DNA of 64,000 nt from Treponema sp. OMZ 838 (lineage in GTDB: Bacteria > Spirochaetota > Spirochaetia > Treponematales > Treponemataceae): the NCBI RefSeq assembly GCF_000775995.1, contig NZ_CP009227.1, positions 1,902,296 to 1,966,295 of the forward strand. Reading direction: 5' to 3'. The position numbers and the translations under genes were made by a program. This document shows, piece by piece, positions 1-64,000 of the stretch; within the stretch, counting starts at the first letter, position 1; every line of letters begins with the position of its first letter. A model generated the notes under the pieces. That model was not told the origin of the DNA and ran no database searches. It worked only from the letters and a program-made list of their open reading frames with translations.

Positions 1-371
1 TTGTTATTTCGACGGTACTCGCCTGTATCGGGCAGATTATCTTCTTGCAGAATATGGGAAACATGAGCACCTATAACGCGCATGATCAAACCGGTTTCTT
101 TGCCGCCGCGGCAATCCTTGTCGGAGGCGCTTCGGTAAATAAGGCAAATATTAAAAATGTCTTTATCGGCATTATCTTGCTGCACTTTTTGTACATCGTT
201 ACGCCGATGGCGGGACAGCACCTTTTTGATTCTGCGATGATCGGTGAATACTTTAGACAGTTTTCCGGCTATGCGGCGATTGCGTTATCGCTTGTCATGC
301 ACGCAGCGCGTAATCAAAAGAATGCGGAAAAACAGCGGGCTGCGCTGCGGGCCGAAAGCGGGAGGGCATAA
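1..371 (+). CDS. C-terminal fragment of an integral membrane protein, probably an ABC-type permease; 5' end lies outside the window
   Basis: The frame is open from base 3 with no upstream stop and the listed ORF begins with TTG at 45. The translation is hydrophobic and glycine-rich, like the last two TM helices of BPD_transp_2-type permeases. Its stop overlaps the next start (ATGA). Confidence 0.35.
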   Translation, partial: VISTVLACIGQIIFLQNMGNMSTYNAHDQTGFFAAAAILVGGASVNKANIKNVFIGIILLHFLYIVTPMAGQHLFDSAMIGEYFRQFSGYAAIALSLVMHAARNQKNAEKQRAALRAESGRA

Positions 372-775
372 TGATTCGGGTACGTTCAAAAAAAGGTCAG
401 CGGCTGGTTAAAATAGGCTTGGTTGTTTTTTATTTGCTCATTATGGCGCTTATGTTTTTATTCGGCCGCTCTCATACCGTGCTGATAGACAACAATAGCG
501 ATCCGAACGGCGCATATAAAGCGATTGACGGCTGTACCATTTCGTTTAACGGTGAAAAGCCGATCGAGATGTTTAAGGGCGACCGCGATAAAATTATGCT
601 GCGGGGTCAGACTCATCATGTAAAGGTTAGCTTCTTTAACGGACAAGAAGATGTTACCGGTACTATCACCATTCCGCTTTTTGAAGATGCGGTGATGGTG
701 TCAATTCCGGCCTTTACGAGAGGCGAAAATGCCGTTACTCACTTTGAGCTGTATGCTCCGGCGGAAGAGCGGTAA
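371..775 (+). CDS. hypothetical protein with an N-terminal TM anchor
   Basis: 134-aa ORF translationally coupled to the upstream gene; N-terminal hydrophobic helix; no recognisable catalytic motif. Confidence 0.4.
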   Translation: MIRVRSKKGQRLVKIGLVVFYLLIMALMFLFGRSHTVLIDNNSDPNGAYKAIDGCTISFNGEKPIEMFKGDRDKIMLRGQTHHVKVSFFNGQEDVTGTITIPLFEDAVMVSIPAFTRGENAVTHFELYAPAEER

Positions 776-782
776 TGATGAG

Positions 783-813
783 ACCTGTTCGATAACTGCG
801 TTGCCGAACAGGT
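783..813. terminator. REP-like terminator hairpin ACCTGTTCG-ATAACTGCGTTGC-CGAACAGGT followed by a T-rich tract
   Basis: Perfect 9-bp inverted repeat 8 nt after the stop codon, followed by TTTATTCTATATTTTTTT. The same loop sequence recurs at 9013-9043. Confidence 0.55.
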
Positions 814-818
814 TTATT

Positions 819-1556
819 CTATATTTTTTTGAGTGCGGCAACTTCATCGGGGGTAAGCTCGCGGCAAGAACCGGCAGGTAATTGCCGGTCGAGCATGACG
901 CCGCCCATCGAAATCCGCTTGAGGTAGACTACTTCATTTCCCAGTGCTTTTATCATTTTTTTTACTTGATGGTATTTCCCTTCACATATATGCATCAAAA
1001 ATGCCCATTCGGTTTTTATGTTTTGAGCTTCCGTGCGTTCAAAGGTTGCTGGAAGGCAGATGAAGTTTTTTCCGAGCGGTAATCCTTGACTACAGGCTGT
1101 TTGGGCGGCATTAAATTCAGCTTCGGGGAAAGGGGCTGCCGTTTCAAGATAATAGCTTTTGATGCAGGCTGATTTCGGAGCGGTAAGCCGGTGGGTGAGT
1201 TCCCCGTCATCGGTAATGATGAGCAGCCCTTCGGTATCGAGGTCGAGCCGCCCGATGGGGAAAAGATTCATTGCGGAAAAAGGCGGCGGCAGCAGCTCCA
1301 TAACGGTGCGGTGCAGCGGATCGGAGGTAGAAGTAACAACCCCAGCCGGTTTGTTCAGCATAAGGTAACAGCAGGTACGGAGATACAGTTGTTCCCCGTT
1401 GTGTAAAAGCGTATCGTGTTCAGGGTCAAGCAGCGTCCCTGCATCGGTTACCCGTGTGCCGTTGATTCGGAAATCTTCTTTACGCAAAAGCCGCCGTATA
1501 TCTTTCCGCGACCCCAATCCGTTCGCAGCGAGTATTTTATCTATTCTTACAAGCAT
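819..1556 (-). CDS. rsuA: 16S rRNA pseudouridine synthase (RsuA/RluB family)
   Basis: S4-like N-terminus (IDKILAANGLGSRKDIRRLL) and the catalytic GRLDxDTEGLL motif of RsuA/RluB pseudouridine synthases. Confidence 0.85.
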   Translation of the reverse strand: MLVRIDKILAANGLGSRKDIRRLLRKEDFRINGTRVTDAGTLLDPEHDTLLHNGEQLYLRTCCYLMLNKPAGVVTSTSDPLHRTVMELLPPPFSAMNLFPIGRLDLDTEGLLIITDDGELTHRLTAPKSACIKSYYLETAAPFPEAEFNAAQTACSQGLPLGKNFICLPATFERTEAQNIKTEWAFLMHICEGKYHQVKKMIKALGNEVVYLKRISMGGVMLDRQLPAGSCRELTPDEVAALKKI

Positions 1557-1572
1557 GCTCTGTAAATGGCGT

Positions 1573-2433
1573 TTAACCCGTAGTCAGGCGGCGGTACAGT
1601 TTCCGTACACCTTCGGTTCTGTCTTTCAGTAGTGCAGTAATGCAGGGGCGCCCGATCATGACCTGCGTTGCACCGAGCCGTTTCGCAGCGGCAATATCCG
1701 CGCGGCTCCGCAATCCGCCGTCTACCCACACCTCGCCTGCAAACTTACGGAGCGTACTGCCGTACTCGGCTAAGAAATCCGCCGTACTGCCGCGCCTTGT
1801 TTCTATCCTGCCGCCGTGATTGGAAATAACGGCAATATCGGGACGCAGCTCTTTTACCAGCTCCACATTTTCGGGTAAAAATATTCCTTTAATTGCAAAA
1901 GGCTTTTGTGCATACCGCTGTATTTCTTTCAGACTCTGTGCATCTTTTTGTTCAAGCTGAACCAGGTTGCGCATCGTTACAATATTATAGGAATCGATAT
2001 CGATCCCTATCAGATCGGCAGAATCGCGTACCCAATCTATCCGTTCAAAGATACGGGGATTAGGATACGGCTTAATGAACACCGCTCCGGTTTTTCCGTA
2101 CCGCCGGAGGGCTGCAAGGCCTCCCTGTATCTTTGCATCGGGGTAGCCGTCTCCAATGCTGAGCAGGAACCCTGCTTCGGCACAGGCTTCAATTAAATCG
2201 AAATAAAACGCGGCCTCGTCTTCGTAGCCGACATTTTCGACACCGCCGGTAATAGGCGCCAATCTAATGGGAGGCAACACATCATCACATAGCGTATCGC
2301 TATAATATTTTCGCCATGCAGAACAGTTGCTGATAAAATTGGCGCTTTGAAATACGCCGCCCATTCCGGGCAGCTCGCCGAGACAGCCGTATCCGTCGCA
2401 TTCGGCACAAAAATAACATTTATATCCGCTCAT
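1573..2433 (-). CDS. FMN-dependent alpha-hydroxy-acid dehydrogenase/oxidase family TIM-barrel protein
   Basis: The ISNHGGR ... VDGGLRSRADIAAAKRLGATQVMIGRP C-terminal region resembles the FMN_dh family (lactate oxidase / glycolate oxidase). The N-terminus is Cys-rich. Confidence 0.6.
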   Translation of the reverse strand: MSGYKCYFCAECDGYGCLGELPGMGGVFQSANFISNCSAWRKYYSDTLCDDVLPPIRLAPITGGVENVGYEDEAAFYFDLIEACAEAGFLLSIGDGYPDAKIQGGLAALRRYGKTGAVFIKPYPNPRIFERIDWVRDSADLIGIDIDSYNIVTMRNLVQLEQKDAQSLKEIQRYAQKPFAIKGIFLPENVELVKELRPDIAVISNHGGRIETRRGSTADFLAEYGSTLRKFAGEVWVDGGLRSRADIAAAKRLGATQVMIGRPCITALLKDRTEGVRKLYRRLTTG

Positions 2434-2467
2434 GATTTTCTACAATAGGGGGTAGCATTTTATTCAT

Positions 2468-3646
2468 TTATAAATTACGTTTCAGTGCTATCTTGGCTTC
2501 AAACATAGAAGTTGGAGTACTGTAAAGAAGCGGGTAAAACGAAAAACGGAAATCAAGATCGCACGGTCCGATATTCAGTGTATAGAACGGCGTAAAGGCG
2601 AGTACTACGAGCTGCATATTCGTCGGGCGTGTTATCGGCAGGGCAATCAGACTGTGAAATCCCCCCTGCATTTTATTTAATTCCATCCTTCCAAAACCAA
2701 AGAACATATTTAACCCGCCGTAGAGCTCATTATGAACGATAGTAAAAGGCTTTATAAGCGGTGCAGCAGGAAAAAGCCCGCCGGATTGAGTGTCCCGAAT
2801 CTTGGAAATAAAGAATGTAAAATCAAAGTCCATACGTTCAAGTGCGATACGCGGTTCAAAAAATGCAAAGAGATTGCCGATAAAATCCTGTTGCAGTGTT
2901 GCGCTTCTAAAATTCGTTTTATGCAACCCAACCTGCGTAAAAATACCGACATTATCATGAACGGTAAAAAGTGCCGAAGCTGATGTGGCAAGAGATACTT
3001 TTGCCGCTTTATCGCTAATATGAAAGGAGAAGTTTGCATTGATAAGTGCAATATTGGTGAAAACACCTCCCTGTGCGTATAGGCTGTATTCTTGTTTATC
3101 ATTTATCCCTCCGTTCCAGCTGAAAGAGCCTCCTACATACCCGGTATTCAAAATGAGTCCTGCAGCACTGACACCTAAGCCTTCACGAGGACGCGGCGGT
3201 GTAAAAAGCGCGGCAATATCGTTTTCATACATTTTTACCGGCCGTATACGCTGCTTAAGAAAATAAAAACTATACTGTTCGCCGGTAAGACTTTGGTGCT
3301 CTCCCGTAAAGACTGATAAAATCAGCGGCTGGCCTATAAAATTCGGAAAGTTCAGAGAAAAATCAACACAGGTGAATTGTCCCGGTATCCGCGACAGTTG
3401 TTCCGGATGGAAAAAACGCAGCACATCAGGAATATAGAGCGCAAGGTTTAAGTCGCTGTAAAAACGTTCTCCGTGCAGTAAACGGAAATTAACGGACGAT
3501 TCTTGGACTATACTGAATTGTGACAAGCCGCCCGGCTGTTTACCTGCCAATATCCCGAAGTTAAATTCAGGCACATTAACCTCTAAGGCTGCGGCGGTGT
3601 ATATCATCGAAAAACAAACAAAGATACGTGCGATAAATTTTTTCAT
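2468..3646 (-). CDS. hypothetical secreted / outer-membrane-like protein
   Basis: 392 aa with an N-terminal signal peptide (MKKFIARIFVCFSMIYTAAA) and beta-rich, aromatic-rich composition; no enzymatic motif. Confidence 0.4.
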   Translation of the reverse strand: MKKFIARIFVCFSMIYTAAALEVNVPEFNFGILAGKQPGGLSQFSIVQESSVNFRLLHGERFYSDLNLALYIPDVLRFFHPEQLSRIPGQFTCVDFSLNFPNFIGQPLILSVFTGEHQSLTGEQYSFYFLKQRIRPVKMYENDIAALFTPPRPREGLGVSAAGLILNTGYVGGSFSWNGGINDKQEYSLYAQGGVFTNIALINANFSFHISDKAAKVSLATSASALFTVHDNVGIFTQVGLHKTNFRSATLQQDFIGNLFAFFEPRIALERMDFDFTFFISKIRDTQSGGLFPAAPLIKPFTIVHNELYGGLNMFFGFGRMELNKMQGGFHSLIALPITRPTNMQLVVLAFTPFYTLNIGPCDLDFRFSFYPLLYSTPTSMFEAKIALKRNL

Positions 3647-3677
3647 TTCAAACTCCCTTTACAGTTTCGGTATTTTT

Positions 3678-4496
3678 TCAGTGCTGCTTGATTCCTTTTC
3701 GCAAGCGCAGAGAGAGCATCTCAAGTAAAATGACAGTACCGAAAATAACGTAGGTGATAACGCCGACTTCCCGTATATCATAATAGAGATTCCCTGCCAT
3801 GAATAAATAGTACCCGATACCGCCTGATCCTGCAGCGGCACCGATCGCAACGGCATTGATAAAATTAATTTCAAAACGGAAGAATGTCCATGAAATAATG
3901 GAAGTTGCAGCCACCGGAATAACCGCTTGCGTAATAATGCCGGAAAATCCCGCCCCGCATGCCCGCAAAGCATCGATCGTGTCACGGTTAATCTGTTCAA
4001 AGCTTTCGGAAAACACTTTTACCAAATAGGCAATGCTGTGAAAGCACATACCGATAACGGCGGCATCGGTACCGATATTAACCGTAACCGAGAAAACCAG
4101 TACCCAAATGATGGTGGGGATTGACCGGATAACTGCGGCGATAATGCGGATTACTTTTACAACAGCCGGAGGGGCAATGTTGCGGGCAGCTCCGAGCGCC
4201 AAGAAAAACGCAATAGCGGCGCCGCCGATTGTTGTTAAAATCGACAGTGCGAAACTGATGCCGAGTGAGTACACGAGTTCACCAATCGGTAAATGATCTG
4301 ACCGCTTCGGTTGTAAAAAAAGGATGCGCCCGTAATGGAGCAGATTATCCCATGAACTTTTCCAATCGATTGTTTCCTGCGCAAGGAGCAAGTATCCCCA
4401 GATGCTGATGCCGAAAAGAACTGCAAATACAAGAGAGAGCGTATATTGTTTTTTTCTCGGCAATCGGCAGCGGTCAATATTGGTATGGGTTTTCAT
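3678..4496 (-). CDS. phnE: phosphonate ABC transporter permease PhnE
   Basis: PhnE-type permease with six TM segments and a BPD_transp_1 EAA-like loop; last gene of the phnDCEE cluster. Confidence 0.8.
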   Translation of the reverse strand: MKTHTNIDRCRLPRKKQYTLSLVFAVLFGISIWGYLLLAQETIDWKSSWDNLLHYGRILFLQPKRSDHLPIGELVYSLGISFALSILTTIGGAAIAFFLALGAARNIAPPAVVKVIRIIAAVIRSIPTIIWVLVFSVTVNIGTDAAVIGMCFHSIAYLVKVFSESFEQINRDTIDALRACGAGFSGIITQAVIPVAATSIISWTFFRFEINFINAVAIGAAAGSGGIGYYLFMAGNLYYDIREVGVITYVIFGTVILLEMLSLRLRKGIKQH

Positions 4497-5347
4497 AGTA
4501 AGATCCTTCGTACCCTGTTGGAAATACTGTCGATGCAGAGTACGAGTATCATCAATACACAGATGATGAGCCCTGCTTCGGGATAGCGGAAGCTCTTAAA
4601 ATACAGATTGAAGAGAAATCCGATACCCGTACCCGTTAAGATACCGATCAGTGCCGAGTCTCTGACATTGGTTTCTATTGCATAAAGCAGCCATGAAATA
4701 AAAAGCGGGAGAACATTCGGTAATACCCCGTGAATGATAATCGGCATATACGGTACACCGGCCGCTTCCAATGCCGTATACGATTCTTCCGCATGAGAGT
4801 CTATAATTTCGGTAAATGCCCGCGTTAAATGTCCTGCCGTGATAAAAAAAAGAGCCAAAAAACCGGTTATGGCATTTTGCTTAAAGGATAATAGCAAGAG
4901 AATAGACCATGCGGGGAGGGGGATGTTTCTAAAAAAAGATGCCGCGCCGGAACAGACAATACGCAGTACACGGAAGCGTCCGGTTGTTTGAGAACCGGCA
5001 ACTGCCGCTATGCAGGCAACGCCAAAAGCCGTAGTTGATGCCGTTATCGCGATAACGGCGGTGTGCAGCGAAGTCTTAAAAATAAGCGGCAGCACCGCAA
5101 TCGATTGCGCCGATGGGAAAAAGTTTCGTATCAGCCAATACAGTCCGCGTGGGATGCCGGTTACCGCATTCCATGCCGTAAGTCCCGTCATAATTGCCGA
5201 AGCAACATATAACACGGCAGCCGTGAAAAAAAGAGTCAATGTTCTTACTTTCTTTTTTTTGAAGAAAGCTTCCGAAGAAGGTGAGTGACGGTGCCGGTGT
5301 GGTTCAAAGGCATGGTATTGTCTGCCTATCGGAATATCAAATTTCAT
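4493..5347 (-). CDS. phnE: phosphonate ABC transporter permease PhnE (second copy)
   Basis: PhnE-like C-terminus (GILTGTGIGFLFNLYFKSFRY). The listed ORF extends to 5431 but overlaps phnC by 95 nt. The internal Met (MKFDIPIG) at 5347 gives an 11-nt overlap and is the more plausible start. Confidence 0.7.
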   Translation of the reverse strand: MKFDIPIGRQYHAFEPHRHRHSPSSEAFFKKKKVRTLTLFFTAAVLYVASAIMTGLTAWNAVTGIPRGLYWLIRNFFPSAQSIAVLPLIFKTSLHTAVIAITASTTAFGVACIAAVAGSQTTGRFRVLRIVCSGAASFFRNIPLPAWSILLLLSFKQNAITGFLALFFITAGHLTRAFTEIIDSHAEESYTALEAAGVPYMPIIIHGVLPNVLPLFISWLLYAIETNVRDSALIGILTGTGIGFLFNLYFKSFRYPEAGLIICVLMILVLCIDSISNRVRRILL

Positions 5348-6110
5348 GGCCGTCTTTCTTTTCGGTATGGGATCCGGAAGAAAAAATAGCGTGCAGCGCT
5401 TCTTCCGACAGTTCTTCCGGTTTTCCGTCAAAAACCACTTTCCCGTTACCTAAACCGATAATTCTGTCGGAATATCGTTTTGCATATTCAACATGATGCA
5501 GATTCATGATGCAGGTAAGATTCCGCGTTCTGACGATCTTTTCGATATAATCAAGGATATCTTGTGCGTTTTGCGGATCAAGCGAAGACACCGGTTCATC
5601 GCATAAGAGTATTTCCGGATTTTGCATCAATGCCCGCGCAATGCCGGTACGCTGTTTTTGGCCGCCACTTAAATCCGTACACCGCTGATACAGGTAATCA
5701 GAAAGTCCGAGCTCTTCCAGCATCGCCAGTGCCCGTGCTCTTTCCTCCTGCGTATACAGCCCGAATAGGCTGCGGTACAACGGCAGTGCGCCGAGACAGC
5801 CATGGAGCGTGTTCTCCAGAACGGTGAGCCGTTCTACCAGATTATAGTTTTGAAAAATCATTCCGATTTTTCTACGGAGTTGTTTTAAGCGGCGCCCGGT
5901 CATTTTTTGCAATGCTTCACCGTCGATTTCAACCGTACCGGCAGTACAGTCGATGAGTCGGTTGATACAACGGATAAAGGTTGTTTTACCCGCCCCCGAA
6001 GATCCGATAACGGAAACGATTGTTCCCTGTTCAATCGTAAGATCGATGGAATTAAGCGCACATCGGCCGCCTGCATATTGTTTTGAAACATTTTTAAAAG
6101 TAATCAACAA
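5337..6110 (-). CDS. phnC: phosphonate ABC transporter ATP-binding protein PhnC
   Basis: Walker A GSSGAGKTT, signature LSGGQKQR, Walker B ILLCDEP; typical PhnC length. Confidence 0.9.
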   Translation of the reverse strand: MLITFKNVSKQYAGGRCALNSIDLTIEQGTIVSVIGSSGAGKTTFIRCINRLIDCTAGTVEIDGEALQKMTGRRLKQLRRKIGMIFQNYNLVERLTVLENTLHGCLGALPLYRSLFGLYTQEERARALAMLEELGLSDYLYQRCTDLSGGQKQRTGIARALMQNPEILLCDEPVSSLDPQNAQDILDYIEKIVRTRNLTCIMNLHHVEYAKRYSDRIIGLGNGKVVFDGKPEELSEEALHAIFSSGSHTEKKDGHEI

Positions 6111-6204
6111 TTCAAACCTTATTCGTACGGAGGGTTTAATACCCCGACGCTTTACGCCGGGGTATATCGGTTACATATTTAAGCAAGATAGCAGAGGGTA
6201 TTCA

Positions 6205-7272
6205 TTACTTAGTAGAATTTCTCAGCTCATCATACCAGGCATCATCGGTAGCAACCAGCCGTGTCTTTTCGGAATACTTAGGATATATGCCTTTTTTACC
6301 GGAATCCTTTACATTAAAAATGCCGGGATTATTTGCCGTCTTATCCGATGTCAGCGCATCTCGTATCTTTTGTATATCCGAGGCTGAAACCGTATTCGTA
6401 TTAACGGTAATCGGCGCATTTAAGACCGGAATTGAGCGGATGACGGTCATTTCACTTCCTGCAAAGGATGTGAAGGGTTCGTCGGCTCCTACGGTTACGC
6501 GGTATACGGCGCCTGTTTTATAATCTTCCCCGTCGAGCAGTTCATACACACCGATTGTCTGCGGGATCGCAAAGGCCGCCGCATCAGCATCACCACGGAA
6601 AAGATTTACCTGTGAGCCCTGATGAGAACCGGCAAACAGCACTTTGGAAAATACCTTGTCGCTCAAGATAAGATCATCGGTGTTGTCAATAGAAAAAGCC
6701 GCTGCTAAAACGCGTGCGGGAATAACAAAACCCGATGTGGAACTTGCCGCTACAAACGACATTCTTTTGCCTTGCAATAGGCTTAAATCAAAACTGCCGT
6801 CGGCTTTTCTATAGATATCGGCATCTTTCCTCTGGACGCCGATAAAGCTGTAATACTTTGCATCGTCAAGCGTTCCGCTGGGCCCCGAATTCGTTGCAAC
6901 AGGGATAACGGCGCTGTTCCGTTTATGTGCAGTAATGTATCCTTCGGCACCGACATAGGCCATATCAGCCTTACCGGAAACGAGCGCTTCCAATGCGATG
7001 TTATAATCGGTCGTGGTAAGAATTTTAACGTCTCGGCCGACAGCTTCTTTTAAAATTTCTTGGAATGCAGCACGGGCATCCTTCATGGATTCGCTTGATT
7101 CATTGGGATAAAAAACCATGGTAAGCGGCTTTTGTTCCTTTTTGCTGCATGAACAAACAAGGAGTGTTGATAGGCAAAGTACGAAAAAGAACGGTTTAAC
7201 ATACCGCAACAACTTTCCGACGTTTTGGCGGGACATATCACCAATTAAAAATGATTTCATCACTTTCTCCAA
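6205..7272 (-). CDS. phnD: phosphonate ABC transporter substrate-binding lipoprotein PhnD
   Basis: PhnD family periplasmic binding protein with a lipoprotein signal (LSTLLVCSCS); first gene of the operon. The real start is probably an internal Met near 7236-7260. Confidence 0.8.
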   Translation of the reverse strand: MEKVMKSFLIGDMSRQNVGKLLRYVKPFFFVLCLSTLLVCSCSKKEQKPLTMVFYPNESSESMKDARAAFQEILKEAVGRDVKILTTTDYNIALEALVSGKADMAYVGAEGYITAHKRNSAVIPVATNSGPSGTLDDAKYYSFIGVQRKDADIYRKADGSFDLSLLQGKRMSFVAASSTSGFVIPARVLAAAFSIDNTDDLILSDKVFSKVLFAGSHQGSQVNLFRGDADAAAFAIPQTIGVYELLDGEDYKTGAVYRVTVGADEPFTSFAGSEMTVIRSIPVLNAPITVNTNTVSASDIQKIRDALTSDKTANNPGIFNVKDSGKKGIYPKYSEKTRLVATDDAWYDELRNSTK

Positions 7273-7411
7273 ATTTGAAGGACTGCTAAAACAGTTTTTA
7301 GCGGTTCCTTTGAGTTAATTGCGTGCGCCAGTCTACTATAATTGAGGTCTTTATGCAATCGTCCGCTGTGGTTTCCGCTTTTCTACGGCATAGATAGTAT
7401 TATTCTCTCTT

Positions 7412-8215
7412 TTGTGTTACTATCGCCGCATGATCGGATTTTTTCTCAAAAAGAATTTTTTTGACGGGTGGGACAATTTTCTCCCGCTTATGATCTTTAA
7501 TGTTGCGATTATATTGATTTTTTCAGTGTTTTTCGGTTTAGCTTATTTAGTTTCAGCGGTATCGGTACTGCCGGTACTCATTTTGTTTATGTGTATCATT
7601 GGAATGGGAGTGCTGCTGTTAGCCGTTTCCAATTTGATGTCGCGTATTGCCGACTATAAATCTTTTTCATTGAAAGAAATCGGCGGAGAAATAAAACATA
7701 CGTGGCGGCATGGTGTTTTGTTCGCATTAATCGAAACTTTTTGTTGGGTTGTTGCCGGAGTTGCCGTCCCCTACTATTTTTCATTTCGGAATTTTCTCGG
7801 ACTCTTTCTCGGTGTTACTGTCGTATGGATTTTTGCGGTCATACAGCTGTCGCTTTTATGGTTTTTCCCGATACGGAGCCGGCTGGAATCGAATTTTGGC
7901 AAGTGTCTTAAAAAGTGCTTTATCGTTTTTTTTGATAATACCGGATTTACGCTTTTTATGCTGCTGTACAGTGTCGTTCTTATTATCATGACCCCGTTCT
8001 TAGCTTTTTTGGTGCCGGGCTTTTCAGGCCTCTTGCTTGCATGGAACAATGCCTTTAAACTGAGAATGTATAAATATGATTGGATTGAGCAGCATCCTGA
8101 AATACCGATTCAAACTGCACGGAAACAAATTCCGTGGGATGAGTTACTGGCGGAAGATCGGGAAACACTTGGCAGCCGGTCTATTCGAAATTTTATTTTT
8201 CCGTGGAAAGACTGA
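7412..8215 (+). CDS. hypothetical polytopic membrane protein (DUF624/YesL-like?)
   Basis: Six or more hydrophobic helices; no catalytic motif; followed by a hairpin terminator at 8229-8255. Confidence 0.45.
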   Translation: MCYYRRMIGFFLKKNFFDGWDNFLPLMIFNVAIILIFSVFFGLAYLVSAVSVLPVLILFMCIIGMGVLLLAVSNLMSRIADYKSFSLKEIGGEIKHTWRHGVLFALIETFCWVVAGVAVPYYFSFRNFLGLFLGVTVVWIFAVIQLSLLWFFPIRSRLESNFGKCLKKCFIVFFDNTGFTLFMLLYSVVLIIMTPFLAFLVPGFSGLLLAWNNAFKLRMYKYDWIEQHPEIPIQTARKQIPWDELLAEDRETLGSRSIRNFIFPWKD

Positions 8216-8300
8216 TGAATATAGGGACATCTAAAAACTCGGTGGATTTTTAGATATTCCTCATAATGATTTTGATACATTTGACAATACTAGGGAGGAT

Positions 8301-9008
8301 ATGATGAGTGTTCATATTGGAGCAAAAGAAGGTGAAATTGCCGAACGGATTTTGCTGCCGGGCGATCCGCTGCGGGCAAAATTCGTTGCTGAAAATTTTT
8401 TGGAAAATGCACGCTGTTACAATGAAGTCCGCGGTATGTACGGATTTACCGGCACGTATAAAGGAGTGCCGGTTTCCGTGCAGGGAACGGGCATGGGGCA
8501 GCCTTCCATTTCCATCTATGTGAATGAGCTTTTCCGTGAATACGGCGTGCAGAAAGCTATCCGTATCGGTACGGCGGGAGCCTTGCAAAAAGAGATTCCG
8601 TTGCGGTCTTTGATTATCGGAATGAGCGCTGCGACCAATTCCGGTTCAAATACGCTCCGTTTCCGCGGAACCCAGTTTGCGCCTACAGCGGACTGGAAGC
8701 TCTTAAAGCATGCCTATGATGCGGCTGTCCGCTTAGGGTATAACCCCTTGGTTGGCCCCATCGCCTCTTCGGATGTGTTCTATGACGAGCTTGAAACGTG
8801 GAAACTCTGGTCGAAGTACGGTCTTTTAGCGATTGAGATGGAAGCCGCCGAGCTGTACACCCTTGCCGCACAGTACAAACGGCAGGCGCTCGCACTGCTT
8901 ACCATATCCGACAATATGGTTACCCATGAAGAAACCACGGCAGAAGAGCGGCAGACATCGTTCACTGCAATGATGCAAACCGCACTTGAGGCAATTATCG
9001 CCGAATAA
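8301..9008 (+). CDS. deoD: purine nucleoside phosphorylase, DeoD type
   Basis: Full-length match to the hexameric PNP family ([44 protein letters not shown]). RBS GGGAGG upstream. Confidence 0.9.
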
Positions 9009-9010
9009 AT

Positions 9011-9131
9011 AGACCTATTCGATAACTGCGTTTTCGAATAGGTCGACGAGTTCTAAATCGCACAAATAGTACGATTTAGAACATCGCATTTCACGGTAAC
9101 CTGTTCAGAAACGGAAGTTTCCGAACAGGTT
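9011..9131. repeat. three consecutive hairpins, including a second copy of the ATAACTGCGTT-loop REP-like hairpin
   Basis: 9013-9043 ACCTATTCG-ATAACTGCGTTTT-CGAATAGGT; 9050-9082 GTTCTAAATCG-(loop)-CGATTTAGAAC; 9097-9131 AACCTGTTCAG-(loop)-CCGAACAGGTT. Confidence 0.55.
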
Positions 9132-9223
9132 TAATATAAATCGAAAGAGAACGGGGCTGTCTCAAAAGTCGGTTACTTTTTTGATAACCCGTTTCCTACT
9201 TTTTTGCAAAATTGTAAGCCATT

Positions 9224-11011
9224 TTGTTATTGGTGATGCATATATATGGTATGAATATCATCAATAACAAAGCGCCTGATGGCGAAATCTCCTACCTTTT
9301 TGAACCGGAGACGGCGCTGCCCGATACGGAAAGCTGTCCCGTGATTTTTGAATCGGATAATCCCGAATACAGCTTGGAAAAAACAGCCGATGCCGTTTCT
9401 ATCTGCGCACAGACCGTATTCGGGATTCCGGCGTTGTACCCGTGGCAGCGGCTCGTGATTGCCAATATCCTCGATGCCGTGCACGCCGCCGAAGCGGTCG
9501 AAGCTGCCGCATCGCCTGCCGGTACTACGGCGTCGCACGCCGAACGGCAGTATGGACAATATGTCGCAGCGCCGTACGAAACCGCGGTACCGCACGTAGA
9601 GGACGACTTTCTGTCCGGCACGGGGGAACCTTTAAGCGAGCTTTACGACGAGGACGGCGTGTTACGGGGCAGGCAGATTGTCTTGTTGCCGACCGGCGCG
9701 GGAAAATCGCTGTGTTTTCAGGTGCCGGCGCTGTTGTTGGATAAGCCGACACTCATTATCTATCCGCTTTTAGCCTTGATGAGCGACCAGATGCGCCGGA
9801 TGTGTGAAGGCAATCTTGAACCGGTCTTGTTCCGCGGCGGCCAGAGCGGACAGGAACGAGCCGCGCAGTATGCCCGTCTCGAAGGTACGGACGGTAAACC
9901 TCCTGCGAAACTCATCATTGCCAATCCCGAAATTCTGATGCAGGAAGAAGTGTTAAACCGTATTGCAAAGCGCGGCATTGCCCACCTTGCTATAGACGAG
10001 GCGCACTGCGTTAGTGAATGGGGAGACAGCTTTCGGCCTGCCTATCAAACGCTTAAGCAGGTTATCGAAACGTTGAAACCGCCCGCCGTTACCGCTTTTA
10101 CCGCAACAGCGGGAAACGAGGTATTAAAGCGTATCGGTGAGGTACTCTTTGACGGACGGGCGCATCTGGTACGCGGAGAGTCGGATCGTACCAACATTGC
10201 TTATTATGTACGGCAATGCCGCGTAAAGGCGCCTGCCCTCTTGCAAGAGGTTATGCAGCGGCAGCGGCCGATGGTTATTTTCTGTGCAACGCGGAACGGT
10301 ACGGAACAAACCGCTGCGTTTTTACGCTACACGTTGCGGGATCGGGCGATTCGGTTTTATCATGCAGGTTTGCAGCGGGATGAAAAAGATGAGGTGGAGC
10401 AATGGTTCCACGGGCACGACAGCGCGATATTGGTAACGACCTGTGCGTGGGGGATGGGCGTCGATAAAAAGAACGTACGCACCGTGATTCATCTGAATGC
10501 GTCGCCCACCGCCGAAGCTTATGTACAAGAAGCGGGCAGGGGAGGGCGGGACGGAAACCCTGCGCAGGCGGTGTTACTGTGGAGTCCGGAAGACAAGGCA
10601 CGGATTGCGCTGTTACCGGAAAAGCAGCGGAAACGGGCGGAAATACTCGTTAATTTTGCCGAAAGCGGCCGCTGCCGGCGCGAGGTTCTGCTCGAAGCGC
10701 TCGGAGAAGTGCGGGCAGTTCCGCTTCATACAGGAGATGAAAGTATTGCCTGTTCCGGCTGCGATATCTGTAACGGAACCGCGCTATTATATCCGCAGGA
10801 TGAACGGGAATTGCTTTCGTTTGTGGCGGCAAATAAGCGGAAATTTACCGCTCCGCAGCTTATCCGTCTATTACACGAAAATCTCCCGCTCTGGCGCGCC
10901 GGCGACATTAGCAGCCTCGTTTCACAGCTTATCCAAGAGCGGAAAATCCGCCCAGCTAAGGCGTTTTTCTGGAAACGTGCGCTTGTATGTTTTAAAAAAA
11001 AACTGCTATAG
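9224..11011 (+). CDS. recQ: ATP-dependent DNA helicase RecQ
   Basis: Motif 0 (FGIPALYPWQ), Walker A LPTGAGKSLCFQ, DEAH (AIDEAHCVSEWG), and C-terminal zinc-binding cysteines (CRR...CSGCDIC). An unusual roughly 70-aa insertion sits between motif 0 and motif I. Confidence 0.9.
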   Translation: MLLVMHIYGMNIINNKAPDGEISYLFEPETALPDTESCPVIFESDNPEYSLEKTADAVSICAQTVFGIPALYPWQRLVIANILDAVHAAEAVEAAASPAGTTASHAERQYGQYVAAPYETAVPHVEDDFLSGTGEPLSELYDEDGVLRGRQIVLLPTGAGKSLCFQVPALLLDKPTLIIYPLLALMSDQMRRMCEGNLEPVLFRGGQSGQERAAQYARLEGTDGKPPAKLIIANPEILMQEEVLNRIAKRGIAHLAIDEAHCVSEWGDSFRPAYQTLKQVIETLKPPAVTAFTATAGNEVLKRIGEVLFDGRAHLVRGESDRTNIAYYVRQCRVKAPALLQEVMQRQRPMVIFCATRNGTEQTAAFLRYTLRDRAIRFYHAGLQRDEKDEVEQWFHGHDSAILVTTCAWGMGVDKKNVRTVIHLNASPTAEAYVQEAGRGGRDGNPAQAVLLWSPEDKARIALLPEKQRKRAEILVNFAESGRCRREVLLEALGEVRAVPLHTGDESIACSGCDICNGTALLYPQDERELLSFVAANKRKFTAPQLIRLLHENLPLWRAGDISSLVSQLIQERKIRPAKAFFWKRALVCFKKKLL

Positions 11012-11018
11012 TGTCGGT

Positions 11019-11258
11019 ATGACGCTTTATGAATATTATATGGTATTTCCCGATGGCGATATGCAGGAAGTTTCCGATGAACTTATGGTCGGATCTCTGT
11101 ACGATATCAATGGTAGGCGATTAATGCTGCCGCTTCCGACAAATAAGATGATTGTGTATCAGGTATGCGGGAAACGTACCCGTGAAGAAAGAGGTATTGT
11201 GGCAACCTATTACGCGCTGGAACAGTTGGATGCTGCAGAATTACGTGCATACGTCTAA
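11019..11258 (+). CDS. small hypothetical protein (80 aa), 3' portion of the listed ORF 10497..11258
   Basis: ATG 8 nt after the recQ stop; its own stop is 4 nt before the next gene, giving a tight recQ-orf80-orf223 operon. Confidence 0.3.
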   Translation: MTLYEYYMVFPDGDMQEVSDELMVGSLYDINGRRLMLPLPTNKMIVYQVCGKRTREERGIVATYYALEQLDAAELRAYV

Positions 11259-11261
11259 CGA

Positions 11262-11933
11262 ATGATCAACACCTATAATGAAACACACCTGCACCGCACC
11301 CTAAAAGACTTGTACAGCAGTGACAGCGCCGTGCAGGAAACATCGATAGAAGGTTTTATCTGTGATATTTACGATACAGGGCGGATAATAGAAATACAAA
11401 CCTCCAAACTTTTCGCTCTACGGGTTAAATTGGAAAAGCTTTTGCCGCGGTATCCTATTCAGATTGTTTATCCCATCATAGAAAATGCCTATATACTGAT
11501 GCTTAACGAAGACGGCAGTAAACGAAGCTGCCGGAAAAGTCCGAAACACGGGAATTTCTATCAAATTTTTAGAGAACTGTTAGGAATTGTTCACTGTCTC
11601 GATAATCCGAATCTTACAATACGGATTTTGTATATCGATTGCGAAGTTATCAAAATAGATGATAAGCAGGGGAGAAGCAGATATAAGAGACCGCGTATTA
11701 TCGATAAAAAGCTGTTAAAGATACATCGGGAGGAGGAGTTTCACGGTATCGATAGCTTGACTGTTCGGCTTATGGCAAAGCTGCCCGATGCATTTATCAG
11801 TACCGATGTAAGAAAATTAGGCGCCGGTGTCTATGCATCATATATCCTATCGTTTTTAAAAAAATGTCAAAAAATAGTCTTTTATACAAAGGCGGGGCGC
11901 TATCATGTATATAAAAAAACCGGTACCGAATAG
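11262..11933 (+). CDS. hypothetical protein, possible PD-(D/E)xK-like nuclease fold (weak)
   Basis: 223 aa. The D...E.Q..K-like segment (CDIYDTGRIIEIQTSK) is only weakly suggestive. Rho-independent terminator immediately downstream. Confidence 0.4.
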   Translation: MINTYNETHLHRTLKDLYSSDSAVQETSIEGFICDIYDTGRIIEIQTSKLFALRVKLEKLLPRYPIQIVYPIIENAYILMLNEDGSKRSCRKSPKHGNFYQIFRELLGIVHCLDNPNLTIRILYIDCEVIKIDDKQGRSRYKRPRIIDKKLLKIHREEEFHGIDSLTVRLMAKLPDAFISTDVRKLGAGVYASYILSFLKKCQKIVFYTKAGRYHVYKKTGTE

Positions 11934-11946
11934 GTACCGGTTTTCA
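11914..11946. terminator. bidirectional intrinsic terminator AAAAACCGGTACC-GAAT-AGGTACCGGTTTT
   Basis: Perfect GC-rich 11-bp stem flanked by an A-run and a T-run, between convergent genes. Confidence 0.65.
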
Positions 11947-11974
11947 ATCGATTGATACGAGTTAGAACAGCGGT

Positions 11975-12715
11975 TTACCAGCTGTCTTTCATATCGTCAT
12001 CATCGCGCATATCAACTTCATAGAGGTCGGTAACAGCACGGAGATCATCGAAGTAGATGTAGTAATTTCCATAAGCTTCCCAGGGATTGCATTCAATGCG
12101 GAAACCTACAATCTTTAAGCCCATGCTGGTGCCGTAGTGATAATCTTTTTGTACAATTCCCGTTCCTGCTGCATTCTGCGGGGGAACCGCAACGGTCATC
12201 AATTTCCATCCTGCATGATTCAGTTTTCCTACATAGAGTTCAAAGCGCTGTCCCATATAATCTTCGAGGATGAGCTTTAAAACATGCGGATAACTTCTTC
12301 CGACAACCCAAACGCTGACGGTTTTAGTAATACCTTCGACCGGAATCGGTTTAACGGCACGGACTTCAAAGCTGTTATAACCACGGCGGTAGAAGGACAC
12401 CTTTGTACCGTAAACTTTGCTGTCAGGAAGATTCAAGTTTTCCTCGTCCGGAATTGCTTTCTTCTGTTTGGGTGCGCCGTCAAACAAACGTCCTTGAATA
12501 ACGCCTTCGTCAGACGACATGGAACAAACCCAAGAGCCTTCATTTTCGAACTTATCAACTGAAACTTCTTTTAAGCGCTGTTCTGCAGATTCAACGCCGA
12601 TGCGGGAAGCATCGACTTGATCCAATGCCAAACCATCGCGAGTGTTCTCTTGAGCAAATGCAAACAACGATAATGCTGATAATAATGCTGCTACGGTAAA
12701 ATATTTTTTTGTCAT
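11975..12715 (-). CDS. secreted protein, possible FlaA-like flagellar filament outer-layer protein (paralog 2)
   Basis: Signal peptide and beta-rich sequence. It is clearly paralogous to the upstream gene (HAGWKLMTVAVP vs YHGWKNLAVTVP; YIYFDDLRAVTD vs YVFFDEFKALTN). The FlaA assignment is from memory of Treponema tandem FlaA-like pairs. Confidence 0.4.
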   Translation of the reverse strand: MTKKYFTVAALLSALSLFAFAQENTRDGLALDQVDASRIGVESAEQRLKEVSVDKFENEGSWVCSMSSDEGVIQGRLFDGAPKQKKAIPDEENLNLPDSKVYGTKVSFYRRGYNSFEVRAVKPIPVEGITKTVSVWVVGRSYPHVLKLILEDYMGQRFELYVGKLNHAGWKLMTVAVPPQNAAGTGIVQKDYHYGTSMGLKIVGFRIECNPWEAYGNYYIYFDDLRAVTDLYEVDMRDDDDMKDSW

Positions 12716-13452
12716 TATTTTCCGCCCTCCTTATTTGAATCGGCATCATCAAACTTGGCATTCTCTAACTCAAAACCGTCATAAGAAGCTGTACGAGTAT
12801 TTGTTAATGCCTTGAATTCATCAAAGAAAACATAAAAGTCATCAACATTCTCTGTAGGCTGAGTGCGGATTCTAAATGCGACAAAGGTCATATATTTAAG
12901 CTGTGATAAATAGCGTGACCGCTGTTGAATATTCGTGGGAACGGTAACTGCTAAATTTTTCCATCCATGGTAATTTAATGTTCCGACCGGTAATGTATGT
13001 ATCCGTCCGTTGCAATCGCGTACCAGAATTTCAAGGTCATACGCATAGCCTGCGCCCCAGACCCAAAGATCAAATCTTTGGACAACCCCTTTTAAGGGGA
13101 TTTCATAAGGAGCGGCATTATCGCCTGAGCTCTTTGTCGGATAAAGATCGACCCAGTTATCGCCTTGGCGGTTAAATTTAAACTGCATTCCTAAAAATTT
13201 GTATTCTTTATCGGAATCGGATTGCATAACCCGCAGAGCGTTCGGCATTCCGTCAAAATACTTTAAAATAGGATAACCTTCGGTGATAAACTTGCTTCCA
13301 ATAGCATTCCATGTTATCTCTGATGATTCGGGGGAGTCAAAAGTCTCCACCATATACGTTTGATAATTAACACCGCTATCCTGCGCTGCCAATGGAGTAC
13401 AAACGACTGCAAACATCAGAACAAAGACCGTAATAACAACGCCTTGTTTCAT
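12715..13452 (-). CDS. secreted protein, possible FlaA-like flagellar filament outer-layer protein (paralog 1)
   Basis: Signal peptide; paralog of 11975..12715; translationally coupled. Confidence 0.4.
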   Translation of the reverse strand: MKQGVVITVFVLMFAVVCTPLAAQDSGVNYQTYMVETFDSPESSEITWNAIGSKFITEGYPILKYFDGMPNALRVMQSDSDKEYKFLGMQFKFNRQGDNWVDLYPTKSSGDNAAPYEIPLKGVVQRFDLWVWGAGYAYDLEILVRDCNGRIHTLPVGTLNYHGWKNLAVTVPTNIQQRSRYLSQLKYMTFVAFRIRTQPTENVDDFYVFFDEFKALTNTRTASYDGFELENAKFDDADSNKEGGK

Positions 13453-13655
13453 TCACAACTCCTTTTATTTCCGCCGATATTCTAAGAAATCATACCCATT
13501 ATAGTCTGAAAAGAAAACTTTGTCAAACAACTCGGTAATCCCCAAACCTCATGGAGCATCAATTCCGCAGCGGATGAAGAACTCTGCCTACAGTATCGGC
13601 AGAGTAAGCAAAATATACAAGGGCTAGACGTTTTTTTTATTTTTTGTTAGGATGT

Positions 13656-14279
13656 TTAGCCGGCGTTTCCTTGCCGGTATAGTATAAAGTGGAGTACCGC
13701 ACCGATGAAAGTGAGTCCCGCTAAAATAGAGCCGTAGATGAGCGGATTCCCTTTAAAATAATGAAGCCCCAGCGCAAAAGTACCCAGTATAAGGATTCCT
13801 ATATATAGAAGAAAGCAAAGGACGCAGGCAACGGCGTAATAGAAGGTGATATCGGTACAAAAATGTAAGAGTGCATCCAGAATAAACAGCGCGCTTGCAT
13901 ACAGAATGATGCAGAGTACAATAGGTATGATGCGGAGATGTGTGCTTGCAAGAAATAGCTGTTGATATATCTTTACGGTAAATAGACCAAATAGCGCTGC
14001 CGGAACCGGTAAAACGTTAAAACCGGAAAAGATCAAGGCGATCAATAATACAATGCAGAAAGGGATAAGGGTATCCACAAAGAAGGAATAAAAAAAATAA
14101 CTGCCTAACGAACCGATATAGCGATCCACTCTTGCAGAAAAAAAAGATACAATCAGTAAGAACAGCGTAGCCGCGGTAATACCGACAAAAAACATAAAGA
14201 TATGCTTATTTTTTTCTTCTAATTGAAAGGCGTAAGAGAAAAAAATGAGCGGAAGACAAAATAATAGTAAAACAGCCAT
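13656..14279 (-). CDS. hypothetical polytopic membrane protein
   Basis: 207 aa, about six hydrophobic helices, no motif. Confidence 0.4.
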   Translation of the reverse strand: MAVLLLFCLPLIFFSYAFQLEEKNKHIFMFFVGITAATLFLLIVSFFSARVDRYIGSLGSYFFYSFFVDTLIPFCIVLLIALIFSGFNVLPVPAALFGLFTVKIYQQLFLASTHLRIIPIVLCIILYASALFILDALLHFCTDITFYYAVACVLCFLLYIGILILGTFALGLHYFKGNPLIYGSILAGLTFIGAVLHFILYRQGNAG

Positions 14280-14455
14280 ACCCAGTTAGAATATCATAAA
14301 ATGATACGATAGACAACGCTCATTTTGAATCTGTGTTGAACACCAAAACTACCGGTGACGGAATACTATAGAGCAGGAGACCATTCAAAATGTTCTATCT
14401 TTGAACAGCCTCCTATTCATTTTCTCGGTAATACAATATTGTACCGCCGCCTCTT

Positions 14456-14680
14456 TTACGGATGGCGTGCAGCTACTCCTTTTTCGATCAGTGATATCAG
14501 TTGATCTTCATACCAATCTTGGGAATAGGGTGCATGCTGGCGGACAATCGGCCGAACTTTTGCTTCGATGGTGTCCTTGCAGGCTTCGCAAATATCATAT
14601 TCGCGGATATGCCAATAGGTTCTTCCGGTTATGGGATTAACCAATTCTTTTTTGCAAATGTCACAATGTAAAGTTTTCAT
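14456..14680 (-). CDS. small zinc-ribbon protein (two CxxC pairs)
   Basis: 74 aa with CDIC ... CEAC. Confidence 0.4.
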   Translation of the reverse strand: MKTLHCDICKKELVNPITGRTYWHIREYDICEACKDTIEAKVRPIVRQHAPYSQDWYEDQLISLIEKGVAARHP

Positions 14681-14752
14681 AACGATGCTCTCCTAATAAT
14701 AAAGCTTGTATACAAAAGCATACCGTATATTCGTTTTTTTGTCGAGTCAATC

Positions 14753-14898
14753 GGGTAAACGCATCAGGCTGTTTTTTAACAACCCCGCAGAATTATTGAG
14801 GCTGTTCAACCAGAATTGAACCTCTTCGCGGTTCAAATGGTCTCACAGCCTCAATAATTCTGCGATTTTCATCTACCGTGCCTGATGCGTTTACCCTC
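14753..14898. repeat. 146-nt near-perfect long hairpin (MITE-like or structured RNA)
   Basis: Outer 17-bp perfect inverted repeat GGGTAAACGCATCAGGC / GCCTGATGCGTTTACCC, inner 20-bp perfect inverted repeat CGCAGAATTATTGAGGCTGT / ACAGCCTCAATAATTCTGCG, and central GAACC-TCTTCGC-GGTTC. Confidence 0.6.
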
Positions 14899-14929
14899 CG
14901 TATAAAAGAAACTTTCCGTAATCTCGCTA

Positions 14930-15395
14930 CTGCTTGGAACCACCGCCATCCATGGCGGTTCTGCCTCTCCAACGCTTTTGCAAATAGACGATGCAGATGC
15001 TAGGAGTTAGGCAAAAAAGTACCGCAGGCACGGTACAAAATGTACATCCCTGTACATTTTGTACCTACGTGTTTGCCCTGCAAACACGCTACTGACTAGA
15101 ACCACCGCCATCCGTGGCGGAAATGATACGTTGAGCATTTATTGCAGAAGCGGCACGGATGCCGCTGATTTAAACAGAAGCGATATTTCGGCTTTGCCGA
15201 AATTCGCCATTAAAAGTGTACACGGATGTACACTTTTAATGATGCGACGCAGTAGATGCACCGTATCTCCAACGCTTTTGAAATAGACGGTATAGATACA
15301 AGGAGCTAGCTGAAAATAAAGCGGAGGCGTATCTATGATACGTTGAGCATTTATTTTCAGCGTACGACGCAGTAGATATGCCGTATATTTCAAAA
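14930..15395. repeat. hairpin-dense intergenic repeat element, copy A of a multi-copy family
   Basis: Shares about 150-bp and about 130-bp modules with 28597-28985 and a core with 25655-25690. The modules include GAACCACCGCCATCCRTGGCGG, GGTACAAAATGTACA-TCCC-TGTACATTTTGTACC, CGTGTTTGC-NNN-GCAAACACG and GCYGAAAATAAA...TTTATTTTCRGC. Confidence 0.65.
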
Positions 15396-17102
15396 GGCTG
15401 TGTCGTTGATGCTATTAAGCCACTCCGTACACGCCGGTACTACGGAAGCAATGCAGCCTTCTTTAAAGGGATTTTTCAAGTTGGCCAGTTCCACCAGGCG
15501 GAGGAAGGAGTCGCGGCCGCCCGCTTTACAGAGACGCAGATAATCTTCCCAGGCCGTTTTGCGGTCGGAAAGGCTTTTTGCCCAGAATTGCAATGCGCAT
15601 ACTTGAGCAAGTGTGTAATCGATGTAATAAAACGGCGTACTGAAGATATGTCCTTGGCGCATCCAATAACCGCCGCGGTTCAAGAAATCGTTATCGTCGT
15701 AATCCCGTGCAGGTAGGTACTTTTTTTCGATACTGCGCCATGCAGCTTTTCGTTCTGCGGGGCTTGCTTCGGGATGCTCATATACCCAGTGTTGAAACTC
15801 GTCTACCGTAACGCCGTAGGGTAAAAACAGGAGCGCTCCGGATAGATGGGTAAAGCGGAACTTATCGGTTTGCTCTTCAAAAAACAGATTCATCCACGGC
15901 CATGTAAAGAATTCCATACTCATCGAGTGTATTTCGCAGGCTTCGTAGGTCGGCCATACGTACTCCAGCAGGCGGGCATTACGGCTCTGATAGGCTTGGA
16001 ATGCGTGCCCTGCTTCATGGGTCATTACCTCCACATCGTGCTGCGTATTGTTAAAGTTGGCAAAAATAAACGGCGCCTTGTAATCGGGAATTGTGGTACA
16101 ATAACCGCCTGCTGCCTTTCCTTTTTTTGCAAGCACATCGAGCATCTGATGCGAAGTCATGAAAGTAAAAAATTCATCGGTTTCCGGGGAAAGTTCCGCA
16201 TACATCTTTTTGGCATTTGCCAAAATCCAATCGGGATTGCCGTGAGGAATCGCATTGCCGGTGGTATATTCAAGCGGTTCATCATAGTAGTATAGCCGTT
16301 CCAACCCCAACCGTTTCGCCTGCCGTTTTCGTAAGTTCACGGCTATCGGCACAATTTCGCGGTAGATTTGATTCCGATAGGCAGCAACCATCTCGGCATT
16401 GTAGTCGGTTCTGCCCATCCGGTCGTATCCGAGCTGCACGAAGTTTTGATATCCGAGTTTTTTTGCGATGCGTGTACGCACTTTGACTAAATTATCGTAG
16501 ATGGAATCGAATTCTGCTTCGTGTTCCGCAAAAAAACCGTAGTAGGCTTTTGCCGCTTTTTTCCGTGTTGCACGGTCTTGATCCTGCATAAAAGGAGTCA
16601 GCTGCGCGAGCGTGCGTTTTTCTCCTGCAAATTCGATTTCTGCCGAAGCAATCAGTTTGTCGTAGCTGCTGGTAAGTTTGTTTTCTTCTGCTAAATCTTC
16701 CATAATAGAGGGTGAAAACACCTTCATATCAAGTTCGGTCATTGCGAAGATATGCGTCCCGAGTTCTTTTTCCAGCTCTTTACGGAACGATGAGGCAAGC
16801 AGTTTTTTATTAAAGCTATTGGTCATTTCGATATAAAACGGGTTTGATTCATCAAAAAACGTATTTTCGGCATCGTAAAAACCGTCACGGGTGTCGATAC
16901 TATGCCGTATTTCCGCAAGGGTCTGCATGGTTTGATAATGAGATTTGAGTTTTTGTATTTCATCAATGAGCGCGATCTGCTCTGCTGCCGAATGTGCGGC
17001 TTCGAACTGCTGTTCCGCTTTTTTAAATGCCGTTTTTAATGCCTCCATATCGGGGCGGGTATAGGGAAGGGCGGTAAATTGCTTCATTTCCGGTGTATTC
17101 AT
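15390..17102 (-). CDS. pepF: oligoendopeptidase F (M3B family zinc metallopeptidase)
   Basis: HEAGHAF zinc-binding HExxH motif and typical M3B length. The start is chosen at MNTPEMKQF, preceded by AAGGAG. Confidence 0.9.
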   Translation of the reverse strand: MNTPEMKQFTALPYTRPDMEALKTAFKKAEQQFEAAHSAAEQIALIDEIQKLKSHYQTMQTLAEIRHSIDTRDGFYDAENTFFDESNPFYIEMTNSFNKKLLASSFRKELEKELGTHIFAMTELDMKVFSPSIMEDLAEENKLTSSYDKLIASAEIEFAGEKRTLAQLTPFMQDQDRATRKKAAKAYYGFFAEHEAEFDSIYDNLVKVRTRIAKKLGYQNFVQLGYDRMGRTDYNAEMVAAYRNQIYREIVPIAVNLRKRQAKRLGLERLYYYDEPLEYTTGNAIPHGNPDWILANAKKMYAELSPETDEFFTFMTSHQMLDVLAKKGKAAGGYCTTIPDYKAPFIFANFNNTQHDVEVMTHEAGHAFQAYQSRNARLLEYVWPTYEACEIHSMSMEFFTWPWMNLFFEEQTDKFRFTHLSGALLFLPYGVTVDEFQHWVYEHPEASPAERKAAWRSIEKKYLPARDYDDNDFLNRGGYWMRQGHIFSTPFYYIDYTLAQVCALQFWAKSLSDRKTAWEDYLRLCKAGGRDSFLRLVELANLKNPFKEGCIASVVPACTEWLNSINDTAF

Positions 17103-17457
17103 TAATAGGCTCCTTACAATTGAACATCTGAACAAAGTGTTAACTTTGGAAGGTGTTCAATTCGTGCGCAGGCAGCGCACATACAATCTGCAAGTTTGCA
17201 CAAAGCAAACTTGACGTGTTTTTCAGCGGTACCATTTGTACCGCTGAAAATAAACATTCCTATGCTTTTTATAAAATTATACGGAGCGATTATAGCATAA
17301 GGCCGATATTTAGGACAGCATCGGGAATTCTCAGTAGAAATTCTTATATACACTTGACGGATATTCGATTAATTTGTATATATACGGCAATTAAAATATA
17401 AAGTTCCCTGATGCGTTGCATCAGTGAATCCCGCATTTTTTATTATGGAGTCTACTC

Positions 17458-19293
17458 GTGAAGAAACCTTTAATTATCTTTCTTTCAATCCTGTCTATTT
17501 TGTTCTTTTCAGCATGTAATAACAATTATCCCACGACCATCCCTGTTACGGGTATTGCATTTGAACCGGAACTTTCCACAAATCCAATTTCGCTTGCCAA
17601 GGATGAAACATATCAGCTTAATGCAAAGGCAAAGCCCGATAATGCAACGAATAAAAGGCTCGCCTATACTTCGGACAACCCAACTATTGCTTCCATCGAC
17701 GATAAAGGGTTGATTACCGCAAAAGCGGTTGGAAATGCACTCATTACCATAAAAGCAGCAGACGGTATTTCAAAAACGGTGAATCTGACTGTTACTCCGG
17801 AGCCGGTCCCGGTTACAAGCATTGTAATTGAGGGAACGACACCTGCCTCTTTATTTATCGGTCAAAGCTATAGAATCATGGCAAAAGCCCAACCTGATGA
17901 AGCAACGAATAAAGAGCTTTCCTACACCGCAGACAATAATAAAGCACATGTAACTTCCGATGGTACGGTAACCGCTCAATCGGAAGGGAGTGTAAACATA
18001 ACAGTAAAGTCCCAAAGCAATCCCGAAATTACAGCGACGGTTACTATCACTATAAAACAAAGACCCTCAATTGAACTGATAACAGAAGAAATTACGAGTG
18101 AAAGCAGTGAATCAAATCTGAATCTTGAAATAAAAACGCTCCATGGCAAGCTTTCATATACGCCTAAAATTGTTGGAGAAGGAAGCGGTTGGCTGAGCAT
18201 TATCAGTACAGACAACACTACAGATATGGAGAAAGATACCATATACCTAAAAGCTATTCAAAATAAAACTGTATGGAAGCGAACTGCCTATATTAACTTC
18301 GAGGATGGATCCAATCAAGTGATCAAAAATGCCAAGGGGGAAAAACTCGAAGTAAAAGTAGTTCAGAAAGAGAACGAGAACCCGAACGTAACAATAAAAT
18401 GGGTACACGGAATAGATGCTCCGACTGCAGATGAAAAAACAAAAATTGAAGTTCCTCATGTCGGTCAAGCTAAAAAATTTTATTGGAATGATGAAAATAT
18501 TTTCTTCTGGTATGAAAATGCGAATACGAAATGGTTCAACAATAGAAAGGCAAAGCCCGTAGGTGCAGTTGCTACCGACGGCGGCGATAGCAACCAATGC
18601 TGGGGTAAAACCGCTTCCAATATGCTGCATTGGTGGTTTGAGCAGAATGAAAACAATATAAATCAGTACATAGCAAAGAAAAATATAACAAGTCCTAAAA
18701 AGGATGAATATCAACATTTTTATTACCGGAATTTTTCCGGTAATCAAGAGCCGGAGAAAAGTTATATAGCAAAAACTTTCAGGACAAAGGCACATAACGG
18801 AGAGCTGGGGGGATATGTTATAAGCGGTCTTGCATGGTATCTCTACGGTAATACAAGTGCATCACACCCCAGCACCCCCACATACGAAGGACCTGCTTTA
18901 TTCAAAGATGTGTTTAGCAAAGAAGACACTCCTATTGAAGATAAAATTGTTATGAACAAAGTTGAGTTTGAAACAGTAATAACCGAAGCGCTTAATTCTA
19001 AAAAAGCAATCGGACTACACATGCGGGGTACAAAGGGCGGAAAAGATTATGGCCATGCAATAACACTTTGGGGTGCGGTCTTTGATGAAGAGGAAAATAT
19101 TATTGCAATCTATGTTGTTGACAATAATTATAAAGAAAACAGGATATTCCCTTATGGAATCTACTATAGAGATGGTCGCCCTTACATTTTTAACTATCCA
19201 AACAATGCATTCGCTACTGATAGGTATGTGGGTGAAGTAATTACCCTAGACAAAGCTGAAGCCCAGTGGCTGGATTGGCTGAGTAAACACTAG
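17458..19293 (+). CDS. lipoprotein with two Big_2 Ig-like domains and a C-terminal IdeS/Mac-1 (peptidase C66) cysteine protease domain (dentipain-like)
   Basis: GTG start after a GGAG RBS; lipobox LFFSAC. Big_2-like segments (ITAKAVGNALITIKAADGISKTVNLTV). The C-terminal region matches the IdeS catalytic-Cys region (CWGKTASNMLHWWFEQN vs IdeS CGAATAGNMLHWWFDQN) and the His region (HAITLWGAVFDEEENIIAIYVVDNN vs HVINLWGADFDSNGNLKAIYVTDSD). Confidence 0.8.
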   Translation: MKKPLIIFLSILSILFFSACNNNYPTTIPVTGIAFEPELSTNPISLAKDETYQLNAKAKPDNATNKRLAYTSDNPTIASIDDKGLITAKAVGNALITIKAADGISKTVNLTVTPEPVPVTSIVIEGTTPASLFIGQSYRIMAKAQPDEATNKELSYTADNNKAHVTSDGTVTAQSEGSVNITVKSQSNPEITATVTITIKQRPSIELITEEITSESSESNLNLEIKTLHGKLSYTPKIVGEGSGWLSIISTDNTTDMEKDTIYLKAIQNKTVWKRTAYINFEDGSNQVIKNAKGEKLEVKVVQKENENPNVTIKWVHGIDAPTADEKTKIEVPHVGQAKKFYWNDENIFFWYENANTKWFNNRKAKPVGAVATDGGDSNQCWGKTASNMLHWWFEQNENNINQYIAKKNITSPKKDEYQHFYYRNFSGNQEPEKSYIAKTFRTKAHNGELGGYVISGLAWYLYGNTSASHPSTPTYEGPALFKDVFSKEDTPIEDKIVMNKVEFETVITEALNSKKAIGLHMRGTKGGKDYGHAITLWGAVFDEEENIIAIYVVDNNYKENRIFPYGIYYRDGRPYIFNYPNNAFATDRYVGEVITLDKAEAQWLDWLSKH

Positions 19294-19316
19294 CCGACAA
19301 CTTTTATAAATAAGCT

Positions 19317-19355
19317 CTCAGCTGTAAAAAGTTCAGAAAGAGCTTTTTACAGCTG
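19317..19355. terminator. hairpin terminator CAGCTGTAAAAAG-(loop)-CTTTTTACAGCTG
   Basis: 13-bp perfect inverted repeat 24 nt after the stop of the IdeS-like gene; further hairpins at 19395-19445. Confidence 0.5.
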
Positions 19356-19594
19356 CGTAGTATGCAAATACATTAAAAACCGTACAGGATTTTGAACAAG
19401 CAGACACATTCATTATGAATGTGCCCGCTTTTTTTATGGGATGGGGTGTATCATAAAAATAAGCGGGGTACGACAACTTTCTATTTGACATTATAGCCAT
19501 ATCGTTTTATTCTAATAACGATTACTAATACGAAAATCGTCTAAGAGTAACCGCTTCTTTCGAACGATTCAGTATATAAAGGGATGAAAAAAGT

Positions 19595-20113
19595 ATGGCA
19601 ACAGAAACAAAAAATACGGAAGAATTGAATACCGCTTGGGTACAATGGGATAAAAAACTGGAACTCGGTATTCCGCGAATCGACAGTCAGCATCGTAAGC
19701 TGGTGGCAATGTGCAATGAGCTGCGTGAAGCGCTGATGAACCGTCAGAAACGGAGTAAAGATGAATGGCTGGTGACCGTAGGTAACGTACTGCGGCAAGC
19801 AGTAGACTATACTCAAACACACTTTATCGATGAAGAAAAATTGATGAAGGCGTGTGGCTTTTCCGGCTATGAAGCTCATAAACAGCGGCACAAGGAGTTT
19901 GTCCAAACAATTACTCGGGTATTGATGGACTTTGACGAAATGACCGTAACGATCGGTTTTGAGTTTGCCGACTACCTTAGGGATTGGATACTGTCGCATA
20001 TTGCTTACGAGGATAAGCAGTACTGTCCGGCTATGCGCTCCTTTTATCACACGTTGCAGGAATACAGCCAACAGAATCATACAGCCGATTCAACTGCCGG
20101 ACAGCAGCCTTAG
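19595..20113 (+). CDS. bacteriohemerythrin (hemerythrin-like metal-binding protein)
   Basis: His/Glu spacing of the hemerythrin HHE domain (H..KLV, HFIDEE, HKQRHKEF, SHIAYED). Confidence 0.8.
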   Translation: MATETKNTEELNTAWVQWDKKLELGIPRIDSQHRKLVAMCNELREALMNRQKRSKDEWLVTVGNVLRQAVDYTQTHFIDEEKLMKACGFSGYEAHKQRHKEFVQTITRVLMDFDEMTVTIGFEFADYLRDWILSHIAYEDKQYCPAMRSFYHTLQEYSQQNHTADSTAGQQP

Positions 20114-20253
20114 ATTAAATCCTTCGTACGAATAAAAAAATATTTATATATTGGCGATGCGACGTTTATATGCTATTATAAGACAGTAAAGGGAACTTCT
20201 AAAAAGCTTCAGTTTTTAGAAGTTTTCCTTAGATTTACTTGCGATGGAGATGT

Positions 20254-22311
20254 ATGAAATCATTCGTCCGAACGTTTGAACAGACAATTCCGCCTCGCGA
20301 TATGCAGCTCGGCGCTGTGTATGATGCCGCCGCTCAAAGCTGCCGTTTTTCTTTATGGGCGCCGACTTCCCGCGATGTGTCGGTAAACCTCTATCAAAAC
20401 GCCGGTGATTCATCGCCTGCTTTTACGCTTCCTCTTCGGTATGACGATGTAACCGGTCTGTGGTGCGGCATCTTTGCGGAACGGGATCCGGAACTGTTCT
20501 TTTACGATTACACGCTGACAAACGAAACGGGAACGCATACCGTGCTCGATCCGTACAGCCTCTCGATGGCGGCTTGTACCGGCAGCGGTGGTATCGGACG
20601 GGGCGCTATTATCAACCTGCAAAAAGAAACGCTCAAACCGGAGCGGGAATATCCGTATATCACCTTGCAAAAACGGGAGGATGCGATTATTTACGAAGTG
20701 TCCGTCCGCGATTTTACCGCAAGCCCCGACTCCGGCGTTAAAAATATCCCCGGTACGTATAAAGCCTTTATCGAAAAAATCCCCTATTTACGCGAATTGG
20801 GCATTACGCATATTCAGCTGATGCCGGTGCTGAACTTTTACTACACGGACGAGACAAATCAGCAGTATGAAGATGCCGGTACCGTGCATAACAACAACTA
20901 TAACTGGGGCTACGATCCGCACAACTATTTTACGCCCGAAGGCTGGTATGCAAGCGAGCCTGAAAATCCCGAAAGCCGCGTACGCGAATTGCGGGAGCTG
21001 ATTAATGAGTGCCATCGGGCAGGGCTCGGTGTAGTGCTCGACGTGGTGTATAATCATGTTGCGCGCACCGATCTTTTCGACGCGATTGTTCCGGGCTATT
21101 ATTTTCGGACAAATTCCGACGGCAGCTATACCAACGGCTCGTGCTGCGGGAACGATATTGCTTCGGAGCGGACGATGGTACGAAAGCTCATCGTAGATTC
21201 GGCGGTACACTGGGTTAAAAACTATAAGGCCGACGGCTTCCGGTTTGACCTGATGGGACTGCTCGATACCGAAACGGTGTTGGAGGCGTACAACCGCTGC
21301 AAGGAACTCAATCCGTCGGTGCTGTTTATCGGGGAAGGCTGGAAGATGTATAACGGAGCCGAAGGTACCGTCGGTATGGATCAGCGGTACATGACCGAAA
21401 CCGACAGCGTTGCCGTCTTTAACGATGAGTTTCGCGATTTGGTGAAAGCAGGCGGTGTGAATGAGGAAGGAAAGGGCTTTTTAACCGGCGGCAACGTCGA
21501 TCTTAGACAGCTCTTTTGCAACTGTATCGGTTTGCCTCAGTGCAATTACACCGCCGATAGCCCGGGTGATAACGTACAGTACCTTGTTTGCCACGACGGG
21601 CTTACGCTGCACGACTGCATCGCTCATAATGCAGGGCTTGATGAACGTATCCCCTCGCAACGGCAGGAGCTGATTGCCCGTATCAAACTCGGCAACGCGC
21701 TGGCGCTTACCTGTCAAGGGATCGCATTCTTACACGCCGGACAGGAGCGGGGTCGTACTAAGCCGAATGTGCACGGAGCGGCGGAAGAATGTACCGGTGC
21801 TTTTGTCCGCAACAGCTATGACGCTTCGGACAGCGTTAACCGCATTGTATGGACGCTCGATGAAGATTACGCTGAGCTGCTCGCATACACGCGCGGGCTT
21901 ATCGCGTTGCGGAAACGGTTTGACGTGTTTAAAATAGGAAATGCCGGACGCATTGCACAAGTCGCCGCGTTTTTGCCCGCAGAAGACGCAGCGGTTGCTG
22001 CATCGGGGGATTGCAGCGGTAACCGATGTGCCGTAAAGAGTGATGCCGGAGCATTGTCCGAAACGGAGAAGCAGTACGGGCAGGCATTCGGGTACACACT
22101 TGACTGGACGGACGGCACGTGGTTTTTGTTGTTTAATGCCGCGGGAACGGAACACTGTTTTACACTTGGCGGCGCATTACAAAAGCCTGTGGTTTTTGTC
22201 GACGGAGCGGCGGCATCGCCGGACGGTATTACACATCCGTCCGGTATACGATTTGAGCAAAACCGGATCATACTAGATCCGTACACTGCGGCTATTGTTC
22301 GCAGTAAATAG
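20254..22311 (+). CDS. type I pullulanase (GH13, alpha-1,6-glucosidase)
   Basis: GH13 catalytic regions VVLDVVYNH, DGFRFDLMG and YLVCHD. Start taken at MKSFVRT after a GGAG RBS; the listed ORF begins 15 nt earlier. Confidence 0.85.
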   Translation: MKSFVRTFEQTIPPRDMQLGAVYDAAAQSCRFSLWAPTSRDVSVNLYQNAGDSSPAFTLPLRYDDVTGLWCGIFAERDPELFFYDYTLTNETGTHTVLDPYSLSMAACTGSGGIGRGAIINLQKETLKPEREYPYITLQKREDAIIYEVSVRDFTASPDSGVKNIPGTYKAFIEKIPYLRELGITHIQLMPVLNFYYTDETNQQYEDAGTVHNNNYNWGYDPHNYFTPEGWYASEPENPESRVRELRELINECHRAGLGVVLDVVYNHVARTDLFDAIVPGYYFRTNSDGSYTNGSCCGNDIASERTMVRKLIVDSAVHWVKNYKADGFRFDLMGLLDTETVLEAYNRCKELNPSVLFIGEGWKMYNGAEGTVGMDQRYMTETDSVAVFNDEFRDLVKAGGVNEEGKGFLTGGNVDLRQLFCNCIGLPQCNYTADSPGDNVQYLVCHDGLTLHDCIAHNAGLDERIPSQRQELIARIKLGNALALTCQGIAFLHAGQERGRTKPNVHGAAEECTGAFVRNSYDASDSVNRIVWTLDEDYAELLAYTRGLIALRKRFDVFKIGNAGRIAQVAAFLPAEDAAVAASGDCSGNRCAVKSDAGALSETEKQYGQAFGYTLDWTDGTWFLLFNAAGTEHCFTLGGALQKPVVFVDGAAASPDGITHPSGIRFEQNRIILDPYTAAIVRSK

Positions 22312-22341
22312 ATTTTTTTCATAACAGACTGGAGGTGTTAT

Positions 22342-23571
22342 ATGAAAAAAGCAATTATAAGGCTTTCTGCCTGTGTATCATTGATGCTTCTTCTTGCTCT
22401 TACGAGCTGCGGCGGAGGTTCCGAGAAGAAGGACGATAAAGCCGGCGCTATGAAAGGCGAAACGGTTACCATCAAAATATGGGAATCCGAAGGCCCCGAA
22501 AAAGATTTTATGCTGTTTGCTGCGGAAGAATACAAGAAAACGCATCCGAACGTATCCTTTGTGTATGAACCGGTTCAGTCGACCGATGCGCGCACAAAGA
22601 TCGAAATGGACGGCCCCGCAGGTGTAGGCGCAGATATCTTTGTTGCACCGCACGACCATATCGGCGCCCTTGTCGCAGGCGGTCATATTCTCCCCTTTGA
22701 CGATGCGTCCATCCTCGACAACTTTATTCCCGCTGCATTGACATCCGCCGCGTATGAGGGAAAAAACTACGGGTATCCGCTTGCAATCGAAACCTACGCA
22801 TTGTTCTATAATAAAGACCTTCTACCGGAAGCCCCCAAGACATGGGACGCGGTGGAAGCATTTGCAAAGACGTGGAACGATAAAGCTCAAAATAAATATG
22901 CATTGGTCTGGGGTGTCGGAAACGCATACTTTAACTATATTTTTATGAGCGGTTTCGGCGCACCGCTTTTCGGCCCGAACGGCGATGATCCCAAACAGCA
23001 CAACGTCAATAGCCCCAATGCTATTACCGGCTTAACCTATTTCCAGAGCCTTCGCAAGAAGATGCTCGATGTTCCGTCAGGCGACATTACCGATGATTTC
23101 TGCAATTCCTCGTTTACGGAAGGTAAAGCCGCGATGATTATTACCGGCCCGTGGAAGATCTCCGATTTTTCAAAAACAGGCCTTAACTACGGTATTGCAC
23201 CCATTCCGGTCTTCCCCGGCATGACCAATCCTCCGGCATCGTTCTCCGGTCTTCGCATGGCCTTTGTCAGCGCTTACAGTGATCATCCGGCGGAAGCGCA
23301 AGACTTTGCAAAATTCCTTACTTCAAAGCCGATATTGGAAAAACGGTATGAAATGACCAAGCAAATTCCGCCCCGCTCCGATATCACCATCAGCGATCCG
23401 TTAAGCCAAGGTATTTTAGCGCAGGCGCAATACGCAACACCGATGCCCACCATTCCCGAAATGGGCAAATACTGGTCTGCAATGAATGCAACTTTTACGA
23501 ATATCTGGGACGGCGGCAATGTTACGGAAAAACTGAATGCTGCTGCGGCTACAATGGAGACGATACAATAG
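22342..23571 (+). CDS. maltose/maltodextrin ABC transporter substrate-binding lipoprotein (SBP family 1, MalE-like)
   Basis: Lipobox LALTSCGGG, SBP_bac_1 architecture, and a position between two GH13 genes and malFG. Confidence 0.85.
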   Translation: MKKAIIRLSACVSLMLLLALTSCGGGSEKKDDKAGAMKGETVTIKIWESEGPEKDFMLFAAEEYKKTHPNVSFVYEPVQSTDARTKIEMDGPAGVGADIFVAPHDHIGALVAGGHILPFDDASILDNFIPAALTSAAYEGKNYGYPLAIETYALFYNKDLLPEAPKTWDAVEAFAKTWNDKAQNKYALVWGVGNAYFNYIFMSGFGAPLFGPNGDDPKQHNVNSPNAITGLTYFQSLRKKMLDVPSGDITDDFCNSSFTEGKAAMIITGPWKISDFSKTGLNYGIAPIPVFPGMTNPPASFSGLRMAFVSAYSDHPAEAQDFAKFLTSKPILEKRYEMTKQIPPRSDITISDPLSQGILAQAQYATPMPTIPEMGKYWSAMNATFTNIWDGGNVTEKLNAAAATMETIQ

Positions 23572-23687
23572 GGTATTGGGGCTGTCCAAAAACTGAAAGC
23601 CTATCGACTTTTTCTGTAAGGAAATTATTCGTTATATCCGCTAAAGTGAATTGCGAAACAGTTTTTGGACAGTTTCCTTGGATATAG

Positions 23688-25598
23688 GTGCTTGGTATGC
23701 AGTTTTCGGCAATAGAACATCGCAGTACGGATAATTTTTGTTATCCCCTCAATGAAAATGAGCTCATGATCGGCATTAAAACCGGCAGCGACATACGGCG
23801 TGTATTTATTATCTACGGAGATCCGTTCGACGGTTCGGTAACACCGGACGGCTGGGCATGGGAAGGCAAACGGCAGGAAATCACTCGCAAAAAAGATCTT
23901 CCGTATCATACATGGTGGCAGGTAACGGTTACGCTTCCTTATGGACGGTGTAAATACTGCTTTGAACTGCACGGTCAAGATGAAGGCGATGTCCGCTACT
24001 GTCTGGAAAACGGGTTTTACACGGCAGAGGAGCTTGTTACGCTGCGCCGAATAACCGGTAATTTTCCCGGTTTTGAGTTTCCGTGGCTGGACGGCGCCGA
24101 ATGCGTCCGCGTACCGGATTGGGTACCCCGCACGGTGTGGTATCAAATTTTTCCCGATCGGTTTTGCAGGGATACCGCTTCGCAGAAACCGAATGCTTTG
24201 CCGTGGCCCGCTGCCGAGGATGCCGTTACCAACAATGAACACTATGGCGGTACGCTTCGGGGTATTATCGAAAAGCTCGACTATCTTGCCGATTTGAACA
24301 TTACCGGTTTATATCTTAATCCGGTTAATGCTTCGCCGAGTGTGCATAAGTATGATACATCCGATTATTTGAATATCGATCCTGCATTCGGTACTGCGGA
24401 AGACTTATGCATGTTGGTGAAAGAAGCCCATGCACGCGGTATAAAAGTGATGCTGGACGGTGTCTTTAACCACTGCGGCTGGGACTTTGCACTGTGGCAG
24501 GATGTTGTCCGCAACGGAAAAGCCTCGCCGTATTTCGATTGGTTTATCGTACAAGAATGGCCGTTTGAAACCGTTGCAGAACCGGAATGTGAAGCCGCCG
24601 CGAGCCGACCGTCCGGTACAAACGGAAAAAGCGGACGATACAGCGTTTTTGCGTATGTCGATACGATGCCAAAGCTGAATACCAATAATCCTGCCGTCAT
24701 CGATTATCTGCTGAACGTATGCGAAACATGGGTGCGCAGTTATGATATTGACGGGCTCCGGCTCGATGTTGCGAATGAGCTTTCGCACACATTTTGCAGG
24801 CAGCTTTATCGGCGGATGCGCAGTCTTAAAAAAGGCTTTTACCTGCTCGGTGAAATATGGCGCAGTGCCTTGCCGTGGCTGCGCGGCGGCGAGTTGGATT
24901 CGGTAATGAATTATCCGCTCGCGCTGTGCTTTTGGAAATTCTTTTACGATAAAACGCTGCCTGCCCTGACTTTGGAGCAGGACATAAACGCTGTTTTTAC
25001 GGCCTATCCCGAACCTGTTACCGTAGGCCTGTTTAATCTGCTGGACTCCCATGATACGCCGCGCCTTTTTACCCGCAACGGCGGCGATGTGTCCGCCGTA
25101 TGGCAGCAATACGCCCTGCTGTTGAGCCTGCCCGGTTCGCCGTGTATCTATTACGGCAGCGAGGTTTTGCTTGCAGGCGGAAATGATCCCGATTGCCGCC
25201 GCTGTATGCCGTGGCAGGCTATCGAAGCAGGTGAATACGCCGAACCGATGAGCATGATGCGGCAGTTGATTGCTTTGCGCTATACGCATCCGGCAATGAC
25301 CGCTTCCGGTTACTCATATCTGCATGACGTGCCGCTTACCGAAAGCGAACCGAATAGAATTATTCATTTGCAAAAGTATGCCGAAACGGTAGAACCTGCG
25401 GAAACTACGGAGACCGTTGAAAGCGCGGAAATTCCGATTACGCGGAGCATAGACCTCATTCTCAATTGCGGTACGGCTCCGGTATCAATCGCACAGGTAA
25501 TAGATGAAAAGGCACGGGTATACCTCTCCCTGCGCTGCAGGGATAAAACGGTACAGCCCGGCGGCTTTATCTTTTTTGAACACCTCATCAACCGATGA
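23688..25598 (+). CDS. GH13 neopullulanase / cyclomaltodextrinase / maltogenic amylase family enzyme
   Basis: N-terminal domain followed by GH13 regions DGVFNHCG, GLRLDVANE, GEIW and LLDSHDTPR. Confidence 0.85.
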   Translation: MLGMQFSAIEHRSTDNFCYPLNENELMIGIKTGSDIRRVFIIYGDPFDGSVTPDGWAWEGKRQEITRKKDLPYHTWWQVTVTLPYGRCKYCFELHGQDEGDVRYCLENGFYTAEELVTLRRITGNFPGFEFPWLDGAECVRVPDWVPRTVWYQIFPDRFCRDTASQKPNALPWPAAEDAVTNNEHYGGTLRGIIEKLDYLADLNITGLYLNPVNASPSVHKYDTSDYLNIDPAFGTAEDLCMLVKEAHARGIKVMLDGVFNHCGWDFALWQDVVRNGKASPYFDWFIVQEWPFETVAEPECEAAASRPSGTNGKSGRYSVFAYVDTMPKLNTNNPAVIDYLLNVCETWVRSYDIDGLRLDVANELSHTFCRQLYRRMRSLKKGFYLLGEIWRSALPWLRGGELDSVMNYPLALCFWKFFYDKTLPALTLEQDINAVFTAYPEPVTVGLFNLLDSHDTPRLFTRNGGDVSAVWQQYALLLSLPGSPCIYYGSEVLLAGGNDPDCRRCMPWQAIEAGEYAEPMSMMRQLIALRYTHPAMTASGYSYLHDVPLTESEPNRIIHLQKYAETVEPAETTETVESAEIPITRSIDLILNCGTAPVSIAQVIDEKARVYLSLRCRDKTVQPGGFIFFEHLINR

Positions 25599-25599
25599 A

Positions 25600-25780
25600 C
25601 TTCCGTGTACATCGGTTGATGGCGAATTTTGGCAATGCCAAAATATCGCTTCTGTTATAACCACCGCCATCCGTGGCGGTAAAGTTTGCGGTGCAAACTC
25701 GATTATTTACGGGTGCGCCGTCCTGAACTTCGGAGCAAAGCTCCTCGTTGCAGGACATGCGCACGGCTAAAAACTTTTTC
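25600..25780. repeat. partial copy (copy C) of the hairpin repeat family
   Basis: Contains AACCACCGCCATCCGTGGCGGT plus the hairpins ATTTTGGCA-ATGCC-AAAAT and GTTTGCGGTGCAAAC. Confidence 0.5.
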
Positions 25781-25824
25781 GGATGTTTAAACATCCTGCA
25801 AAAGTTTTTATAGGAGGAGTTTTA

Positions 25825-27207
25825 ATGGCTACAACGACCTTACAAGGCGCTGCCGTTATCGACAAATCAATTATCAAAAAGACATCAACCGCATCGACGT
25901 GCTTTATGGGGCTCGGTCAGATTCTCTATTTAAAGCAATACGTGCGCGGCGCCTTTTTCGCTTTGATGGAATTGGCGGTCTTATTTTTGATCTTTTTTGA
26001 TCAGACGGTTATGCAGTTCAATGGAAAAGGCCCTATCGTGCGGAGTCTGATCGGCCTTATCACACTCGGAGATGAAAAACCGAATGTCCCCATCAAGATG
26101 AAGGATCATTCCATCTTCATGATGATCGGCGGTCTTATCACCGTATTGCTGCTCGTCGTGTTTATCTGCGTGTATGTCGCGAACGTGATCACTGCGAAAA
26201 AAACGGCAGCATATATCGTCGAAAAGCAGCGTTATCCATCCGTTGAGGAAGCCCGCAAGAAGTTTGTCGAATCGGCGTTTCCGTATCTCGGATTGAGCCC
26301 TGCGATCCTGTTGATGCTGTTTTTCACTGTTTTGCCGCTCATCTTTTCGGCGCTGGTCGCCTTTACGAATTACTCATCGCCCAAGCACATTCCGCCGAAC
26401 AACCTTGTCGACTGGGTCGGTTTTGAAAACTTTATCACGATGTTTAATTCAAAGATGGCAAACAGCTGGTTCTCCGCCTTCGGGCGCGTCGCTCTGTGGA
26501 CGGTTATCTGGGCATTCTTTGCAACCACAACCTGTTACTTTACCGGTATGATCTTCGCGGTTATCCTCGTCGACAAGCGCATCAAGCTGCCGAAATTCTT
26601 CCGAACCGTGTTTATCCTACCATATGCTATTCCGGTTATGCTGAGTTTGTTCATTTGGGCGAACCTTTTAAACGGAACATTCGGCCCCATCAACCGCTCG
26701 CTGATGCAGTTCGGTCTTTTGAGTGAACCGATTAAGTGGCTTTCCGACCCGTTTATGGCAAAGATTACGATGCTGTTGGTCAATATTTGGATCGGTTTTC
26801 CATATAGTATGATATTGATTACCAGCAATATGACGGCCATCCCTGCGGATATTTATGAGGCGGCAACCATCGACGGTGCGAATAAATTGCAGCAATTCTT
26901 CCGCATCACCCTTCCGTTGGTGTTGTTCCAAACGATGCCCATTCTCATTATGCAGTTTGCTGCCAATATCAACAACTTCGGTGCGGTATTCTTCCTTACT
27001 GCCGGCGGTCCGAATCTTGACGACAGTATTCAGACAAAGGCGGGCGCAACCGATCTGTTGATTTCGTGGATTTATAAACTCACGTATGATACGCCGACTT
27101 TGTATAACCTTGCCTCGGTACTTTCCATCCTCGTGTTTGTCGTGCTGGTGCCGTTCGCAGTCTATAATTTTACGCATACCAAGGCGTTTAAAGAAGGAGA
27201 ACTGTAA
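25825..27207 (+). CDS. malF: maltodextrin ABC transporter permease MalF-like (long N-terminal extension)
   Basis: BPD_transp_1 permease with the EAA loop region (EAATIDGANKLQQFFRITLP). Start at MATTTLQG after a TAGGAGGAG RBS. Confidence 0.85.
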   Translation: MATTTLQGAAVIDKSIIKKTSTASTCFMGLGQILYLKQYVRGAFFALMELAVLFLIFFDQTVMQFNGKGPIVRSLIGLITLGDEKPNVPIKMKDHSIFMMIGGLITVLLLVVFICVYVANVITAKKTAAYIVEKQRYPSVEEARKKFVESAFPYLGLSPAILLMLFFTVLPLIFSALVAFTNYSSPKHIPPNNLVDWVGFENFITMFNSKMANSWFSAFGRVALWTVIWAFFATTTCYFTGMIFAVILVDKRIKLPKFFRTVFILPYAIPVMLSLFIWANLLNGTFGPINRSLMQFGLLSEPIKWLSDPFMAKITMLLVNIWIGFPYSMILITSNMTAIPADIYEAATIDGANKLQQFFRITLPLVLFQTMPILIMQFAANINNFGAVFFLTAGGPNLDDSIQTKAGATDLLISWIYKLTYDTPTLYNLASVLSILVFVVLVPFAVYNFTHTKAFKEGEL

Positions 27208-28091
27208 TGAAAAAGCATTCTCTGAGTACCATACTGGTGCTGATTATCCTGTATACCGTCCTTATTTCGACGGTGCTCTTTGTCCTCTATCCCGTTGCCT
27301 TTACCGTCGGCGCGGCGTTTACCAAAACCAATTCGTTGGCGGCAACAAGCATTTCTCCTATTCCCAAGGAACCGTCGGTGTATCAGTTTAAACGGCTTTT
27401 AACACCTGCCGACAAAATCGTCGAAGGTACAACCGATGTACGTGGTACAAACTACGTTAAATGGTACGGAAATACCCTCAAAATTGCGGTGTTCAATGTT
27501 CTTTTGACCTTGGCTGTCTGTGTAACCGCCGCCTATATCTTTTCCCGGTTTAGGTTCCCGCTGCGGAAGCCGCTGCTCGCTTCTATGATTGTGCTGCAGA
27601 TGTTCCCAAGCTTTATCGGAATGGTTGCAACGTATGTACTGCTATGGAAGATAAACGGCTTAAATACCCATTGGGGACTCCTTTTGGTATATGCGGCGGG
27701 CAGTGTGCCTTTTAACGTATGGCTGATGAAAGGCTATTTTGATACGGTGCCGAAAAGCGTTGAAGAAGCCGCCCATGTCGACGGTGCCGGTTCGTTTACC
27801 ACATACGTGAAAATCGTACTGCCGATGGTAAAGCCGATGATTATGTTCCTTGCGCTTACCAGCTTTACCGCACCGTGGATGGACTTTATCTTCCCGCGCC
27901 TTATTTTGCGCAGCGATGATAAAAAGACCTTGGCACTCGGCCTTTTCGAGCTGATTAACGGCCGCGCAAACGATAACTTTACGATGTTTGCTGCAGGCGC
28001 GCTGCTCGTAGCAGTGCCCTTTACGCTGCTGTTTATGGCAGGACAGAAATTCCTATTAAAGTCCCTTGCCGCCGGAGCGGTAAAAGAGTAG
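27207..28091 (+). CDS. malG: maltodextrin ABC transporter permease MalG-like
   Basis: EAA loop (EEAAHVDGAGSFTTYVKIVLPMVKP); translationally coupled to malF (ATGA overlap). Confidence 0.9.
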   Translation: MKKHSLSTILVLIILYTVLISTVLFVLYPVAFTVGAAFTKTNSLAATSISPIPKEPSVYQFKRLLTPADKIVEGTTDVRGTNYVKWYGNTLKIAVFNVLLTLAVCVTAAYIFSRFRFPLRKPLLASMIVLQMFPSFIGMVATYVLLWKINGLNTHWGLLLVYAAGSVPFNVWLMKGYFDTVPKSVEEAAHVDGAGSFTTYVKIVLPMVKPMIMFLALTSFTAPWMDFIFPRLILRSDDKKTLALGLFELINGRANDNFTMFAAGALLVAVPFTLLFMAGQKFLLKSLAAGAVKE

Positions 28092-28224
28092 AAAAGGGCA
28101 GGGCAAAGAATTGGCAATGGGTAATTGGTGATGCGTAATTATATTTCCAATTACCCCAGCCTCGTCTAAAACGGTAGAAGAAAAGTTCAATGTAATTTTC
28201 ACTCTTACCGGGCAAGTAAAAGAA

Positions 28225-28545
28225 ATGAGCGACCGCCTGACTGAGGCAATGCGGGAACAGGAGAATGGAAGTAGGGAAGTGTTGACTGCCATTAAGAGCA
28301 TCAACACGGTGACGATAGAAGTACAGGCCGGCTCCGAAGAAATGTTAAAAGGCGGAGAAAGTGTTACGGGCGAAATGCATAAACTCGATGAACTTACTCG
28401 TATCATAACCGACAGCATGAATGAAATGGCTTCCGGTGCGGTGCGGATTAGTAACGCCATACAAGAAGTAAACGAAATCACGCAGAAGAATAAGCGGAAT
28501 ATTGGGAATTTGACGGAAGCAGTCGCTCAATTTAAAGTCAATTAG
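28225..28545 (+). pseudogene. remnant of a methyl-accepting chemotaxis protein (C-terminal roughly 100 aa of the signalling domain only)
   Basis: The 106-aa ORF matches the extreme C-terminus of MCP signalling domains (ASGAVRISNAIQEVNEITQKNKRNIGNLTEAVAQFKV). No ligand-binding, HAMP or TM portion lies upstream. Confidence 0.55.
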
Positions 28546-28596
28546 CGGCTCTGCCCCTAATGACCCCATCTCGCGCAAACTAAGCCGATGCCCCCG

Positions 28597-28985
28597 TATA
28601 TTTGCAAAAGGGCGCTTTCGAAAAAAAGCTTCCGTAAGCTTTTGCAAAGAGACGGTATAGATGCTAGGAGCGTACAAAAAACACCCGCAGGCACGGTAAA
28701 AAATGTACGTCCTGTACATTTTTTACCTACGTGTTTGCTGCGCAAACACGCTGCTGCGTAGAACCACCGCCGTCCATGGCAGTTCTGATACGTCGAAGAC
28801 TAATTTGTTCGCAGCAACAAAGTAGATACACACATCCAGCGCTTTTGCAAAGAGACGGCGTAGATACAAGGAGTTAGCCGAAAATAAAGCGCAGGCGTAT
28901 TTATATACGTTGAGCATTTATTTTCGGCGTGCGACGCAGTAGATGCGTCGTATATTTGCAAAAGACTAGTCGACACGAAAAAGTT
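28597..28985. repeat. hairpin-dense intergenic repeat element, copy B of the family
   Basis: Collinear with 14967-15120 and with 15268-15395. Stems carry compensatory substitutions relative to copy A. Confidence 0.65.
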
Positions 28986-31449
28986 GACTCTTCTGATACA
29001 CAGGGAAAAAGCGTTTCTGGCTGCCGTTTTCAAACTGTACGGTAATCACCAATTCGCCGCCGCTTTGCCTTGACTGTACGACATAGCCGTAGCCGTAGTC
29101 GTCGTGAAAGATCTGCTGCCCGCACTTCCATAATGCAGCTTCTTCGTCGGCGGGAGAGGTAAAGCTTGCAATGGACTGTCCTATCACGTCGACAAGACCG
29201 CTGTCAATTTCCGCTAAAAAGCGGCTTGGTTCCATATACGACAGCTTTCCGTACATCCGCCGTGCTGCGCAGCTGGTCATATACAGCGCGTCCTGTGCAC
29301 GGGTACAGGCAACGTACATCAACCGCCGCTCCTCTTCCATATCTTCGGCGCTTTCGTCATTGCGCGGAAAAATACCGTTTTCAAGACCGGTGATAATTAC
29401 ATTGCGGAACTCAAGCCCTTTTGTGTTGTGCATAGTGATAAGCTGCACGGCATCGGCTCCTGCATCGGTTTCCGCAAGGCTGCGGTCCAGTTCGATATGC
29501 TCCAAAAAGGAAGTCAGTCCGGCAGCCGAGCAGGGGTACAGCGAGGCGGTATTGGCAAGTTCCTGCAAGTTCGCTGTTTTCTGCGTACCCATCACTTCGT
29601 CCTGATTCCGGTGAAAAACGCCTAAACCTGTTTGCTCGATAACCGCCAGTACAAAGGCAGCGAGCCGCTCGCCCTGCTGTCCGTGTTTTTGCGTAATTGC
29701 CTGTTCAGAGGCGCCGGTGTCTATGGTACTGCCGATTGGGGCATCAGACCGCAGGTCGTCGGCTTGTGCATCGATGTCCACTGCCGTATCAAACGCCGCA
29801 GCGCCGGCGGTATTTGCGGAATCGTATTCGGCAAGAAGGCTGCGGAGCGAATGCAATGTGTTTAAAAACTCCTGCAGCGCGGTACCTGCTTTCTTGGGTA
29901 TCGGGAGCTTTGCTCCTGCGCCGAGTAGTACAGTAATATAGTCGGCTCCTTGTTGCGGTATAGCTTCTGCTTGTTGTCGCAAGGGTAGGGCAGTGGGTTC
30001 TTGCAGTTGAGTGAACTCTTGTTGAGCGCTTCCACTGTCTTGTTCCGGTGAACTGCCGAATGCCAATACACCTGTATATGCCGGTGGTTCTATGGTTGCC
30101 GCTTCTTCCACAGTTGCCGCTGAACCTGTATTTGCGGATAAATTTGTAAATGCTGCGCGAGCGTACGCAACCAACTTATTTTGTGTGGTTTCGCCGATTC
30201 CCCGCGCGGGTTTATTCACCATACGGCGGAAGGCAATTTCATCGCGTCCGTTTGCGATAAGCGCCAAAAGAGCAAGCGCATCTTTAATTTCTTCGCGTTC
30301 GTAGAACTTGAGCGTACCGACTACTTTGTGAGGAATTTTTTCGTGCAGGAAAGTTGTTTCAAAGTTGAGCGACTGTGCATTGGTGCGGTACAAAATTGCC
30401 CAATCTGAATAGGCACCGCCTGCCCGTACCGCCTTTTTGATGAGCTGCACACACAGCTCTGCCTCCGCGTCTTGAGACGGTAGGTAATAAAGGCAGGGCT
30501 TTTGTCCGCCGGTTCCGCGTGCTGCAATCAGCGTTTTACCGAGCCGGCCCTCATTGCGGGAAACCACCGAGTCGGCGACGCGCAAAATCGGTTCATACGA
30601 GCGGTAGTTCCGCACCAGCCGGATAATCTTTGTGTGCGGAAATTGACGGTCAAAGGTCAGGATGTTCTGCACCTCCGCGCCGCGGAACCGGTAAATAGAC
30701 TGATCGTCATCGCCGACAACACAGACATACGTGTCTTCGCCGGTCAATTCCCGCAATAGCTGAAACTGAGCGCTGTTTGAATCCTGATACTCATCCACGA
30801 GGATCACTTTAAAGCGTCTATGAAGCTGCTGGGCAATAGCGGTATGTTCTTGCAGCAGCTGAACCGGCAGCATAATCAAATCGCCGAAGTCGGCATTCCC
30901 TGTTTCACGGAGCCGCTGTTGATACGCACGGTAGATTACAGCGAACTCAGGCGCGGGGTCGATCATCGTAAGCTGCGGGTTATCAGGCAACAGGCAATAA
31001 TCTTTCGCGCGGGAGATTTTCCGTATAAAGCGCTGCGCCTCCTGCTTATTTAGCTGAGGCAGCACTTTCATCAACAGCGTTACCGAATCATCATCATCGT
31101 AAATCGTAAAATTGGGAGAAAGCCCCGCCCATTCGGCATACCGGCGCAGCATCCACGCACCGAAAGAGTGAAAGGTGCGGATACTCGACCTGGCTGCGCG
31201 TTCATCCAGTGCCTGTGCCCGTTCCGCCATTTCCCGAGCAGCCTTGTTGGTAAAGGTAACTGCCAAAATCGATTCAGGACGCACATCTTGTTCTGCAATG
31301 AGCCACGCAATTTTTGTTGTAATAACCCGCGTCTTCCCCGAACCCGCACCAGCCAAAATCAAAAGCGGCGAGCCGGTATGACACACGGCTTCAAGTTGTT
31401 CAGGATTTAAAACCGATAAATATCCGCACGTTTCTTCCATCGTTCTCAT
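28966..31449 (-). CDS. uvrD: ATP-dependent DNA helicase UvrD/PcrA family
   Basis: Walker A AGAGSGKT, motifs TFTNKAAREM and DEYQDSN, and a C-terminal UvrD_C/Tudor-like tail. A roughly 170-aa A/T/Q-rich low-complexity insertion sits in the 2B region. Confidence 0.9.
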   Translation of the reverse strand: MRTMEETCGYLSVLNPEQLEAVCHTGSPLLILAGAGSGKTRVITTKIAWLIAEQDVRPESILAVTFTNKAAREMAERAQALDERAARSSIRTFHSFGAWMLRRYAEWAGLSPNFTIYDDDDSVTLLMKVLPQLNKQEAQRFIRKISRAKDYCLLPDNPQLTMIDPAPEFAVIYRAYQQRLRETGNADFGDLIMLPVQLLQEHTAIAQQLHRRFKVILVDEYQDSNSAQFQLLRELTGEDTYVCVVGDDDQSIYRFRGAEVQNILTFDRQFPHTKIIRLVRNYRSYEPILRVADSVVSRNEGRLGKTLIAARGTGGQKPCLYYLPSQDAEAELCVQLIKKAVRAGGAYSDWAILYRTNAQSLNFETTFLHEKIPHKVVGTLKFYEREEIKDALALLALIANGRDEIAFRRMVNKPARGIGETTQNKLVAYARAAFTNLSANTGSAATVEEAATIEPPAYTGVLAFGSSPEQDSGSAQQEFTQLQEPTALPLRQQAEAIPQQGADYITVLLGAGAKLPIPKKAGTALQEFLNTLHSLRSLLAEYDSANTAGAAAFDTAVDIDAQADDLRSDAPIGSTIDTGASEQAITQKHGQQGERLAAFVLAVIEQTGLGVFHRNQDEVMGTQKTANLQELANTASLYPCSAAGLTSFLEHIELDRSLAETDAGADAVQLITMHNTKGLEFRNVIITGLENGIFPRNDESAEDMEEERRLMYVACTRAQDALYMTSCAARRMYGKLSYMEPSRFLAEIDSGLVDVIGQSIASFTSPADEEAALWKCGQQIFHDDYGYGYVVQSRQSGGELVITVQFENGSQKRFFPVYQKSQLFRVD

Positions 31450-31450
31450 G

Positions 31451-32578
31451 TTACTTTTGGCTAAGATTTCCCGTCAGCAATTCTTTAAGTTGATCTAAAA
31501 TCTGCCCGCCGCCGGTAATGGAAATTTGGCTGATCTTTTCGCTCATCTTATCGACATATTCAAGTTCCTTGAGTTTTAGCAACAAGGGATTTTCCTCCAT
31601 CAATTTAGCGGTATTGAGGAGGCTCCGCGTCGAAGCGGTTTCTTCGCGGCGGGTGATGATATTCGCCTGCGCTTTCTTTTCGGCAATCAACACTTGATTG
31701 ACAATATCCCGAATCTCTCCCGGTAAAATAGTATCTTTCAGTCCGCATGAAAGCACTTCGATACCGAATTGCGCTTGATACGGTTTTAGAGTCTCCATGA
31801 CAAAGGCATTGATTTCCTGTTTTTTTTGCAGCAGCTCATCAAAAAGGAGCGTGCCGACATACTCGCGCAATGCAAGTTGAAAGCACACATACAGCTGATT
31901 TTCATAATCGACATTTGCAACCAGCGCAGTAACCGGATCGTTTATTTTATACCGGCACATAAAATTAAGCCGGAGCAGGATTTTATCCTTTGTCAATATT
32001 TCTTGACCTGAAATTTCAAGTTGCCGTGCACGCATATCGGCTTTTATCACATTGATGGACTGAACACCTTTCCAGAAAAAATAATTCCCCGGTTCAAGTA
32101 TTTTGATGAATTGTTTATCAAAGTAGAGAAGCCCCTTCTCGTATGGTTCAACTCCATAGCTGATAACGTAGGGTTTCAATACATCGGCAGTGAGGATATT
32201 CCGATCAATATCCGCGCTGATTTCAGGATTGTTCAAATCAATCTGCTGAAATGTTTTAACGCGGCTATTATTCCAAAAAATATGCTGTCCCGGTGTTAAC
32301 ACGTCTTTTAAAAACTCATCGTCAAAATAGAGCGCAATATGACCGGCACTCACCGTAACGGTTTCCGTTTGATTGCGGAATGCCTCGTCGGCAAGCAGTT
32401 CAGCCGGATCGCCTGCGGTATGCAGTTCTTCAAAAACCGAATGATATTCAAGCGTATAGCTTTTCCAATTCAAAAAAAATCCAGGCTTTAGGATTTTGAT
32501 AAACTTTCCGTGCTTAAATAGCAATACCTTTTGATCAAACCTAATATACATACTTACTCCCTGTAATAGCTGAGGCAA
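31451..32578 (-). CDS. SPFH/band-7 domain protein
   Basis: Central SPFH-like region with a C-terminal coiled coil. 1-nt spacing from uvrD suggests an operon. The start may be the internal MYIRF. Confidence 0.65.
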   Translation of the reverse strand: MPQLLQGVSMYIRFDQKVLLFKHGKFIKILKPGFFLNWKSYTLEYHSVFEELHTAGDPAELLADEAFRNQTETVTVSAGHIALYFDDEFLKDVLTPGQHIFWNNSRVKTFQQIDLNNPEISADIDRNILTADVLKPYVISYGVEPYEKGLLYFDKQFIKILEPGNYFFWKGVQSINVIKADMRARQLEISGQEILTKDKILLRLNFMCRYKINDPVTALVANVDYENQLYVCFQLALREYVGTLLFDELLQKKQEINAFVMETLKPYQAQFGIEVLSCGLKDTILPGEIRDIVNQVLIAEKKAQANIITRREETASTRSLLNTAKLMEENPLLLKLKELEYVDKMSEKISQISITGGGQILDQLKELLTGNLSQK

Positions 32579-32947
32579 TTGCCCTGAGATTAAAAAGAAT
32601 ACGGAAGACCTGTCCTGCCGTCGAAGAACGGATCGCGGCTTTAGGAATGCTGCAATGCTTCTATGCTCGGTACGGTTAGGCGCTCTTTCTAAAAAGAGAA
32701 CCGTAGCGTACTGAGTTTCGGCAGCTGCGCTCTACATTCCGGTATCTGCTGCAATGCTAAGTTATCCGCCGGTTGCCGTCTGCAAGCTCCTCACCTGACC
32801 CCGCACAAGTCCTCGGGACGGCACGGCATCAGATAGAAACAGTATGCAAAAGCGCCGAGACATCAGCGCCTTTGCCGCAGACAGCGAGGGCAAGTATTCC
32901 GTATGTGTTGTGGTGCTTCTTTTCAGAAGCTGTGTTACCATACGCTG

Positions 32948-32992
32948 CGTGAAGTGCAGTTGGGAATCGAACCCAATTAGTCCAGCCGGGCG
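32948..32992 (-). ncRNA. tRNA-like T-arm plus acceptor 3'-half fragment (GGAC-TAA-TTGGG-TTCGATT-CCCAA-CTGCACT-TCA)
   Basis: The minus-strand sequence has a canonical GGTTCGATTCC T-loop, a 5-bp T-stem and a 7-nt 3' acceptor strand. No matching 5' acceptor strand, D arm or anticodon arm lies within 90 nt. It sits in a 1-kb ORF-free gap. Confidence 0.25.
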
Positions 32993-33715
32993 AGAGAGTG
33001 CTTTGCTCTAACTCGACACCGGGTTATCTCATATTTTTTCACGGCAGAACGCAGGAGACTACTGTTCCGGCGCTGCTGTGCTCTAAATGAAACACCGCGT
33101 GAAAAAAACAGACGTCTTATTGTATGAGTTTATCGAGGCCTTGGCTAGAGGAAAGTGAGAATGCACCAGGGCAAATATTTAAAAAATGTTGAGTGTACTT
33201 GCCTTCTTTTTGCGAGCATCTCTAGAAATTATACCTGAGTTTTTTGCAGATGCCTATGATTGTATAATCAAAACTATGAGAAGTATTATATCATAAGTGT
33301 ACGGATTTTGGTAGCGAATGCTACATTTCATATTAGAGTAAACGCATCGGATTTCCGGCGCAGCGCAGCCGTGCTTCAAATATGTTTGTTGATTCCCATT
33401 AGTTAACGAAAAACTAAATTTACAACCCAATGAGTAAATGTACCGATAGGGAGTAAATCGATATCGATTATGTTTTCGATGATTATGGCAGCAAACAAAG
33501 TAAGAGTGCCGTATTGTGTTATTTTCCGCTCAACTTCATTGCTTAAATTGAGTCCCGATAAAAATACATGACTGCCGTGCCATCGCCGAGTTTATCCGCA
33601 ACGAAGGCATGGCTGAATTCATGTACGGTAAGGCCGATAATCACTCTGGGCAGCGAATACAGTATATTAGTCCAGTTAAAATTCATAAAAAAACGCTATC
33701 AGTGTAAAAACTCTT

Positions 33716-34894
33716 TTACAGCGCCGCTTTATAAATTGCAAGAACATCGGCTGCCGTTAAGGTTTGGAAGCCGCGGATTTTTCCGCTGCGGCTCCGGTGC
33801 ATCACAGCCGCTTCCGCCATCTCTTTAAGATGCTCTTCGCCGATACCGACTTCACGCAGCGTCATCGGGATACCGAGCGATGCAAAAAATTCCGATGTCT
33901 TATCGATGGCGGCGTTTGCCGTTTTATAGACATCCGCGTCTGCGGGCAAGCCCCACACGTTGACACCGTATTCGGCAAGCTTATGCACGGTATTATCGTT
34001 CAGTACGTGCCGCATCCAGTGAGGGGTCAGGATTGCAAGTCCTACCCCATGCGTAATGTCATAAAAGGCGCTCAGCTCATGTTCCATCGGATGAGCCGAC
34101 CACATCGTCATTTTTCCGCAACCCAACAAGCCGTTAATTGCCCATGTTCCTGCCCACATCAGATTGGCGCGGGCGTCATAATTATCGGGTTCCTTCAGCG
34201 CAATGGGGCCGTAGTGGATACAAGTCTTGAGTACCGCTTCGGCGGACCGGTCTTGTAAGTAAGCCCCGTCATCCAACGAAAAATAATTTTCAAACGTATG
34301 ACTCATAATATCCGCAGTACCGGCGGCCGTATGCTCTTTGGGTACCGAGAACGTGTAGCACGGATCCATCACCGAGAATTTAGGCATTGCAGACGGTACT
34401 TCAAAGCCGAGCTTTTCCTTGGTTTTAAAATTGGTAATAACGGCTCCGCAATTCATTTCGGAACCCGTCGCTGCAAGGGTTAAGACAGTACCGAGCGGGA
34501 GGACGTTCTCCGCTGATGCCTTCCGGGTAACAATGTCCCACGGGTCGCCGTTATAGTGCGCACCGGCAGCGATTGCCTTAGCACAATCGATGGAACTTCC
34601 TCCGCCGACAGGGAGAATAAAATTAAGCTTATGTTCCCGTACCAGCGCGATTCCTTTTTCAACTTCTTCTATCCGGGGGTTGGGAGAGATGCCTGACAGC
34701 TCCGCATAAAAGATACCTTTTGATTTTAACTGCGCCGTTACCGTATCGTAAAGCCCGATTTTCTTGATACTCCCGCCGCCGTAACAGAGCAACACTCTAT
34801 TGCCGTACTTTAGTATTTCATCGGCAAGCCCTTCGACACTGCCTTTCCCGAACAGTATCTTTACCGGTACATCAAAAACAAAATTGAACATCAT
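33716..34894 (-). CDS. iron-containing (group III) alcohol dehydrogenase
   Basis: Fe-ADH family signature (GGGSSIDCAKAIAAG, His-rich metal site HGVGLAILTPHWM). Confidence 0.9.
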   Translation of the reverse strand: MMFNFVFDVPVKILFGKGSVEGLADEILKYGNRVLLCYGGGSIKKIGLYDTVTAQLKSKGIFYAELSGISPNPRIEEVEKGIALVREHKLNFILPVGGGSSIDCAKAIAAGAHYNGDPWDIVTRKASAENVLPLGTVLTLAATGSEMNCGAVITNFKTKEKLGFEVPSAMPKFSVMDPCYTFSVPKEHTAAGTADIMSHTFENYFSLDDGAYLQDRSAEAVLKTCIHYGPIALKEPDNYDARANLMWAGTWAINGLLGCGKMTMWSAHPMEHELSAFYDITHGVGLAILTPHWMRHVLNDNTVHKLAEYGVNVWGLPADADVYKTANAAIDKTSEFFASLGIPMTLREVGIGEEHLKEMAEAAVMHRSRSGKIRGFQTLTAADVLAIYKAAL

Positions 34895-34987
34895 AGCCTC
34901 CTAATCATTTTATGGAATGGAAAAAACGCTTTGATAAATCTATTTATTTAAGTTTAACATAGAATACATGATTGTACTATCCTGCAT

Positions 34988-35128
34988 AGTCTAAAGTTTT
35001 ATCTGGGGGCCTCACTCCGTTCGGGGCGCTACGTCCGCTGTTCCGCTTTCGCTCCATTCCTCCACTTCGTTTCTGTACGGACAAGGATGTCCGTGATGTG
35101 AATCAGCAGCTCCTATCGCTAACCCTGT
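34988..35128. repeat. left copy of a roughly 150-bp direct repeat flanking the GNAT/ATPase cassette
   Basis: About 90% identical to 37097-37245. Begins with the iteron-like CTAAAGTTTTATCTGG and the motif CCTCACTCCGTTCGGG. Confidence 0.7.
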
Positions 35129-35142
35129 GGGCAGCACAGAGC

Positions 35143-35637
35143 TTATATCTCCTTGCACATATATACTATTCCGATGTTCCTGCCGAATTTCCGCCAACAG
35201 TTCTTCAATCTTCCGTATTCAATAAACCCATGCTTCTTATGAAATGCAATGCTTTGCTCATTCTCATCGGATATATCAACAACAAGCTTTTTCATGCTGT
35301 GTTGTTTTGCGTCATTTTCCAGCAATGATACGATTTCCCGTCCCACACCTTTTCCGGTCATTTCCTGTTTAATGAAATACATGCAATCGCCGAGTTCGTT
35401 AAATGTTCGGATGTTTTTATATTTTTCCAGCATACAAAATCCGATAACCTCGTTTGCATTATTCATTATCGCGTATGCGCTGACAACATCGTCATCAACG
35501 AGGGTGTTAAAGAAGTCATACCCAACTTTTTCGGAACGGTATGCTGCTGTTGTGTGTTCAATATAATAATTGAAAATATCGATTGTTTCTTTTTTATATT
35601 TTGCAGTCAGCCTGTTAAAATGAATATCCATCAGCAC
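35143..35637 (-). CDS. GNAT family N-acetyltransferase
   Basis: Acetyl-CoA binding motif region (QEMTGKGVGREIV) of the GNAT fold. Confidence 0.8.
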   Translation of the reverse strand: MLMDIHFNRLTAKYKKETIDIFNYYIEHTTAAYRSEKVGYDFFNTLVDDDVVSAYAIMNNANEVIGFCMLEKYKNIRTFNELGDCMYFIKQEMTGKGVGREIVSLLENDAKQHSMKKLVVDISDENEQSIAFHKKHGFIEYGRLKNCWRKFGRNIGIVYMCKEI

Positions 35638-35731
35638 CTCTCCTACTTTTTATACAAAACCAGCATAAAAATTTACCCTGTTCTATTATATGTATTGTAG
35701 CGGTATTATCTACAGCAATAATCGTAAAAGC

Positions 35732-36901
35732 TCACCGTAAATGCTTTTCCCAATCGCGCCAGCTCACATAGGAAGTACCGTTGATGTCCATACTCATATC
35801 GGATAAATAAAACACCGCATTTTTTGCCGTTTCATCATTCAGCAGCTGTAAATATTTTTTTGTGCTGCGCGACAGCTTTGCATCCGGGGCATTGGAGCTT
35901 TTTATCTCAATCGCAAAAGTACGGTTCCAATCCGCAATCGTATCTACCTCCAAGCCCTTGCTGTCTCTAAAAAAGGTCAGATTCGCTTTTTTGCCCTGAT
36001 TCATGCGATATTTCAGTAATTCTGAAACGGCAAAGGTCTCAACCGCTGCTCCCTTGTATCTGCTCAAGAGCAAAGCCTCTTTTGTCTCCAGCCGTAAAAG
36101 ATGACACAGCAGTCCTGAATCAACAAAATAGAGCTTCGGCGTTTTTACAATACTTCTTCCAAGATTATTGGTGTTCGGTTCAAGGAAGTGGATAATAAAC
36201 GAAGCCTCTAAAATAGAAAGCCAGCTCTTGACCGTCGGTGCGGAAATACCGGTATCCCGCGCAATGCTATCCATAGAAAGCAGCTGCCCGCTCTGCACCG
36301 CACATATTTGAACAAACTTCTTAAACAGCGAAATATTGCCGGAATTAATCTGATCCCGTATATCCAAGTCCAAGTAGGTATCGATATAATTTTCATACCA
36401 ATCCTCCGGAATAAAATGCCGGGCAGTATCATAGAGGGGCGGATATTGACCCGAAAAAATCAGCGTATACGGATTGTCCGGCAGCACACCGCCCGTCTGT
36501 AATTCGTGAATGGAAAACGGCAGCAGCTTCAAAAACGCTGCTCGCCCCGCCAAACTGTCCGTCATATTTGCTTTTAACCGGAGCTGACTGGAACCCGTTA
36601 CGATAAACGTTCCCGGAGCGCTCTGTTCCCGATCCACATGCAGTTTTATCGCATCAAAGATTTCCGGTACTTTCTGCGCCTCATCAATCACCGCACCATC
36701 GGGAAACGCCATAATAAAGTCATTCGGATTCGACGCTGCAAGATCCCGCATTGTCCGGTCATCAAACGTCACATATTTTTTATCAGGGAAAACCGCTTTT
36801 GCCAGTGTTGACTTCCCGCTCTGCCGCGGCCCGGTTATCCCAATCACCGGAAACTGAGAAGCCAACCGCCGCAACGCCTCTTCCGCTGTCCTTTTAACCA
36901 T
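35732..36901 (-). CDS. AAA+ ATPase of the AAA_14/DUF4143 family (COG1373)
   Basis: Walker A GPRQSGKST, Walker B-like FIVTGSS, and a C-terminal DUF4143-like region. Confidence 0.8.
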   Translation of the reverse strand: MVKRTAEEALRRLASQFPVIGITGPRQSGKSTLAKAVFPDKKYVTFDDRTMRDLAASNPNDFIMAFPDGAVIDEAQKVPEIFDAIKLHVDREQSAPGTFIVTGSSQLRLKANMTDSLAGRAAFLKLLPFSIHELQTGGVLPDNPYTLIFSGQYPPLYDTARHFIPEDWYENYIDTYLDLDIRDQINSGNISLFKKFVQICAVQSGQLLSMDSIARDTGISAPTVKSWLSILEASFIIHFLEPNTNNLGRSIVKTPKLYFVDSGLLCHLLRLETKEALLLSRYKGAAVETFAVSELLKYRMNQGKKANLTFFRDSKGLEVDTIADWNRTFAIEIKSSNAPDAKLSRSTKKYLQLLNDETAKNAVFYLSDMSMDINGTSYVSWRDWEKHLR

Positions 36902-36981
36902 ATCGCCGCTCCTTTTTTAATCCGATTACAAGTAGACCTGTTTACCCCTTCTGTTGCTGAAGAGGTCTAGCATTGGAGATG

Positions 36982-37115
36982 ATAATCCAAAGTATACTAT
37001 GGGAGAATCCTAAAGTCAATATTGGGAATAATCCAAAGTTTTATATGGTGATAATCTAAAGTTTTGACGGGTTGTAATCTAAAGTTTTATGCAGTGATAA
37101 TCTAAGGTCTTGTTT
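36982..37115. repeat. iteron-like array of 6 tandem 22-23 bp repeats (consensus roughly GATAATCYAAAGTTTTATATGG)
   Basis: AATCC/AATCT cores at 36985, 37007, 37030, 37053, 37076 and 37099, with regular 22-23 bp spacing, upstream of the AAA ATPase gene. A seventh copy lies at 34988-35006. Confidence 0.65.
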
Positions 37116-37245
37116 TTATATGGTGGTTTTCTCACTCCGTTCGGGTCGCTACGTCTGCTGTTTCGCTTTCGCTCCATTTCTCCGCTTCGTTTCTATACGG
37201 ACAAGGATGTCCGTGATGTGAATCAGAAGCTCCCATCGCTAATCC
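37097..37245. repeat. right copy of the roughly 150-bp direct repeat
   Basis: See 34988-35128. The 30-bp start motif TATATGGTGGTTTTCTCACTCCGTTCGGG also occurs at 42270-42300. Confidence 0.7.
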
Positions 37246-37335
37246 TATTGTAGCGGTATACATTATCTCTCTATAGACTAAGGCTATGAGCAGGGGGCGG
37301 AGCGGTTTGTTACATTATACCGCCCGCCTATGATA

Positions 37336-37788
37336 TTATTTACTGTACTTCTTTTCTATATCGCCGATCATATTGACGCGTTTTGTGTAGCTGCCGCCTT
37401 CAAACTGTGCATCAAAAAAAGCATCGACAATTGCTTTTGCTATTTCAGGGCCTACAATACATACCCCCATAGAAACGATATTGATATCACTGTGCTCAAC
37501 AGCCAATTTTGCGGTGCACGGTTCACTACACGCGGCAGCACGGATTCCCGGAACCTTATTTGCGGCGAGGGAAATACCGATACCTGATCCGCAGATCAAT
37601 ATTCCTTTTTCAACCTCCTTCGATTTAATTGCCTCAGCAACCTTTAAACCGAATTCGGGATAATCGACCGGAACCTTCGGATCTGTCGTTCCGTAATCGA
37701 CACATTCATACCCTTTGTTTCGTACATGTTCCATTAAGATATGTTTTAATCCAACCGATGCATGATCGCATCCAAAACCGACCTTCAT
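37336..37788 (-). CDS. rpiB: ribose-5-phosphate isomerase B (RpiB/LacAB family)
   Basis: MKVGFGCDHAS N-terminus and LICGSGIGISLAANK motif; start taken at the internal MKVGF. Confidence 0.85.
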   Translation of the reverse strand: MKVGFGCDHASVGLKHILMEHVRNKGYECVDYGTTDPKVPVDYPEFGLKVAEAIKSKEVEKGILICGSGIGISLAANKVPGIRAAACSEPCTAKLAVEHSDINIVSMGVCIVGPEIAKAIVDAFFDAQFEGGSYTKRVNMIGDIEKKYSK

Positions 37789-38025
37789 AGTATGCTCCCT
37801 TTGTATCGTAAGATTTTTGATCATTTTCTACAAACCGGAATCTTATAGAAAAGATCGCAATTATTGCAACTTCTATTGCAGTGCTACAACATAATAACAT
37901 ATTTATAGCGAAAATACTATGGATAGGATATCTCTAAAAAACTCACGCAGATTTGTTTCGCGTTCTTCGGAATAGATACACTCATCCCCTTGACACCTAC
38001 CCCAATCGGTTGTATTTTTATATGT

Positions 38026-38035
38026 GTTAGCTAAC
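38026..38035. promoter_or_regulatory. palindromic operator GTTAGCTAAC downstream of a TTGACA-N17-TATTTT promoter, ahead of the tetR-family gene
   Basis: Perfect 10-bp palindrome. The same palindrome occurs twice more at 38742-38757 and 38764-38777, ahead of the ABC exporter genes. Confidence 0.45.
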
Positions 38036-38040
38036 GCTGT

Positions 38041-38667
38041 ATGCAAAAGAAGGAATCCATGCCGAGAGACAAAACCGCCAATCATATAAAAATTATAGCT
38101 GCGGCAAAAGCCGAATTTATGGAGATGGGCTTTGATAAGTCTTCCATGCGGCGCATTGCTGAACGCTGCGGTATGACGGCTGCGGGAATATATCGGCATT
38201 GTGTGGATAAAGCAGACCTCTTTGATCAAATTGTCGCTCCTGCGGTGGATCGCATAAACGCTTGGTTGGATGCGCACGTTGCGCGGTATGTGGATGCAGT
38301 CCATCACGAAGAACGTATACAGTGGCGGGATTCTGAAATCGACATGATGCGTGAGATTATCTATCCGAACATGGAAGAATATCATCTATTGCTGGCAAAA
38401 TCGCGGGGGAGTAAGTACGAGCATTTCCTCCACGATCTTACAGAGGGGCAGCAAGCGCAGCTTTTACAATATATGCCGATGCTGAAAGCGCAAGGCTACG
38501 CGGTGAGGGATATTACTCCAAAGGAGCTGCATCTTTTGCTTTCAGCATATACGACTGCTCTTTTTGAACCGGTTATCCATAATTACAGCGTGAAAGAAGC
38601 ACTCCGCTGCTTAACAACGGTAGAGGCATTCTTTGTTCCGGGCTGGAAGCAGTTGTTAGGGTTCTGA
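38041..38667 (+). CDS. TetR/AcrR family transcriptional regulator
   Basis: N-terminal TetR HTH (IIAAAKAEFMEMGFDKSSMRRIAERCGMTAAGIYRHCVDKADLF). Confidence 0.8.
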   Translation: MQKKESMPRDKTANHIKIIAAAKAEFMEMGFDKSSMRRIAERCGMTAAGIYRHCVDKADLFDQIVAPAVDRINAWLDAHVARYVDAVHHEERIQWRDSEIDMMREIIYPNMEEYHLLLAKSRGSKYEHFLHDLTEGQQAQLLQYMPMLKAQGYAVRDITPKELHLLLSAYTTALFEPVIHNYSVKEALRCLTTVEAFFVPGWKQLLGF

Positions 38668-38741
38668 TAGCTTGCATAATTGAATAGTGTTAAAAGACAC
38701 ACCGCCTCGTGTGTGAAGAGTGGCGATGAGTTTAAGTAAAT

Positions 38742-38777
38742 GTTAGCTAATGCTAACTATTGTTTGTTAGCTAACAA
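38742..38777. promoter_or_regulatory. two GTTAGC-N-GCTAAC operator palindromes upstream of the ABC exporter
   Basis: GTTAGCTAATGCTAAC and the perfect 14-bp palindrome TTGTTAGCTAACAA, 10-30 nt upstream of the RBS. Confidence 0.45.
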
Positions 38778-38791
38778 AAGGAAGTTTGCTT

Positions 38792-40537
38792 ATGAAGGAA
38801 AAAGAAAAAAGTCCTTCGCCTATCGCGTGGGCGTTGGGACAAACAGGGGAACACAAAGGACAATATGTTTTGAGTGTTATCCTCGCAGTCATCGGTGTGG
38901 CCTTTTCCATCGCACCGTATTTTGTTGTTGCCGGCATCGTACATGGTTTGATGGGCGGAAACAAAGACCTTTCATATTATATGATACGTTGTCTGATTAT
39001 CGCAGCGTTCTGGTTTTGCCGTGTACTGTTTCATGCGCTCAGTACATCGACAAGTCATAGAGCAACGTTTGCAGTACTCGCTGAACTCCGAAAACGCTGC
39101 ACGGAAAAACTGACAAGAATGCCGCTGGGGGCGGTGCTGGAGCAAAGTTCCGGGGCGCTCAAAAATACGCTCATCGAACGTATCGACAGCATTGAAACAA
39201 CACTGGCGCATATCGTTCCGGAGTTCACCGCAAATTTACTGATCCCCGTCATCATTTTGATCTACATTTTTACCATTGATTGGCGTATGGGGCTGGCTTC
39301 GCTTGCAACGATACCGGTGGGATTTTTCTGTTATAGTCTTATGATGAAGGGCAGTCCTCAATTTTATCAACGCACGGTTACAGCCACCAAAGCGCTCAAT
39401 GATACGGCGGTTGAATATATCGGCGGTATTCAAGTCATCAAAGTTTTCGGAAATACAAAAAGTTCCTACGACCGCTTTGTGCATGATGCCTATGAAGCCG
39501 CTCACAGCTATATCGATTGGATGCGCTCCTGCATTCTCACCTTTACATTCGCCACGGTAATCATGCCCGCTACAATGGTTTCCGTGCTCCCCATCGGCGG
39601 TCTTTTGGTAAAAGGCGGCTCTCTTTCTCCGCAGAATCTGGTAACAATTATTATTCTGTCTGTCGGCATCATCACACCGCTTATAACCTTGATGAGTTAT
39701 TCGGACGATTTTCGAACCATGGGAACCATCTTCGGTGAAGTTCAAAGTATTCTGTATGCTCCCGAAATGGAGCGCCCTGTAGACGGAACTGTTCCAAAGA
39801 GAAATACGCTGAAACTGCAGGATGTTCATTTTTCGTATAAGGAAAAGGAAGTGCTTCACGGCATTTCGATGGAAATCCCGGAGGGCCGTTTTATTGCGCT
39901 GGTCGGTCCTTCCGGCAGCGGAAAGAGTACCATTGCGCGCCTCATCGCTTCGCTTTGGGATGTGAGCAGCGGCTCAATTTTGCTGGGGGATACGGACATT
40001 CGCGCAATTCCGCAAGAGGCCTATTCGGATAAGATTGCCTTTGTCTCGCAGGATAATTATCTATTCAACATGACGGTCAGGGAAAATATCCGCATCGGAC
40101 GGGCGGATGCAACTGATGCGGAAGTGGAGGAAGCGGCGAGACAAAGCGGTTGCCATGAATTCATTATGGAGCTGGAAAACGGTTACGATACTTTGGTAGG
40201 CACTTCCGGCGGGCATCTTTCCGGCGGCGAGCGGCAGCGTATTTCCATTGCCAGAGCAATGCTGAAAGCGGCGCCCATTATCATTTTGGATGAAGCAACC
40301 GCATACACCGATCCTGAAAACGAGGCGGTCATTCAGCGCTCTATCTCGAAGCTGACGGAGGGGAAGACGCTCATCGTGATTGCGCACCGGCTCTCGACGG
40401 TCTCCTCTGCGGATTGTATTTATGTCATTAAAGACGGCGCCGTTGCAGACAGCGGAACTCATGATGAGCTTCTTTCTCATCACGGGTTATATGAAACGAT
40501 GTGGAATGCACATATTGAGGTGAAAGATCATGCTTAA
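38792..40537 (+). CDS. ABC exporter, fused permease/ATPase subunit (heterodimer partner 1)
   Basis: Six-TM domain plus NBD (GPSGSGKST, LSGGERQRISIARA, IIILDEAT). Confidence 0.9.
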   Translation: MKEKEKSPSPIAWALGQTGEHKGQYVLSVILAVIGVAFSIAPYFVVAGIVHGLMGGNKDLSYYMIRCLIIAAFWFCRVLFHALSTSTSHRATFAVLAELRKRCTEKLTRMPLGAVLEQSSGALKNTLIERIDSIETTLAHIVPEFTANLLIPVIILIYIFTIDWRMGLASLATIPVGFFCYSLMMKGSPQFYQRTVTATKALNDTAVEYIGGIQVIKVFGNTKSSYDRFVHDAYEAAHSYIDWMRSCILTFTFATVIMPATMVSVLPIGGLLVKGGSLSPQNLVTIIILSVGIITPLITLMSYSDDFRTMGTIFGEVQSILYAPEMERPVDGTVPKRNTLKLQDVHFSYKEKEVLHGISMEIPEGRFIALVGPSGSGKSTIARLIASLWDVSSGSILLGDTDIRAIPQEAYSDKIAFVSQDNYLFNMTVRENIRIGRADATDAEVEEAARQSGCHEFIMELENGYDTLVGTSGGHLSGGERQRISIARAMLKAAPIIILDEATAYTDPENEAVIQRSISKLTEGKTLIVIAHRLSTVSSADCIYVIKDGAVADSGTHDELLSHHGLYETMWNAHIEVKDHA

Positions 40538-42269
40538 AGTTATTAGAAAGTTTTTTGCGTTCTGCGGTGAAGAAAACCGCCGGAAATTTATCACTTCCAT
40601 TCGGCTCAATGTTATCCAGGCGCTGTTTGAGGCGCTAAAGATTCCGGCGATTGCAGTGATGATTCGGGCGCTGATGAACGGAACGGTAGACACAAACGAT
40701 ATCCTGCTCTCGTTAGGGATTATGCTGATCAGCATTGCCGGATCGGGATTGCTAAAATCAAAGGCTGTTATCTTGCAGACCGAAGGGGGCTATGACACTT
40801 GTGCGAAAAAACGAGTGGAGATTGCGGAGCATCTGCGGTATCTTCCGATGGGATACTTTAACGCCAACAGCCTCGGGCAGATTACGTCTATCACAACTAA
40901 TATAATGGAAAGCCTTGAAAATATTGCAACCCGTGTGGTAATGCTTGTCTGCGACGGTCTGCTTACAACTTCGCTTATTGTCATCATGTTGTTTTTCTTC
41001 GATTGGAGAATCGCCTGTGTACTGCTCTGCGGTTTTTCGCTGTTTCTTTTTGCAAACAGCCGTCTCCGGATTGCTTCCGAAAAGGTGTCGGGAAAAAAGA
41101 TACGCGCAGATGAAAGACTCGTAGAAAAGGTTCTGGAATACCTGCAAGGAATGACCGAGGTTAAGGCTTACCGGTTGACGGGAGTTAAGAGCAAGGAATT
41201 AAATGAGGCTATCTCGGAAAACAGTAAGATCAATATCGACATGGAAATGACACTGGTGCCGCGCATAGCATTGCAGAGTTTTATCGCCAAGCTTACCGGT
41301 GCGGCAATGGTAGCTTTTTCATGCGTATTTTATTGTGCCGGAAGTATGGACGCGCTGAATGCTGTTGTCATGGTAATCTCCTCATTTATCATCTATACCA
41401 GTCTGGAAACGGCAGGACAATACTCGTCACTGCTGCGCGTAGTTGATATGAGTGTTGACCGGGCGCAGGAAATTCTGAACACGCCGCAGATGGATATATC
41501 CGGAGAAAATATTACACCGGCAGTGCGTGATATTACTGCGCAGGATATAGCATTTTCGTATGAGAAGCGAAAGATCATCGACGGGATTTCATTGCATATT
41601 CCTGAAAAGACCACGACGGCGATTGTCGGACCTTCCGGCGGAGGAAAAACCACCTTAGTAAATCTGCTTGCACGGTTCTGGGATGTAGACGGGGGAACCG
41701 TTATGCTGGGCGGCCGGAATGTGAAAGATTACGATATGGATTCCTTGATGGCGAATTTCAGTTTTGTGTTCCAATCGGTCTATTTATTCCACGACACCAT
41801 CGCCAACAATATCCGCTTTGGTCAGCCCGGCGCTCCGATGGCGGATGTGATCGCTGCGGCAAAAAAAGCCTGCTGCCATGACTTTATCTCAAGCCTTCCC
41901 CAAGGATACGATACGGTTGTCGGTGAAGGCGGCGCAAGCCTTTCCGGCGGCGAAAAGCAGCGCATCTCTATTGCCCGCGCCATGATGAAAAACGCACCGG
42001 TCATCTTTTTGGATGAGGCAACCGCCAACGTTGATCCCGAAAATGAAAACGAACTGATGCACGCCGTCCAAGCGCTTACCGCCGAAAAGACCGTCATCAT
42101 GATAGCCCACCGGCTGAAAACCGTTGAGAGAGCCGATCAAATCATCGTCGTAGACCACGGCAAGATTGTACAGCAGGGCACACATGCCGAACTGATGGAG
42201 CAGGACGGCATTTACCGAAACTTTATCGGCGAGCGTCGCGAAGCTGCAAGTTGGAAGGTACATAAATAA
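40530..42269 (+). CDS. ABC exporter, fused permease/ATPase subunit (heterodimer partner 2)
   Basis: NBD motifs GPSGGGKTT, LSGGEKQRISIARA, VIFLDEAT. 8-nt overlap with the partner gene. Confidence 0.9.
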   Translation: MLKVIRKFFAFCGEENRRKFITSIRLNVIQALFEALKIPAIAVMIRALMNGTVDTNDILLSLGIMLISIAGSGLLKSKAVILQTEGGYDTCAKKRVEIAEHLRYLPMGYFNANSLGQITSITTNIMESLENIATRVVMLVCDGLLTTSLIVIMLFFFDWRIACVLLCGFSLFLFANSRLRIASEKVSGKKIRADERLVEKVLEYLQGMTEVKAYRLTGVKSKELNEAISENSKINIDMEMTLVPRIALQSFIAKLTGAAMVAFSCVFYCAGSMDALNAVVMVISSFIIYTSLETAGQYSSLLRVVDMSVDRAQEILNTPQMDISGENITPAVRDITAQDIAFSYEKRKIIDGISLHIPEKTTTAIVGPSGGGKTTLVNLLARFWDVDGGTVMLGGRNVKDYDMDSLMANFSFVFQSVYLFHDTIANNIRFGQPGAPMADVIAAAKKACCHDFISSLPQGYDTVVGEGGASLSGGEKQRISIARAMMKNAPVIFLDEATANVDPENENELMHAVQALTAEKTVIMIAHRLKTVERADQIIVVDHGKIVQQGTHAELMEQDGIYRNFIGERREAASWKVHK

Positions 42270-42601
42270 TTATATGGAGGTTCCCCTCACTGCGTTCGGG
42301 TGGGGGAAAAATCTGACAGTGGAAAAAAGCCTTAAAAATGGTATAATATCGGCAAATATGTAGAGAGAAAACTGTGAAGAAAAAGGTGGTGAGTTCATTT
42401 GCTGAACTCAATAACTGGAACTTAGAAAGCAAAGAAATAAAGCAAGAGGTGTTGTGAGATAATACATATGTGACAAGAATATACAAAATGGCTTGCGAAT
42501 GATATAATTAAATGATATAATTTAAATATAAAAGATGTTGATGGTTTTTTTGTATTGTGGTTAGAAAAACTTATGCAGTTAGAAGGAAAGGAGAATTAAA
42601 G

Positions 42602-44200
42602 ATGATTACAAAGAGCTTCGAAAGAAAATTAGAAAAACTTGGTGCATTTGAAATTAGCTTTGATATGTTGAAATTATCAGAAAAGAATGAGAAACATTTG
42701 AAATTTTTGAATGCAGGAAGAGGAAATCCTAATTGGATTAATACCTTGGGAAGATTAGCTTTTGCAAGACTGATGGAATTTGGCGTGTCAGAATGCAAAA
42801 GAACTCTAGATAAAGGAGATTTAGCTGGATATGTTGACTCCAATGGAATTGAGGAGAGGTACAATGCTTTTTTAAATCGTGACGATGAGGTGGATGTATT
42901 TCTTAAAAAGATCGTGGAGTATAGCGTAGACCATCTAGATTTAGATAAGAAAAGCCTTATTTTGGAGCTTACAAATGGCATTATAGGAAATAATTATCCG
43001 GTTCCTAGCCGTTGTTTGGAGAATACGGAGCACATCATCAATGCATTTCTTCAAAGCATTCTATATGGGAAGGCTAATTTAAGAAAAAATACTAAGGTAT
43101 TTCCAGTAGAAGGCGGTACGGCTGCAATTGTTTATATATTTGATTCCTTAAAGCATAATGGACTACTTAATGATGGAGACCACATTGCAATCAACACACC
43201 GGTATTTACTCCTTATATTCAGATTCCGAGACTATCAAATTTTGATTTAGCAGAGGTCGATCTTCAAGCAAGGGAAGAAAATCAGTGGCATATTCCAGAT
43301 TCTGAATTTGAAAAGCTTTTGGACCCTTCTGTCAAGGCATTTTTCTTAGTGAATCCATCAAATCCGGGTTCTCGTAGTCTTACAGATGAGTCTTTGGAAC
43401 AGTTAAGAAAGGTAGTTGTAAAGCGTCCGGATCTTATTATTATAACAGATGATGTATACGGTACTTTTGTAAATGGATTCCGCACTGTTTATTCCGTTTG
43501 CCCAAGAAACACTATTTTGGTTTATTCGTATTCAAAGCTTTATGGTGTTACAGGATGGAGACTCGGAGTTATAGCAATTAATGAAGATAATGTTTTTGAT
43601 GAACTGATTAAGAAGCTTCCTGAGAAGAAGAAAAAAGAACTAGAAAGCGATTATTCTATCGTTACATTTAATCCTTCGGAAATGAGCTTTGTTGAAAGGA
43701 TATGTGCAGACAGCAGATCTATTGGATTGTATCATACAAGCGGGCTATCTACACCACAGCAGATTATGATGGTTCTTTTTTCTATGACTCATTTGGTTCT
43801 TGAAAATGAAAAGGATCAATACATTGAAGCTTGTAAAGAAATTACAGCGATTCGTTACCACAATTTAATGTCTACATTAGGCTTACCTGAGGATAACAGT
43901 GATTCCAATGCTAAATATTATACACTGATTGACATATATCAACTTGCAGAGACAAATTATGATAAGAACTTCGCAACATGGCTTAGAAATGAATTTGAGG
44001 AAATAGATTTTCTTTTACATCTAGCAAAGGAAGATGGTGTTGTGTTGATGGAAGGAGTTGGTTTTGGAGCAACTCCGGGTACAGTCAGAGTTTCAGAAGC
44101 AAACTTAGCGGACAATGATTATAAGAAAATAGCAAATCGTATCCTGTCCCTTTTGAAGGAGTATTACGAAAAGTATGCAAAAGAGAAAAAGGATAAATAG
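42602..44200 (+). CDS. asdA: aspartate 4-decarboxylase (bifunctional aspartate aminotransferase / aspartate beta-decarboxylase, AsdA)
   Basis: Collinear match to AsdA: LNAGRGNPN, FPVEGGTAAIVYIFDSLKHNGLL, and the PLP-lysine region YSYSKLYGVTGWRLG. About 530 aa from the MITKSF start (RBS AAGGAG). Low-GC sequence. Confidence 0.85.
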   Translation: MITKSFERKLEKLGAFEISFDMLKLSEKNEKHLKFLNAGRGNPNWINTLGRLAFARLMEFGVSECKRTLDKGDLAGYVDSNGIEERYNAFLNRDDEVDVFLKKIVEYSVDHLDLDKKSLILELTNGIIGNNYPVPSRCLENTEHIINAFLQSILYGKANLRKNTKVFPVEGGTAAIVYIFDSLKHNGLLNDGDHIAINTPVFTPYIQIPRLSNFDLAEVDLQAREENQWHIPDSEFEKLLDPSVKAFFLVNPSNPGSRSLTDESLEQLRKVVVKRPDLIIITDDVYGTFVNGFRTVYSVCPRNTILVYSYSKLYGVTGWRLGVIAINEDNVFDELIKKLPEKKKKELESDYSIVTFNPSEMSFVERICADSRSIGLYHTSGLSTPQQIMMVLFSMTHLVLENEKDQYIEACKEITAIRYHNLMSTLGLPEDNSDSNAKYYTLIDIYQLAETNYDKNFATWLRNEFEEIDFLLHLAKEDGVVLMEGVGFGATPGTVRVSEANLADNDYKKIANRILSLLKEYYEKYAKEKKDK

Positions 44201-44217
44201 GATAAGGGGGATTTCAT

Positions 44218-45951
44218 ATGAATATAGGATTAATCTCACATGAAGTGTTGGAAACAGCACAGCATATTACGATAACAGGTTTTTCCGATATAGCCCATTA
44301 TTTGATTGCAAATCCGGTTATTTCTATCTTTATATGTCTTGCACTAGGGTATCTTATTGGAAAGCTAAAAATCAAATCCTTTACTATAGGTGCCACTGTA
44401 GGAACTTTGCTGGTAGGACTTCTCATATCCCTGGTATTTAAGGGGGCGGGAACCTATGAGATTGACGGAACTGTAAAGACAATCTTTTTCTCACTGTTTA
44501 TTTTTGCTATCGGATATGAGGTGGGACCTTCATTTTTTGCAAGTTTAAAAAGCTCCGGCCTTAAGATTATTATCCTATCCCTTTTCTTCGCCGTGGTAGC
44601 TTTTGCAGTTTCGATTGTTTTGTTTAAGGCTTTTGGTATCGGAGCGGGAGAAGCCGGCGGAATTTTGGCCGGTAGCCTTACACAGTCTGCAATCCTGGGA
44701 ACAGCGGATTCCACGATGAAGGGAATGCTTTCAGGCACAGAACTGAAAACAGCGGAAAGTCAGATGGCAATTGCCTATGCGCTTACCTATGTTTTCGGAA
44801 CCGTTGGGGTAGTGGTGTTTTTGAAAAACGGTGCAGCGAAGTTAATTGGTGTAAATCTGACAGATACTGTTAAGAAGAAAATCGATCAAACAAATTTCCA
44901 TGAGTCTTCTTCGGAAAATACTGTTGTTGGAAATATCAAAGCACGTGCATTTTGCATAGAAAATGGTGCAGAATTTATTGGTAAAACAATAGGTTCAGTG
45001 GAAGAGCAGTACGGGGATGATCTTACAATAACGAAAATCATTCGAAAGGGTACACAGGTGAACCTTGCACCGGATGTGCAGCTCCTGGAAGGGGATACGG
45101 TTACGATTATCGGACTTCTTGATGCAGTATTGCATTTTGAAGCTTCTGGCATGGAGGAAACTAATGATTCAGAAGCTCTTAGGCTAGATGTGGTAAAGCA
45201 AGAAATAGTTTTAACTAACAATTTCTCTCTAGATGTTATAAAGAATCTTTCAAAAAATGGAATCGTCATTTCAGAAAGGATGAGAGATAACAATATTCTC
45301 CCTGAAGAGGAGGAGTTAAAGGCTCTTGATCACTTGATATTGGTGGGACCGAAAGCCTTGATTGCGAAGGTTGTAAAGAAACTTGGTTATGTGAAGGATA
45401 CAGGTACCGAGACAGATGTATCCTTCATCAGCATGGGGCTTGTATTCGGTTTATTAATCGGTGCAATCAGCTTCGTAGTATCCGGAATTCCGATTACACT
45501 CGGATCCGGCGGAGGTGCCTTGATTGGAGGGCTTTTATTCGGATATTATCAGGACAAACATTCTAACTATGGACTGATGCCGAAAGCAACACGGTGGTTT
45601 TGCAAGAGTGTGGGACTGAATCTATTTATCGCCATTGTGGGGCTTACATCCGGTGCATCCTTCTTATCCGCCCTGCAATCGATGGGCGTAAAGGTACTTT
45701 TAATCGGTGTTTTGGTAACCATTTTGCCTCATATTGCTTCCGTTTACTTTGGAAGATTTGTGTTAAAGTTGGATGCTGTAGATATCATTGGTGCTCTATG
45801 TGGTGCTGGAACGTGTACAGCAGCACTTAACGGAGTTGTGGAGGAATATGATTCAAGTATTTTTGCTATAGCATATACACCAGGATATGCAATGGGAAAT
45901 ATTTTACTTACAGTCTTAGGTCCTCTTGTAGTAGCAATATGCATACATTAG
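44218..45951 (+). CDS. aspT: aspartate:alanine antiporter AspT-like (AAE transporter family, YidE/YbjL/AspT)
   Basis: Duplicated TM domains around a central soluble region with two TrkA-C-like repeats. Immediately downstream of asdA, as in the Tetragenococcus aspD-aspT operon. Confidence 0.75.
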   Translation: MNIGLISHEVLETAQHITITGFSDIAHYLIANPVISIFICLALGYLIGKLKIKSFTIGATVGTLLVGLLISLVFKGAGTYEIDGTVKTIFFSLFIFAIGYEVGPSFFASLKSSGLKIIILSLFFAVVAFAVSIVLFKAFGIGAGEAGGILAGSLTQSAILGTADSTMKGMLSGTELKTAESQMAIAYALTYVFGTVGVVVFLKNGAAKLIGVNLTDTVKKKIDQTNFHESSSENTVVGNIKARAFCIENGAEFIGKTIGSVEEQYGDDLTITKIIRKGTQVNLAPDVQLLEGDTVTIIGLLDAVLHFEASGMEETNDSEALRLDVVKQEIVLTNNFSLDVIKNLSKNGIVISERMRDNNILPEEEELKALDHLILVGPKALIAKVVKKLGYVKDTGTETDVSFISMGLVFGLLIGAISFVVSGIPITLGSGGGALIGGLLFGYYQDKHSNYGLMPKATRWFCKSVGLNLFIAIVGLTSGASFLSALQSMGVKVLLIGVLVTILPHIASVYFGRFVLKLDAVDIIGALCGAGTCTAALNGVVEEYDSSIFAIAYTPGYAMGNILLTVLGPLVVAICIH

Positions 45952-46136
45952 TTATTTGAGTAGATAAGATAGATAGATTCATACATTTATTTTAAGGAAA
46001 AGTGGTTGTATAATATTTAGCGTTGGTGAGAGAAAAAATCCTCTCCCAACGCTAAATTTTTACAAAAAAATAGGAACACACATCAAATCTCGTGTATAAT
46101 TTAAATCGCACAAAATAAAAAACAAGGAGAAATGAT

Positions 46137-46705
46137 ATGTGTTCTAATGCTAGTATAACAGAAATCTTAGGAATTAACGATAAGAATTTAGTAATTTTAG
46201 GTAACGAAAAAGAAAATATTAAGGAGATAGAATATACAGTCTTAAGGGGAAAGCTTTCATATAGGCCAGCTTGCTGCCCTAAGTGTGGTATAGTCAATGA
46301 AAATTATGACATTATTAGAAATGGGAGTCAGACTGTAAAAATACTTTTTAATAGGGTTAATACAACCCCTTTGATATTGATGGTTAAAAGCAGAGATTTT
46401 TCTGTAAGCATTGCGAGTCAACATTTATGGCTAAAACACCTATCGTAGATAAGGGGTGCTTCATATCGAATGATGTTAAGAGGTCTATAGTTTTAAACCT
46501 ATGTGAGACTAAGTCAATGGACCTAATTGCAAGAGAACACTGTGTATCTCCTACTAATATTGCCAGAATACTCCGTTTAACTGAAGATAGGAGAAGAAAA
46601 AATATTCTATCAATAGATGAATTCAAGTCAGTAAATACAGTTGATGCGTCTATGAGTGTAAATTTAACCGATTTAGAAGAAAGAAAGGTTTCTGATATAA
46701 TGTAA
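46137..46705 (+). pseudogene. ISL3-family transposase, N-terminal portion only, with a frameshift in an A-run near 46375
   Basis: zf-ISL3 motif (CCPKCG). The continuation KQRFFCKHCESTFMAKTP appears in another frame, followed by the HTH region. The DDE domain is absent. Confidence 0.75.
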
Positions 46706-47700
46706 ATCTACCAAACCACATTAAGGAGAAACCTTTCATATGAGTAGTATATCAGAAATATACCGTGTTCGTCAACGGGCAATTGAGTATGCAATAAAAC
46801 ATAATAATAATTCAAAGGCAGCAGTGAAGTATAAGACATCACGTCAGCAGATAAAACGTTGGAGAGACAGATACGACGGCACAGTCCAGTCTCTCCTGCC
46901 AAAAAGCAGAAGACCTAAAAGCCACCCAAACCAGCACACGCAAGAAGAAGTAGGGATGGTTATGAAAAAGTACAGGAAATTTGGCTATGAAGGGCTGGCA
47001 GAAGTTTATGTCAAAGCGAGAAAGGAAGGCTATAGCCGTACATACGATTCAATGTGCAAGATAATAAGGAAAATGAAGGGCAATGCCAAAGAAAAGCCTA
47101 AAAAGCTGCATAAAAGAAAAAAAAAGGTTGAACAGGCGAAGTACCCTGGGGAAAGAGTACAGATAGACATAAAATATGTTCCGGAAGAATGCATACAGTT
47201 TGGTACACGTGACCAGAAGTATTATCAAATAACGGCATTAGATGAATATACAAGAAAAAGAGTGTTAAGGATAGCAGATGAAAAAAGCACCTATCAGACC
47301 GCAAAGTTTCTAGAGAACTTGGAAAGGGAGCAGGGATTTGACATAAAGAAAGTTCAGACAGACAATGGGAAAGAGTTCACAAATTCTGAAAGTGATAAGA
47401 AAACACTGTTTGAGCTGAAACTGGAGGAGAAGGGGATAGAGTACGTGACAACCCGTCCATATTCGCCATGGGAGAATGGAAAAGTGGAAAGAAGCCACAG
47501 GCTTGACAGCAAGTACTATGCAGACAAGAAATTTAAAAGCAAGGAAGAACTGTTAAGGGCAATAAGGAAATACAATACAAGATACAACAACATATCAAGA
47601 AAAGTACTAGGCTTTAAGAGTCCAAATGAAGTGTTAAAAGAGTACAAGCAAAATCAGTAGGTTAAAGATACATTAGGAAAGAAACATTTTTTTTAATATA
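46706..47700 (+). mobile_element. IS481-like insertion sequence that truncates the ISL3 transposase gene
   Basis: The transposase ORF begins 35 nt after the point where the ISL3 reading frame ends. Terminal inverted repeats were not resolved by eye. Confidence 0.5.
46740..47660 (+). CDS. IS481-like (rve/DDE integrase-core) transposase
   Basis: N-terminal HTH; DDE core with VQIDIKYV ... DNGKEFTN ... YSPWENGKVERSHR. Single 306-aa ORF. Confidence 0.75.
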   Translation: MSSISEIYRVRQRAIEYAIKHNNNSKAAVKYKTSRQQIKRWRDRYDGTVQSLLPKSRRPKSHPNQHTQEEVGMVMKKYRKFGYEGLAEVYVKARKEGYSRTYDSMCKIIRKMKGNAKEKPKKLHKRKKKVEQAKYPGERVQIDIKYVPEECIQFGTRDQKYYQITALDEYTRKRVLRIADEKSTYQTAKFLENLEREQGFDIKKVQTDNGKEFTNSESDKKTLFELKLEEKGIEYVTTRPYSPWENGKVERSHRLDSKYYADKKFKSKEELLRAIRKYNTRYNNISRKVLGFKSPNEVLKEYKQNQ

Positions 47701-47851
47701 TTTTTGTAACAAATGTTTGACATCTATACAGAAAGCAAAGAAATAAAGCAAGAGGATTGAATATAAGCACACAGGTTAATTGATATTTAGCTTGAGTAAA
47801 TGGCAAAATGTGGAAAAAGTGATATAATGAGACGGACGAGAAGATTATAAG

Positions 47852-48250
47852 ATGAACAATTATATAAAATTAAATGAAGATAGATGGAATAATGTAAAAA
47901 ATGACTATACTGAGCCATTGACACATGAAGAATTAGAAGAAGTTAGAAATAATCCAATTTCTGTTGCATTAACTGTTGGGAAAAAAGTTCCGAAAGAATG
48001 GTTTGAAAAAGCCAACGGAAAAAAGATATTAGGTTTAGCTTGTGGTGGTGGACAGCAGGGACCGGTTTTTGCTATAAAAGGTTATGATGTAACCATAATG
48101 GATTTTTCTAAATCACAATTACAAAGAGATGATATGGTTGCTAAACGAGAAGGCTTAAAAATCAACACAGTTCAAGGCGATATGACAAAATCATTTCCAT
48201 TTGAAAATGAAACTTTTAATATCCCCATCAACAACCATGCTTTCCAATAA
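47852..48250 (+). pseudogene. class I SAM-dependent methyltransferase, C-terminally truncated fragment
   Basis: Motif I (ILGLACGGGQQGP) and motif II are present, but the ORF ends after 132 aa. Confidence 0.5.
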
Positions 48251-48431
48251 TGAAAAGTTCCTGCAGGTAAAAACAATAAAATTCCTATGGCCACCACGCC
48301 GAGAGAAAACTTTAACAGTGCTTTAAAGCATAAATCTTTTTCCATACAACCTCTTTTATATTCCCCTTCGCTCAGTTCTTTATGAGCTGTATAATTTTTT
48401 CACAATGCCTTTCTGTTGTTTTTACGGAAAC

Positions 48432-49928
48432 TTATCTACGGTTCTGTATATATTCTTTTCTGAGCTTATCGGCAATACCGCTCTTTTGAATATGGTGAAT
48501 AAGATTTGCATGCGGAAACGGTATGGTTTTGATATCTTTATCATATTCTGTAATTTTTCCGGTTTCATTAAAAAGCGGACGCCCTTCTATTTTGCCGAAC
48601 TTAATAAACTGTATCCAGTCCTTTTGAATTGCAATAACGGCAGCCTTATTTTCATCGGTAATGTGTATATTCATGTTATCTATGGTGCCGAAGAAAAATG
48701 CAAGTTCCGCCCCATGATATGAGCCGCGAAGTCCATTATATAGATTAGGAATATAATTCATTCTATATCCGTATACGGGAGATTTTTCTCCGATTTTTTC
48801 CATGAGGAACAGTGCACTTGAGTGAAATACAAGCAACTCCATGATTTGAATTTGTAAGTCTACGATTCCGTTCGCTTCCGGTTTTAGTTCGGATTCAAGA
48901 GAATCTGCAAATTCTCCGTATTTTTTCAACAGAAATTCTTTTAAATGTTCTTTGTTCTTTGTAATTCCAAGGGCTTTGTAGTACATCGGTAATTCAATCA
49001 TGGAAAATTCATCTTTATTTGACCCTATCAGTACCGGCATACAAGGGAATGATCCTCGTTCCAACAGATTCATCGGGTGCTCTGTAAAAAACTTGCCGTC
49101 AATGATATCATTTTGACCTCCTTTTAGTTTCATCAATTTTTTAGCCGACAATTTTTTCAGGTCTTCAAGTCCGTTTAAATGATTTTTTGACAGCATTTTT
49201 TCATATTCATTTTTTGCGAAATCATATTCAGACAGTATCGGGACATTTCCCGCACAAAGCATGAGTTTATGAAACAGATTATTACTCAGCGGATTTAAAT
49301 AATGATACAGGGCTGCGACTGCGCCTCCGCAATGCCCCATAAGTGTAATGTTTGTATTATCTCCGCCGAATGAGTTGATATTATTATGAATCCAAGTTAA
49401 AGCTGCTTGCTGATCAAGGTAGGAAAGCGACCCTCTTACTTCTCCTTTTTCAAAAACAGGCATATAGCCGAAGTTTCCTATTCGATAAGTAATTGTAACC
49501 GCTACAATACCTTGTTCGGCAATATGCGCCATTGTGTATATCGGAACCGTTCCCGATCCTTCTCCTCCGCCGTGTAAAAATACAAGCACCGGTTTCTTTT
49601 TCGTAAAATTGTCAGGTGCCCATATGTTTACTACAAATGCATTTTCCGTTTGGGTATCTTTTAACGGTTGAAATTCCGGACGCAGCATATGATGTTTCAT
49701 TAAAATATTTAAAAACAGCGGATATTTTCTCTGCGGAAAGCATACTGTCTCCGTTCGGTTAATTACTGTTTCCGGTGTATAGTCTTTTTTATTAAGAATT
49801 TTTGCATATTCAAATCTTTTTCCTTGTGCATAGGGGACGCTCAATATAGAATACACTGTTCTGCCTTCTTCCGTTTTTCCGACTATATCCGCATATACTC
49901 TGCCGATTTCTGTCTGTACTGTTTTCAT
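48432..49928 (-). CDS. type-B carboxylesterase family protein with GHCGG in place of the GESAG nucleophile elbow
   Basis: COesterase family (FLHGGGEGSG oxyanion region; FGGDNTNITLMGHCGGAVAA aligns to FGGDPxNITxFGESAGG). The Cys codon is at 49329-49331. Confidence 0.8.
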   Translation of the reverse strand: MKTVQTEIGRVYADIVGKTEEGRTVYSILSVPYAQGKRFEYAKILNKKDYTPETVINRTETVCFPQRKYPLFLNILMKHHMLRPEFQPLKDTQTENAFVVNIWAPDNFTKKKPVLVFLHGGGEGSGTVPIYTMAHIAEQGIVAVTITYRIGNFGYMPVFEKGEVRGSLSYLDQQAALTWIHNNINSFGGDNTNITLMGHCGGAVAALYHYLNPLSNNLFHKLMLCAGNVPILSEYDFAKNEYEKMLSKNHLNGLEDLKKLSAKKLMKLKGGQNDIIDGKFFTEHPMNLLERGSFPCMPVLIGSNKDEFSMIELPMYYKALGITKNKEHLKEFLLKKYGEFADSLESELKPEANGIVDLQIQIMELLVFHSSALFLMEKIGEKSPVYGYRMNYIPNLYNGLRGSYHGAELAFFFGTIDNMNIHITDENKAAVIAIQKDWIQFIKFGKIEGRPLFNETGKITEYDKDIKTIPFPHANLIHHIQKSGIADKLRKEYIQNRR

Positions 49929-50171
49929 TTTATATCTCCGTTATGCCAATTTTTATCTCTTCTTATTTATAAATAGTATATCGTTTTTAAGATACATTTT
50001 CTATCAGTCGGCAGATCAACGTCGGATTGCCTATATTCTCAATACTTATATTTTTTTGTATAATCGCATAGTGTCAATTAAAAGCGATTTTTTCAGGGGA
50101 TTCCGAATAAGTGATAGGGCATCTCGAAAACCTGACCTTGAGCGAATTTGTTCGAGACTTAAAGAAACGAT

Positions 50172-50588
50172 ATGAGAGAATCGAATCAATTAAAAGAATG
50201 TCAGAAACTTTGGGCAGTACATAAGTATCTCGTTCTCAGCAAGTCCGGCTCTATTTATAACGAGATTCGCGAGTATTTAAAGCGGGAGAATGCACAAGTG
50301 CAGCATGTGTTGACTCTCATTGATCAGGCGTGCACTTTACCGGAGGATCGAGGACAAGTCTGCAACGCGTTTCAGCATATCTGGGGATATTTTAAGAAGC
50401 AGGCTACTCAGGATGAAAAGGCGGAGTTTATGTATTGTTTGGAGCAATATCGCAGCGGTCAGGCGGAACAGGAAATTTTGTTGGGCGCTGTGCGCAAGCT
50501 CCTTGCAGTCTACCCTAACAAGTATTTGCAGCAATCGCATCTATTATTCGGAGAACAAGATGAGACTGTGGCATCAAGATATGATTAG
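50172..50588 (+). CDS. DUF1722 (YbgA-like) protein
   Basis: About 138 aa; the QHIWGYFKK region resembles the YbgA/DUF1722 core. That family is usually adjacent to UV-repair genes. Confidence 0.45.
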   Translation: MRESNQLKECQKLWAVHKYLVLSKSGSIYNEIREYLKRENAQVQHVLTLIDQACTLPEDRGQVCNAFQHIWGYFKKQATQDEKAEFMYCLEQYRSGQAEQEILLGAVRKLLAVYPNKYLQQSHLLFGEQDETVASRYD

Positions 50589-50925
50589 CAAACTCCCGCG
50601 TCAACAGCTGTTGGGACAACATAGGGAGTGTTGTGCCTTGCGCGGAAACGGCTGGGGCAGGCAGCATGCAACTGTCAATTATGTTTTTCGTTATTCACCC
50701 TATCTGCTTTATTGTTATCACCGACTCATTATGGCAGAGATGAATCGGCGAGGCTACAGGGTCAGTCCGGAGTGGTTGGACAAAGACTATCGCGGCAGGA
50801 GATGTCCGTCATATAACAATTTAGCGGTCATCGAAGTACTCAACCCCATATATACTGAACATGATGATTGCTATTATCGTGAGTGTCTCAAGAATTTGGA
50901 AACCAAGGGAATTCATTTGGATTAA
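50560..50925 (+). CDS. pyrimidine-dimer DNA glycosylase-like protein (T4 endonuclease V / DenV family, TIGR02328-like)
   Basis: N-terminal MRLWHQDMISKLPRQQLLGQHRECCALRG matches my memory of bacterial DenV-like proteins. It is the 3' portion of the listed ORF 50320..50925. Confidence 0.5.
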   Translation: MRLWHQDMISKLPRQQLLGQHRECCALRGNGWGRQHATVNYVFRYSPYLLYCYHRLIMAEMNRRGYRVSPEWLDKDYRGRRCPSYNNLAVIEVLNPIYTEHDDCYYRECLKNLETKGIHLD

Positions 50926-50944
50926 GTAGGGTAACATCAAATGT

Positions 50945-51295
50945 ATGGAACTTTGTATGGATAAAAGCGAAAAGCTCATTAAATATATACTGGGGGACTC
51001 CATAGCCCTAGACATCACTCTTTGTGTATGCTTTGTTATCGGTTTTTCACTGGGACTTGGAAGTGTGGAGATCGGCTTTTTTATGGTAGGTCTTGTTTTC
51101 CGGTACGGACTAACCATAGCCATCATCAGCATTTTATTGAAGTTTGCTGTTATTGCTTTGAGTTTTCAAAGAGATACAAATATAAAAAGAAAGTCATGGT
51201 CCATCGCTTTTCTGTCTCTGGTAAGGCTGTTGATTATAGGCGGAGTAATCTGGGGAATTTACTTTATCGGTAAGGTGATGACTGCCGTAGGATAA
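50945..51295 (+). CDS. small hypothetical membrane protein
   Basis: 116 aa, three hydrophobic helices. Confidence 0.3.
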   Translation: MELCMDKSEKLIKYILGDSIALDITLCVCFVIGFSLGLGSVEIGFFMVGLVFRYGLTIAIISILLKFAVIALSFQRDTNIKRKSWSIAFLSLVRLLIIGGVIWGIYFIGKVMTAVG

Positions 51296-51365
51296 CCCAT
51301 CGCTAACCCTTTTAATATCTTTTTTTGCTCATCTCTTACAGCAACAAAGCTCTTCGAACAAAAAT

Positions 51366-51983
51366 CTATTGAATGAATCTTCTAAACCAAGTATCCAAAA
51401 AATTCATTTGTTCTTCAGTATGAAACCAATGTTCTCCATTATCAAAAACCGTTAGGTCCGCATGTATTTTATTCGCAAAATTCGTCATTGTCTCTAAAGA
51501 AGTCATATCGTCTTTTTTACCGTAAAGAATGCCGGTAGGAATGTTCCATGCTATAGGATTTTTTCTAACAAAAGAAAGATATTCCCACGATAAAGGTTCG
51601 CCGAACGGAATGTTGATGATTTTTTTCAGTCTAAGTTTTTCTTCAGATATCTTTGCCCGTTTCATCATGTGTAAAATGATATTTTCCATATCGACAATGG
51701 GGGAAACAAACAGTGCTTTTTTGATCGGTTTTTCCGATAAGGACAACATAGAAAAATATGCCCCTATACTGTTTGCAATTAATAGGATTTCATTATAATT
51801 CGGAATAATGGAATCAAAATAGTTTTGAAATTCTTCATTGGCCTGCCAAGGTAATTCCGATTCATAATTAAAACCTAAAAGCTCATAATCATCATTAAAA
51901 AACTTTTTATAGTAAAGCGCTTCATCGGCAGAACCGCCTTTTCCGTGTATATATACAACCGCATTTTTCATACAAAACTCCAC
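51366..51983 (-). CDS. alpha/beta-hydrolase fold esterase
   Basis: Nucleophile elbow IANSIGAY and a C-terminal D ... H (FDNGEHWFH). Confidence 0.65.
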   Translation of the reverse strand: MEFCMKNAVVYIHGKGGSADEALYYKKFFNDDYELLGFNYESELPWQANEEFQNYFDSIIPNYNEILLIANSIGAYFSMLSLSEKPIKKALFVSPIVDMENIILHMMKRAKISEEKLRLKKIINIPFGEPLSWEYLSFVRKNPIAWNIPTGILYGKKDDMTSLETMTNFANKIHADLTVFDNGEHWFHTEEQMNFLDTWFRRFIQ

Positions 51984-52059
51984 CGCATTCTAAACGAAAT
52001 ATGGATAGTGCTCAATACTTGTGATATAATGCGGGCAGCTAAAGATCGGCCGGGGAGTT

Positions 52060-52257
52060 ATGATTATGGTAAGAGAAGCGGTTAAAGAAGATTTGTCTGA
52101 ATTATTGAATCTATATCTGTTTTTACACGAAAAAGATATTCCGGAAAATTCAAGTCGTCTGGAAAATACATGGAACACAATTATTGAAGATGAGAATCAT
52201 CATATCATCGTCAATGAAATAAACGGTAAAATCGAAATCCGAGGAGATGATTTTTAG
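52060..52257 (+). pseudogene. N-terminal fragment of a GNAT acetyltransferase (65 aa)
   Basis: MIMVREAVKEDLSELLNLY-type GNAT N-terminus; ends before the acetyl-CoA binding motif. Confidence 0.4.
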
Positions 52258-52260
52258 ACG

Positions 52261-52950
52261 ATGGAAACAGTGATTATACACGGACAAAATCATAAGGGAT
52301 CAACATATCATATTGCGAACAATCTGGCATTGAAAGTCGGGGGAAACATAAAAGAGTTTTTTTTGCCGAAAGATTTCGGTGAGTTTTGTACCGGTTGTAC
52401 AAAGTGTTTTTTAGAATCGGAAAAACAATGTCCGCATTTCGACAGACTTAACCCTATTACCGAGACGATAGACAAAGCCGATTTGATTATTCTTGCAAGT
52501 CCCGTATATGTAATGCACCCAACGGGTTCTATGAAAGCATTTTTAGATCATTACGGATATCGTTGGATGGTACACCGGCCGGAGGAAACAATGTTTTCGA
52601 AGCAGGGTGTGTGTATTTCCACTGCCGCGGGTGGGGGTATGAAATCTGCAAATAAAGATATGGCAGACAGTTTGTTTTTTTGGGGAGTTGCTGAAATTTA
52701 CACATACGGCAAAGCTGTTCAGGCTGTAAAATGGCAAGATGTAAGTGAAAAAGATAAAAAATCCATAGATAAAGCATTAAGCTCTCTTGCAAAAAAAATT
52801 ACCGATAAGTACGGTAAAGCGAAGCCCGGAATAAAAACAAAACTGATGTTCAATATCATACGCCTCTTACAAAATAAAATCCGGAATCGGGCAGATACGG
52901 ATTATTGGCAGGAAAAGGGATGGCGGGATAAAAACCGTCCGTGGAAATAA
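52261..52950 (+). CDS. flavodoxin-like fold NAD(P)H-dependent FMN reductase family protein
   Basis: IIHGQNHKGST ... LIILASPVY pattern of the FMN_red / iron-sulfur flavoprotein family. Confidence 0.65.
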   Translation: METVIIHGQNHKGSTYHIANNLALKVGGNIKEFFLPKDFGEFCTGCTKCFLESEKQCPHFDRLNPITETIDKADLIILASPVYVMHPTGSMKAFLDHYGYRWMVHRPEETMFSKQGVCISTAAGGGMKSANKDMADSLFFWGVAEIYTYGKAVQAVKWQDVSEKDKKSIDKALSSLAKKITDKYGKAKPGIKTKLMFNIIRLLQNKIRNRADTDYWQEKGWRDKNRPWK

Positions 52951-53069
52951 TGATAAACTTTGGAAATATTCTATAGGGCACCTTTGAAAACCAACCGGGT
53001 TTTTAGAGATGCCGCATAGTAACTTGAAAGTTTAGTTGATAAATTCAACCATCCACCCTTTTCCTGAAC

Positions 53070-54011
53070 TCAGCTTTCCAATATTCTCCCTATATGGCGT
53101 TTTTCAAAGAACATATCTTTGTTTGTAAAAACGATAATTACAGCGGCAACTGTAACACAGATTGTTTCGACGCATTTTGTCGTTTGGGTCATCGCAATCT
53201 TTTCCTGCATGAAGTTTACAAAAAGGTGAAAAATAATACTTGCAAGCATGCTTCGGTTATTTTTCACGTAAACCCATGTTGTTATAAAACCGAACGGAAT
53301 AACGGAAATAAAAAAGTTGAACATATACAAAACATTTATTTCACGTATTCCAAAATGGTAGGTGCCTGGGATGAAAAACAGCGGTAGGTGCCATAATGCC
53401 CATACAAAGCCGAATATAATCGATTCTGTGAACCAACTGCAATATTGAGCGATTGAGTCTTCACCGTAACCGCGCCAACCTACTTCTTCCAAAACCGAAG
53501 CAAGCAAAATCGTTAAAAATGCGGAAGTGACTCCTGCTCCGGTAAAAGAAAAACCCTCCGTGACGGAAAACTGATTTAAAGACTGCCCCCACAACGTTGA
53601 AAGTAAAATTGAGCAGCTGACTATCAGTGCAAAAACAATTACGGCAGCAAAAATGTATTTCAGTCTTAATTTATAAAACCTGAAGATCTTGCGTTTAAAG
53701 TCCGCTTTTAGTTCTTTACTTTTTGAACCAAACACGGTGATGAGTGCAATTATTGCCGGTGAAAGGAGTCCGAGCAGCATTGTGAGTGTACAAATAAAAC
53801 CTTCTTTAAAAATAAGCGCGCAAAACCAAAAGCCCCATGTTGCTAGAATGGTCGTAACATAAAACCTTACGGGTCTGTATATATAGGGTTTGTTTATGCA
53901 ATCTACCGATATGGTTATTGCCTGACGATTTTGACTGCATTTTTCTGTAAGTTCTTCCTGCACAAGATTCTTTTGCTGTCGCAAGGTTTCTGATTTTTTC
54001 GAAAAGTTCAT
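53070..54011 (-). CDS. CPBP family intramembrane metalloprotease (CAAX protease / Abi)
   Basis: Motifs EExxxR (LEEVGWRGY), FxxxH (FVWALWHLPLFF) and HLFVN. Confidence 0.8.
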   Translation of the reverse strand: MNFSKKSETLRQQKNLVQEELTEKCSQNRQAITISVDCINKPYIYRPVRFYVTTILATWGFWFCALIFKEGFICTLTMLLGLLSPAIIALITVFGSKSKELKADFKRKIFRFYKLRLKYIFAAVIVFALIVSCSILLSTLWGQSLNQFSVTEGFSFTGAGVTSAFLTILLASVLEEVGWRGYGEDSIAQYCSWFTESIIFGFVWALWHLPLFFIPGTYHFGIREINVLYMFNFFISVIPFGFITTWVYVKNNRSMLASIIFHLFVNFMQEKIAMTQTTKCVETICVTVAAVIIVFTNKDMFFEKRHIGRILES

Positions 54012-54144
54012 AATCCATCTCCTTCACGGATGTTCTTCGGCATCCGTAATGTTAGACGGATAATAACCTTGCAGCTGCAATTATGAAAGAAATGATACAT
54101 TACAATCCGAGAAATTTTCGCTACTTATAGTAGCAGGGGATGTC

Positions 54145-54930
54145 TCAAGACATCAATTTGTTATAAATGGCTTCATCCTGTTTGCTGAATACATTAAACA
54201 CGATTTTCATTGTGCTGTTGTTTTTTGCTTTCCAGTCTTCAACCGTTGAGACGGCAATCTCCGCAGCTTTTTGAGCAGGGAACCGGAACACACCGGTGGA
54301 AATACAGCAAAAGGCAACAGATCCTACGCCGTTTTCCGCTGCGAGGTTCAGACAGGACGTGTAGCAGTTTGCAAGCAGCGTGCAGTCGCGGTCGGTAAGT
54401 TGACCGCTGATAATCGGCCCTACGGTATGCAGCACATACTTACATGGCAGGTTAAACGCAGGCGTAATCTTTGCTGTTCCGATCGGCTCTTTGTGTCCTT
54501 GTTTTTGCATAATGTCGGCACACACGGCGCGCAGCTGAATACCTGCGAAGGTGTGGATGCAGTTGTCGATACATGCATGGCAGGGTTGCCAGCATCCGGT
54601 CATACCGCTGTTCGCCGCGTTCACAATCGCATCGACCTTAAGCGTTGTAATGTCACCCCGCCACACATACCAATCCCCGTTACCCCGTCCGGTAGCCGGT
54701 TTTAAATTGGCAAGGTCGGTAATGCCGCGCTGCCGGATCGCTTCCTGCAAATAGCTGTCCTGTATGCGCAAGAATTCTTCGCTTGTATGCTGCGGCGGAC
54801 GAACGTTCATCAGAGAACGGAGCAGGTTCTTCTGTTCATCCTCATCATTCGGCATCTGCACATCGCGATAGTTGGGATTTTCCCTTAAAAGATATTCGAT
54901 TAAAAAAATACGCCGTTCCTTTTGTGTCAT
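54145..54930 (-). CDS. macro-domain protein (ADP-ribose / protein-ADP-ribose hydrolase-like) with an N-terminal extension and a Cys-rich motif
   Basis: VDAIVNAANSGMTGC ... HTVGP ... macro-domain core with C..C.C.H between strands; about 80-aa N-terminal helical extension. Confidence 0.75.
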   Translation of the reverse strand: MTQKERRIFLIEYLLRENPNYRDVQMPNDEDEQKNLLRSLMNVRPPQHTSEEFLRIQDSYLQEAIRQRGITDLANLKPATGRGNGDWYVWRGDITTLKVDAIVNAANSGMTGCWQPCHACIDNCIHTFAGIQLRAVCADIMQKQGHKEPIGTAKITPAFNLPCKYVLHTVGPIISGQLTDRDCTLLANCYTSCLNLAAENGVGSVAFCCISTGVFRFPAQKAAEIAVSTVEDWKAKNNSTMKIVFNVFSKQDEAIYNKLMS

Positions 54931-54982
54931 CTTTCCCTTCCATAAAATGCATCAATATTTTGGAAATATACGACTCTCATTC

Positions 54983-55117
54983 TACCGCTGCTTACTATCG
55001 CCCCAGCCGTGCCAATGCCCGTGTATCGGGATCTACATCGTATTGTATTTCTTCATAGAGATTATCGTCAATACAGCGGCGTTCAATCATCTTTTCAATG
55101 ATGGTGTTGCGGCAGAG
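54983..55117. repeat. about 137-bp direct repeat, copy 1: orphan duplicate of the 3' end of gene 56461..57084
   Basis: About 96% identical to 56451-56589. Confidence 0.7.
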
Positions 55118-55209
55118 GGAATATTTGAAAAAGGAATTCAACATACAAAGGATTTCGTGTTATTGGCGGCTTTTGAGCTTACCATCACTGATCACCCCTG
55201 AATCTTCGA

Positions 55210-55288
55210 TTGACAAAGAACGGCAAATAATTATAATCACGCTAATAAAACCTTGTTTTGTAAATCCGATTTTACAAAACGAGGTTTT
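55210..55288 (+). promoter_or_regulatory. consensus sigma70 promoter TTGACA-N16-TATAAT, immediately followed by a 17-bp hairpin
   Basis: TTGACA at 55210, TATAAT at 55232, hairpin AAACCTTGTTTTGTAAA-TCCGAT-TTTACAAAACGAGGTTT at 55247-55288, then a roughly 130-nt leader before 55422. Confidence 0.5.
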
Positions 55289-55421
55289 CACTTCTTAATC
55301 TAAAGAGCGGTGATTCGTTGGATTCGATTATTGGCATTGGTAAAGGTATGTTTTGTTCGAGACCTATTCCAATGCATCTCTAATGCTTGATTCTAACACA
55401 TTTTTATTTTAGGAGTTTATA

Positions 55422-55901
55422 ATGATACACACCTACAAGGCGCGGATTTACAGGATTCTTGTAAATATCGCTATGGGATTGGCAGTTGCTGCAGTTATAA
55501 GTGTGGTTGCAGGTTTTTTTATATCGAGCAATATAATAAGAGCCCTTATTTTTATTGCTGTTCTGGCGGGATATGTTTGGCTTGTTATTATTGGTAATCT
55601 GATTACTATAGAAGTCGATGAAAAAACGCTGACTGTAAAAAAAGGCAAAAAAACGGATGTGTATGATCTTGCAACAACGGCCGTCAGAGCAGAACTCGTT
55701 ACCACAACATACGGCCGATCTCGAGCTGGCAGCGATACATCCTGCACACTGTATTTGACGAGGCAGGGTGAACAGGAAGTATCCGTTGATTGTGAACTTA
55801 TCGGTGTTTCCCAGTTTAACGAGTTGTTGGGGAATTTGGGGATTACGGGAGATACCGTAACTAAGCTCGAAGAACCGGTACACACTAAAGACAATAACTA
55901 G
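55422..55901 (+). CDS. hypothetical membrane protein
   Basis: 159 aa with two N-terminal TM helices; RBS GGAG. Confidence 0.4.
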   Translation: MIHTYKARIYRILVNIAMGLAVAAVISVVAGFFISSNIIRALIFIAVLAGYVWLVIIGNLITIEVDEKTLTVKKGKKTDVYDLATTAVRAELVTTTYGRSRAGSDTSCTLYLTRQGEQEVSVDCELIGVSQFNELLGNLGITGDTVTKLEEPVHTKDNN

Positions 55902-55911
55902 GAGAATTCAA

Positions 55912-56361
55912 ATGGCACGAGTTTATTATTTTATTATTATTCCAATAGCGGTGGCTATCTATCTGGCGTATATGTTTTTTAAAGTGAAAACCGATAAAGC
56001 GCACATTGCCGGCTGGCTGAATGAAAATCCGAATGCGGCAAAAGTATATATCGCCAAGCCCACTTCATTACTCGGCTTCCTGTCCAAAGCATGGAATCAT
56101 CTGAACGTTATTAGTGTAGACGGACAGCGCCCGCTCTTTTTTAGAGAAAAACTTTCGGTAGGTTTCTATGTTGCTGCCGGAACACATGTTGTTGAATCTT
56201 CTTTTTCAAAAACACGTCCCGGATTTTTTTACCGTACCGTTACAACATCCTACGGACCGAGCAAGCAGGAAATCAGCGTAGAGTCTGCAAAATCGTATAA
56301 CTACACCTTTGATAAAGGTGAAGAATCCTACCATTTTGAACAAATAAACGAGGTATTATAG
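55912..56361 (+). CDS. hypothetical membrane-anchored protein
   Basis: 149 aa with one N-terminal TM helix; RBS GGAG; terminator hairpin at 56410-56443. Confidence 0.4.
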   Translation: MARVYYFIIIPIAVAIYLAYMFFKVKTDKAHIAGWLNENPNAAKVYIAKPTSLLGFLSKAWNHLNVISVDGQRPLFFREKLSVGFYVAAGTHVVESSFSKTRPGFFYRTVTTSYGPSKQEISVESAKSYNYTFDKGEESYHFEQINEVL

Positions 56362-56409
56362 GTATCGATTTGTAATTCGGTTCGGATCAAGCCTATGAAA
56401 ATGATATGG

Positions 56410-56443
56410 GAAACCTCTAAAAACAGAAGTTTTTAGAGGTTTC
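56410..56443. terminator. bidirectional terminator GAAACCTCTAAAAAC-AGAA-GTTTTTAGAGGTTTC
   Basis: Perfect 15-bp inverted repeat between convergent genes. Confidence 0.6.
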
Positions 56444-56460
56444 TCTTTTACCACTGCTTA

Positions 56461-57084
56461 CTATCGCTCCCTCCGTGCCAATGCCCGTGTATCGGGATCT
56501 ACATCGTATTGTATTTCTTCATAGAGATTATCGTCAATACAGCGGCGTTCAATCATCTTTTCAACGATGGTGTTACGGCAGAGGGGGCATTTCATGTTAC
56601 GATACAGTATCCGGAGAATATCGTTAAACACGGGATCTTCGGCTAACGCCTTTGACTCTAGAGCCGTATGTTTTATCTCATGTATATCGAAGATAGTGCA
56701 CAGCTCAAGCAAGTTAAAAAGCTCAGTCTTTTTGTTTTCAGAGTAATATTTCAAGCAGACTTTTATAAAGGCATTTCTGGTATTGTCGTCATACCGGTCT
56801 TTTAAAAAATCATAGACGGCAGGATCATTGAAGGGAACAAGCGCTTCGATAATATCTTGCCGAAACGGCTTATTTTCAGTTGCTTCAAAAGAATCGAAGA
56901 GTACCTGTGCAGGAATTTTGATTTGCCGTTCTTCGAATAATCGGATAAGTCTTTTTTTCAACGGCAGTTCAGCTTCAAGAAATACATTCGAAAGTTTTTG
57001 GATATCGGCTTCGCTTGCACGTCTTCGTACCCATCTCCAAAGGCTGATACGTTCCAGTCGGGTTGGGGAGGGTTTTCTTTTCAA
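56461..57084 (-). CDS. hypothetical alpha-helical protein
   Basis: 207 aa; its 3' end is duplicated at 54983-55117; 4-nt overlap with the upstream gene. Confidence 0.4.
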   Translation of the reverse strand: MKRKPSPTRLERISLWRWVRRRASEADIQKLSNVFLEAELPLKKRLIRLFEERQIKIPAQVLFDSFEATENKPFRQDIIEALVPFNDPAVYDFLKDRYDDNTRNAFIKVCLKYYSENKKTELFNLLELCTIFDIHEIKHTALESKALAEDPVFNDILRILYRNMKCPLCRNTIVEKMIERRCIDDNLYEEIQYDVDPDTRALARRER

Positions 57085-57761
57085 CAGTGCAATGGCTGTA
57101 TCCGCCGTATACTGTTTTTGTTTTTCCTTCGTGTCTTTCGTTTTATGTGCGCGATTGCGAGATAGCGGTCGATTGCCGCATCATGTTCGTTGCGGAGCTT
57201 TTCTGTCAGCTCCGCTTCAGTGTATCCGATATCTTCCGCATATATATCGTAAAAAGTAGAGTCGATAAACTCTTTTTTATTATCTTCTGTAATATGGGTA
57301 CCGAAATAACGAGCGAGGTATACAACCGCCTCATATTTATCGAGTAGCAGTAAATCGCTCAAGCCGATCATGCCATTATACATATCTTCTTCGGCATACT
57401 GTTCGAATTTTTTGTACAGCTCGGTCTTATCGAACCGCCTCGACTCGGCGAGCTTCCGTACAAATCCGAATACCTGCAATTCGCCCCAATCTCTATCGTC
57501 CATTGTGTTAAAATATGCGATAACGCGCTCGTCGATTTTTTCTCTGTGCGGATATAATTCCAAGAGATCGTACAGATATTCGGTGCGGCTGCCTTCACAT
57601 TGCGGATCGTAGGCTTTGTTTTCTATAATGTTAGCATATAAGATTTCTTCAATTTGCTCCGAAGGTTGAATACAGCCTTTTTTCAGCAAAAGATACGGTA
57701 CACCGGTACCCTTCTCAAGTTCCTGTTCAAAAACGGTAATCATAGTTACTCCTATTTTCAA
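57081..57761 (-). CDS. hypothetical alpha-helical protein
   Basis: 226 aa, acidic, no motif. Confidence 0.4.
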   Translation of the reverse strand: MKIGVTMITVFEQELEKGTGVPYLLLKKGCIQPSEQIEEILYANIIENKAYDPQCEGSRTEYLYDLLELYPHREKIDERVIAYFNTMDDRDWGELQVFGFVRKLAESRRFDKTELYKKFEQYAEEDMYNGMIGLSDLLLLDKYEAVVYLARYFGTHITEDNKKEFIDSTFYDIYAEDIGYTEAELTEKLRNEHDAAIDRYLAIAHIKRKTRRKNKNSIRRIQPLHC

Positions 57762-58155
57762 TACTCCAATTGTGTAATAACCCCGACATCAACATTGAGC
57801 CCGCGGATTTTCAGTGCATTAAAAATGATATTTTCCACATCTACTGAATATTTTTGCGTAAAAGCGCAAAAAATTCCAGTAGATGTTTTGCTTATTCTAT
57901 AAAATCTTTCCCATTTTGTCTCTTTTCTTTCTCAATAAGGCTGAAAAAAAGCCGAAAATCATAAAGACGAACGTTTATTTTCAGCCGTTGAAATAGCGCG
58001 GCTGAAAAACACTGCGAGTTTGCTTTCGCAAACGTCGTAGATTATATGTGCGCTTTTCGCGCACGAATGCAACAGTTTCCAAAGTTGATACTTTGTTCAA
58101 CTGTTGCATTTTAAGGAAAGTTTATCTATATAGAGGCAAATTGGAGGTTCAATAC

Positions 58156-59487
58156 ATGCAAGCACTTGATGTCCAGAACGATATGCAGCCGGTCAATTAC
58201 ACGGATGCGGTACAGTCAAGTAATCAGGATAAAAAAAATGCAAAAGAACCTGATGTGAAGGGCTCATCCTTTATTGATATAATAAAAAAGCTGATGGCGG
58301 AGGAGACCGACAGCCGTACTGCGGGAGAAGAAAAAATATCCGGCAGCACCGCATTGGCTCAAGAGGCGTCGGAACAGACTGAGCGTAAAAAAAATGCTGC
58401 GGCGCAAACCGAATTATCCCGGTTAAAGAACAAAGCCGGGAAACACAGCGATATGCGCGCACAACACCTTGCCGAAGCAGATGCACGGGAAGGGGAAGCT
58501 GCCGAAGCGCTTGCAGACGCGGACGTTTTGCTTGCCTTTGAAGACGGGATCGATGTAAAGAATGCGCTTGAAAACGGCGCGGATAAGCAGCTTCAAACTT
58601 CGATGTTTGCTCAAGCGGAGACGGATGCCGTGCCTGAGGGAGCCGCTTTACTGTCTGCCGAAGAAGCTCAACTGTTAAAAAAGCAGAAAAACGGCAAAGC
58701 GGAATCCGGCATGGCTGTAGGTATATCGGCTTCCGGTACGGCAGAGCTGCCCGGAAAGCTGAAGAAAAATGCCGATGAGCCCGCCGCGGATCGTTCTCTC
58801 GAAAAAAGCACAAAAGCGCAGCAGGTAAAACAGCACAAGCCGGTGTTTACCATTATAGATGAACGCACGGTGAATGCCGCTCCGGTTGTTGCGGACGGTT
58901 CCGTACACGAAGCGGGCGCCGCCGTGCGGGTTACCAATGCGCCGTCGGTTGATATGGCGGCGGACTTCCGCAGTATGACGGCAGGTTTGGGCACCGCTGC
59001 AAACGGTACGCAGACAACACAGGAGAGCGGCGCACCGAGTTTTGCGTCGTTGGTGGCGCAGCAGGTGCAGGATATGGCACCCGACTTTGTGCAGGCAGGA
59101 CGGATTGTGCTGCAGGATAACAACGCAGGCGTCATCCGCTTGCAGATGCAGCCCGCGCATCTCGGCAATGTCAGAATCAATTTGGAATTGGCCGGCGGGA
59201 AGAAAATCGTCGGGAAGATTATCACGGGATCAAAAGAAGCGTACGAAGCGTTTAAAGAAAGCATCGAACAGCTTGCCAAGGCCTTTGAACAGGGCGGATT
59301 CGCAAGTGCGCAATTTGATGTCAGCTGGTCGGGCGAAGGCGGCGGGCAATTTGATGGTGAGAACGGTCAATTTAATGAATTATTTGCACAAAATGACCGG
59401 CTTGAGGTAATGCAGGGTAATCGTTATGCCGATACTGAAACTGTCTATGCCTTCGGGCAAGATCAAGCGGTGAATGTATTTGCGTAA
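58156..59487 (+). CDS. fliK: flagellar hook-length control protein FliK (spirochete Tap1-like)
   Basis: C-terminal Flg_hook domain (RLQMQPAHLGNVRINLELAGGKKIVGKII), Ala/Glu-rich central region, first gene of the flgE operon. Start at MQALDV after a GGAGG RBS; the listed ORF starts upstream at 58048. Confidence 0.7.
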   Translation: MQALDVQNDMQPVNYTDAVQSSNQDKKNAKEPDVKGSSFIDIIKKLMAEETDSRTAGEEKISGSTALAQEASEQTERKKNAAAQTELSRLKNKAGKHSDMRAQHLAEADAREGEAAEALADADVLLAFEDGIDVKNALENGADKQLQTSMFAQAETDAVPEGAALLSAEEAQLLKKQKNGKAESGMAVGISASGTAELPGKLKKNADEPAADRSLEKSTKAQQVKQHKPVFTIIDERTVNAAPVVADGSVHEAGAAVRVTNAPSVDMAADFRSMTAGLGTAANGTQTTQESGAPSFASLVAQQVQDMAPDFVQAGRIVLQDNNAGVIRLQMQPAHLGNVRINLELAGGKKIVGKIITGSKEAYEAFKESIEQLAKAFEQGGFASAQFDVSWSGEGGGQFDGENGQFNELFAQNDRLEVMQGNRYADTETVYAFGQDQAVNVFA

Positions 59488-59505
59488 AATGGGGGATAAA
59501 GAGAT

Positions 59506-59985
59506 ATGAATATCGGTATGGTAGCGCAGGGAAACGGAATTCCGATGCCTTCTTTTGACATGAGTCCGGAAGAAAAAGCCCGGCTCAACATGGAAGTAGA
59601 CACAATCAATAAACAGAATTTTCCGGAAGGGAGAAAGCCGAAGCAGGAGCTGGGAAAGGACGATTTTCTCCAGTTGCTCGTAGCACAGCTGACTCATCAA
59701 GATCCTACCAGCCCGATGGAAGATACTCAGTTTGTCGCTCAGATGGCACAGTTTACGTCGCTTGAGCAGCTGACGAATATGAACCAGAGCTTCGGAACCT
59801 TGAACAGACTGATCGGAGATTCTTCGGCGGTTAATGTGGTCGGTAAGCAGGTTGATATCCAACAGAGCAGCGGTACCGTTTCGGGAACCATTACGGCTGC
59901 GACCCGCGGAGAAAACCCGCAGGTACAGGTTAACGGCAAATGGTATGCATGGTCGGACGTACAAACCGTCTATGCAAATAACTAA
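59506..59985 (+). CDS. flgD: flagellar hook assembly/capping protein FlgD
   Basis: FlgD N-terminal motif [37 protein letters not shown]. Confidence 0.9.
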
Positions 59986-60008
59986 GATATAATAGAGGAG
60001 ATACAGAT

Positions 60009-61400
60009 ATGATGCGGTCATTATTTTCCGGCGTTTCCGGAATGCAGAATCACCAAACCAGAATGGATGTTATCGGTAACAATATTGCAAACGTGAATAC
60101 CACAGGCTTTAAGCGCGGACGGGTTAATTTTCAGGATTTGATTTCTCAGCAGTTGAGCGGCGCTTCCCGTCCGAACGAAGAAGTCGGCGGCGTGAACCCG
60201 AAAGAAGTCGGCCTCGGTGTTATGGTTGCCAGCATCGACACCGTGCATACGCAGGGCGCTTTGCAGTCAACCGGCATCAATACCGATATCGCGGTGCAGG
60301 GAAACGGTTTCTTCGTACTCAAGTCGGGTGAAAAGAGCTTTTATACTCGCGCCGGTGCCTTCGGTGTCGATAAAGACGGCACGATGGTGAACCCCGCAAA
60401 CGGTATGCGTGTTCAGGGCTGGATGGCGCAGGAAGTAGACGGTACCCGCCTTATCAACACCTCCGCACAGACGGAAGATCTCATCATTCCGATTGGGCAG
60501 AAGATCGATGCCCGTGCAACCACATCGGTGAACTATGCCTGTAACCTCGACAAGCGGCTTCCGGAACTTCCCGAAAATGCGAACCGCGCGCAAGTGCTGG
60601 AATCGACATGGACAACCGAGTTCAAAGTATACGATACTTTCGGCGAAACCCATGAACTTAATTTAAGCTTTTCGCGCGTCCCGGGCACACAGAACCAGTG
60701 GCTCGCGACGGTCAATGTTGACCCTGAAAACGCAGAAGCAACGGCAACGCGCACGGGCGTCGGTACTACCGAAGGCACCGGTAACACGTTTACCGTTACC
60801 TTCGACAACTACGGACACCTTGCTTCGGTTACCGATACGGCAGGAAATGCCTCCGCCGCAGCAGGACAAGTACTTGTGCAGGTTTCCTATAATGTTCCCG
60901 GTGCAACAGCCGGTGAAGACGGTGCTCCTGTCCGCCACACCTTTGATATTAACTTAGGTGAGATCGGTACTTCCCGCAATACGATTACACAGTTTGCGGA
61001 ACGCAGCACAACGAAAGCATACGAACAGGACGGATACGCAATGGGCTATCTTGAAAACTTTAAGATTGACCAGAGCGGTATTATCACCGGTGTGTATTCC
61101 AACGGCGTAAGCAACGAGATCGGTCAGCTTGCGATGGCAGGCTTTGCAAACCAGGGCGGCTTGGAAAAAGCAGGTGAAAATACCTATATTCAGTCGAATA
61201 ACTCCGGTATTGCGAATATCACCACATCGGGTGTTATGGGAAAGGGTAAACTGATTGCCGGTACCCTCGAAATGAGTAATGTCGATTTAACCGATCAGTT
61301 TACCGACATGATTATTACACAGCGCGGGTTCCAAGCAGGGGCAAAAACCATTCAAACGTCCGATACAATGCTTGAAACCGTATTGAATTTGAAGCGGTAA
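60009..61400 (+). CDS. flgE: flagellar hook protein FlgE
   Basis: N-terminus [35 protein letters not shown] and C-terminal flagellar rod/hook domain; closely matches spirochete FlgE. Confidence 0.95.
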
Positions 61401-61423
61401 TAAGGTAATATAAAGGATACATT

Positions 61424-61621
61424 ATGGTAAAGGTTACGCGGCTTAACGGTACACAGTATTGGATAAATCCCCATCAGATTGAAACGATAGACTGTAACCC
61501 CGATGTAACGTTGCATATGCTGTCGGGCAAGAGTTTTGTGATAAAAGAAACACCCGAAGCCTTGATCGATGCTATTGTCGCGTACCGCAAATGTATCGGT
61601 ATCTTTAAAAACGAAATGTAA
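61424..61621 (+). CDS. flbD: flagellar protein FlbD
   Basis: 65-aa FlbD family protein (MVKVTRLNGTQYWINPHQIETI) between flgE and motA, as in spirochetes and Bacillus. Confidence 0.85.
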   Translation: MVKVTRLNGTQYWINPHQIETIDCNPDVTLHMLSGKSFVIKETPEALIDAIVAYRKCIGIFKNEM

Positions 61622-61638
61622 GGGAGCTGTCTTAAGTT

Positions 61639-62418
61639 ATGGATATAGCATCATTTATAGGTATATTCGGCGGTATTGCTATCGTTCTGTTCGGAGCTTT
61701 CATGGGAAGCTCGTTGGGCGGACTTATCGACGTTCCTTCGATGTTCATCACGATCGGCGGTTCGTATATGTGTTTGTTCTTAACCTATCCGCTTTCTTAT
61801 GTTATCGGTGTTTTCAAGGTTATGGGCAGGGTGTTCAAAGTTGCCGATTATAAAGAAAAAGAAATGGTGCAAAAATTGGTCGCCTTGTCAGAAAAAAGCC
61901 GCCGTACCGGTCTTTTAGCTCTGGAAGAAGAAATTCAAGATTTTGAAGATGATTTTCTCCGTACCGGATTACGCAATGTTATCGACGGTATCGACGGGGC
62001 TGCTATCCGTGTGTCGATGGAAAACGAATTAACACAGATGGAAGAGCGGCATAACAAATGGATTTCGTTGGTAAACGCATGGGCAACCCTCGCACCGGGC
62101 TTTGGAATGTTGGGAACGGTTATCGGTCTTATCGGTATGTTGCTGAACATCGAAGATAAGAGTTCATTAGGTCCAAACATGGCTGTTGCATTGGTTACGA
62201 CGTTCTACGGTTCTATGATGGCAAACTGGATGCTTATTCCGATAGCGTCAAAGCTTGCTTATCAGAATAATCTGGAGGTACGGTCAAAGGAAATGATTAT
62301 CGAGGGTATCCTTGGTATTCAATCGGGCGATCACCCGCGTATCCTTGCGCAGCGTTTGCTGACGTATCTTGATCCTAAAGACCGAAAGGTTTTGGAATCC
62401 GAGCTTGTAAGGGATTAG
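61639..62418 (+). CDS. motA: flagellar motor stator protein MotA
   Basis: MotA/TolQ/ExbB channel family with four TM segments and a conserved C-terminal TM3-4 region. Confidence 0.95.
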   Translation: MDIASFIGIFGGIAIVLFGAFMGSSLGGLIDVPSMFITIGGSYMCLFLTYPLSYVIGVFKVMGRVFKVADYKEKEMVQKLVALSEKSRRTGLLALEEEIQDFEDDFLRTGLRNVIDGIDGAAIRVSMENELTQMEERHNKWISLVNAWATLAPGFGMLGTVIGLIGMLLNIEDKSSLGPNMAVALVTTFYGSMMANWMLIPIASKLAYQNNLEVRSKEMIIEGILGIQSGDHPRILAQRLLTYLDPKDRKVLESELVRD

Positions 62419-62421
62419 TTC

Positions 62422-63138
62422 ATGGCACGGAAAAAGAAAGGCGCGAGCGCTCCCGGCAGCGGATGGCTCACAACGTACGGTGATATGGTTACGCTGATGC
62501 TCTGTTTCTTTGTTATGCTCTATGAACCGAGCGAAGTAGATATCACTCGGTTACAGGCGTTATCGGCATCTATCAGCGGCGACCCTACCGGCGGTTCCAT
62601 CTCGTTATCGGCGGGCAAACTTGCCGACCTCGGCAATACCATCAGTTCAATGCCGTCTATGGAAAAAGGGAAGATGCTCGGAACCGCCTTAAAAAAGGCT
62701 GTTTCGATTTTTACGCCCGAAATAAAGACGACTAAGATTGCTGTTACGAGCGATGAACGCGGTATTGTGATTTCACTTATAGCTGAGTCTTTTTTTGCCC
62801 GGAACAGTGCAGAGCTAAATATCGAAGAAAGCCGCGAAACATTATTGAAAATTGCGCAGTTTTTATCCGATAAAGAATTAGCGGCTCGCCGTTTCCGTAT
62901 TGAAGGACACACCGATTCAAGCGATGCGCTTGCGGGAAAGTGGACAAGCAACTGGGAACTGTCGGCTGCCCGTGCAATCAGCGTATTGCACAATTTGACT
63001 GACTTTGGTGTGCAGGAAGATAAGTTTTCCATTGCCGGCTATGCAGATACTCGTCCTGTCTATTCCAACGAGACTGCAGAAGAACGTGCATATAATAGAC
63101 GGGTTGATATTATCATTTTGGATGATGCACATTTTTAG
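62422..63138 (+). CDS. motB: flagellar motor protein MotB
   Basis: N-terminal TM with the conserved Asp ([12 protein letters not shown]) and a C-terminal OmpA-like peptidoglycan-binding domain (NRRVDI). Confidence 0.9.
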
Positions 63139-63180
63139 TGCTTCCCTAAAGATTTACTTGAAGAGAGAGGAGTAACCACA

Positions 63181-63732
63181 ATGGCTGACGAGCATACAAA
63201 TTTGACTGATGAACACGGAATGGATGAAAACATCGGTGTCGATAATCCGGTAAAGGCTAAAAAAGCGGGGCTTATTCCGACGCTTCTGAAATACATTGCC
63301 ATCACACTCGCTGCTTTGATTTTTATTGTGACGGTTGTCGTTATTACGGTTAATCTGATGTCAAAGCGGGGGCAATCTCAGTCCGAATATCCTATTGCTG
63401 AGGAATACCGCGACTCACGCGAAATGCTGCAATATTATTCTGCAATCGGTGCTGTAAAGACATTTACCAAAGATGTCGTGCCGGGTACCGTTGTGGTTAA
63501 CGTCGAGCTGGGATATCCGCAAAACGATAAGACAACTTCGCAGGAACTGACAGCGCGGTTGGTTGAGTTGAAGGATTTTCTCCGTGGTTATTTCCAGAGT
63601 AAAACGATTGCGGAACTGAAGCAGGAAGAGAAGATTAAAATCGAAATCCGTAATCAAATCAATGACAATATACTATCGAAGTCGAAGATAAAAGCGGTTG
63701 CTTTTACCCAATATGATATTATAGAACAATAG
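63181..63732 (+). CDS. fliL: flagellar basal body-associated protein FliL
   Basis: Single TM, FliL-family C-terminal domain, in its conserved position after motB. Confidence 0.85.
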   Translation: MADEHTNLTDEHGMDENIGVDNPVKAKKAGLIPTLLKYIAITLAALIFIVTVVVITVNLMSKRGQSQSEYPIAEEYRDSREMLQYYSAIGAVKTFTKDVVPGTVVVNVELGYPQNDKTTSQELTARLVELKDFLRGYFQSKTIAELKQEEKIKIEIRNQINDNILSKSKIKAVAFTQYDIIEQ

Positions 63733-63739
63733 GGATTGT

Positions 63740-63960
63740 ATGACTGAAGTATTATCGCAGGACGAAATAGACCAGCTTCTCACTGCAATCAGCTCAGGGG
63801 ATACCGAAGCGGAAGAGTTTAGACCGGTTAATGATACGCGTAAAATCAAAATTTACGATTTTAAGCGGCCGGATAAATTCTCTAAGGAGCAGATGCGTAC
63901 CGTTTCAATTATGCACGAAACCTTTGCGCGTTTGACTACCACCGCTCTTTCTGCTCAGCT
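63740..63960 (+). CDS. fliM: flagellar motor switch protein FliM (N-terminal fragment, runs off the window)
   Basis: N-terminus MTEVLSQDEIDQLLTAIS, the CheY-P binding motif of FliM. Confidence 0.85.
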
Positions 63961-64000
63961 GCGGAGTATGGCGCACGTACACGTTGCCTCTGTCGATCAG

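What the first reader, a model, noticed from the sequence alone, without database searches (positions are those of the whole stretch)
42602..45951. Aspartate 4-decarboxylase plus aspartate:alanine antiporter (asdA-aspT) energy module in a spirochete
In Tetragenococcus, AsdA/AspD plus AspT form a proton-motive decarboxylation-phosphorylation module. Here both genes are low-GC and sit next to transposases, which indicates lateral acquisition. The module could give this organism aspartate-driven energy conservation and alanine release in an amino-acid-rich niche.
Basis: partly seen in the sequence, partly recalled or inferred. Interest (0 to 1): 0.6.

Follow-up and report, generated by a model that had tools for sequence, protein, structure and literature searches.

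The report
Aspartate-decarboxylation operon carried inside a transposon
The two genes are a real, intact aspartate decarboxylase and aspartate:alanine antiporter pair in an oral Treponema; they sit as cargo inside a 5.3-kb jumping element that has placed the same operon, nearly identical to that of oral Firmicutes, into several Treponema species and a Leptotrichia.

Summary
Window 42602-44200 encodes a 532-aa aspartate 4-decarboxylase (AsdA) with its PLP lysine in SYSK. Window 44218-45951 encodes a 577-aa aspartate:alanine antiporter (AspT) that keeps the aspartate-binding residues seen in the solved Tetragenococcus AspT structure. The host is oral Treponema sp. OMZ 838 or a near-identical strain. 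NCBI already gives both proteins these names, so the annotation is not new.

What is new is the vehicle. The operon is not just near transposases. It lies between the left inverted repeat and the transposase gene of an IS481/IS1202-type insertion sequence. The result is a 5,281-bp transposon (42450-47730) flanked by a perfect 25-26-bp target duplication.

The same unit, with different 26-bp duplications, occurs in T. maltophilum, T. socranskii, a Leptotrichia and other oral contigs. A cargo-free 1,092-bp copy occurs in Leptotrichia wadei. The cargo is 98-100% identical in DNA to a 3.5-kb cassette in Eubacterium infirmum, E. yurii, Peptostreptococcus stomatis and Catonella. In this window the aspT part is a recombinant of Oribacterium type.

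Generation of proton-motive force is inferred from homology, not shown. I class this as a new member of known kinds, of moderate interest.

The parts
42425..42449 (.). Left copy of the target-site duplication, GAAAGCAAAGAAATAAAGCAAGAGG. The exact repeat is 26 bp (42424-42449) if the shared A is counted.
   Evidence: Perfect direct repeat with 47731-47755. Zero matches are expected by chance. The shared unit starts immediately after it.
42450..42488 (+). Left terminal inverted repeat (IRL) of the IS481/IS1202-type element, TGTTGTGAGATAATACATATGTGAC...
   Evidence: 97.5% identical to the first 40 bp of the cargo-free 1,092-bp IS in Leptotrichia wadei (L044 2899-2938). There it is directly followed by the sequence that resumes in the window at 46677. 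It occurs once in the window.
42480..42523 (+). Promoter-like region for the operon. It holds TATACA-17-TATAAT and TTGCGA-17-TATAAT, both with a TG-extended -10. The second was created by a 13-bp tandem duplication (42498-42510 / 42511-42523) that the Firmicutes cassettes lack. The first -35 lies in IRL sequence.
   Evidence: Consensus scan, sequence and alignment A1 showing the duplication only in the Treponema transposon copies. These are consensus matches only; transcription was not tested.
42602..44200 (+). asdA: PLP-dependent L-aspartate 4(beta)-decarboxylase, 532 aa, PLP lysine K312 in SYSK.
   Evidence: NF006755 732.7 bits and TIGR03801 606.7 bits, both above cutoff. Full-length matches to PDB 3F6T (E 8e-189) and to ASD structures 2ZY2 and 3FDD (E 1e-133 / 1e-130), with the lysine aligned. 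dN/dS is 0.08-0.11 against divergent alleles.
44218..45951 (+). aspT: aspartate:alanine antiporter (AAEx family), 577 aa. The RBS GGGGGA lies 7 nt upstream, and the gap from asdA is 17 bp.
   Evidence: TIGR03802 548.8 bits against a cutoff of 546.95; Pfam finds two Asp-Al_Ex halves plus TrkA_C. Full-length match to Tetragenococcus AspT structure 8Y1X, E 1e-105. Binding and gating residues are conserved. dN/dS is 0.10-0.13.
46003..46676 (+). Remnant of an ISL3-family IS: outer end plus the frameshifted N-terminal ~190 aa of its transposase (ORFs 46137-46448 and 46427-46705). It was captured together with the operon. It includes a strong terminator-like hairpin followed by a U-run at 46015-46066.
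   Evidence: Pfam HTH_Tnp_ISL3 and NF033550 hits. The unbroken 193-aa version in L039 matches ISL3 profile positions 3-155 of 370. The segment is contiguous with the cassette in Catonella L006 and E. yurii L003. Hairpin -29 kcal/mol, z = -6.5.
46677..47730 (+). Remainder of the IS481/IS1202-type element: transposase gene 46740-47660 (306 aa; HTH_28 + rve DDE domain) and right inverted repeat ending ...TTTGACATCTATACA.
   Evidence: 96% identical to L. wadei solo IS L044 2937-3994. Best family is NF033577 IS481 at 179 bits (cutoff 224); Pfam finds rve and HTH_28. 100% identical to the T. maltophilum copy.
47731..47755 (.). Right copy of the target-site duplication.
47852..48250 (+). Truncated SAM-dependent methyltransferase gene (132 of 254 codons). 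The transposon inserted upstream of this gene. A later deletion (junction about 48217-48222) removed its 3' part and most of the neighbouring ICMT-family gene, of which only the first ~43 codons remain at 48217-48345 (-).
   Evidence: Related Treponema contigs L039 and L040 carry the same insertion and the same duplication but a full 254-aa methyltransferase and an intact ICMT gene. Backbone homology to strains without the transposon stops at 42301 and resumes at 48217.

Best explanation
The flagged genes are an intact two-gene operon, asdA-aspT.

Likely function (by homology to the Tetragenococcus halophilus asp operon):
- AspT imports L-aspartate(1-) in electrogenic exchange for L-alanine(0).
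- AsdA, a PLP enzyme, removes the beta-carboxyl of aspartate to give alanine plus CO2, consuming a cytoplasmic proton.
- Each turn therefore builds membrane potential and a pH gradient, i.e. proton-motive force, which the cell can use for ATP synthesis, transport or its flagellar motors.

How the operon is carried:
- It is cargo of a 5,281-bp transposon (window 42450-47730). This is an IS481/IS1202-type insertion sequence with TGT...ACA ends and a 306-aa DDE transposase.
- A 4.2-kb piece of oral-Firmicutes DNA (promoter, asdA, aspT and the outer 0.67 kb of an ISL3 element) became lodged between the IS's left inverted repeat and its transposase gene.
- The transposase moves the whole unit and duplicates 25-26 bp of target.

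Shown here: gene identity and key residues; transposon boundaries; target duplications at several independent sites; presence in at least three Treponema species and a Leptotrichia; near-identity of the cargo to Firmicutes cassettes; purifying selection on both genes.

Inferred, not shown: enzymatic and transport activity, expression in Treponema, proton-motive-force generation, and current transposition activity.
For: Identity:
- NCBIfam equivalog scores are above cutoff for both proteins.
- AsdA aligns end to end with solved aspartate beta-decarboxylases. The PLP lysine and the NAGRGNPN, NYPVP, VNPSNP, TDDVYG and GWRLG blocks are conserved.
- AspT aligns end to end with the solved T. halophilus AspT. 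It keeps T130, Q131, S132, Y163, Y167, L431, F434, G439 and T496 (S498 becomes T), the residues reported to bind or gate aspartate (PMC12462496).
- The same asdA-then-aspT order occurs on Lactobacillales plasmids and in all close relatives.

Selection: both ORFs are intact in every copy seen, and dN/dS is about 0.1.

Transposon:
- The window, T. maltophilum L037 and L043 share exactly 42450-47730 and nothing beyond.
- The L. wadei solo IS equals window 42450-42488 joined to 46677-47730.
- Target duplications of 25-26 bp, different at each site, flank the unit in the window, L037, L043, Leptotrichia L055, T. socranskii L054+L033, and the solo IS.
- Closely related Treponema genomes lack the unit at this site.

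Origin: the cargo in T. maltophilum is 98-100% identical in DNA to E. infirmum, E. yurii and Catonella cassettes.
Against: - No biochemical or expression data exist for any of these oral copies.
- AspT passes its NCBIfam cutoff by only 1.9 bits.
- The AAEx family also contains succinate and glutamate exporters, so substrate specificity rests on conserved binding residues and on linkage to asdA.
- The transposase scores below the IS481 model's trusted cutoff (179 against 224 bits).
- No empty target site was recovered for this insertion.
- The T. maltophilum duplication has 3 mismatches in 26, which a very recent insertion would not show.
- Whether Treponema can convert the extra proton-motive force into ATP was not examined, because the ATPase genes lie outside the window.
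Confidence: 0.8

Rival explanations
1. The operon is an ordinary genomic island or a composite transposon. On this view the ISL3 and IS481 genes are unrelated neighbours, and the island arrived by homologous recombination or between two IS copies.
For: Two different transposase genes lie downstream. In Catonella L006 the cassette is bracketed by direct copies of the ISL3 outer end, so ISL3 may move the cassette among Firmicutes.
Against: In Treponema and Leptotrichia the shared DNA always starts at the same base of the IS481-type IRL and ends at the same base of its IRR. Each site has its own 25-26-bp duplication. The solo IS shows the cargo is an internal insertion. There is only one copy of the IS in the window, and the ISL3 piece is a truncated, frameshifted remnant.
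Confidence: 0.05
2. The module works as predicted chemically, but its selected role is not energy conservation. It might serve cytoplasmic pH buffering, CO2/bicarbonate or alanine supply, or alanine cross-feeding in plaque. Alternatively, AspT exchanges other dicarboxylates or amino acids.
For: Decarboxylation-antiport cycles consume protons and also act in acid resistance (established for amino-acid decarboxylase/antiporter systems; my own knowledge). AAEx members transport succinate and glutamate as well (PMC12462496). NCBI names AsdA as bifunctional transaminase/decarboxylase.
Against: The aspartate-binding residues of AspT are conserved. Tight operon linkage to asdA is maintained across phyla. 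The hosts are largely asaccharolytic amino-acid fermenters, for which extra proton-motive force is valuable (inference). This rival overlaps with the main reading rather than excluding it.
Confidence: 0.2
3. In Treponema the operon is a silent or useless passenger that hitch-hikes on an active IS. Its Firmicutes promoter and codon usage would not work in a spirochete.
For: GC of the cargo is 36-40% against 44.6% for the genome (PMC4276824). No expression data exist. The ISL3 remnant beside it is clearly junk.
Against: Both ORFs are intact in all copies from three Treponema species and Leptotrichia. The aspT allele in this window was replaced by recombination yet stayed intact. dN/dS is about 0.1, although most of that divergence probably predates entry into Treponema. 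Promoter-like sites with extended -10 boxes are present, and one was duplicated only in the transposon copies.
Confidence: 0.1

Closest known systems
Tetragenococcus halophilus asp operon (aspD/asdA-aspT) on plasmid pD1, with the solved AspT structures (PDB 8Y1X, 8XW5; PMC12462496)
   Same: Same gene order and two-gene architecture. AspT aligns over its full length (E 1e-105) with the aspartate-binding and gating residues conserved. Asp(1-)/Ala(0) exchange coupled to decarboxylation is the presumed mechanism.
   Different: Identity in the N-terminal 199 residues compared is about 49%. The window protein has a 24-aa N-terminal extension and a longer central loop. R76 of T. halophilus is E here, as it is in the Lactobacillales plasmid AspTs. 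The vehicle is a transposon in a chromosome, not a plasmid. The host is a spirochete.
Solved aspartate beta-decarboxylases (2ZY2/2ZY3 Pseudomonas, 3FDD Alcaligenes) and the uncharacterised 3F6T protein
   Same: Full-length homology, the PLP lysine and the fold-type I aminotransferase motifs.
   Different: The 3F6T protein matches more strongly (E 8e-189) than the characterised proteobacterial enzymes (E about 1e-130). Oligomeric state and kinetics are unknown.
asdA-aspT pairs on Lactobacillales plasmids (L. plantarum Lp16F, E. faecium NM213 plasmid)
   Same: Same operon, also on mobile DNA; both are annotated identically by NCBI.
   Different: About 48% AspT identity. DNA similarity is limited to short 71-73% stretches. 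They are plasmid-borne, next to IS1216/Xer genes, and not inside an IS.
Cargo-carrying IS481-family transposons such as TnRErm46 of Rhodococcus equi (PMC6794481)
   Same: A single IS481-type transposase at one end moves a multi-kb unit with passenger genes lying between the IS's own inverted repeats. Insertions are flanked by direct repeats.
   Different: TnRErm46 carries a resistance gene and makes 6-bp repeats. This element carries a bioenergetic operon and makes 25-26-bp repeats.
IS1202 subgroup of the IS1202 family and IS481EU (bioRxiv 10.1101/2022.12.17.520857; PMC10045372)
   Same: TGT...ACA termini and very long target duplications: 24-29 bp for IS1202 and about 25 bp for some IS481EU. 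Some members carry passenger genes. IS1202 nests within IS481 in the published phylogeny.
   Different: The transposase here is only 306 aa in a 1.09-kb IS. It scores far better on the IS481 model (1e-52) than on the ISNCY_2 model (6e-11). The IS1202 hallmarks (extra DD pair, Q after the E) were not tested.

Membership tests
Aspartate 4-decarboxylase (AsdA; TIGR03801 / NF006755) | Score above the curated equivalog cutoffs over the full length | tested here: met
   732.7 against 321 bits and 606.7 against 435.1 bits, covering residues 5-530 of 532.
Aspartate 4-decarboxylase (AsdA; TIGR03801 / NF006755) | PLP-binding lysine in the S-(Y/F)-S-K motif, plus the fold-type I aminotransferase core | tested here: met
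   K312 aligns with the lysine of SFSK in 2ZY2 and 3FDD. Pfam Aminotran_1_2 scores 96.7 bits.
Aspartate 4-decarboxylase (AsdA; TIGR03801 / NF006755) | Catalyses L-Asp to L-Ala + CO2 | not testable with these tools
   Needs an enzyme assay.
Aspartate:alanine antiporter AspT (AAEx family, TC 2.A.81; TIGR03802) | Score above the curated equivalog cutoff | tested here: met
   548.8 against 546.95 bits, a margin of only 1.9 bits.
Aspartate:alanine antiporter AspT (AAEx family, TC 2.A.81; TIGR03802) | Duplicated Asp-Al_Ex membrane halves with a central soluble TrkA_C-type domain | tested here: met
   Pfam PF06826 in two stretches and PF02080 at residues 247-308.
Aspartate:alanine antiporter AspT (AAEx family, TC 2.A.81; TIGR03802) | Aspartate-binding residues of the solved structure (T130, S132, Y167, L431, T496, S498) and gating residues F66, F69, F434, G439 | tested here: met
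   All identical except S498 to T. M70 to I is also seen (alignment; residue list from PMC12462496).
Aspartate:alanine antiporter AspT (AAEx family, TC 2.A.81; TIGR03802) | Genetic linkage to asdA in one operon | tested here: met
   17-bp gap on the same strand. Linkage is conserved in L001-L008, L037 and the Lactobacillales plasmids.
Aspartate:alanine antiporter AspT (AAEx family, TC 2.A.81; TIGR03802) | Electrogenic Asp/Ala exchange | not testable with these tools
   Needs a proteoliposome assay.
IS481 family insertion sequence | Transposase above the NF033577 cutoff | tested here: not met
   179.3 bits against a cutoff of 224. It is still by far the best family (next is IS3 at 58 bits).
IS481 family insertion sequence | Single DDE (rve) transposase with N-terminal HTH, and TGT...ACA termini with imperfect inverted repeats | tested here: met
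   Pfam HTH_28, rve and rve_3. Ends are TGTTGTGAG... and ...CTATACA, with a subterminal 51-bp inverted match at 76%.
IS481 family insertion sequence | Target duplication of 2-15 bp (mostly 6), as listed for the family in PMC10045372 | tested here: not met
   25-26 bp at six sites. This length fits the IS1202 subgroup (24-29 bp) and some IS481EU.
IS1202 family (IS1202 subgroup) | 27-28 (24-29) bp direct repeats and TGT-type ends | tested here: inconclusive
   The repeats are 25-26 bp and the ends are TGT. However, the transposase matches the ISNCY_2 model only weakly (42 bits) and is about 150 aa shorter than the 1.5-kb IS described. The signature DD pair and Q residue were not examined.
Cargo-carrying IS (transporter IS / unit transposon) | Passenger genes lie between the IS's own two inverted repeats, and the whole unit recurs at different sites with its own target duplications | tested here: met
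   Solo IS compared with loaded IS. Identical 5,281-5,282-bp units occur at five or more sites with distinct duplications.
Composite transposon | Two copies of the same IS bracket the cargo | tested here: not met
   There is only one IRL and one transposase copy in the window.

The most novel reading that the evidence does not exclude
This may be a currently active, cross-phylum 'bioenergetic transposon'. A 1.1-kb IS481/IS1202-type element has captured a complete proton-motive decarboxylation cycle from oral Firmicutes. It is now spreading that cycle among periodontal Treponema species and Leptotrichia. The cargo alleles are still being exchanged by recombination within the oral community, and the operon gives carriers a measurable energetic or motility advantage on aspartate in the gingival crevice. 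I found no description of this element, or of asdA-aspT in Treponema, in the searchable literature.
Probability: 0.45. Interest if true: 0.6.

Novelty: new member of a known kind. Interest (0 to 1): 0.45.

Why it matters
Decarboxylation-antiport cycles are one of the simplest ways for a fermenter to make proton-motive force. Here a complete cycle fits into 3.4 kb and rides inside a single small IS. The structure explains how near-identical copies appear in Bacillota, Spirochaetota and Fusobacteriota of the same niche.

It offers a concrete, testable case of transposon-mediated spread of an energy-metabolism trait, rather than a resistance trait, among periodontitis-associated bacteria. It also supplies natural carrier and non-carrier Treponema strains at the same locus for physiological comparison.

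For transposon biology it adds a short IS481-like transposase that makes 25-26-bp target duplications and tolerates a 4.2-kb insertion between IRL and its own gene.

Tried and rejected
1. Plasmid origin. A distant blastn search of the cassette against PLSDB found only short 71-73% matches to Lactobacillales asdA/aspT plasmids and no close plasmid copy.
2. Riboswitch or leader RNA. A permissive Rfam scan of 42200-48300 found nothing.
3. Empty target site. An exact junction pattern found no hit in metagenome contigs. The duplication is therefore supported by recurrence at other sites, not by an empty site for this one.
4. The idea that the Firmicutes cassette's upstream end is itself a decayed IRL of a related IS. 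Local alignment scores were only about 2 sd above shuffles and within the shuffle maximum, so I rejected it. The left cargo junction is better described as about 14 bp of A/T-rich microhomology at 42475-42488.
5. Concern that AspT lacks R76, which is implicated in transport in T. halophilus. The position is E in all other asdA-linked AspTs examined, so it is not diagnostic.
6. GC content as evidence of foreignness. It is weak here because Treponema backbone genes from 48 to 57 kb are equally AT-rich.
7. Literature searches for the accession CP051194, for AsdA in Treponema, and for open papers listing ASD active-site residues returned nothing useful.
8. One look-up of the ABC-transporter protein returned no encoding contig, although the protein is in the collection.
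Full report
**1. Observation**

The two ORFs exist exactly where stated. asdA runs 42602-44200. The ORF lister starts it at a GTG at 42557, but the ATG at 42602 is preceded by GGAGA and is the start used in all database entries. aspT runs 44218-45951, 17 bp downstream on the same strand and behind a GGGGGA ribosome-binding site.

GC is 0.36-0.41 here against 0.45-0.49 in the ABC-transporter genes just upstream. Low GC continues to about 57 kb through genes that other Treponema strains share, so composition alone is a weak marker.

**2. Host**

Exact-sequence look-ups place both proteins, the neighbouring ABC transporter and a FlgE at 60009-61400 in 'unclassified Treponema' / Treponema sp. OMZ 838. 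The window is 99.6% identical to chromosome CP051194.1. OMZ 838 is an oral phylogroup-1 treponeme from a necrotising gingivitis lesion. Its genome is 2.71 Mb at 44.58% GC, and it was recently proposed as T. sinense (PMC4276824, PMC12781046). NCBI already names the two proteins 'bifunctional aspartate transaminase/aspartate 4-decarboxylase' and 'aspartate-alanine antiporter'. The annotation itself is therefore not new.

**3. Gene identity**

AsdA scores 732.7 bits on NF006755 (cutoff 321) and 606.7 on TIGR03801 (cutoff 435). Generic aminotransferase models reach at most 86 bits. It aligns end to end with the solved aspartate beta-decarboxylases 2ZY2 and 3FDD, and even better with 3F6T. K312 of SYSK lies opposite the lysine of SFSK, and the NAGRGNPN, NYPVP, VNPSNP, TDDVYG, GWRLG and HT(S/A)GLSTPQQ blocks are conserved. 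That this lysine forms the PLP Schiff base in ASD is from my own knowledge of those structures.

AspT scores 548.8 on TIGR03802, just over its 546.95 cutoff. It has two Asp-Al_Ex halves around a TrkA_C domain. It aligns over its whole length with the solved T. halophilus AspT (8Y1X, E 1e-105).

I mapped the residues that the structural paper reports as contacting or gating aspartate (PMC12462496):
- T130, Q131, S132, Y163, Y167, L431, F434, G439, T496, F66 and F69 are identical.
- S498 is T, and M70 is I.
- R76 of T. halophilus is E here, but it is also E in Oribacterium, T. maltophilum and two Lactobacillales plasmid AspTs. It is therefore not a family requirement.

**4. Lateral origin**

A scan of species-representative genomes found AsdA at 97-99% amino-acid identity in [Eubacterium] infirmum, Peptostreptococcus stomatis, [E.] yurii, Streptococcus suis, a Catonella MAG and a Treponema MAG. 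Oribacterium is at 90%. The DNA shared with the window is only about 3.5 kb (window ~42475-46040), sitting in unrelated chromosomal contexts. The Firmicutes copies are 98.3-99.4% identical to one another. asdA and aspT are adjacent in all of them.

**5. The vehicle**

Closely related Treponema genomes (CP051197, CP051147) have the same TetR-ABC-ABC genes and the same carboxylesterase, but no asdA-aspT between them. Backbone homology stops at 42301 and resumes at 48217.

A perfect 26-bp direct repeat lies at 42424-42449 and 47730-47755; none is expected by chance.

Look-ups of the exact IS481-like transposase (46740-47660) returned contigs in which it is always preceded by asdA-aspT and the ISL3 remnant but followed by different genes. 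One of these is T. maltophilum ATCC 51939, where the unit sits between a yebC-ruvCAB cluster and a helicase. Alignment shows the shared DNA is exactly window 42450-47730, i.e. the stretch between the repeats.

**6. Structure of the element**

A 90%-cluster relative of the transposase occurs in Leptotrichia wadei as a cargo-free 1,092-bp IS. Its first 40 bp equal window 42450-42488, and its remainder equals 46677-47730. The 4,188 bp from 42489 to 46676 are therefore an insertion inside the IS, between its left inverted repeat and its transposase gene. That insertion holds the promoter, asdA, aspT and 0.67 kb of an ISL3 element.

With ends read as TGT...ACA, every copy is flanked by its own duplication:

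| Copy | Duplication |
|---|---|
| Window | GAAAGCAAAGAAATAAAGCAAGAGG (25 bp; 26 with a shared A) |
| L043 | TTACAGTTTACGGCATTGCTGAACCT (26 bp) |
| L055 | AAAGCAAAAGAATATAGCAAATAAAA (26 bp) |
| L054 (left) + L033 (right) | TACATACAGACCCGTAAGATTTTATG (26 bp) |
| T. maltophilum L037 | ATTG(T/C)ACAAGGAAG(A/T)GCAATTC(C/T)AAC (26 bp, 3 mismatches) |
| L. wadei solo IS | AAATTTAAAAAAGTATATTATCAAG (25 bp) |

Flanking genes assign L054 to T. socranskii, L055 to Leptotrichia and L042 to T. maltophilum-like DNA. The unit has thus entered at least three Treponema species and a member of the Fusobacteriota.

**7. Family of the IS**

The transposase has HTH_28 plus rve domains. It matches the IS481 model best, at 179 bits and below the 224 cutoff. 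It matches the ISNCY_2 model weakly.

Published surveys give 2-15 bp duplications for IS481 and 24-29 bp for the IS1202 subgroup. They place IS1202 inside IS481 phylogenetically, with TGT ends in both (PMC10045372; bioRxiv 10.1101/2022.12.17.520857). IS481-family transposons with cargo are known, for example TnRErm46 (PMC6794481). I therefore file the element as an IS481/IS1202-type cargo-carrying IS. I do not assign a subgroup.

**8. History of this copy**

Contigs L039 and L040 carry the same insertion and the same duplication. They also have a full 254-aa SAM methyltransferase and an intact ICMT gene downstream. In the window a deletion (junction about 48217-48222) has removed the 3' part of the first and most of the second.

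Sliding-window identity shows the window and T. maltophilum units are 99-100% identical except across 43940-45930, where they are 84-95%. In that stretch the window resembles Oribacterium (95-99%), whereas the T. maltophilum cargo is 98-100% identical to E. infirmum, E. yurii and Catonella throughout. The aspT allele in this window was therefore replaced by homologous recombination after capture.

Both genes show dN/dS of about 0.08-0.13 between divergent alleles and are intact in every copy.

**9. Expression signals**

All of these are consensus-level evidence only.
- Two sigma-70-like promoters with TG-extended -10 boxes lie at 42480-42521. The first uses a -35 inside the IRL. The second exists only because of a 13-bp tandem duplication (42498-42523) found in the transposon copies but not in the Firmicutes cassettes.
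- A 17-bp-stem hairpin followed by a U-run lies at 46015-46066 (-29 kcal/mol, z = -6.5), within the ISL3-derived segment.
- No Rfam family matches.

**10. Mechanism and its status**

By homology to the T. halophilus system (summarised in PMC12462496 and PMC9508256), AspT exchanges external Asp(1-) for internal Ala(0), and AsdA decarboxylates Asp to Ala while consuming a proton. The net result is proton-motive force. This is inference. Nothing here measures activity, expression or coupling in Treponema. pH homeostasis or alanine/CO2 supply are overlapping alternatives.

**11. Verdict**

The added value is the precise mobile element and its cross-phylum distribution. Both the metabolic module and cargo-bearing IS481-type transposons are known kinds, so this is a new member rather than a new category. 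I found no paper describing this element or asdA-aspT in Treponema. Interest is moderate.

Noticed in passing
window 51388-51996: A 609-bp single-gene segment (ORF 51366-51983, minus strand, 205 aa, weak alpha/beta-hydrolase hits) is present in the window but absent from CP051194 and several other Treponema contigs. It is bounded by an 8-bp direct repeat, TTCTAAAC. A gene of similar size sits at this position in L039 and L040.
   Followed up: partly
window ~42300-57000 (compare L017-L021, L039): The stretch between the TetR-ABC-ABC genes and the flagellar hook/motor genes is a strain-variable, AT-rich zone. Different Treponema strains carry different sets of small genes here (ICMT and SAM methyltransferases, Rce1-like proteases, acetyltransferases, a MazE/ABC2 set, Macro, FMN reductase).
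   Followed up: partly
L006 9345-9860 and 13403-13924 (Catonella MAG): In Catonella the 3.5-kb cassette is bracketed by direct copies of the outer ~0.3-0.5 kb of the ISL3 element. This suggests a tandem or circular ISL3-associated form that may move the cassette among Firmicutes. The mechanism was not worked out.
   Followed up: partly
L037 5684-5709 and 10992-11017 (T. maltophilum): The 26-bp duplication flanking the T. maltophilum copy has 3 mismatches, although the IS part is 100% identical to the window copy. The target also contains a GAATTG...CAATTC palindrome. This is unexplained; possibilities are later mutation, gene conversion, or insertion into a pre-existing repeat.
   Followed up: no
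L004 9982-13393 (Treponema MAG CALAEM010000089): A Firmicutes-type cassette (98.6% to E. infirmum) has a completely different upstream region starting ~20 bp before the ATG, with no IS481-type IRL. The contig is 36.5% GC, and its flanking proteins carry no organism names in the collection. Either this is a second, independent acquisition route in Treponema or the MAG binning is wrong.
   Followed up: partly
L005 (Streptococcus suis WUSS225) and L014 (Flavobacteriaceae MAG, 3-kb contig): The cassette also appears at 94% DNA identity in a pig-associated Streptococcus suis genome and on a very short contig binned as Flavobacteriaceae. The latter assignment is doubtful.
   Followed up: no
L053 89-829: One metagenomic copy of the loaded transposon lies about 1.2 kb from a ParA-like gene on a 33% GC contig. 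It may therefore also sit on a plasmid, which would give a route between cells.
   Followed up: no
window 58048-63138: Flagellar genes (FlgE at 60009-61400, MotA at 61639-62418, MotB at 62422-63138) lie 12-17 kb downstream. This is relevant only because spirochete motility is a consumer of proton-motive force.
   Followed up: no

Follow-up and report, generated by a model that had tools for sequence, protein, structure and literature searches.

The closest described counterparts of the locus considered here are found among site-specific and homology-assisted integration events. Phage 21 and e14, both located at icd, bring a replacement 3' end for their target gene, and islands at tRNA genes are built similarly. 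In homology-facilitated illegitimate recombination, one end of the incoming DNA is joined by homologous exchange and the other by an illegitimate joint; if this joint lies inside the homology, or if a circle integrates in the manner of Campbell, the homologous stretch ends up in two direct copies between which the DNA can later recombine out again. With regard to leaders, the ompA 5' hairpin represents the 5'-terminal stabilizing stem-loop, and some leader terminators are controlled by antiterminator proteins. The YdbS/YdbT-type architecture, finally, is that of bacterial membrane-anchored proteins with a PH-like domain. Homology-facilitated illegitimate recombination is a topic of the natural-transformation literature (for instance PMC3410848 and PMC8116780).

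In the 64,000 nucleotides of the oral spirochete Treponema sp. OMZ 838 analysed here as a whole (the window), two small genes form a cassette framed by direct repeats that correspond to the 3' end of an adjoining gene; close relatives of this organism (proposed T. sinense) differ in whether they carry it. We consider it probable, with a fair margin for error, that the cassette was moved by homologous and illegitimate recombination, that the 137-bp duplication is a by-product of this process, and that the hairpin in the cassette leader acts as RNA.

The repeat pair, the adjoining gene and the cassette

Pairwise alignment of the window delimits the direct repeats to 54983-55119 and 56449-56585 (137 nt, 7 mismatches, ≈ 95% identity), and a repeat search returned a longer match of 147 nt at 93% identity (54980-55126 against 56446-56592, spacing 1466). 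Copy B (56449..56585, minus strand) takes in the end of the open reading frame 56461..57084 (minus strand), namely its last 41 codons plus the stop codon, together with 12 nt of 3' flank, and is still joined to the body of its gene. Copy A (54983..55119, minus strand) is an orphan 3' end with the same 41 codons, stop codon and 12 nt; it contains only a 49-codon reading frame (54995..55144, minus strand) and retains the native downstream flank on the side of a gene for a Macro-domain protein-ADP-ribose hydrolase (54145..54930, minus strand). An earlier note on this DNA had described 54983-55117 as ≈ 96% identical to 56451-56589, the last ≈ 45 codons of the gene, and as lacking a gene body, and both statements are borne out. 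Its reading of two helical proteins at 56461-57761 has to be abandoned: the frames 56461..57084 and 57081..57761 (226 and 207 amino acids) are the two halves of a single, Treponema-restricted gene of 434 amino acids (56461..57761, minus strand), split by a 1-nt deletion, genuine or a homopolymer sequencing error, in a T run at 57121-57125 (T5 in the window, T6 in relatives) and unbroken in OMZ 857 and in the loci L005, L011 and L049. The local gene model is corrected to one frameshifted gene instead of two, and the frameshift explains why an exact-protein look-up of the 207-residue frame gave zero matches. Scans of Pfam, NCBIfam and PADLOC assigned no significant family to the 434-residue protein.

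Beyond copy A, a possible degenerate extension (55120..55167, minus strand) is tentatively recognized, with 49% in-register identity to the 434-residue gene, a value reached at 2 of ≈ 990 other offsets; at the protein level EILCMLNSFFKYSLCR is set against DILRILYRNMKCPLCR. This weak in-register similarity (55120-55160) counts against the route preferred below, in that copy A may be an older, longer remnant homogenized by gene conversion.

The cassette itself measures 1,329 bp (55120-56448) and is composed of an 88-nt spacer, a promoter, a hairpin leader, the genes g159 and g149, and a terminator. The spacer (55120..55207), which forms the left end of the insert, is clade-specific and not common to the cassettes of other Treponema lineages; similarity to L044, L025, L026 and L015 begins at 55208/55209, exactly at the −35 box. 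Each of the two genes is preceded by an AGGAG ribosome-binding site. For g159 (JO41_09410; 55422..55901, plus strand; 159 amino acids), two membrane helices and a PH-like β-sandwich capped by a C-terminal helix are modelled, and for g149 (JO41_09415; 55912..56361, plus strand; 149 amino acids), one N-terminal membrane helix and a β-sandwich domain. The predicted N-terminal membrane helices of both products agree with the two small membrane proteins reported before between the repeats. The terminator hairpin (56408..56445; ΔG −24 kcal/mol, followed by UCUUUU) forms the right end of the insert and separates g149 from the 434-residue gene, which converges on it.

Filled and empty sites and the probable route of the cassette

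The filled arrangement occurs in OMZ 857 (L045) and more than 10 other contigs, L005 and L008 among them, always with the Macro-domain gene as left neighbour, and the cassette genes are present in OMZ 838, 855 and 857, all three isolates of the species. Empty sites with one repeat copy and no cassette were found in L049 (110-kb contig), L050 (77 kb) and L051, which are collinear with the window over the fliK operon, the 434-residue gene (98.3% identity), the Macro-domain gene and an FMN-reductase gene; the junction recurs, again with no cassette, in L039 and L041. The Macro-domain gene is the left neighbour in most empty sites as well (L039, L041, L049, L050); the window's own Macro-domain protein has no identical copy among the indexed contigs. 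The order at empty sites runs from the left flank of copy A, identical to the flank of the single copy, through one repeat into the body of the 434-residue gene. As relatives that are devoid of the block carry one repeat copy, the situation is that of an ordinary present-or-absent insertion via recombination. An insertion with a duplication footprint, as the earlier note had proposed, fits these filled and single-copy empty sites, albeit not as a target duplication of the transposon type.

Every empty site was found in a short-read metagenome assembly, with at least five independent samples represented. A collapsed-repeat misassembly is unlikely for L049, L050, L051, L039 and L041, which stem from different samples, and in the single copies of L049 and L050 the last codons are of the window's B type nearly as far as the A-type flank. 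For the filled state an assembly artefact was rejected, since the complete genomes of OMZ 838 and OMZ 857 show this state, as do more than 10 independent contigs. In the sister-clade loci L011 and L036, the 434-residue gene lies beside fliK, with neither a cassette nor a second copy. Other contigs hold a filled site eroded by microhomology deletions, joined at CCGTGC in the L001 type and at CTCTAAAAAC in the L007 type, the latter microhomology being the left arm of the terminator hairpin 56408..56445. A TD-1 repeat element is located upstream of fliK (58006..58115, plus strand), and in relatives TD-1-related copies also occur between the Macro-domain gene and copy A, where the window has none. 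In the T. sinense/T. medium/T. vincentii group, this part of the chromosome is a plasticity zone scrambled by recombination, recognizable from its TD-1-type repeats, its scraps of gene ends and its microhomology deletions.

The promoter-g159-g149 core is found beside unrelated genes in L015, L019, L024-L034 and L044, all from oral Treponema. In one of these loci, L015, there are 17 codons from the 5' end of the dCMP-deaminase gene, the cassette neighbour in L025. The core has moved several times among oral Treponema, carrying along scraps of neighbouring genes, and no fragment of the 434-residue gene accompanies it in L015, L025, L026 and L044. Within the window the cassette is single-copy. 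Among the species-representative genomes no g159 copy exceeded 83% identity to that of the window, the representative of the window's own species being unmatched.

Conventional vehicles for such a move were considered and set aside. An insertion sequence, transposon or MITE was rejected in view of the missing transposase and of the missing terminal inverted repeats at 55120 and 56448 (repeat search and direct end comparison), as well as of a duplication of 137 bp where 2-14 bp would be expected. An integron gene cassette, which would be promoterless and sit with an attC site in an array beside intI and attI, was likewise rejected: the OMZ 838 cassette brings along a conserved consensus promoter, and the tyrosine recombinase that lies nearest in relatives is XerC-like, with 306 bits as XerC against 117 bits as integron integrase. 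No match to the cassette came up among phages, plasmids or viral contigs, so that an origin as a phage or plasmid moron is unsupported. Of the hallmarks of an integrative element, a direct repeat of the target gene's 3' end and single-copy empty sites were found, whereas an integrase of its own and a travelling attachment sequence were not; g159 and g149 are the sole genes of the insert, and neither product matches a transposase or integrase family.

The route and the direction of change that we infer from this arrangement are as follows. The cassette would have entered by one homologous crossover within the 434-residue gene, the second joint being illegitimate and placed just upstream of the last 41 codons of that gene. 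This would amount to homology-facilitated illegitimate recombination or, equivalently, to the Campbell-type integration of a circle bearing the 137-bp segment; either route would duplicate the 137-bp gene end, such that copy B remains on the gene and copy A is stranded beside the original downstream flank. The repeats are probably still recombinationally active, so that a renewed loss of the cassette is possible; in other strains the locus has been worn down further by microhomology deletions. Exchange between the repeats, read from the variants of L008 and from the A and B copies of OMZ 838 and OMZ 857 described below, counts for this account as well. The empty sites could be either ancestral or secondary losses by recombination between copies A and B, and the orphan gene fragment is explained as a by-product of cassette gain or loss. 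A more ambitious version, in which promoter, hairpin, g159 and g149 constitute a recombinase-free mobile cassette that is spread by DNA uptake, entering and leaving via a 1,466-bp circle with gene ends carried along, such as the 137-bp piece, as homology handles, and in which the hairpin is a signal-responsive, trans-controlled promoter-proximal terminator that tunes two envelope proteins of a new family, is improbable.

The alternative that survives best takes the filled state as the older one within the species: copy A would be an old pseudogene remnant kept B-like by gene conversion, and the empty sites would have arisen from A × B recombination with loss of a 1,466-bp circle, for which the junction …GGTTTCTCTTT-repeat-AATATTTGAA… is expected. 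The weak homology extending ≈ 45 nt past copy A and the occurrence of the cassette genes in all three isolates speak in its favour. The A copies of OMZ 838 and OMZ 857 are orthologs with hardly a difference between them, and the duplication consequently predates the split of the two strains; the B copies do differ. Conversion is suggested by L008, where the variants G..ATC are common to copies A and B and missing from other A copies, and the single copy of L041 is A-like in its left part and B-like in its right part. However, with the single copies of L049 and L050 being B-type almost to the flank, an A × B crossover would be confined to the first ≈ 15 nt, and the sister-clade loci with their solitary 434-residue gene next to fliK argue in the same direction. 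We regard this alternative as unlikely, if still worthy of serious attention; it would in any case require an earlier insertion-plus-duplication, and hence alter the timing and not the kind of event.

Much less credit is given to the idea that a trans-acting tyrosine recombinase integrated the cassette site-specifically, along the lines of phage 21 and e14 at icd or of elements exploiting XerC/D, which we judge very improbable. A duplicated gene 3' end, the displaced original being left beyond the insert, is the classic signature of such an event, and a XerC-like gene adjoins the 434-residue gene in L005, L006 and L007. Yet the 1.3-kb insert lacks an integrase; the XerC-like gene, which in L005 lies outside the insert, is part of a housekeeping cluster (dprA-topA-xerC) and does not adjoin the 434-residue gene in the window, OMZ 857 or L049. 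In other lineages the cassette comes with no piece of the 434-residue gene, and the other rearrangements at the locus rely on random microhomologies.

Promoter, hairpin and leader

The cassette promoter (55210..55237, plus strand; TTGACA, 16-nt spacer, TATAAT) matches the consensus at 12 of 12 positions, in accordance with the textbook promoter noted earlier, and is predicted to be a very strong σ70 promoter. Sites of this type number two in the 64 kb, against 0.04 expected, and the −35/−10 arrangement is kept upstream of the g159 homologues in L015, L025, L026, L029, L030 and L044. Placing the start of transcription by means of the −10 box, we infer a 5' leader of 178 nt (55244..55421, plus strand). 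It would open, ≈ 3 nt past the predicted start, with a hairpin (55247..55288, plus strand) whose arms, 55247-55264 and 55271-55288, form an 18-bp stem around a 6-nt loop. The stem, trailed by UUUUCACUUCUU, whose first U's belong to the stem, includes one T:G pair (U·G) in the window and is perfect in most relatives. Between the end of the hairpin and the ATG of g159 at 55422 lie 133 nt.

With ΔG −21.1 kcal/mol, the hairpin folds far beyond chance (z −7.0 against shuffles). The whole leader reaches z −4.9 only by virtue of this hairpin, as the remaining 142 nt give z −1.45, with 18 of 200 shuffles equally good. Conservation across L025, L026 and L044 covers the hairpin and the last ≈ 45 nt only; the hairpin is retained in four lineages (window-type, L044, L026 and L025 leaders), and in L015-L018 the whole leader is missing by natural deletion, promoter and ribosome-binding site being kept. 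All nine pairs of the lower stem are kept, with five sequence-pair cells changed to G·U on the plus strand and one C-A mismatch in L025, and in the inner stem the sequence is altered and the pairing kept. Only four divergent lineages were available for this comparison; RNAalifold, run on only five sequences, gave 16 consensus pairs, of which none is changed on both sides, five are changed on one side (mostly to G·U) and four are broken in some sequences. U-tracts follow the hairpin in L044 (UUUUUCUUUUUUU) and L026 (UUUUUUGUGUUU). In the window, the tail UUUUCACU is a weak U-tract despite the stem of −21 kcal/mol, and in L025 the stem is weakened. A consensus terminator scan did not list the leader hairpin, whose stem has only four G-C pairs. 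Excess folding together with retention in four lineages makes it probable that the hairpin is functional, most likely as a promoter-proximal terminator or a 5' stem-loop. It would work as RNA in the cassette's own transcript and, as a terminator of the intrinsic type or as a 5' stem-loop, damp or stabilize the output of the very strong promoter; any regulation through the leader would come from a trans-acting factor and not from a built-in ligand sensor.

A different role would be that of a DNA operator, the inverted repeat after the −10 box serving a dimeric repressor. Its overlap with a consensus promoter, from about +3 to +45, and the conserved sequence of the outer arms (AAACCTCGT, ACGAGGTTT) would suit such a site. 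The substitutions, however, are mostly to G·U on the plus strand, which would read as A-C mismatches on the opposite strand; in the inner stem the sequence shifts and the pairing persists, U-tracts trail the stem in L044 and L026, and no regulator gene accompanies the cassette. An operator is accordingly doubtful, and RNA function is retained as the preferred reading. A riboswitch or classic attenuator, sensing a ligand or leader-peptide translation through alternative folds, can hardly be maintained in spite of the z-score of the entire leader, given that the part beyond the hairpin folds no better than shuffles, that the middle of the leader is unconserved across lineages, that the stem begins ≈ 3 nt downstream of the predicted start, too close for an aptamer, antiterminator or sensor to fit in before it, and that Rfam gave no leader match at E ≤ 5 on the locus apart from spurious microRNA models, and none in a whole-window scan. 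A leader peptide was rejected, the sole short open reading frame (MFCSRPIPMHL) being not conserved and absent in L044.

For the leader, the earlier note fared unevenly. Its length of ≈ 130 nt is right, and a strong stem does follow the −10 box, although with 18 pairs including one U·G it is not strictly the perfect 17-bp stem described. The comparison with shuffled sequences that it had called for favours the hairpin and not the remainder. Among the functions it offered (attenuator, riboswitch or operator), a riboswitch is unlikely and an operator doubtful. A role as terminator or 5' stem-loop is plausible.

Comparison with known systems

No Pfam, NCBIfam or PADLOC family was assigned to g159 or g149, and profile searches of both against PDB sequences returned noise only. 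The best Pfam match of g159, DUF6672 (E 0.032), remained below threshold with 14.4 bits against a cut-off of 24.3. Its model, of moderate confidence (pLDDT 71), bears a resemblance to the bacterial PH-domain families of Pfam at the level of the fold only, and a further one to the eukaryotic protein EROS/CYBC1 (PDB 8kei_D), again with no sequence-family match. On this basis g159 is likened to the YdbS/YdbT-type proteins, to which no sequence-family match connects it. Strain-variable, Treponema-restricted and headed by a putative very strong promoter, the g159-g149 envelope operon is a candidate accessory trait.

Promoter-proximal intrinsic terminators and 5' stabilizing stem-loops share with the cassette leader a stable stem-loop a few nucleotides from the predicted 5' end, a U-tract in some lineages, and the position between a strong promoter and a ribosome-binding site. 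The leader differs from them in having no conserved antiterminator and, in the window, a weak U-tract. In a group with few characterized regulatory RNAs, the hairpin and its natural leader-deletion variant provide a simple test system for 5'-leader control.

With phage 21, e14 and the tRNA-gene islands, the locus has in common an intact gene with one 3' end, an orphan copy at the far border, and single-copy empty sites. In contrast to these elements, the OMZ 838 cassette possesses neither an integrase nor a defined att core, is only 1.3 kb in size, and occurs elsewhere with no gene-end fragment. The resemblance to homology-facilitated illegitimate recombination and Campbell-type integration goes further. 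There, too, foreign DNA that is free of mobility genes comes to lie beside a homologous stretch; at the present locus the duplicated segment is the homologous anchor, mobility genes are absent from the insert, and illegitimate joints are found nearby. A difference is that the process is read here from the arrangement of the sequence, and that the donor configuration, a cassette convergent with the 434-residue gene and devoid of copy A, is missing among the matches listed. The OMZ 838 cassette is not a new kind of element, and it leaves the current understanding of how such DNA is gained and lost in place.

The direct repeat and its parent gene

A repeat search returned the pair 54980-55126 and 56446-56592 (147 nt, 93% identity, spacing 1,466 nt), and pairwise alignment with an in-register identity scan gave a high-identity core of 137 nt with 7 mismatches, 54983-55119 (copy A) and 56449-56585 (copy B), at either end of which identity drops abruptly. 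Copy B (minus strand) is the end of ORF 56461..57084(-), from 41 codons before the stop codon to 12 nt past it; the two-copy repeat of an earlier note thus stands, with a gene-end portion of 41 instead of roughly 45 codons. Copy A, as had been stated, has no gene body and contains only a 49-codon ORF. The parent gene had been read as two helical proteins at 56461-57761, which it is not: relatives (L005, OMZ 857 and the homologous proteins P0001-P0011) have a single protein of 427-434 aa, and a T5 run at 57121-57125, where L005 has T6, shifts the frame, such that one missing base splits the 434-aa gene (56461-57761, minus strand) into ORFs of 226 and 207 aa. An unbroken copy is present in OMZ 857 and in all metagenomic relatives; the window's version may be either a true pseudogene or the product of a homopolymer sequencing error. 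The protein family is restricted to Treponema, with no assignment in Pfam, NCBIfam or PADLOC.

Copies A and B are ~95% identical in OMZ 838 and ~89% in OMZ 857. They appear to have kept exchanging sequence, because copy A is nearly identical between these strains while the B alleles differ, and because the related locus L008 has variants common to its two copies and missing from other A copies. Both copies also contain a promoter-like TTGACG-N18-TACAAT (10/12; 55071-55042 and 56537-56508, minus strand), which in copy A aims at the start of the gene for a Macro-domain ADP-ribose hydrolase (JO41_09400 in OMZ 838), ~110 nt off; the orphan fragment might supply the promoter of that gene.

The cassette and its leader hairpin

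The insert between the copies (55120-56448) carries a TTGACA-N16-TATAAT promoter at 55210-55237 (plus strand), matching the consensus at 12/12 positions and deserving the name of a textbook promoter; perfect sites number 2 in the 64-kb window against 0.04 expected. The second is TTGACA-N17-TATAAT at 13498-13526 (minus strand), and there are no others. Two genes follow, g159 (JO41_09410, 55422-55901, plus strand, 159 aa) and g149 (JO41_09415, 55912-56361, plus strand, 149 aa), each with an AGGAG ribosome-binding site and an AlphaFold model of moderate confidence. Their homologues are found in Treponema only, always paired, in unrelated neighbourhoods. DNA similarity between the window and other lineages runs from precisely the -35 box (55208/9) to the g149 stop codon, and the promoter is conserved in L015, L025, L026, L029, L030 and L044, which makes the conserved unit the promoter, a leader that may be absent, g159 and g149. 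Only the OMZ 838 clade has the 88-nt spacer (55120-55207) and the 87-nt terminator region (56362-56448). No transposase or integrase is encoded in the unit, its ends lack terminal inverted repeats, and searches returned no phage, plasmid or viral matches for the cassette. When L015 (6990-7070) is compared with L025 (4990-5070), its cassette is followed by the first 17 codons of a dCMP-deaminase gene, the cassette's following neighbour in L025, and then by unrelated sequence. L015 is an independent case of relocation with a gene scrap, so that such moves with hitch-hiking gene fragments are recurrent.

Directly after the -10 box lies a hairpin (arms 55247-55264 and 55271-55288, plus strand, 6-nt loop) of 18 pairs including one U.G, with a dG of -21.1 kcal/mol and a z of -7.0; 133 nt of leader follow. 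The hairpin and the leader of about 130 nt had been described correctly; the perfect 17-bp stem had not, for the window, while most relatives with window-type loci have a perfect 18-bp stem. The hairpin also occurs in L044, L026 and L025, whose g159 is 80-73% identical, and it belongs to the cassette, not to the insertion site. In a five-sequence alignment the lower stem keeps 9/9 pairs, five sequence-pair cells change to G.U on the plus strand, L025 has one C-A mismatch, and no pair is changed on both sides; the upper stem varies in sequence, its pairing being partly retained. Long U-tracts follow the stem in L044 and L026, and the window has the tail UUUUCACUUCUU. Folding against shuffled sequences singles out the hairpin only, the rest of the leader having no significant structure (z -1.45) and conservation limited to its last ~45 nt; in L015-L018 the whole leader is deleted, with promoter and ribosome-binding site kept. 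The operon terminator hairpin at 56408-56445 has the same outer stem, AAACCTC...GAGGTTT, as the leader hairpin (55247-55288), which could reflect a common terminator style in the genome or a common origin.

An attenuator, riboswitch or operator had been proposed. The most likely role for the hairpin is one at the RNA level, that of a promoter-proximal terminator or a 5'-terminal stem-loop. The -10 box predicts a start ~3 nt before the stem, which leaves no room for an upstream aptamer or antiterminator, and any control would derive from a trans factor. An operator at the DNA level is possible; a riboswitch is unlikely, given the missing space for an upstream sensor at the predicted start and no Rfam match for the leader in a search of the locus.

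Filled, empty and eroded loci

OMZ 838, to which exact protein matches assign the window and whose genome has been described (PMC4276824), was proposed as type strain of T. sinense (PMC12781046). In its close relatives g159-g149 and copy A always lie beside the Macro gene, the other neighbour being variable, and the locus occurs in three states. It is filled, as in the window, in OMZ 857 (L045, a complete genome with an intact 427-aa gene), L005 and L008; the order of protein accessions suggests the same for OMZ 855. The related-strain comparison advised earlier also yielded empty loci, with one repeat copy and no cassette: L049 (110-kb contig), L050 (77 kb) and L051, all collinear with the window in the fliK-flgD-flgE operon and the 434-aa (98.3% identity), Macro and FMN-reductase genes. 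The single copy has the left flank of copy A and the right flank of copy B, and the same junction is found in L039 and L041, and in yet another context in L040. Among the eroded loci, L006, L007 and L009 retain copy A and cassette without the 434-aa gene, which was deleted at a junction within the 10-nt microhomology CTCTAAAAAC; L001-L003 and L010 preserve ~30 nt from the start of copy B, and CCGTGC is the point at which these pass into a 155-nt remnant of the 3' end of xerC. In a sister clade (L011, L036, L038, L042), which lacks the cassette, the 434-aa gene lies beside fliK and has another 3' neighbour. A CPBP/Rce1-like protease gene (53070-54011, minus strand), which in the window lies between the FMN-reductase and Macro genes, is missing from the empty-site contigs L041, L049 and L050, a further presence/absence difference within a few kb.

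Origin of the duplication

The 137-bp duplication of the neighbouring gene's end probably dates from the arrival of the cassette beside that gene or from its later recombination at the site. The simplest account would be one homologous exchange within the 434-aa gene plus an illegitimate joint directly upstream of its last 41 codons or, equivalently, single-crossover integration of a circle carrying the 137-bp segment. Either route would leave the incoming copy B, with the cassette terminator beside it, on the gene and strand the resident copy A beside the native downstream flank, which is the observed layout. The insertion with a duplication footprint proposed earlier is in keeping with cassette presence or absence going together with the duplication; later loss fits as well, because the two copies could recombine to give the empty site again. 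Weak in-register similarity runs on for ~45 nt past copy A (49% identity; 2 of ~990 other offsets as high; EILCMLNSFFKYSLCR against DILRILYRNMKCPLCR at protein level), which may hint that copy A is a longer and older remnant that conversion has homogenised in part. The action of a recombinase in trans is unlikely: L005-L007 do have an XerC-like gene by the locus, but it scores as XerC and is part of a dprA-topA-xerC cluster, and in the window, OMZ 857 and L049 it has no such position.

The locus is rich in rearrangements. Rfam TD-1 has one copy directly upstream of fliK (58006-58115, plus strand, 75.9 bits) and TD-2 four (15028-15121, minus; 15149-15245, plus; 25583-25680 and 28691-28783, minus), and these dispersed repeats lie at several rearrangement borders. 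In L001, L004, L005, L007, L045 and L049 one or two TD-1-like copies separate copy A from the Macro gene; these are missing in the window, where the junction overlaps by ~10 nt (54945-54954). Another direct-repeat pair, 35011-35126 and 37131-37246 (116 nt, 92%, spacing 2,120), brackets a GNAT acetyltransferase gene (35143-35637, minus strand) and a 389-aa ATPase gene (35732-36901, minus strand), AAA/DUF4143-like by eye, and may be a second insertion with duplication. In L049 a 417-aa gene, annotated by Pfam as AAA_14/DUF4143 and lacking in the window, lies between the 434-aa gene and fliK. The 65-codon ORF at 52060-52257 (plus strand) matches a 147-aa GNAT acetyltransferase over the latter's initial ~55 residues and is another truncated gene remnant; the acetyltransferase is full-length in L005 (237-680), and OMZ 857 has a 63-aa call at the position of the ORF.

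The observation holds and is now accounted for in large part by a strain-variable, promoter-bearing two-gene cassette. It is of a known kind, a recombination-mediated insertion or deletion flanked by direct repeats, with a terminator-like leader hairpin, and its general interest is modest.
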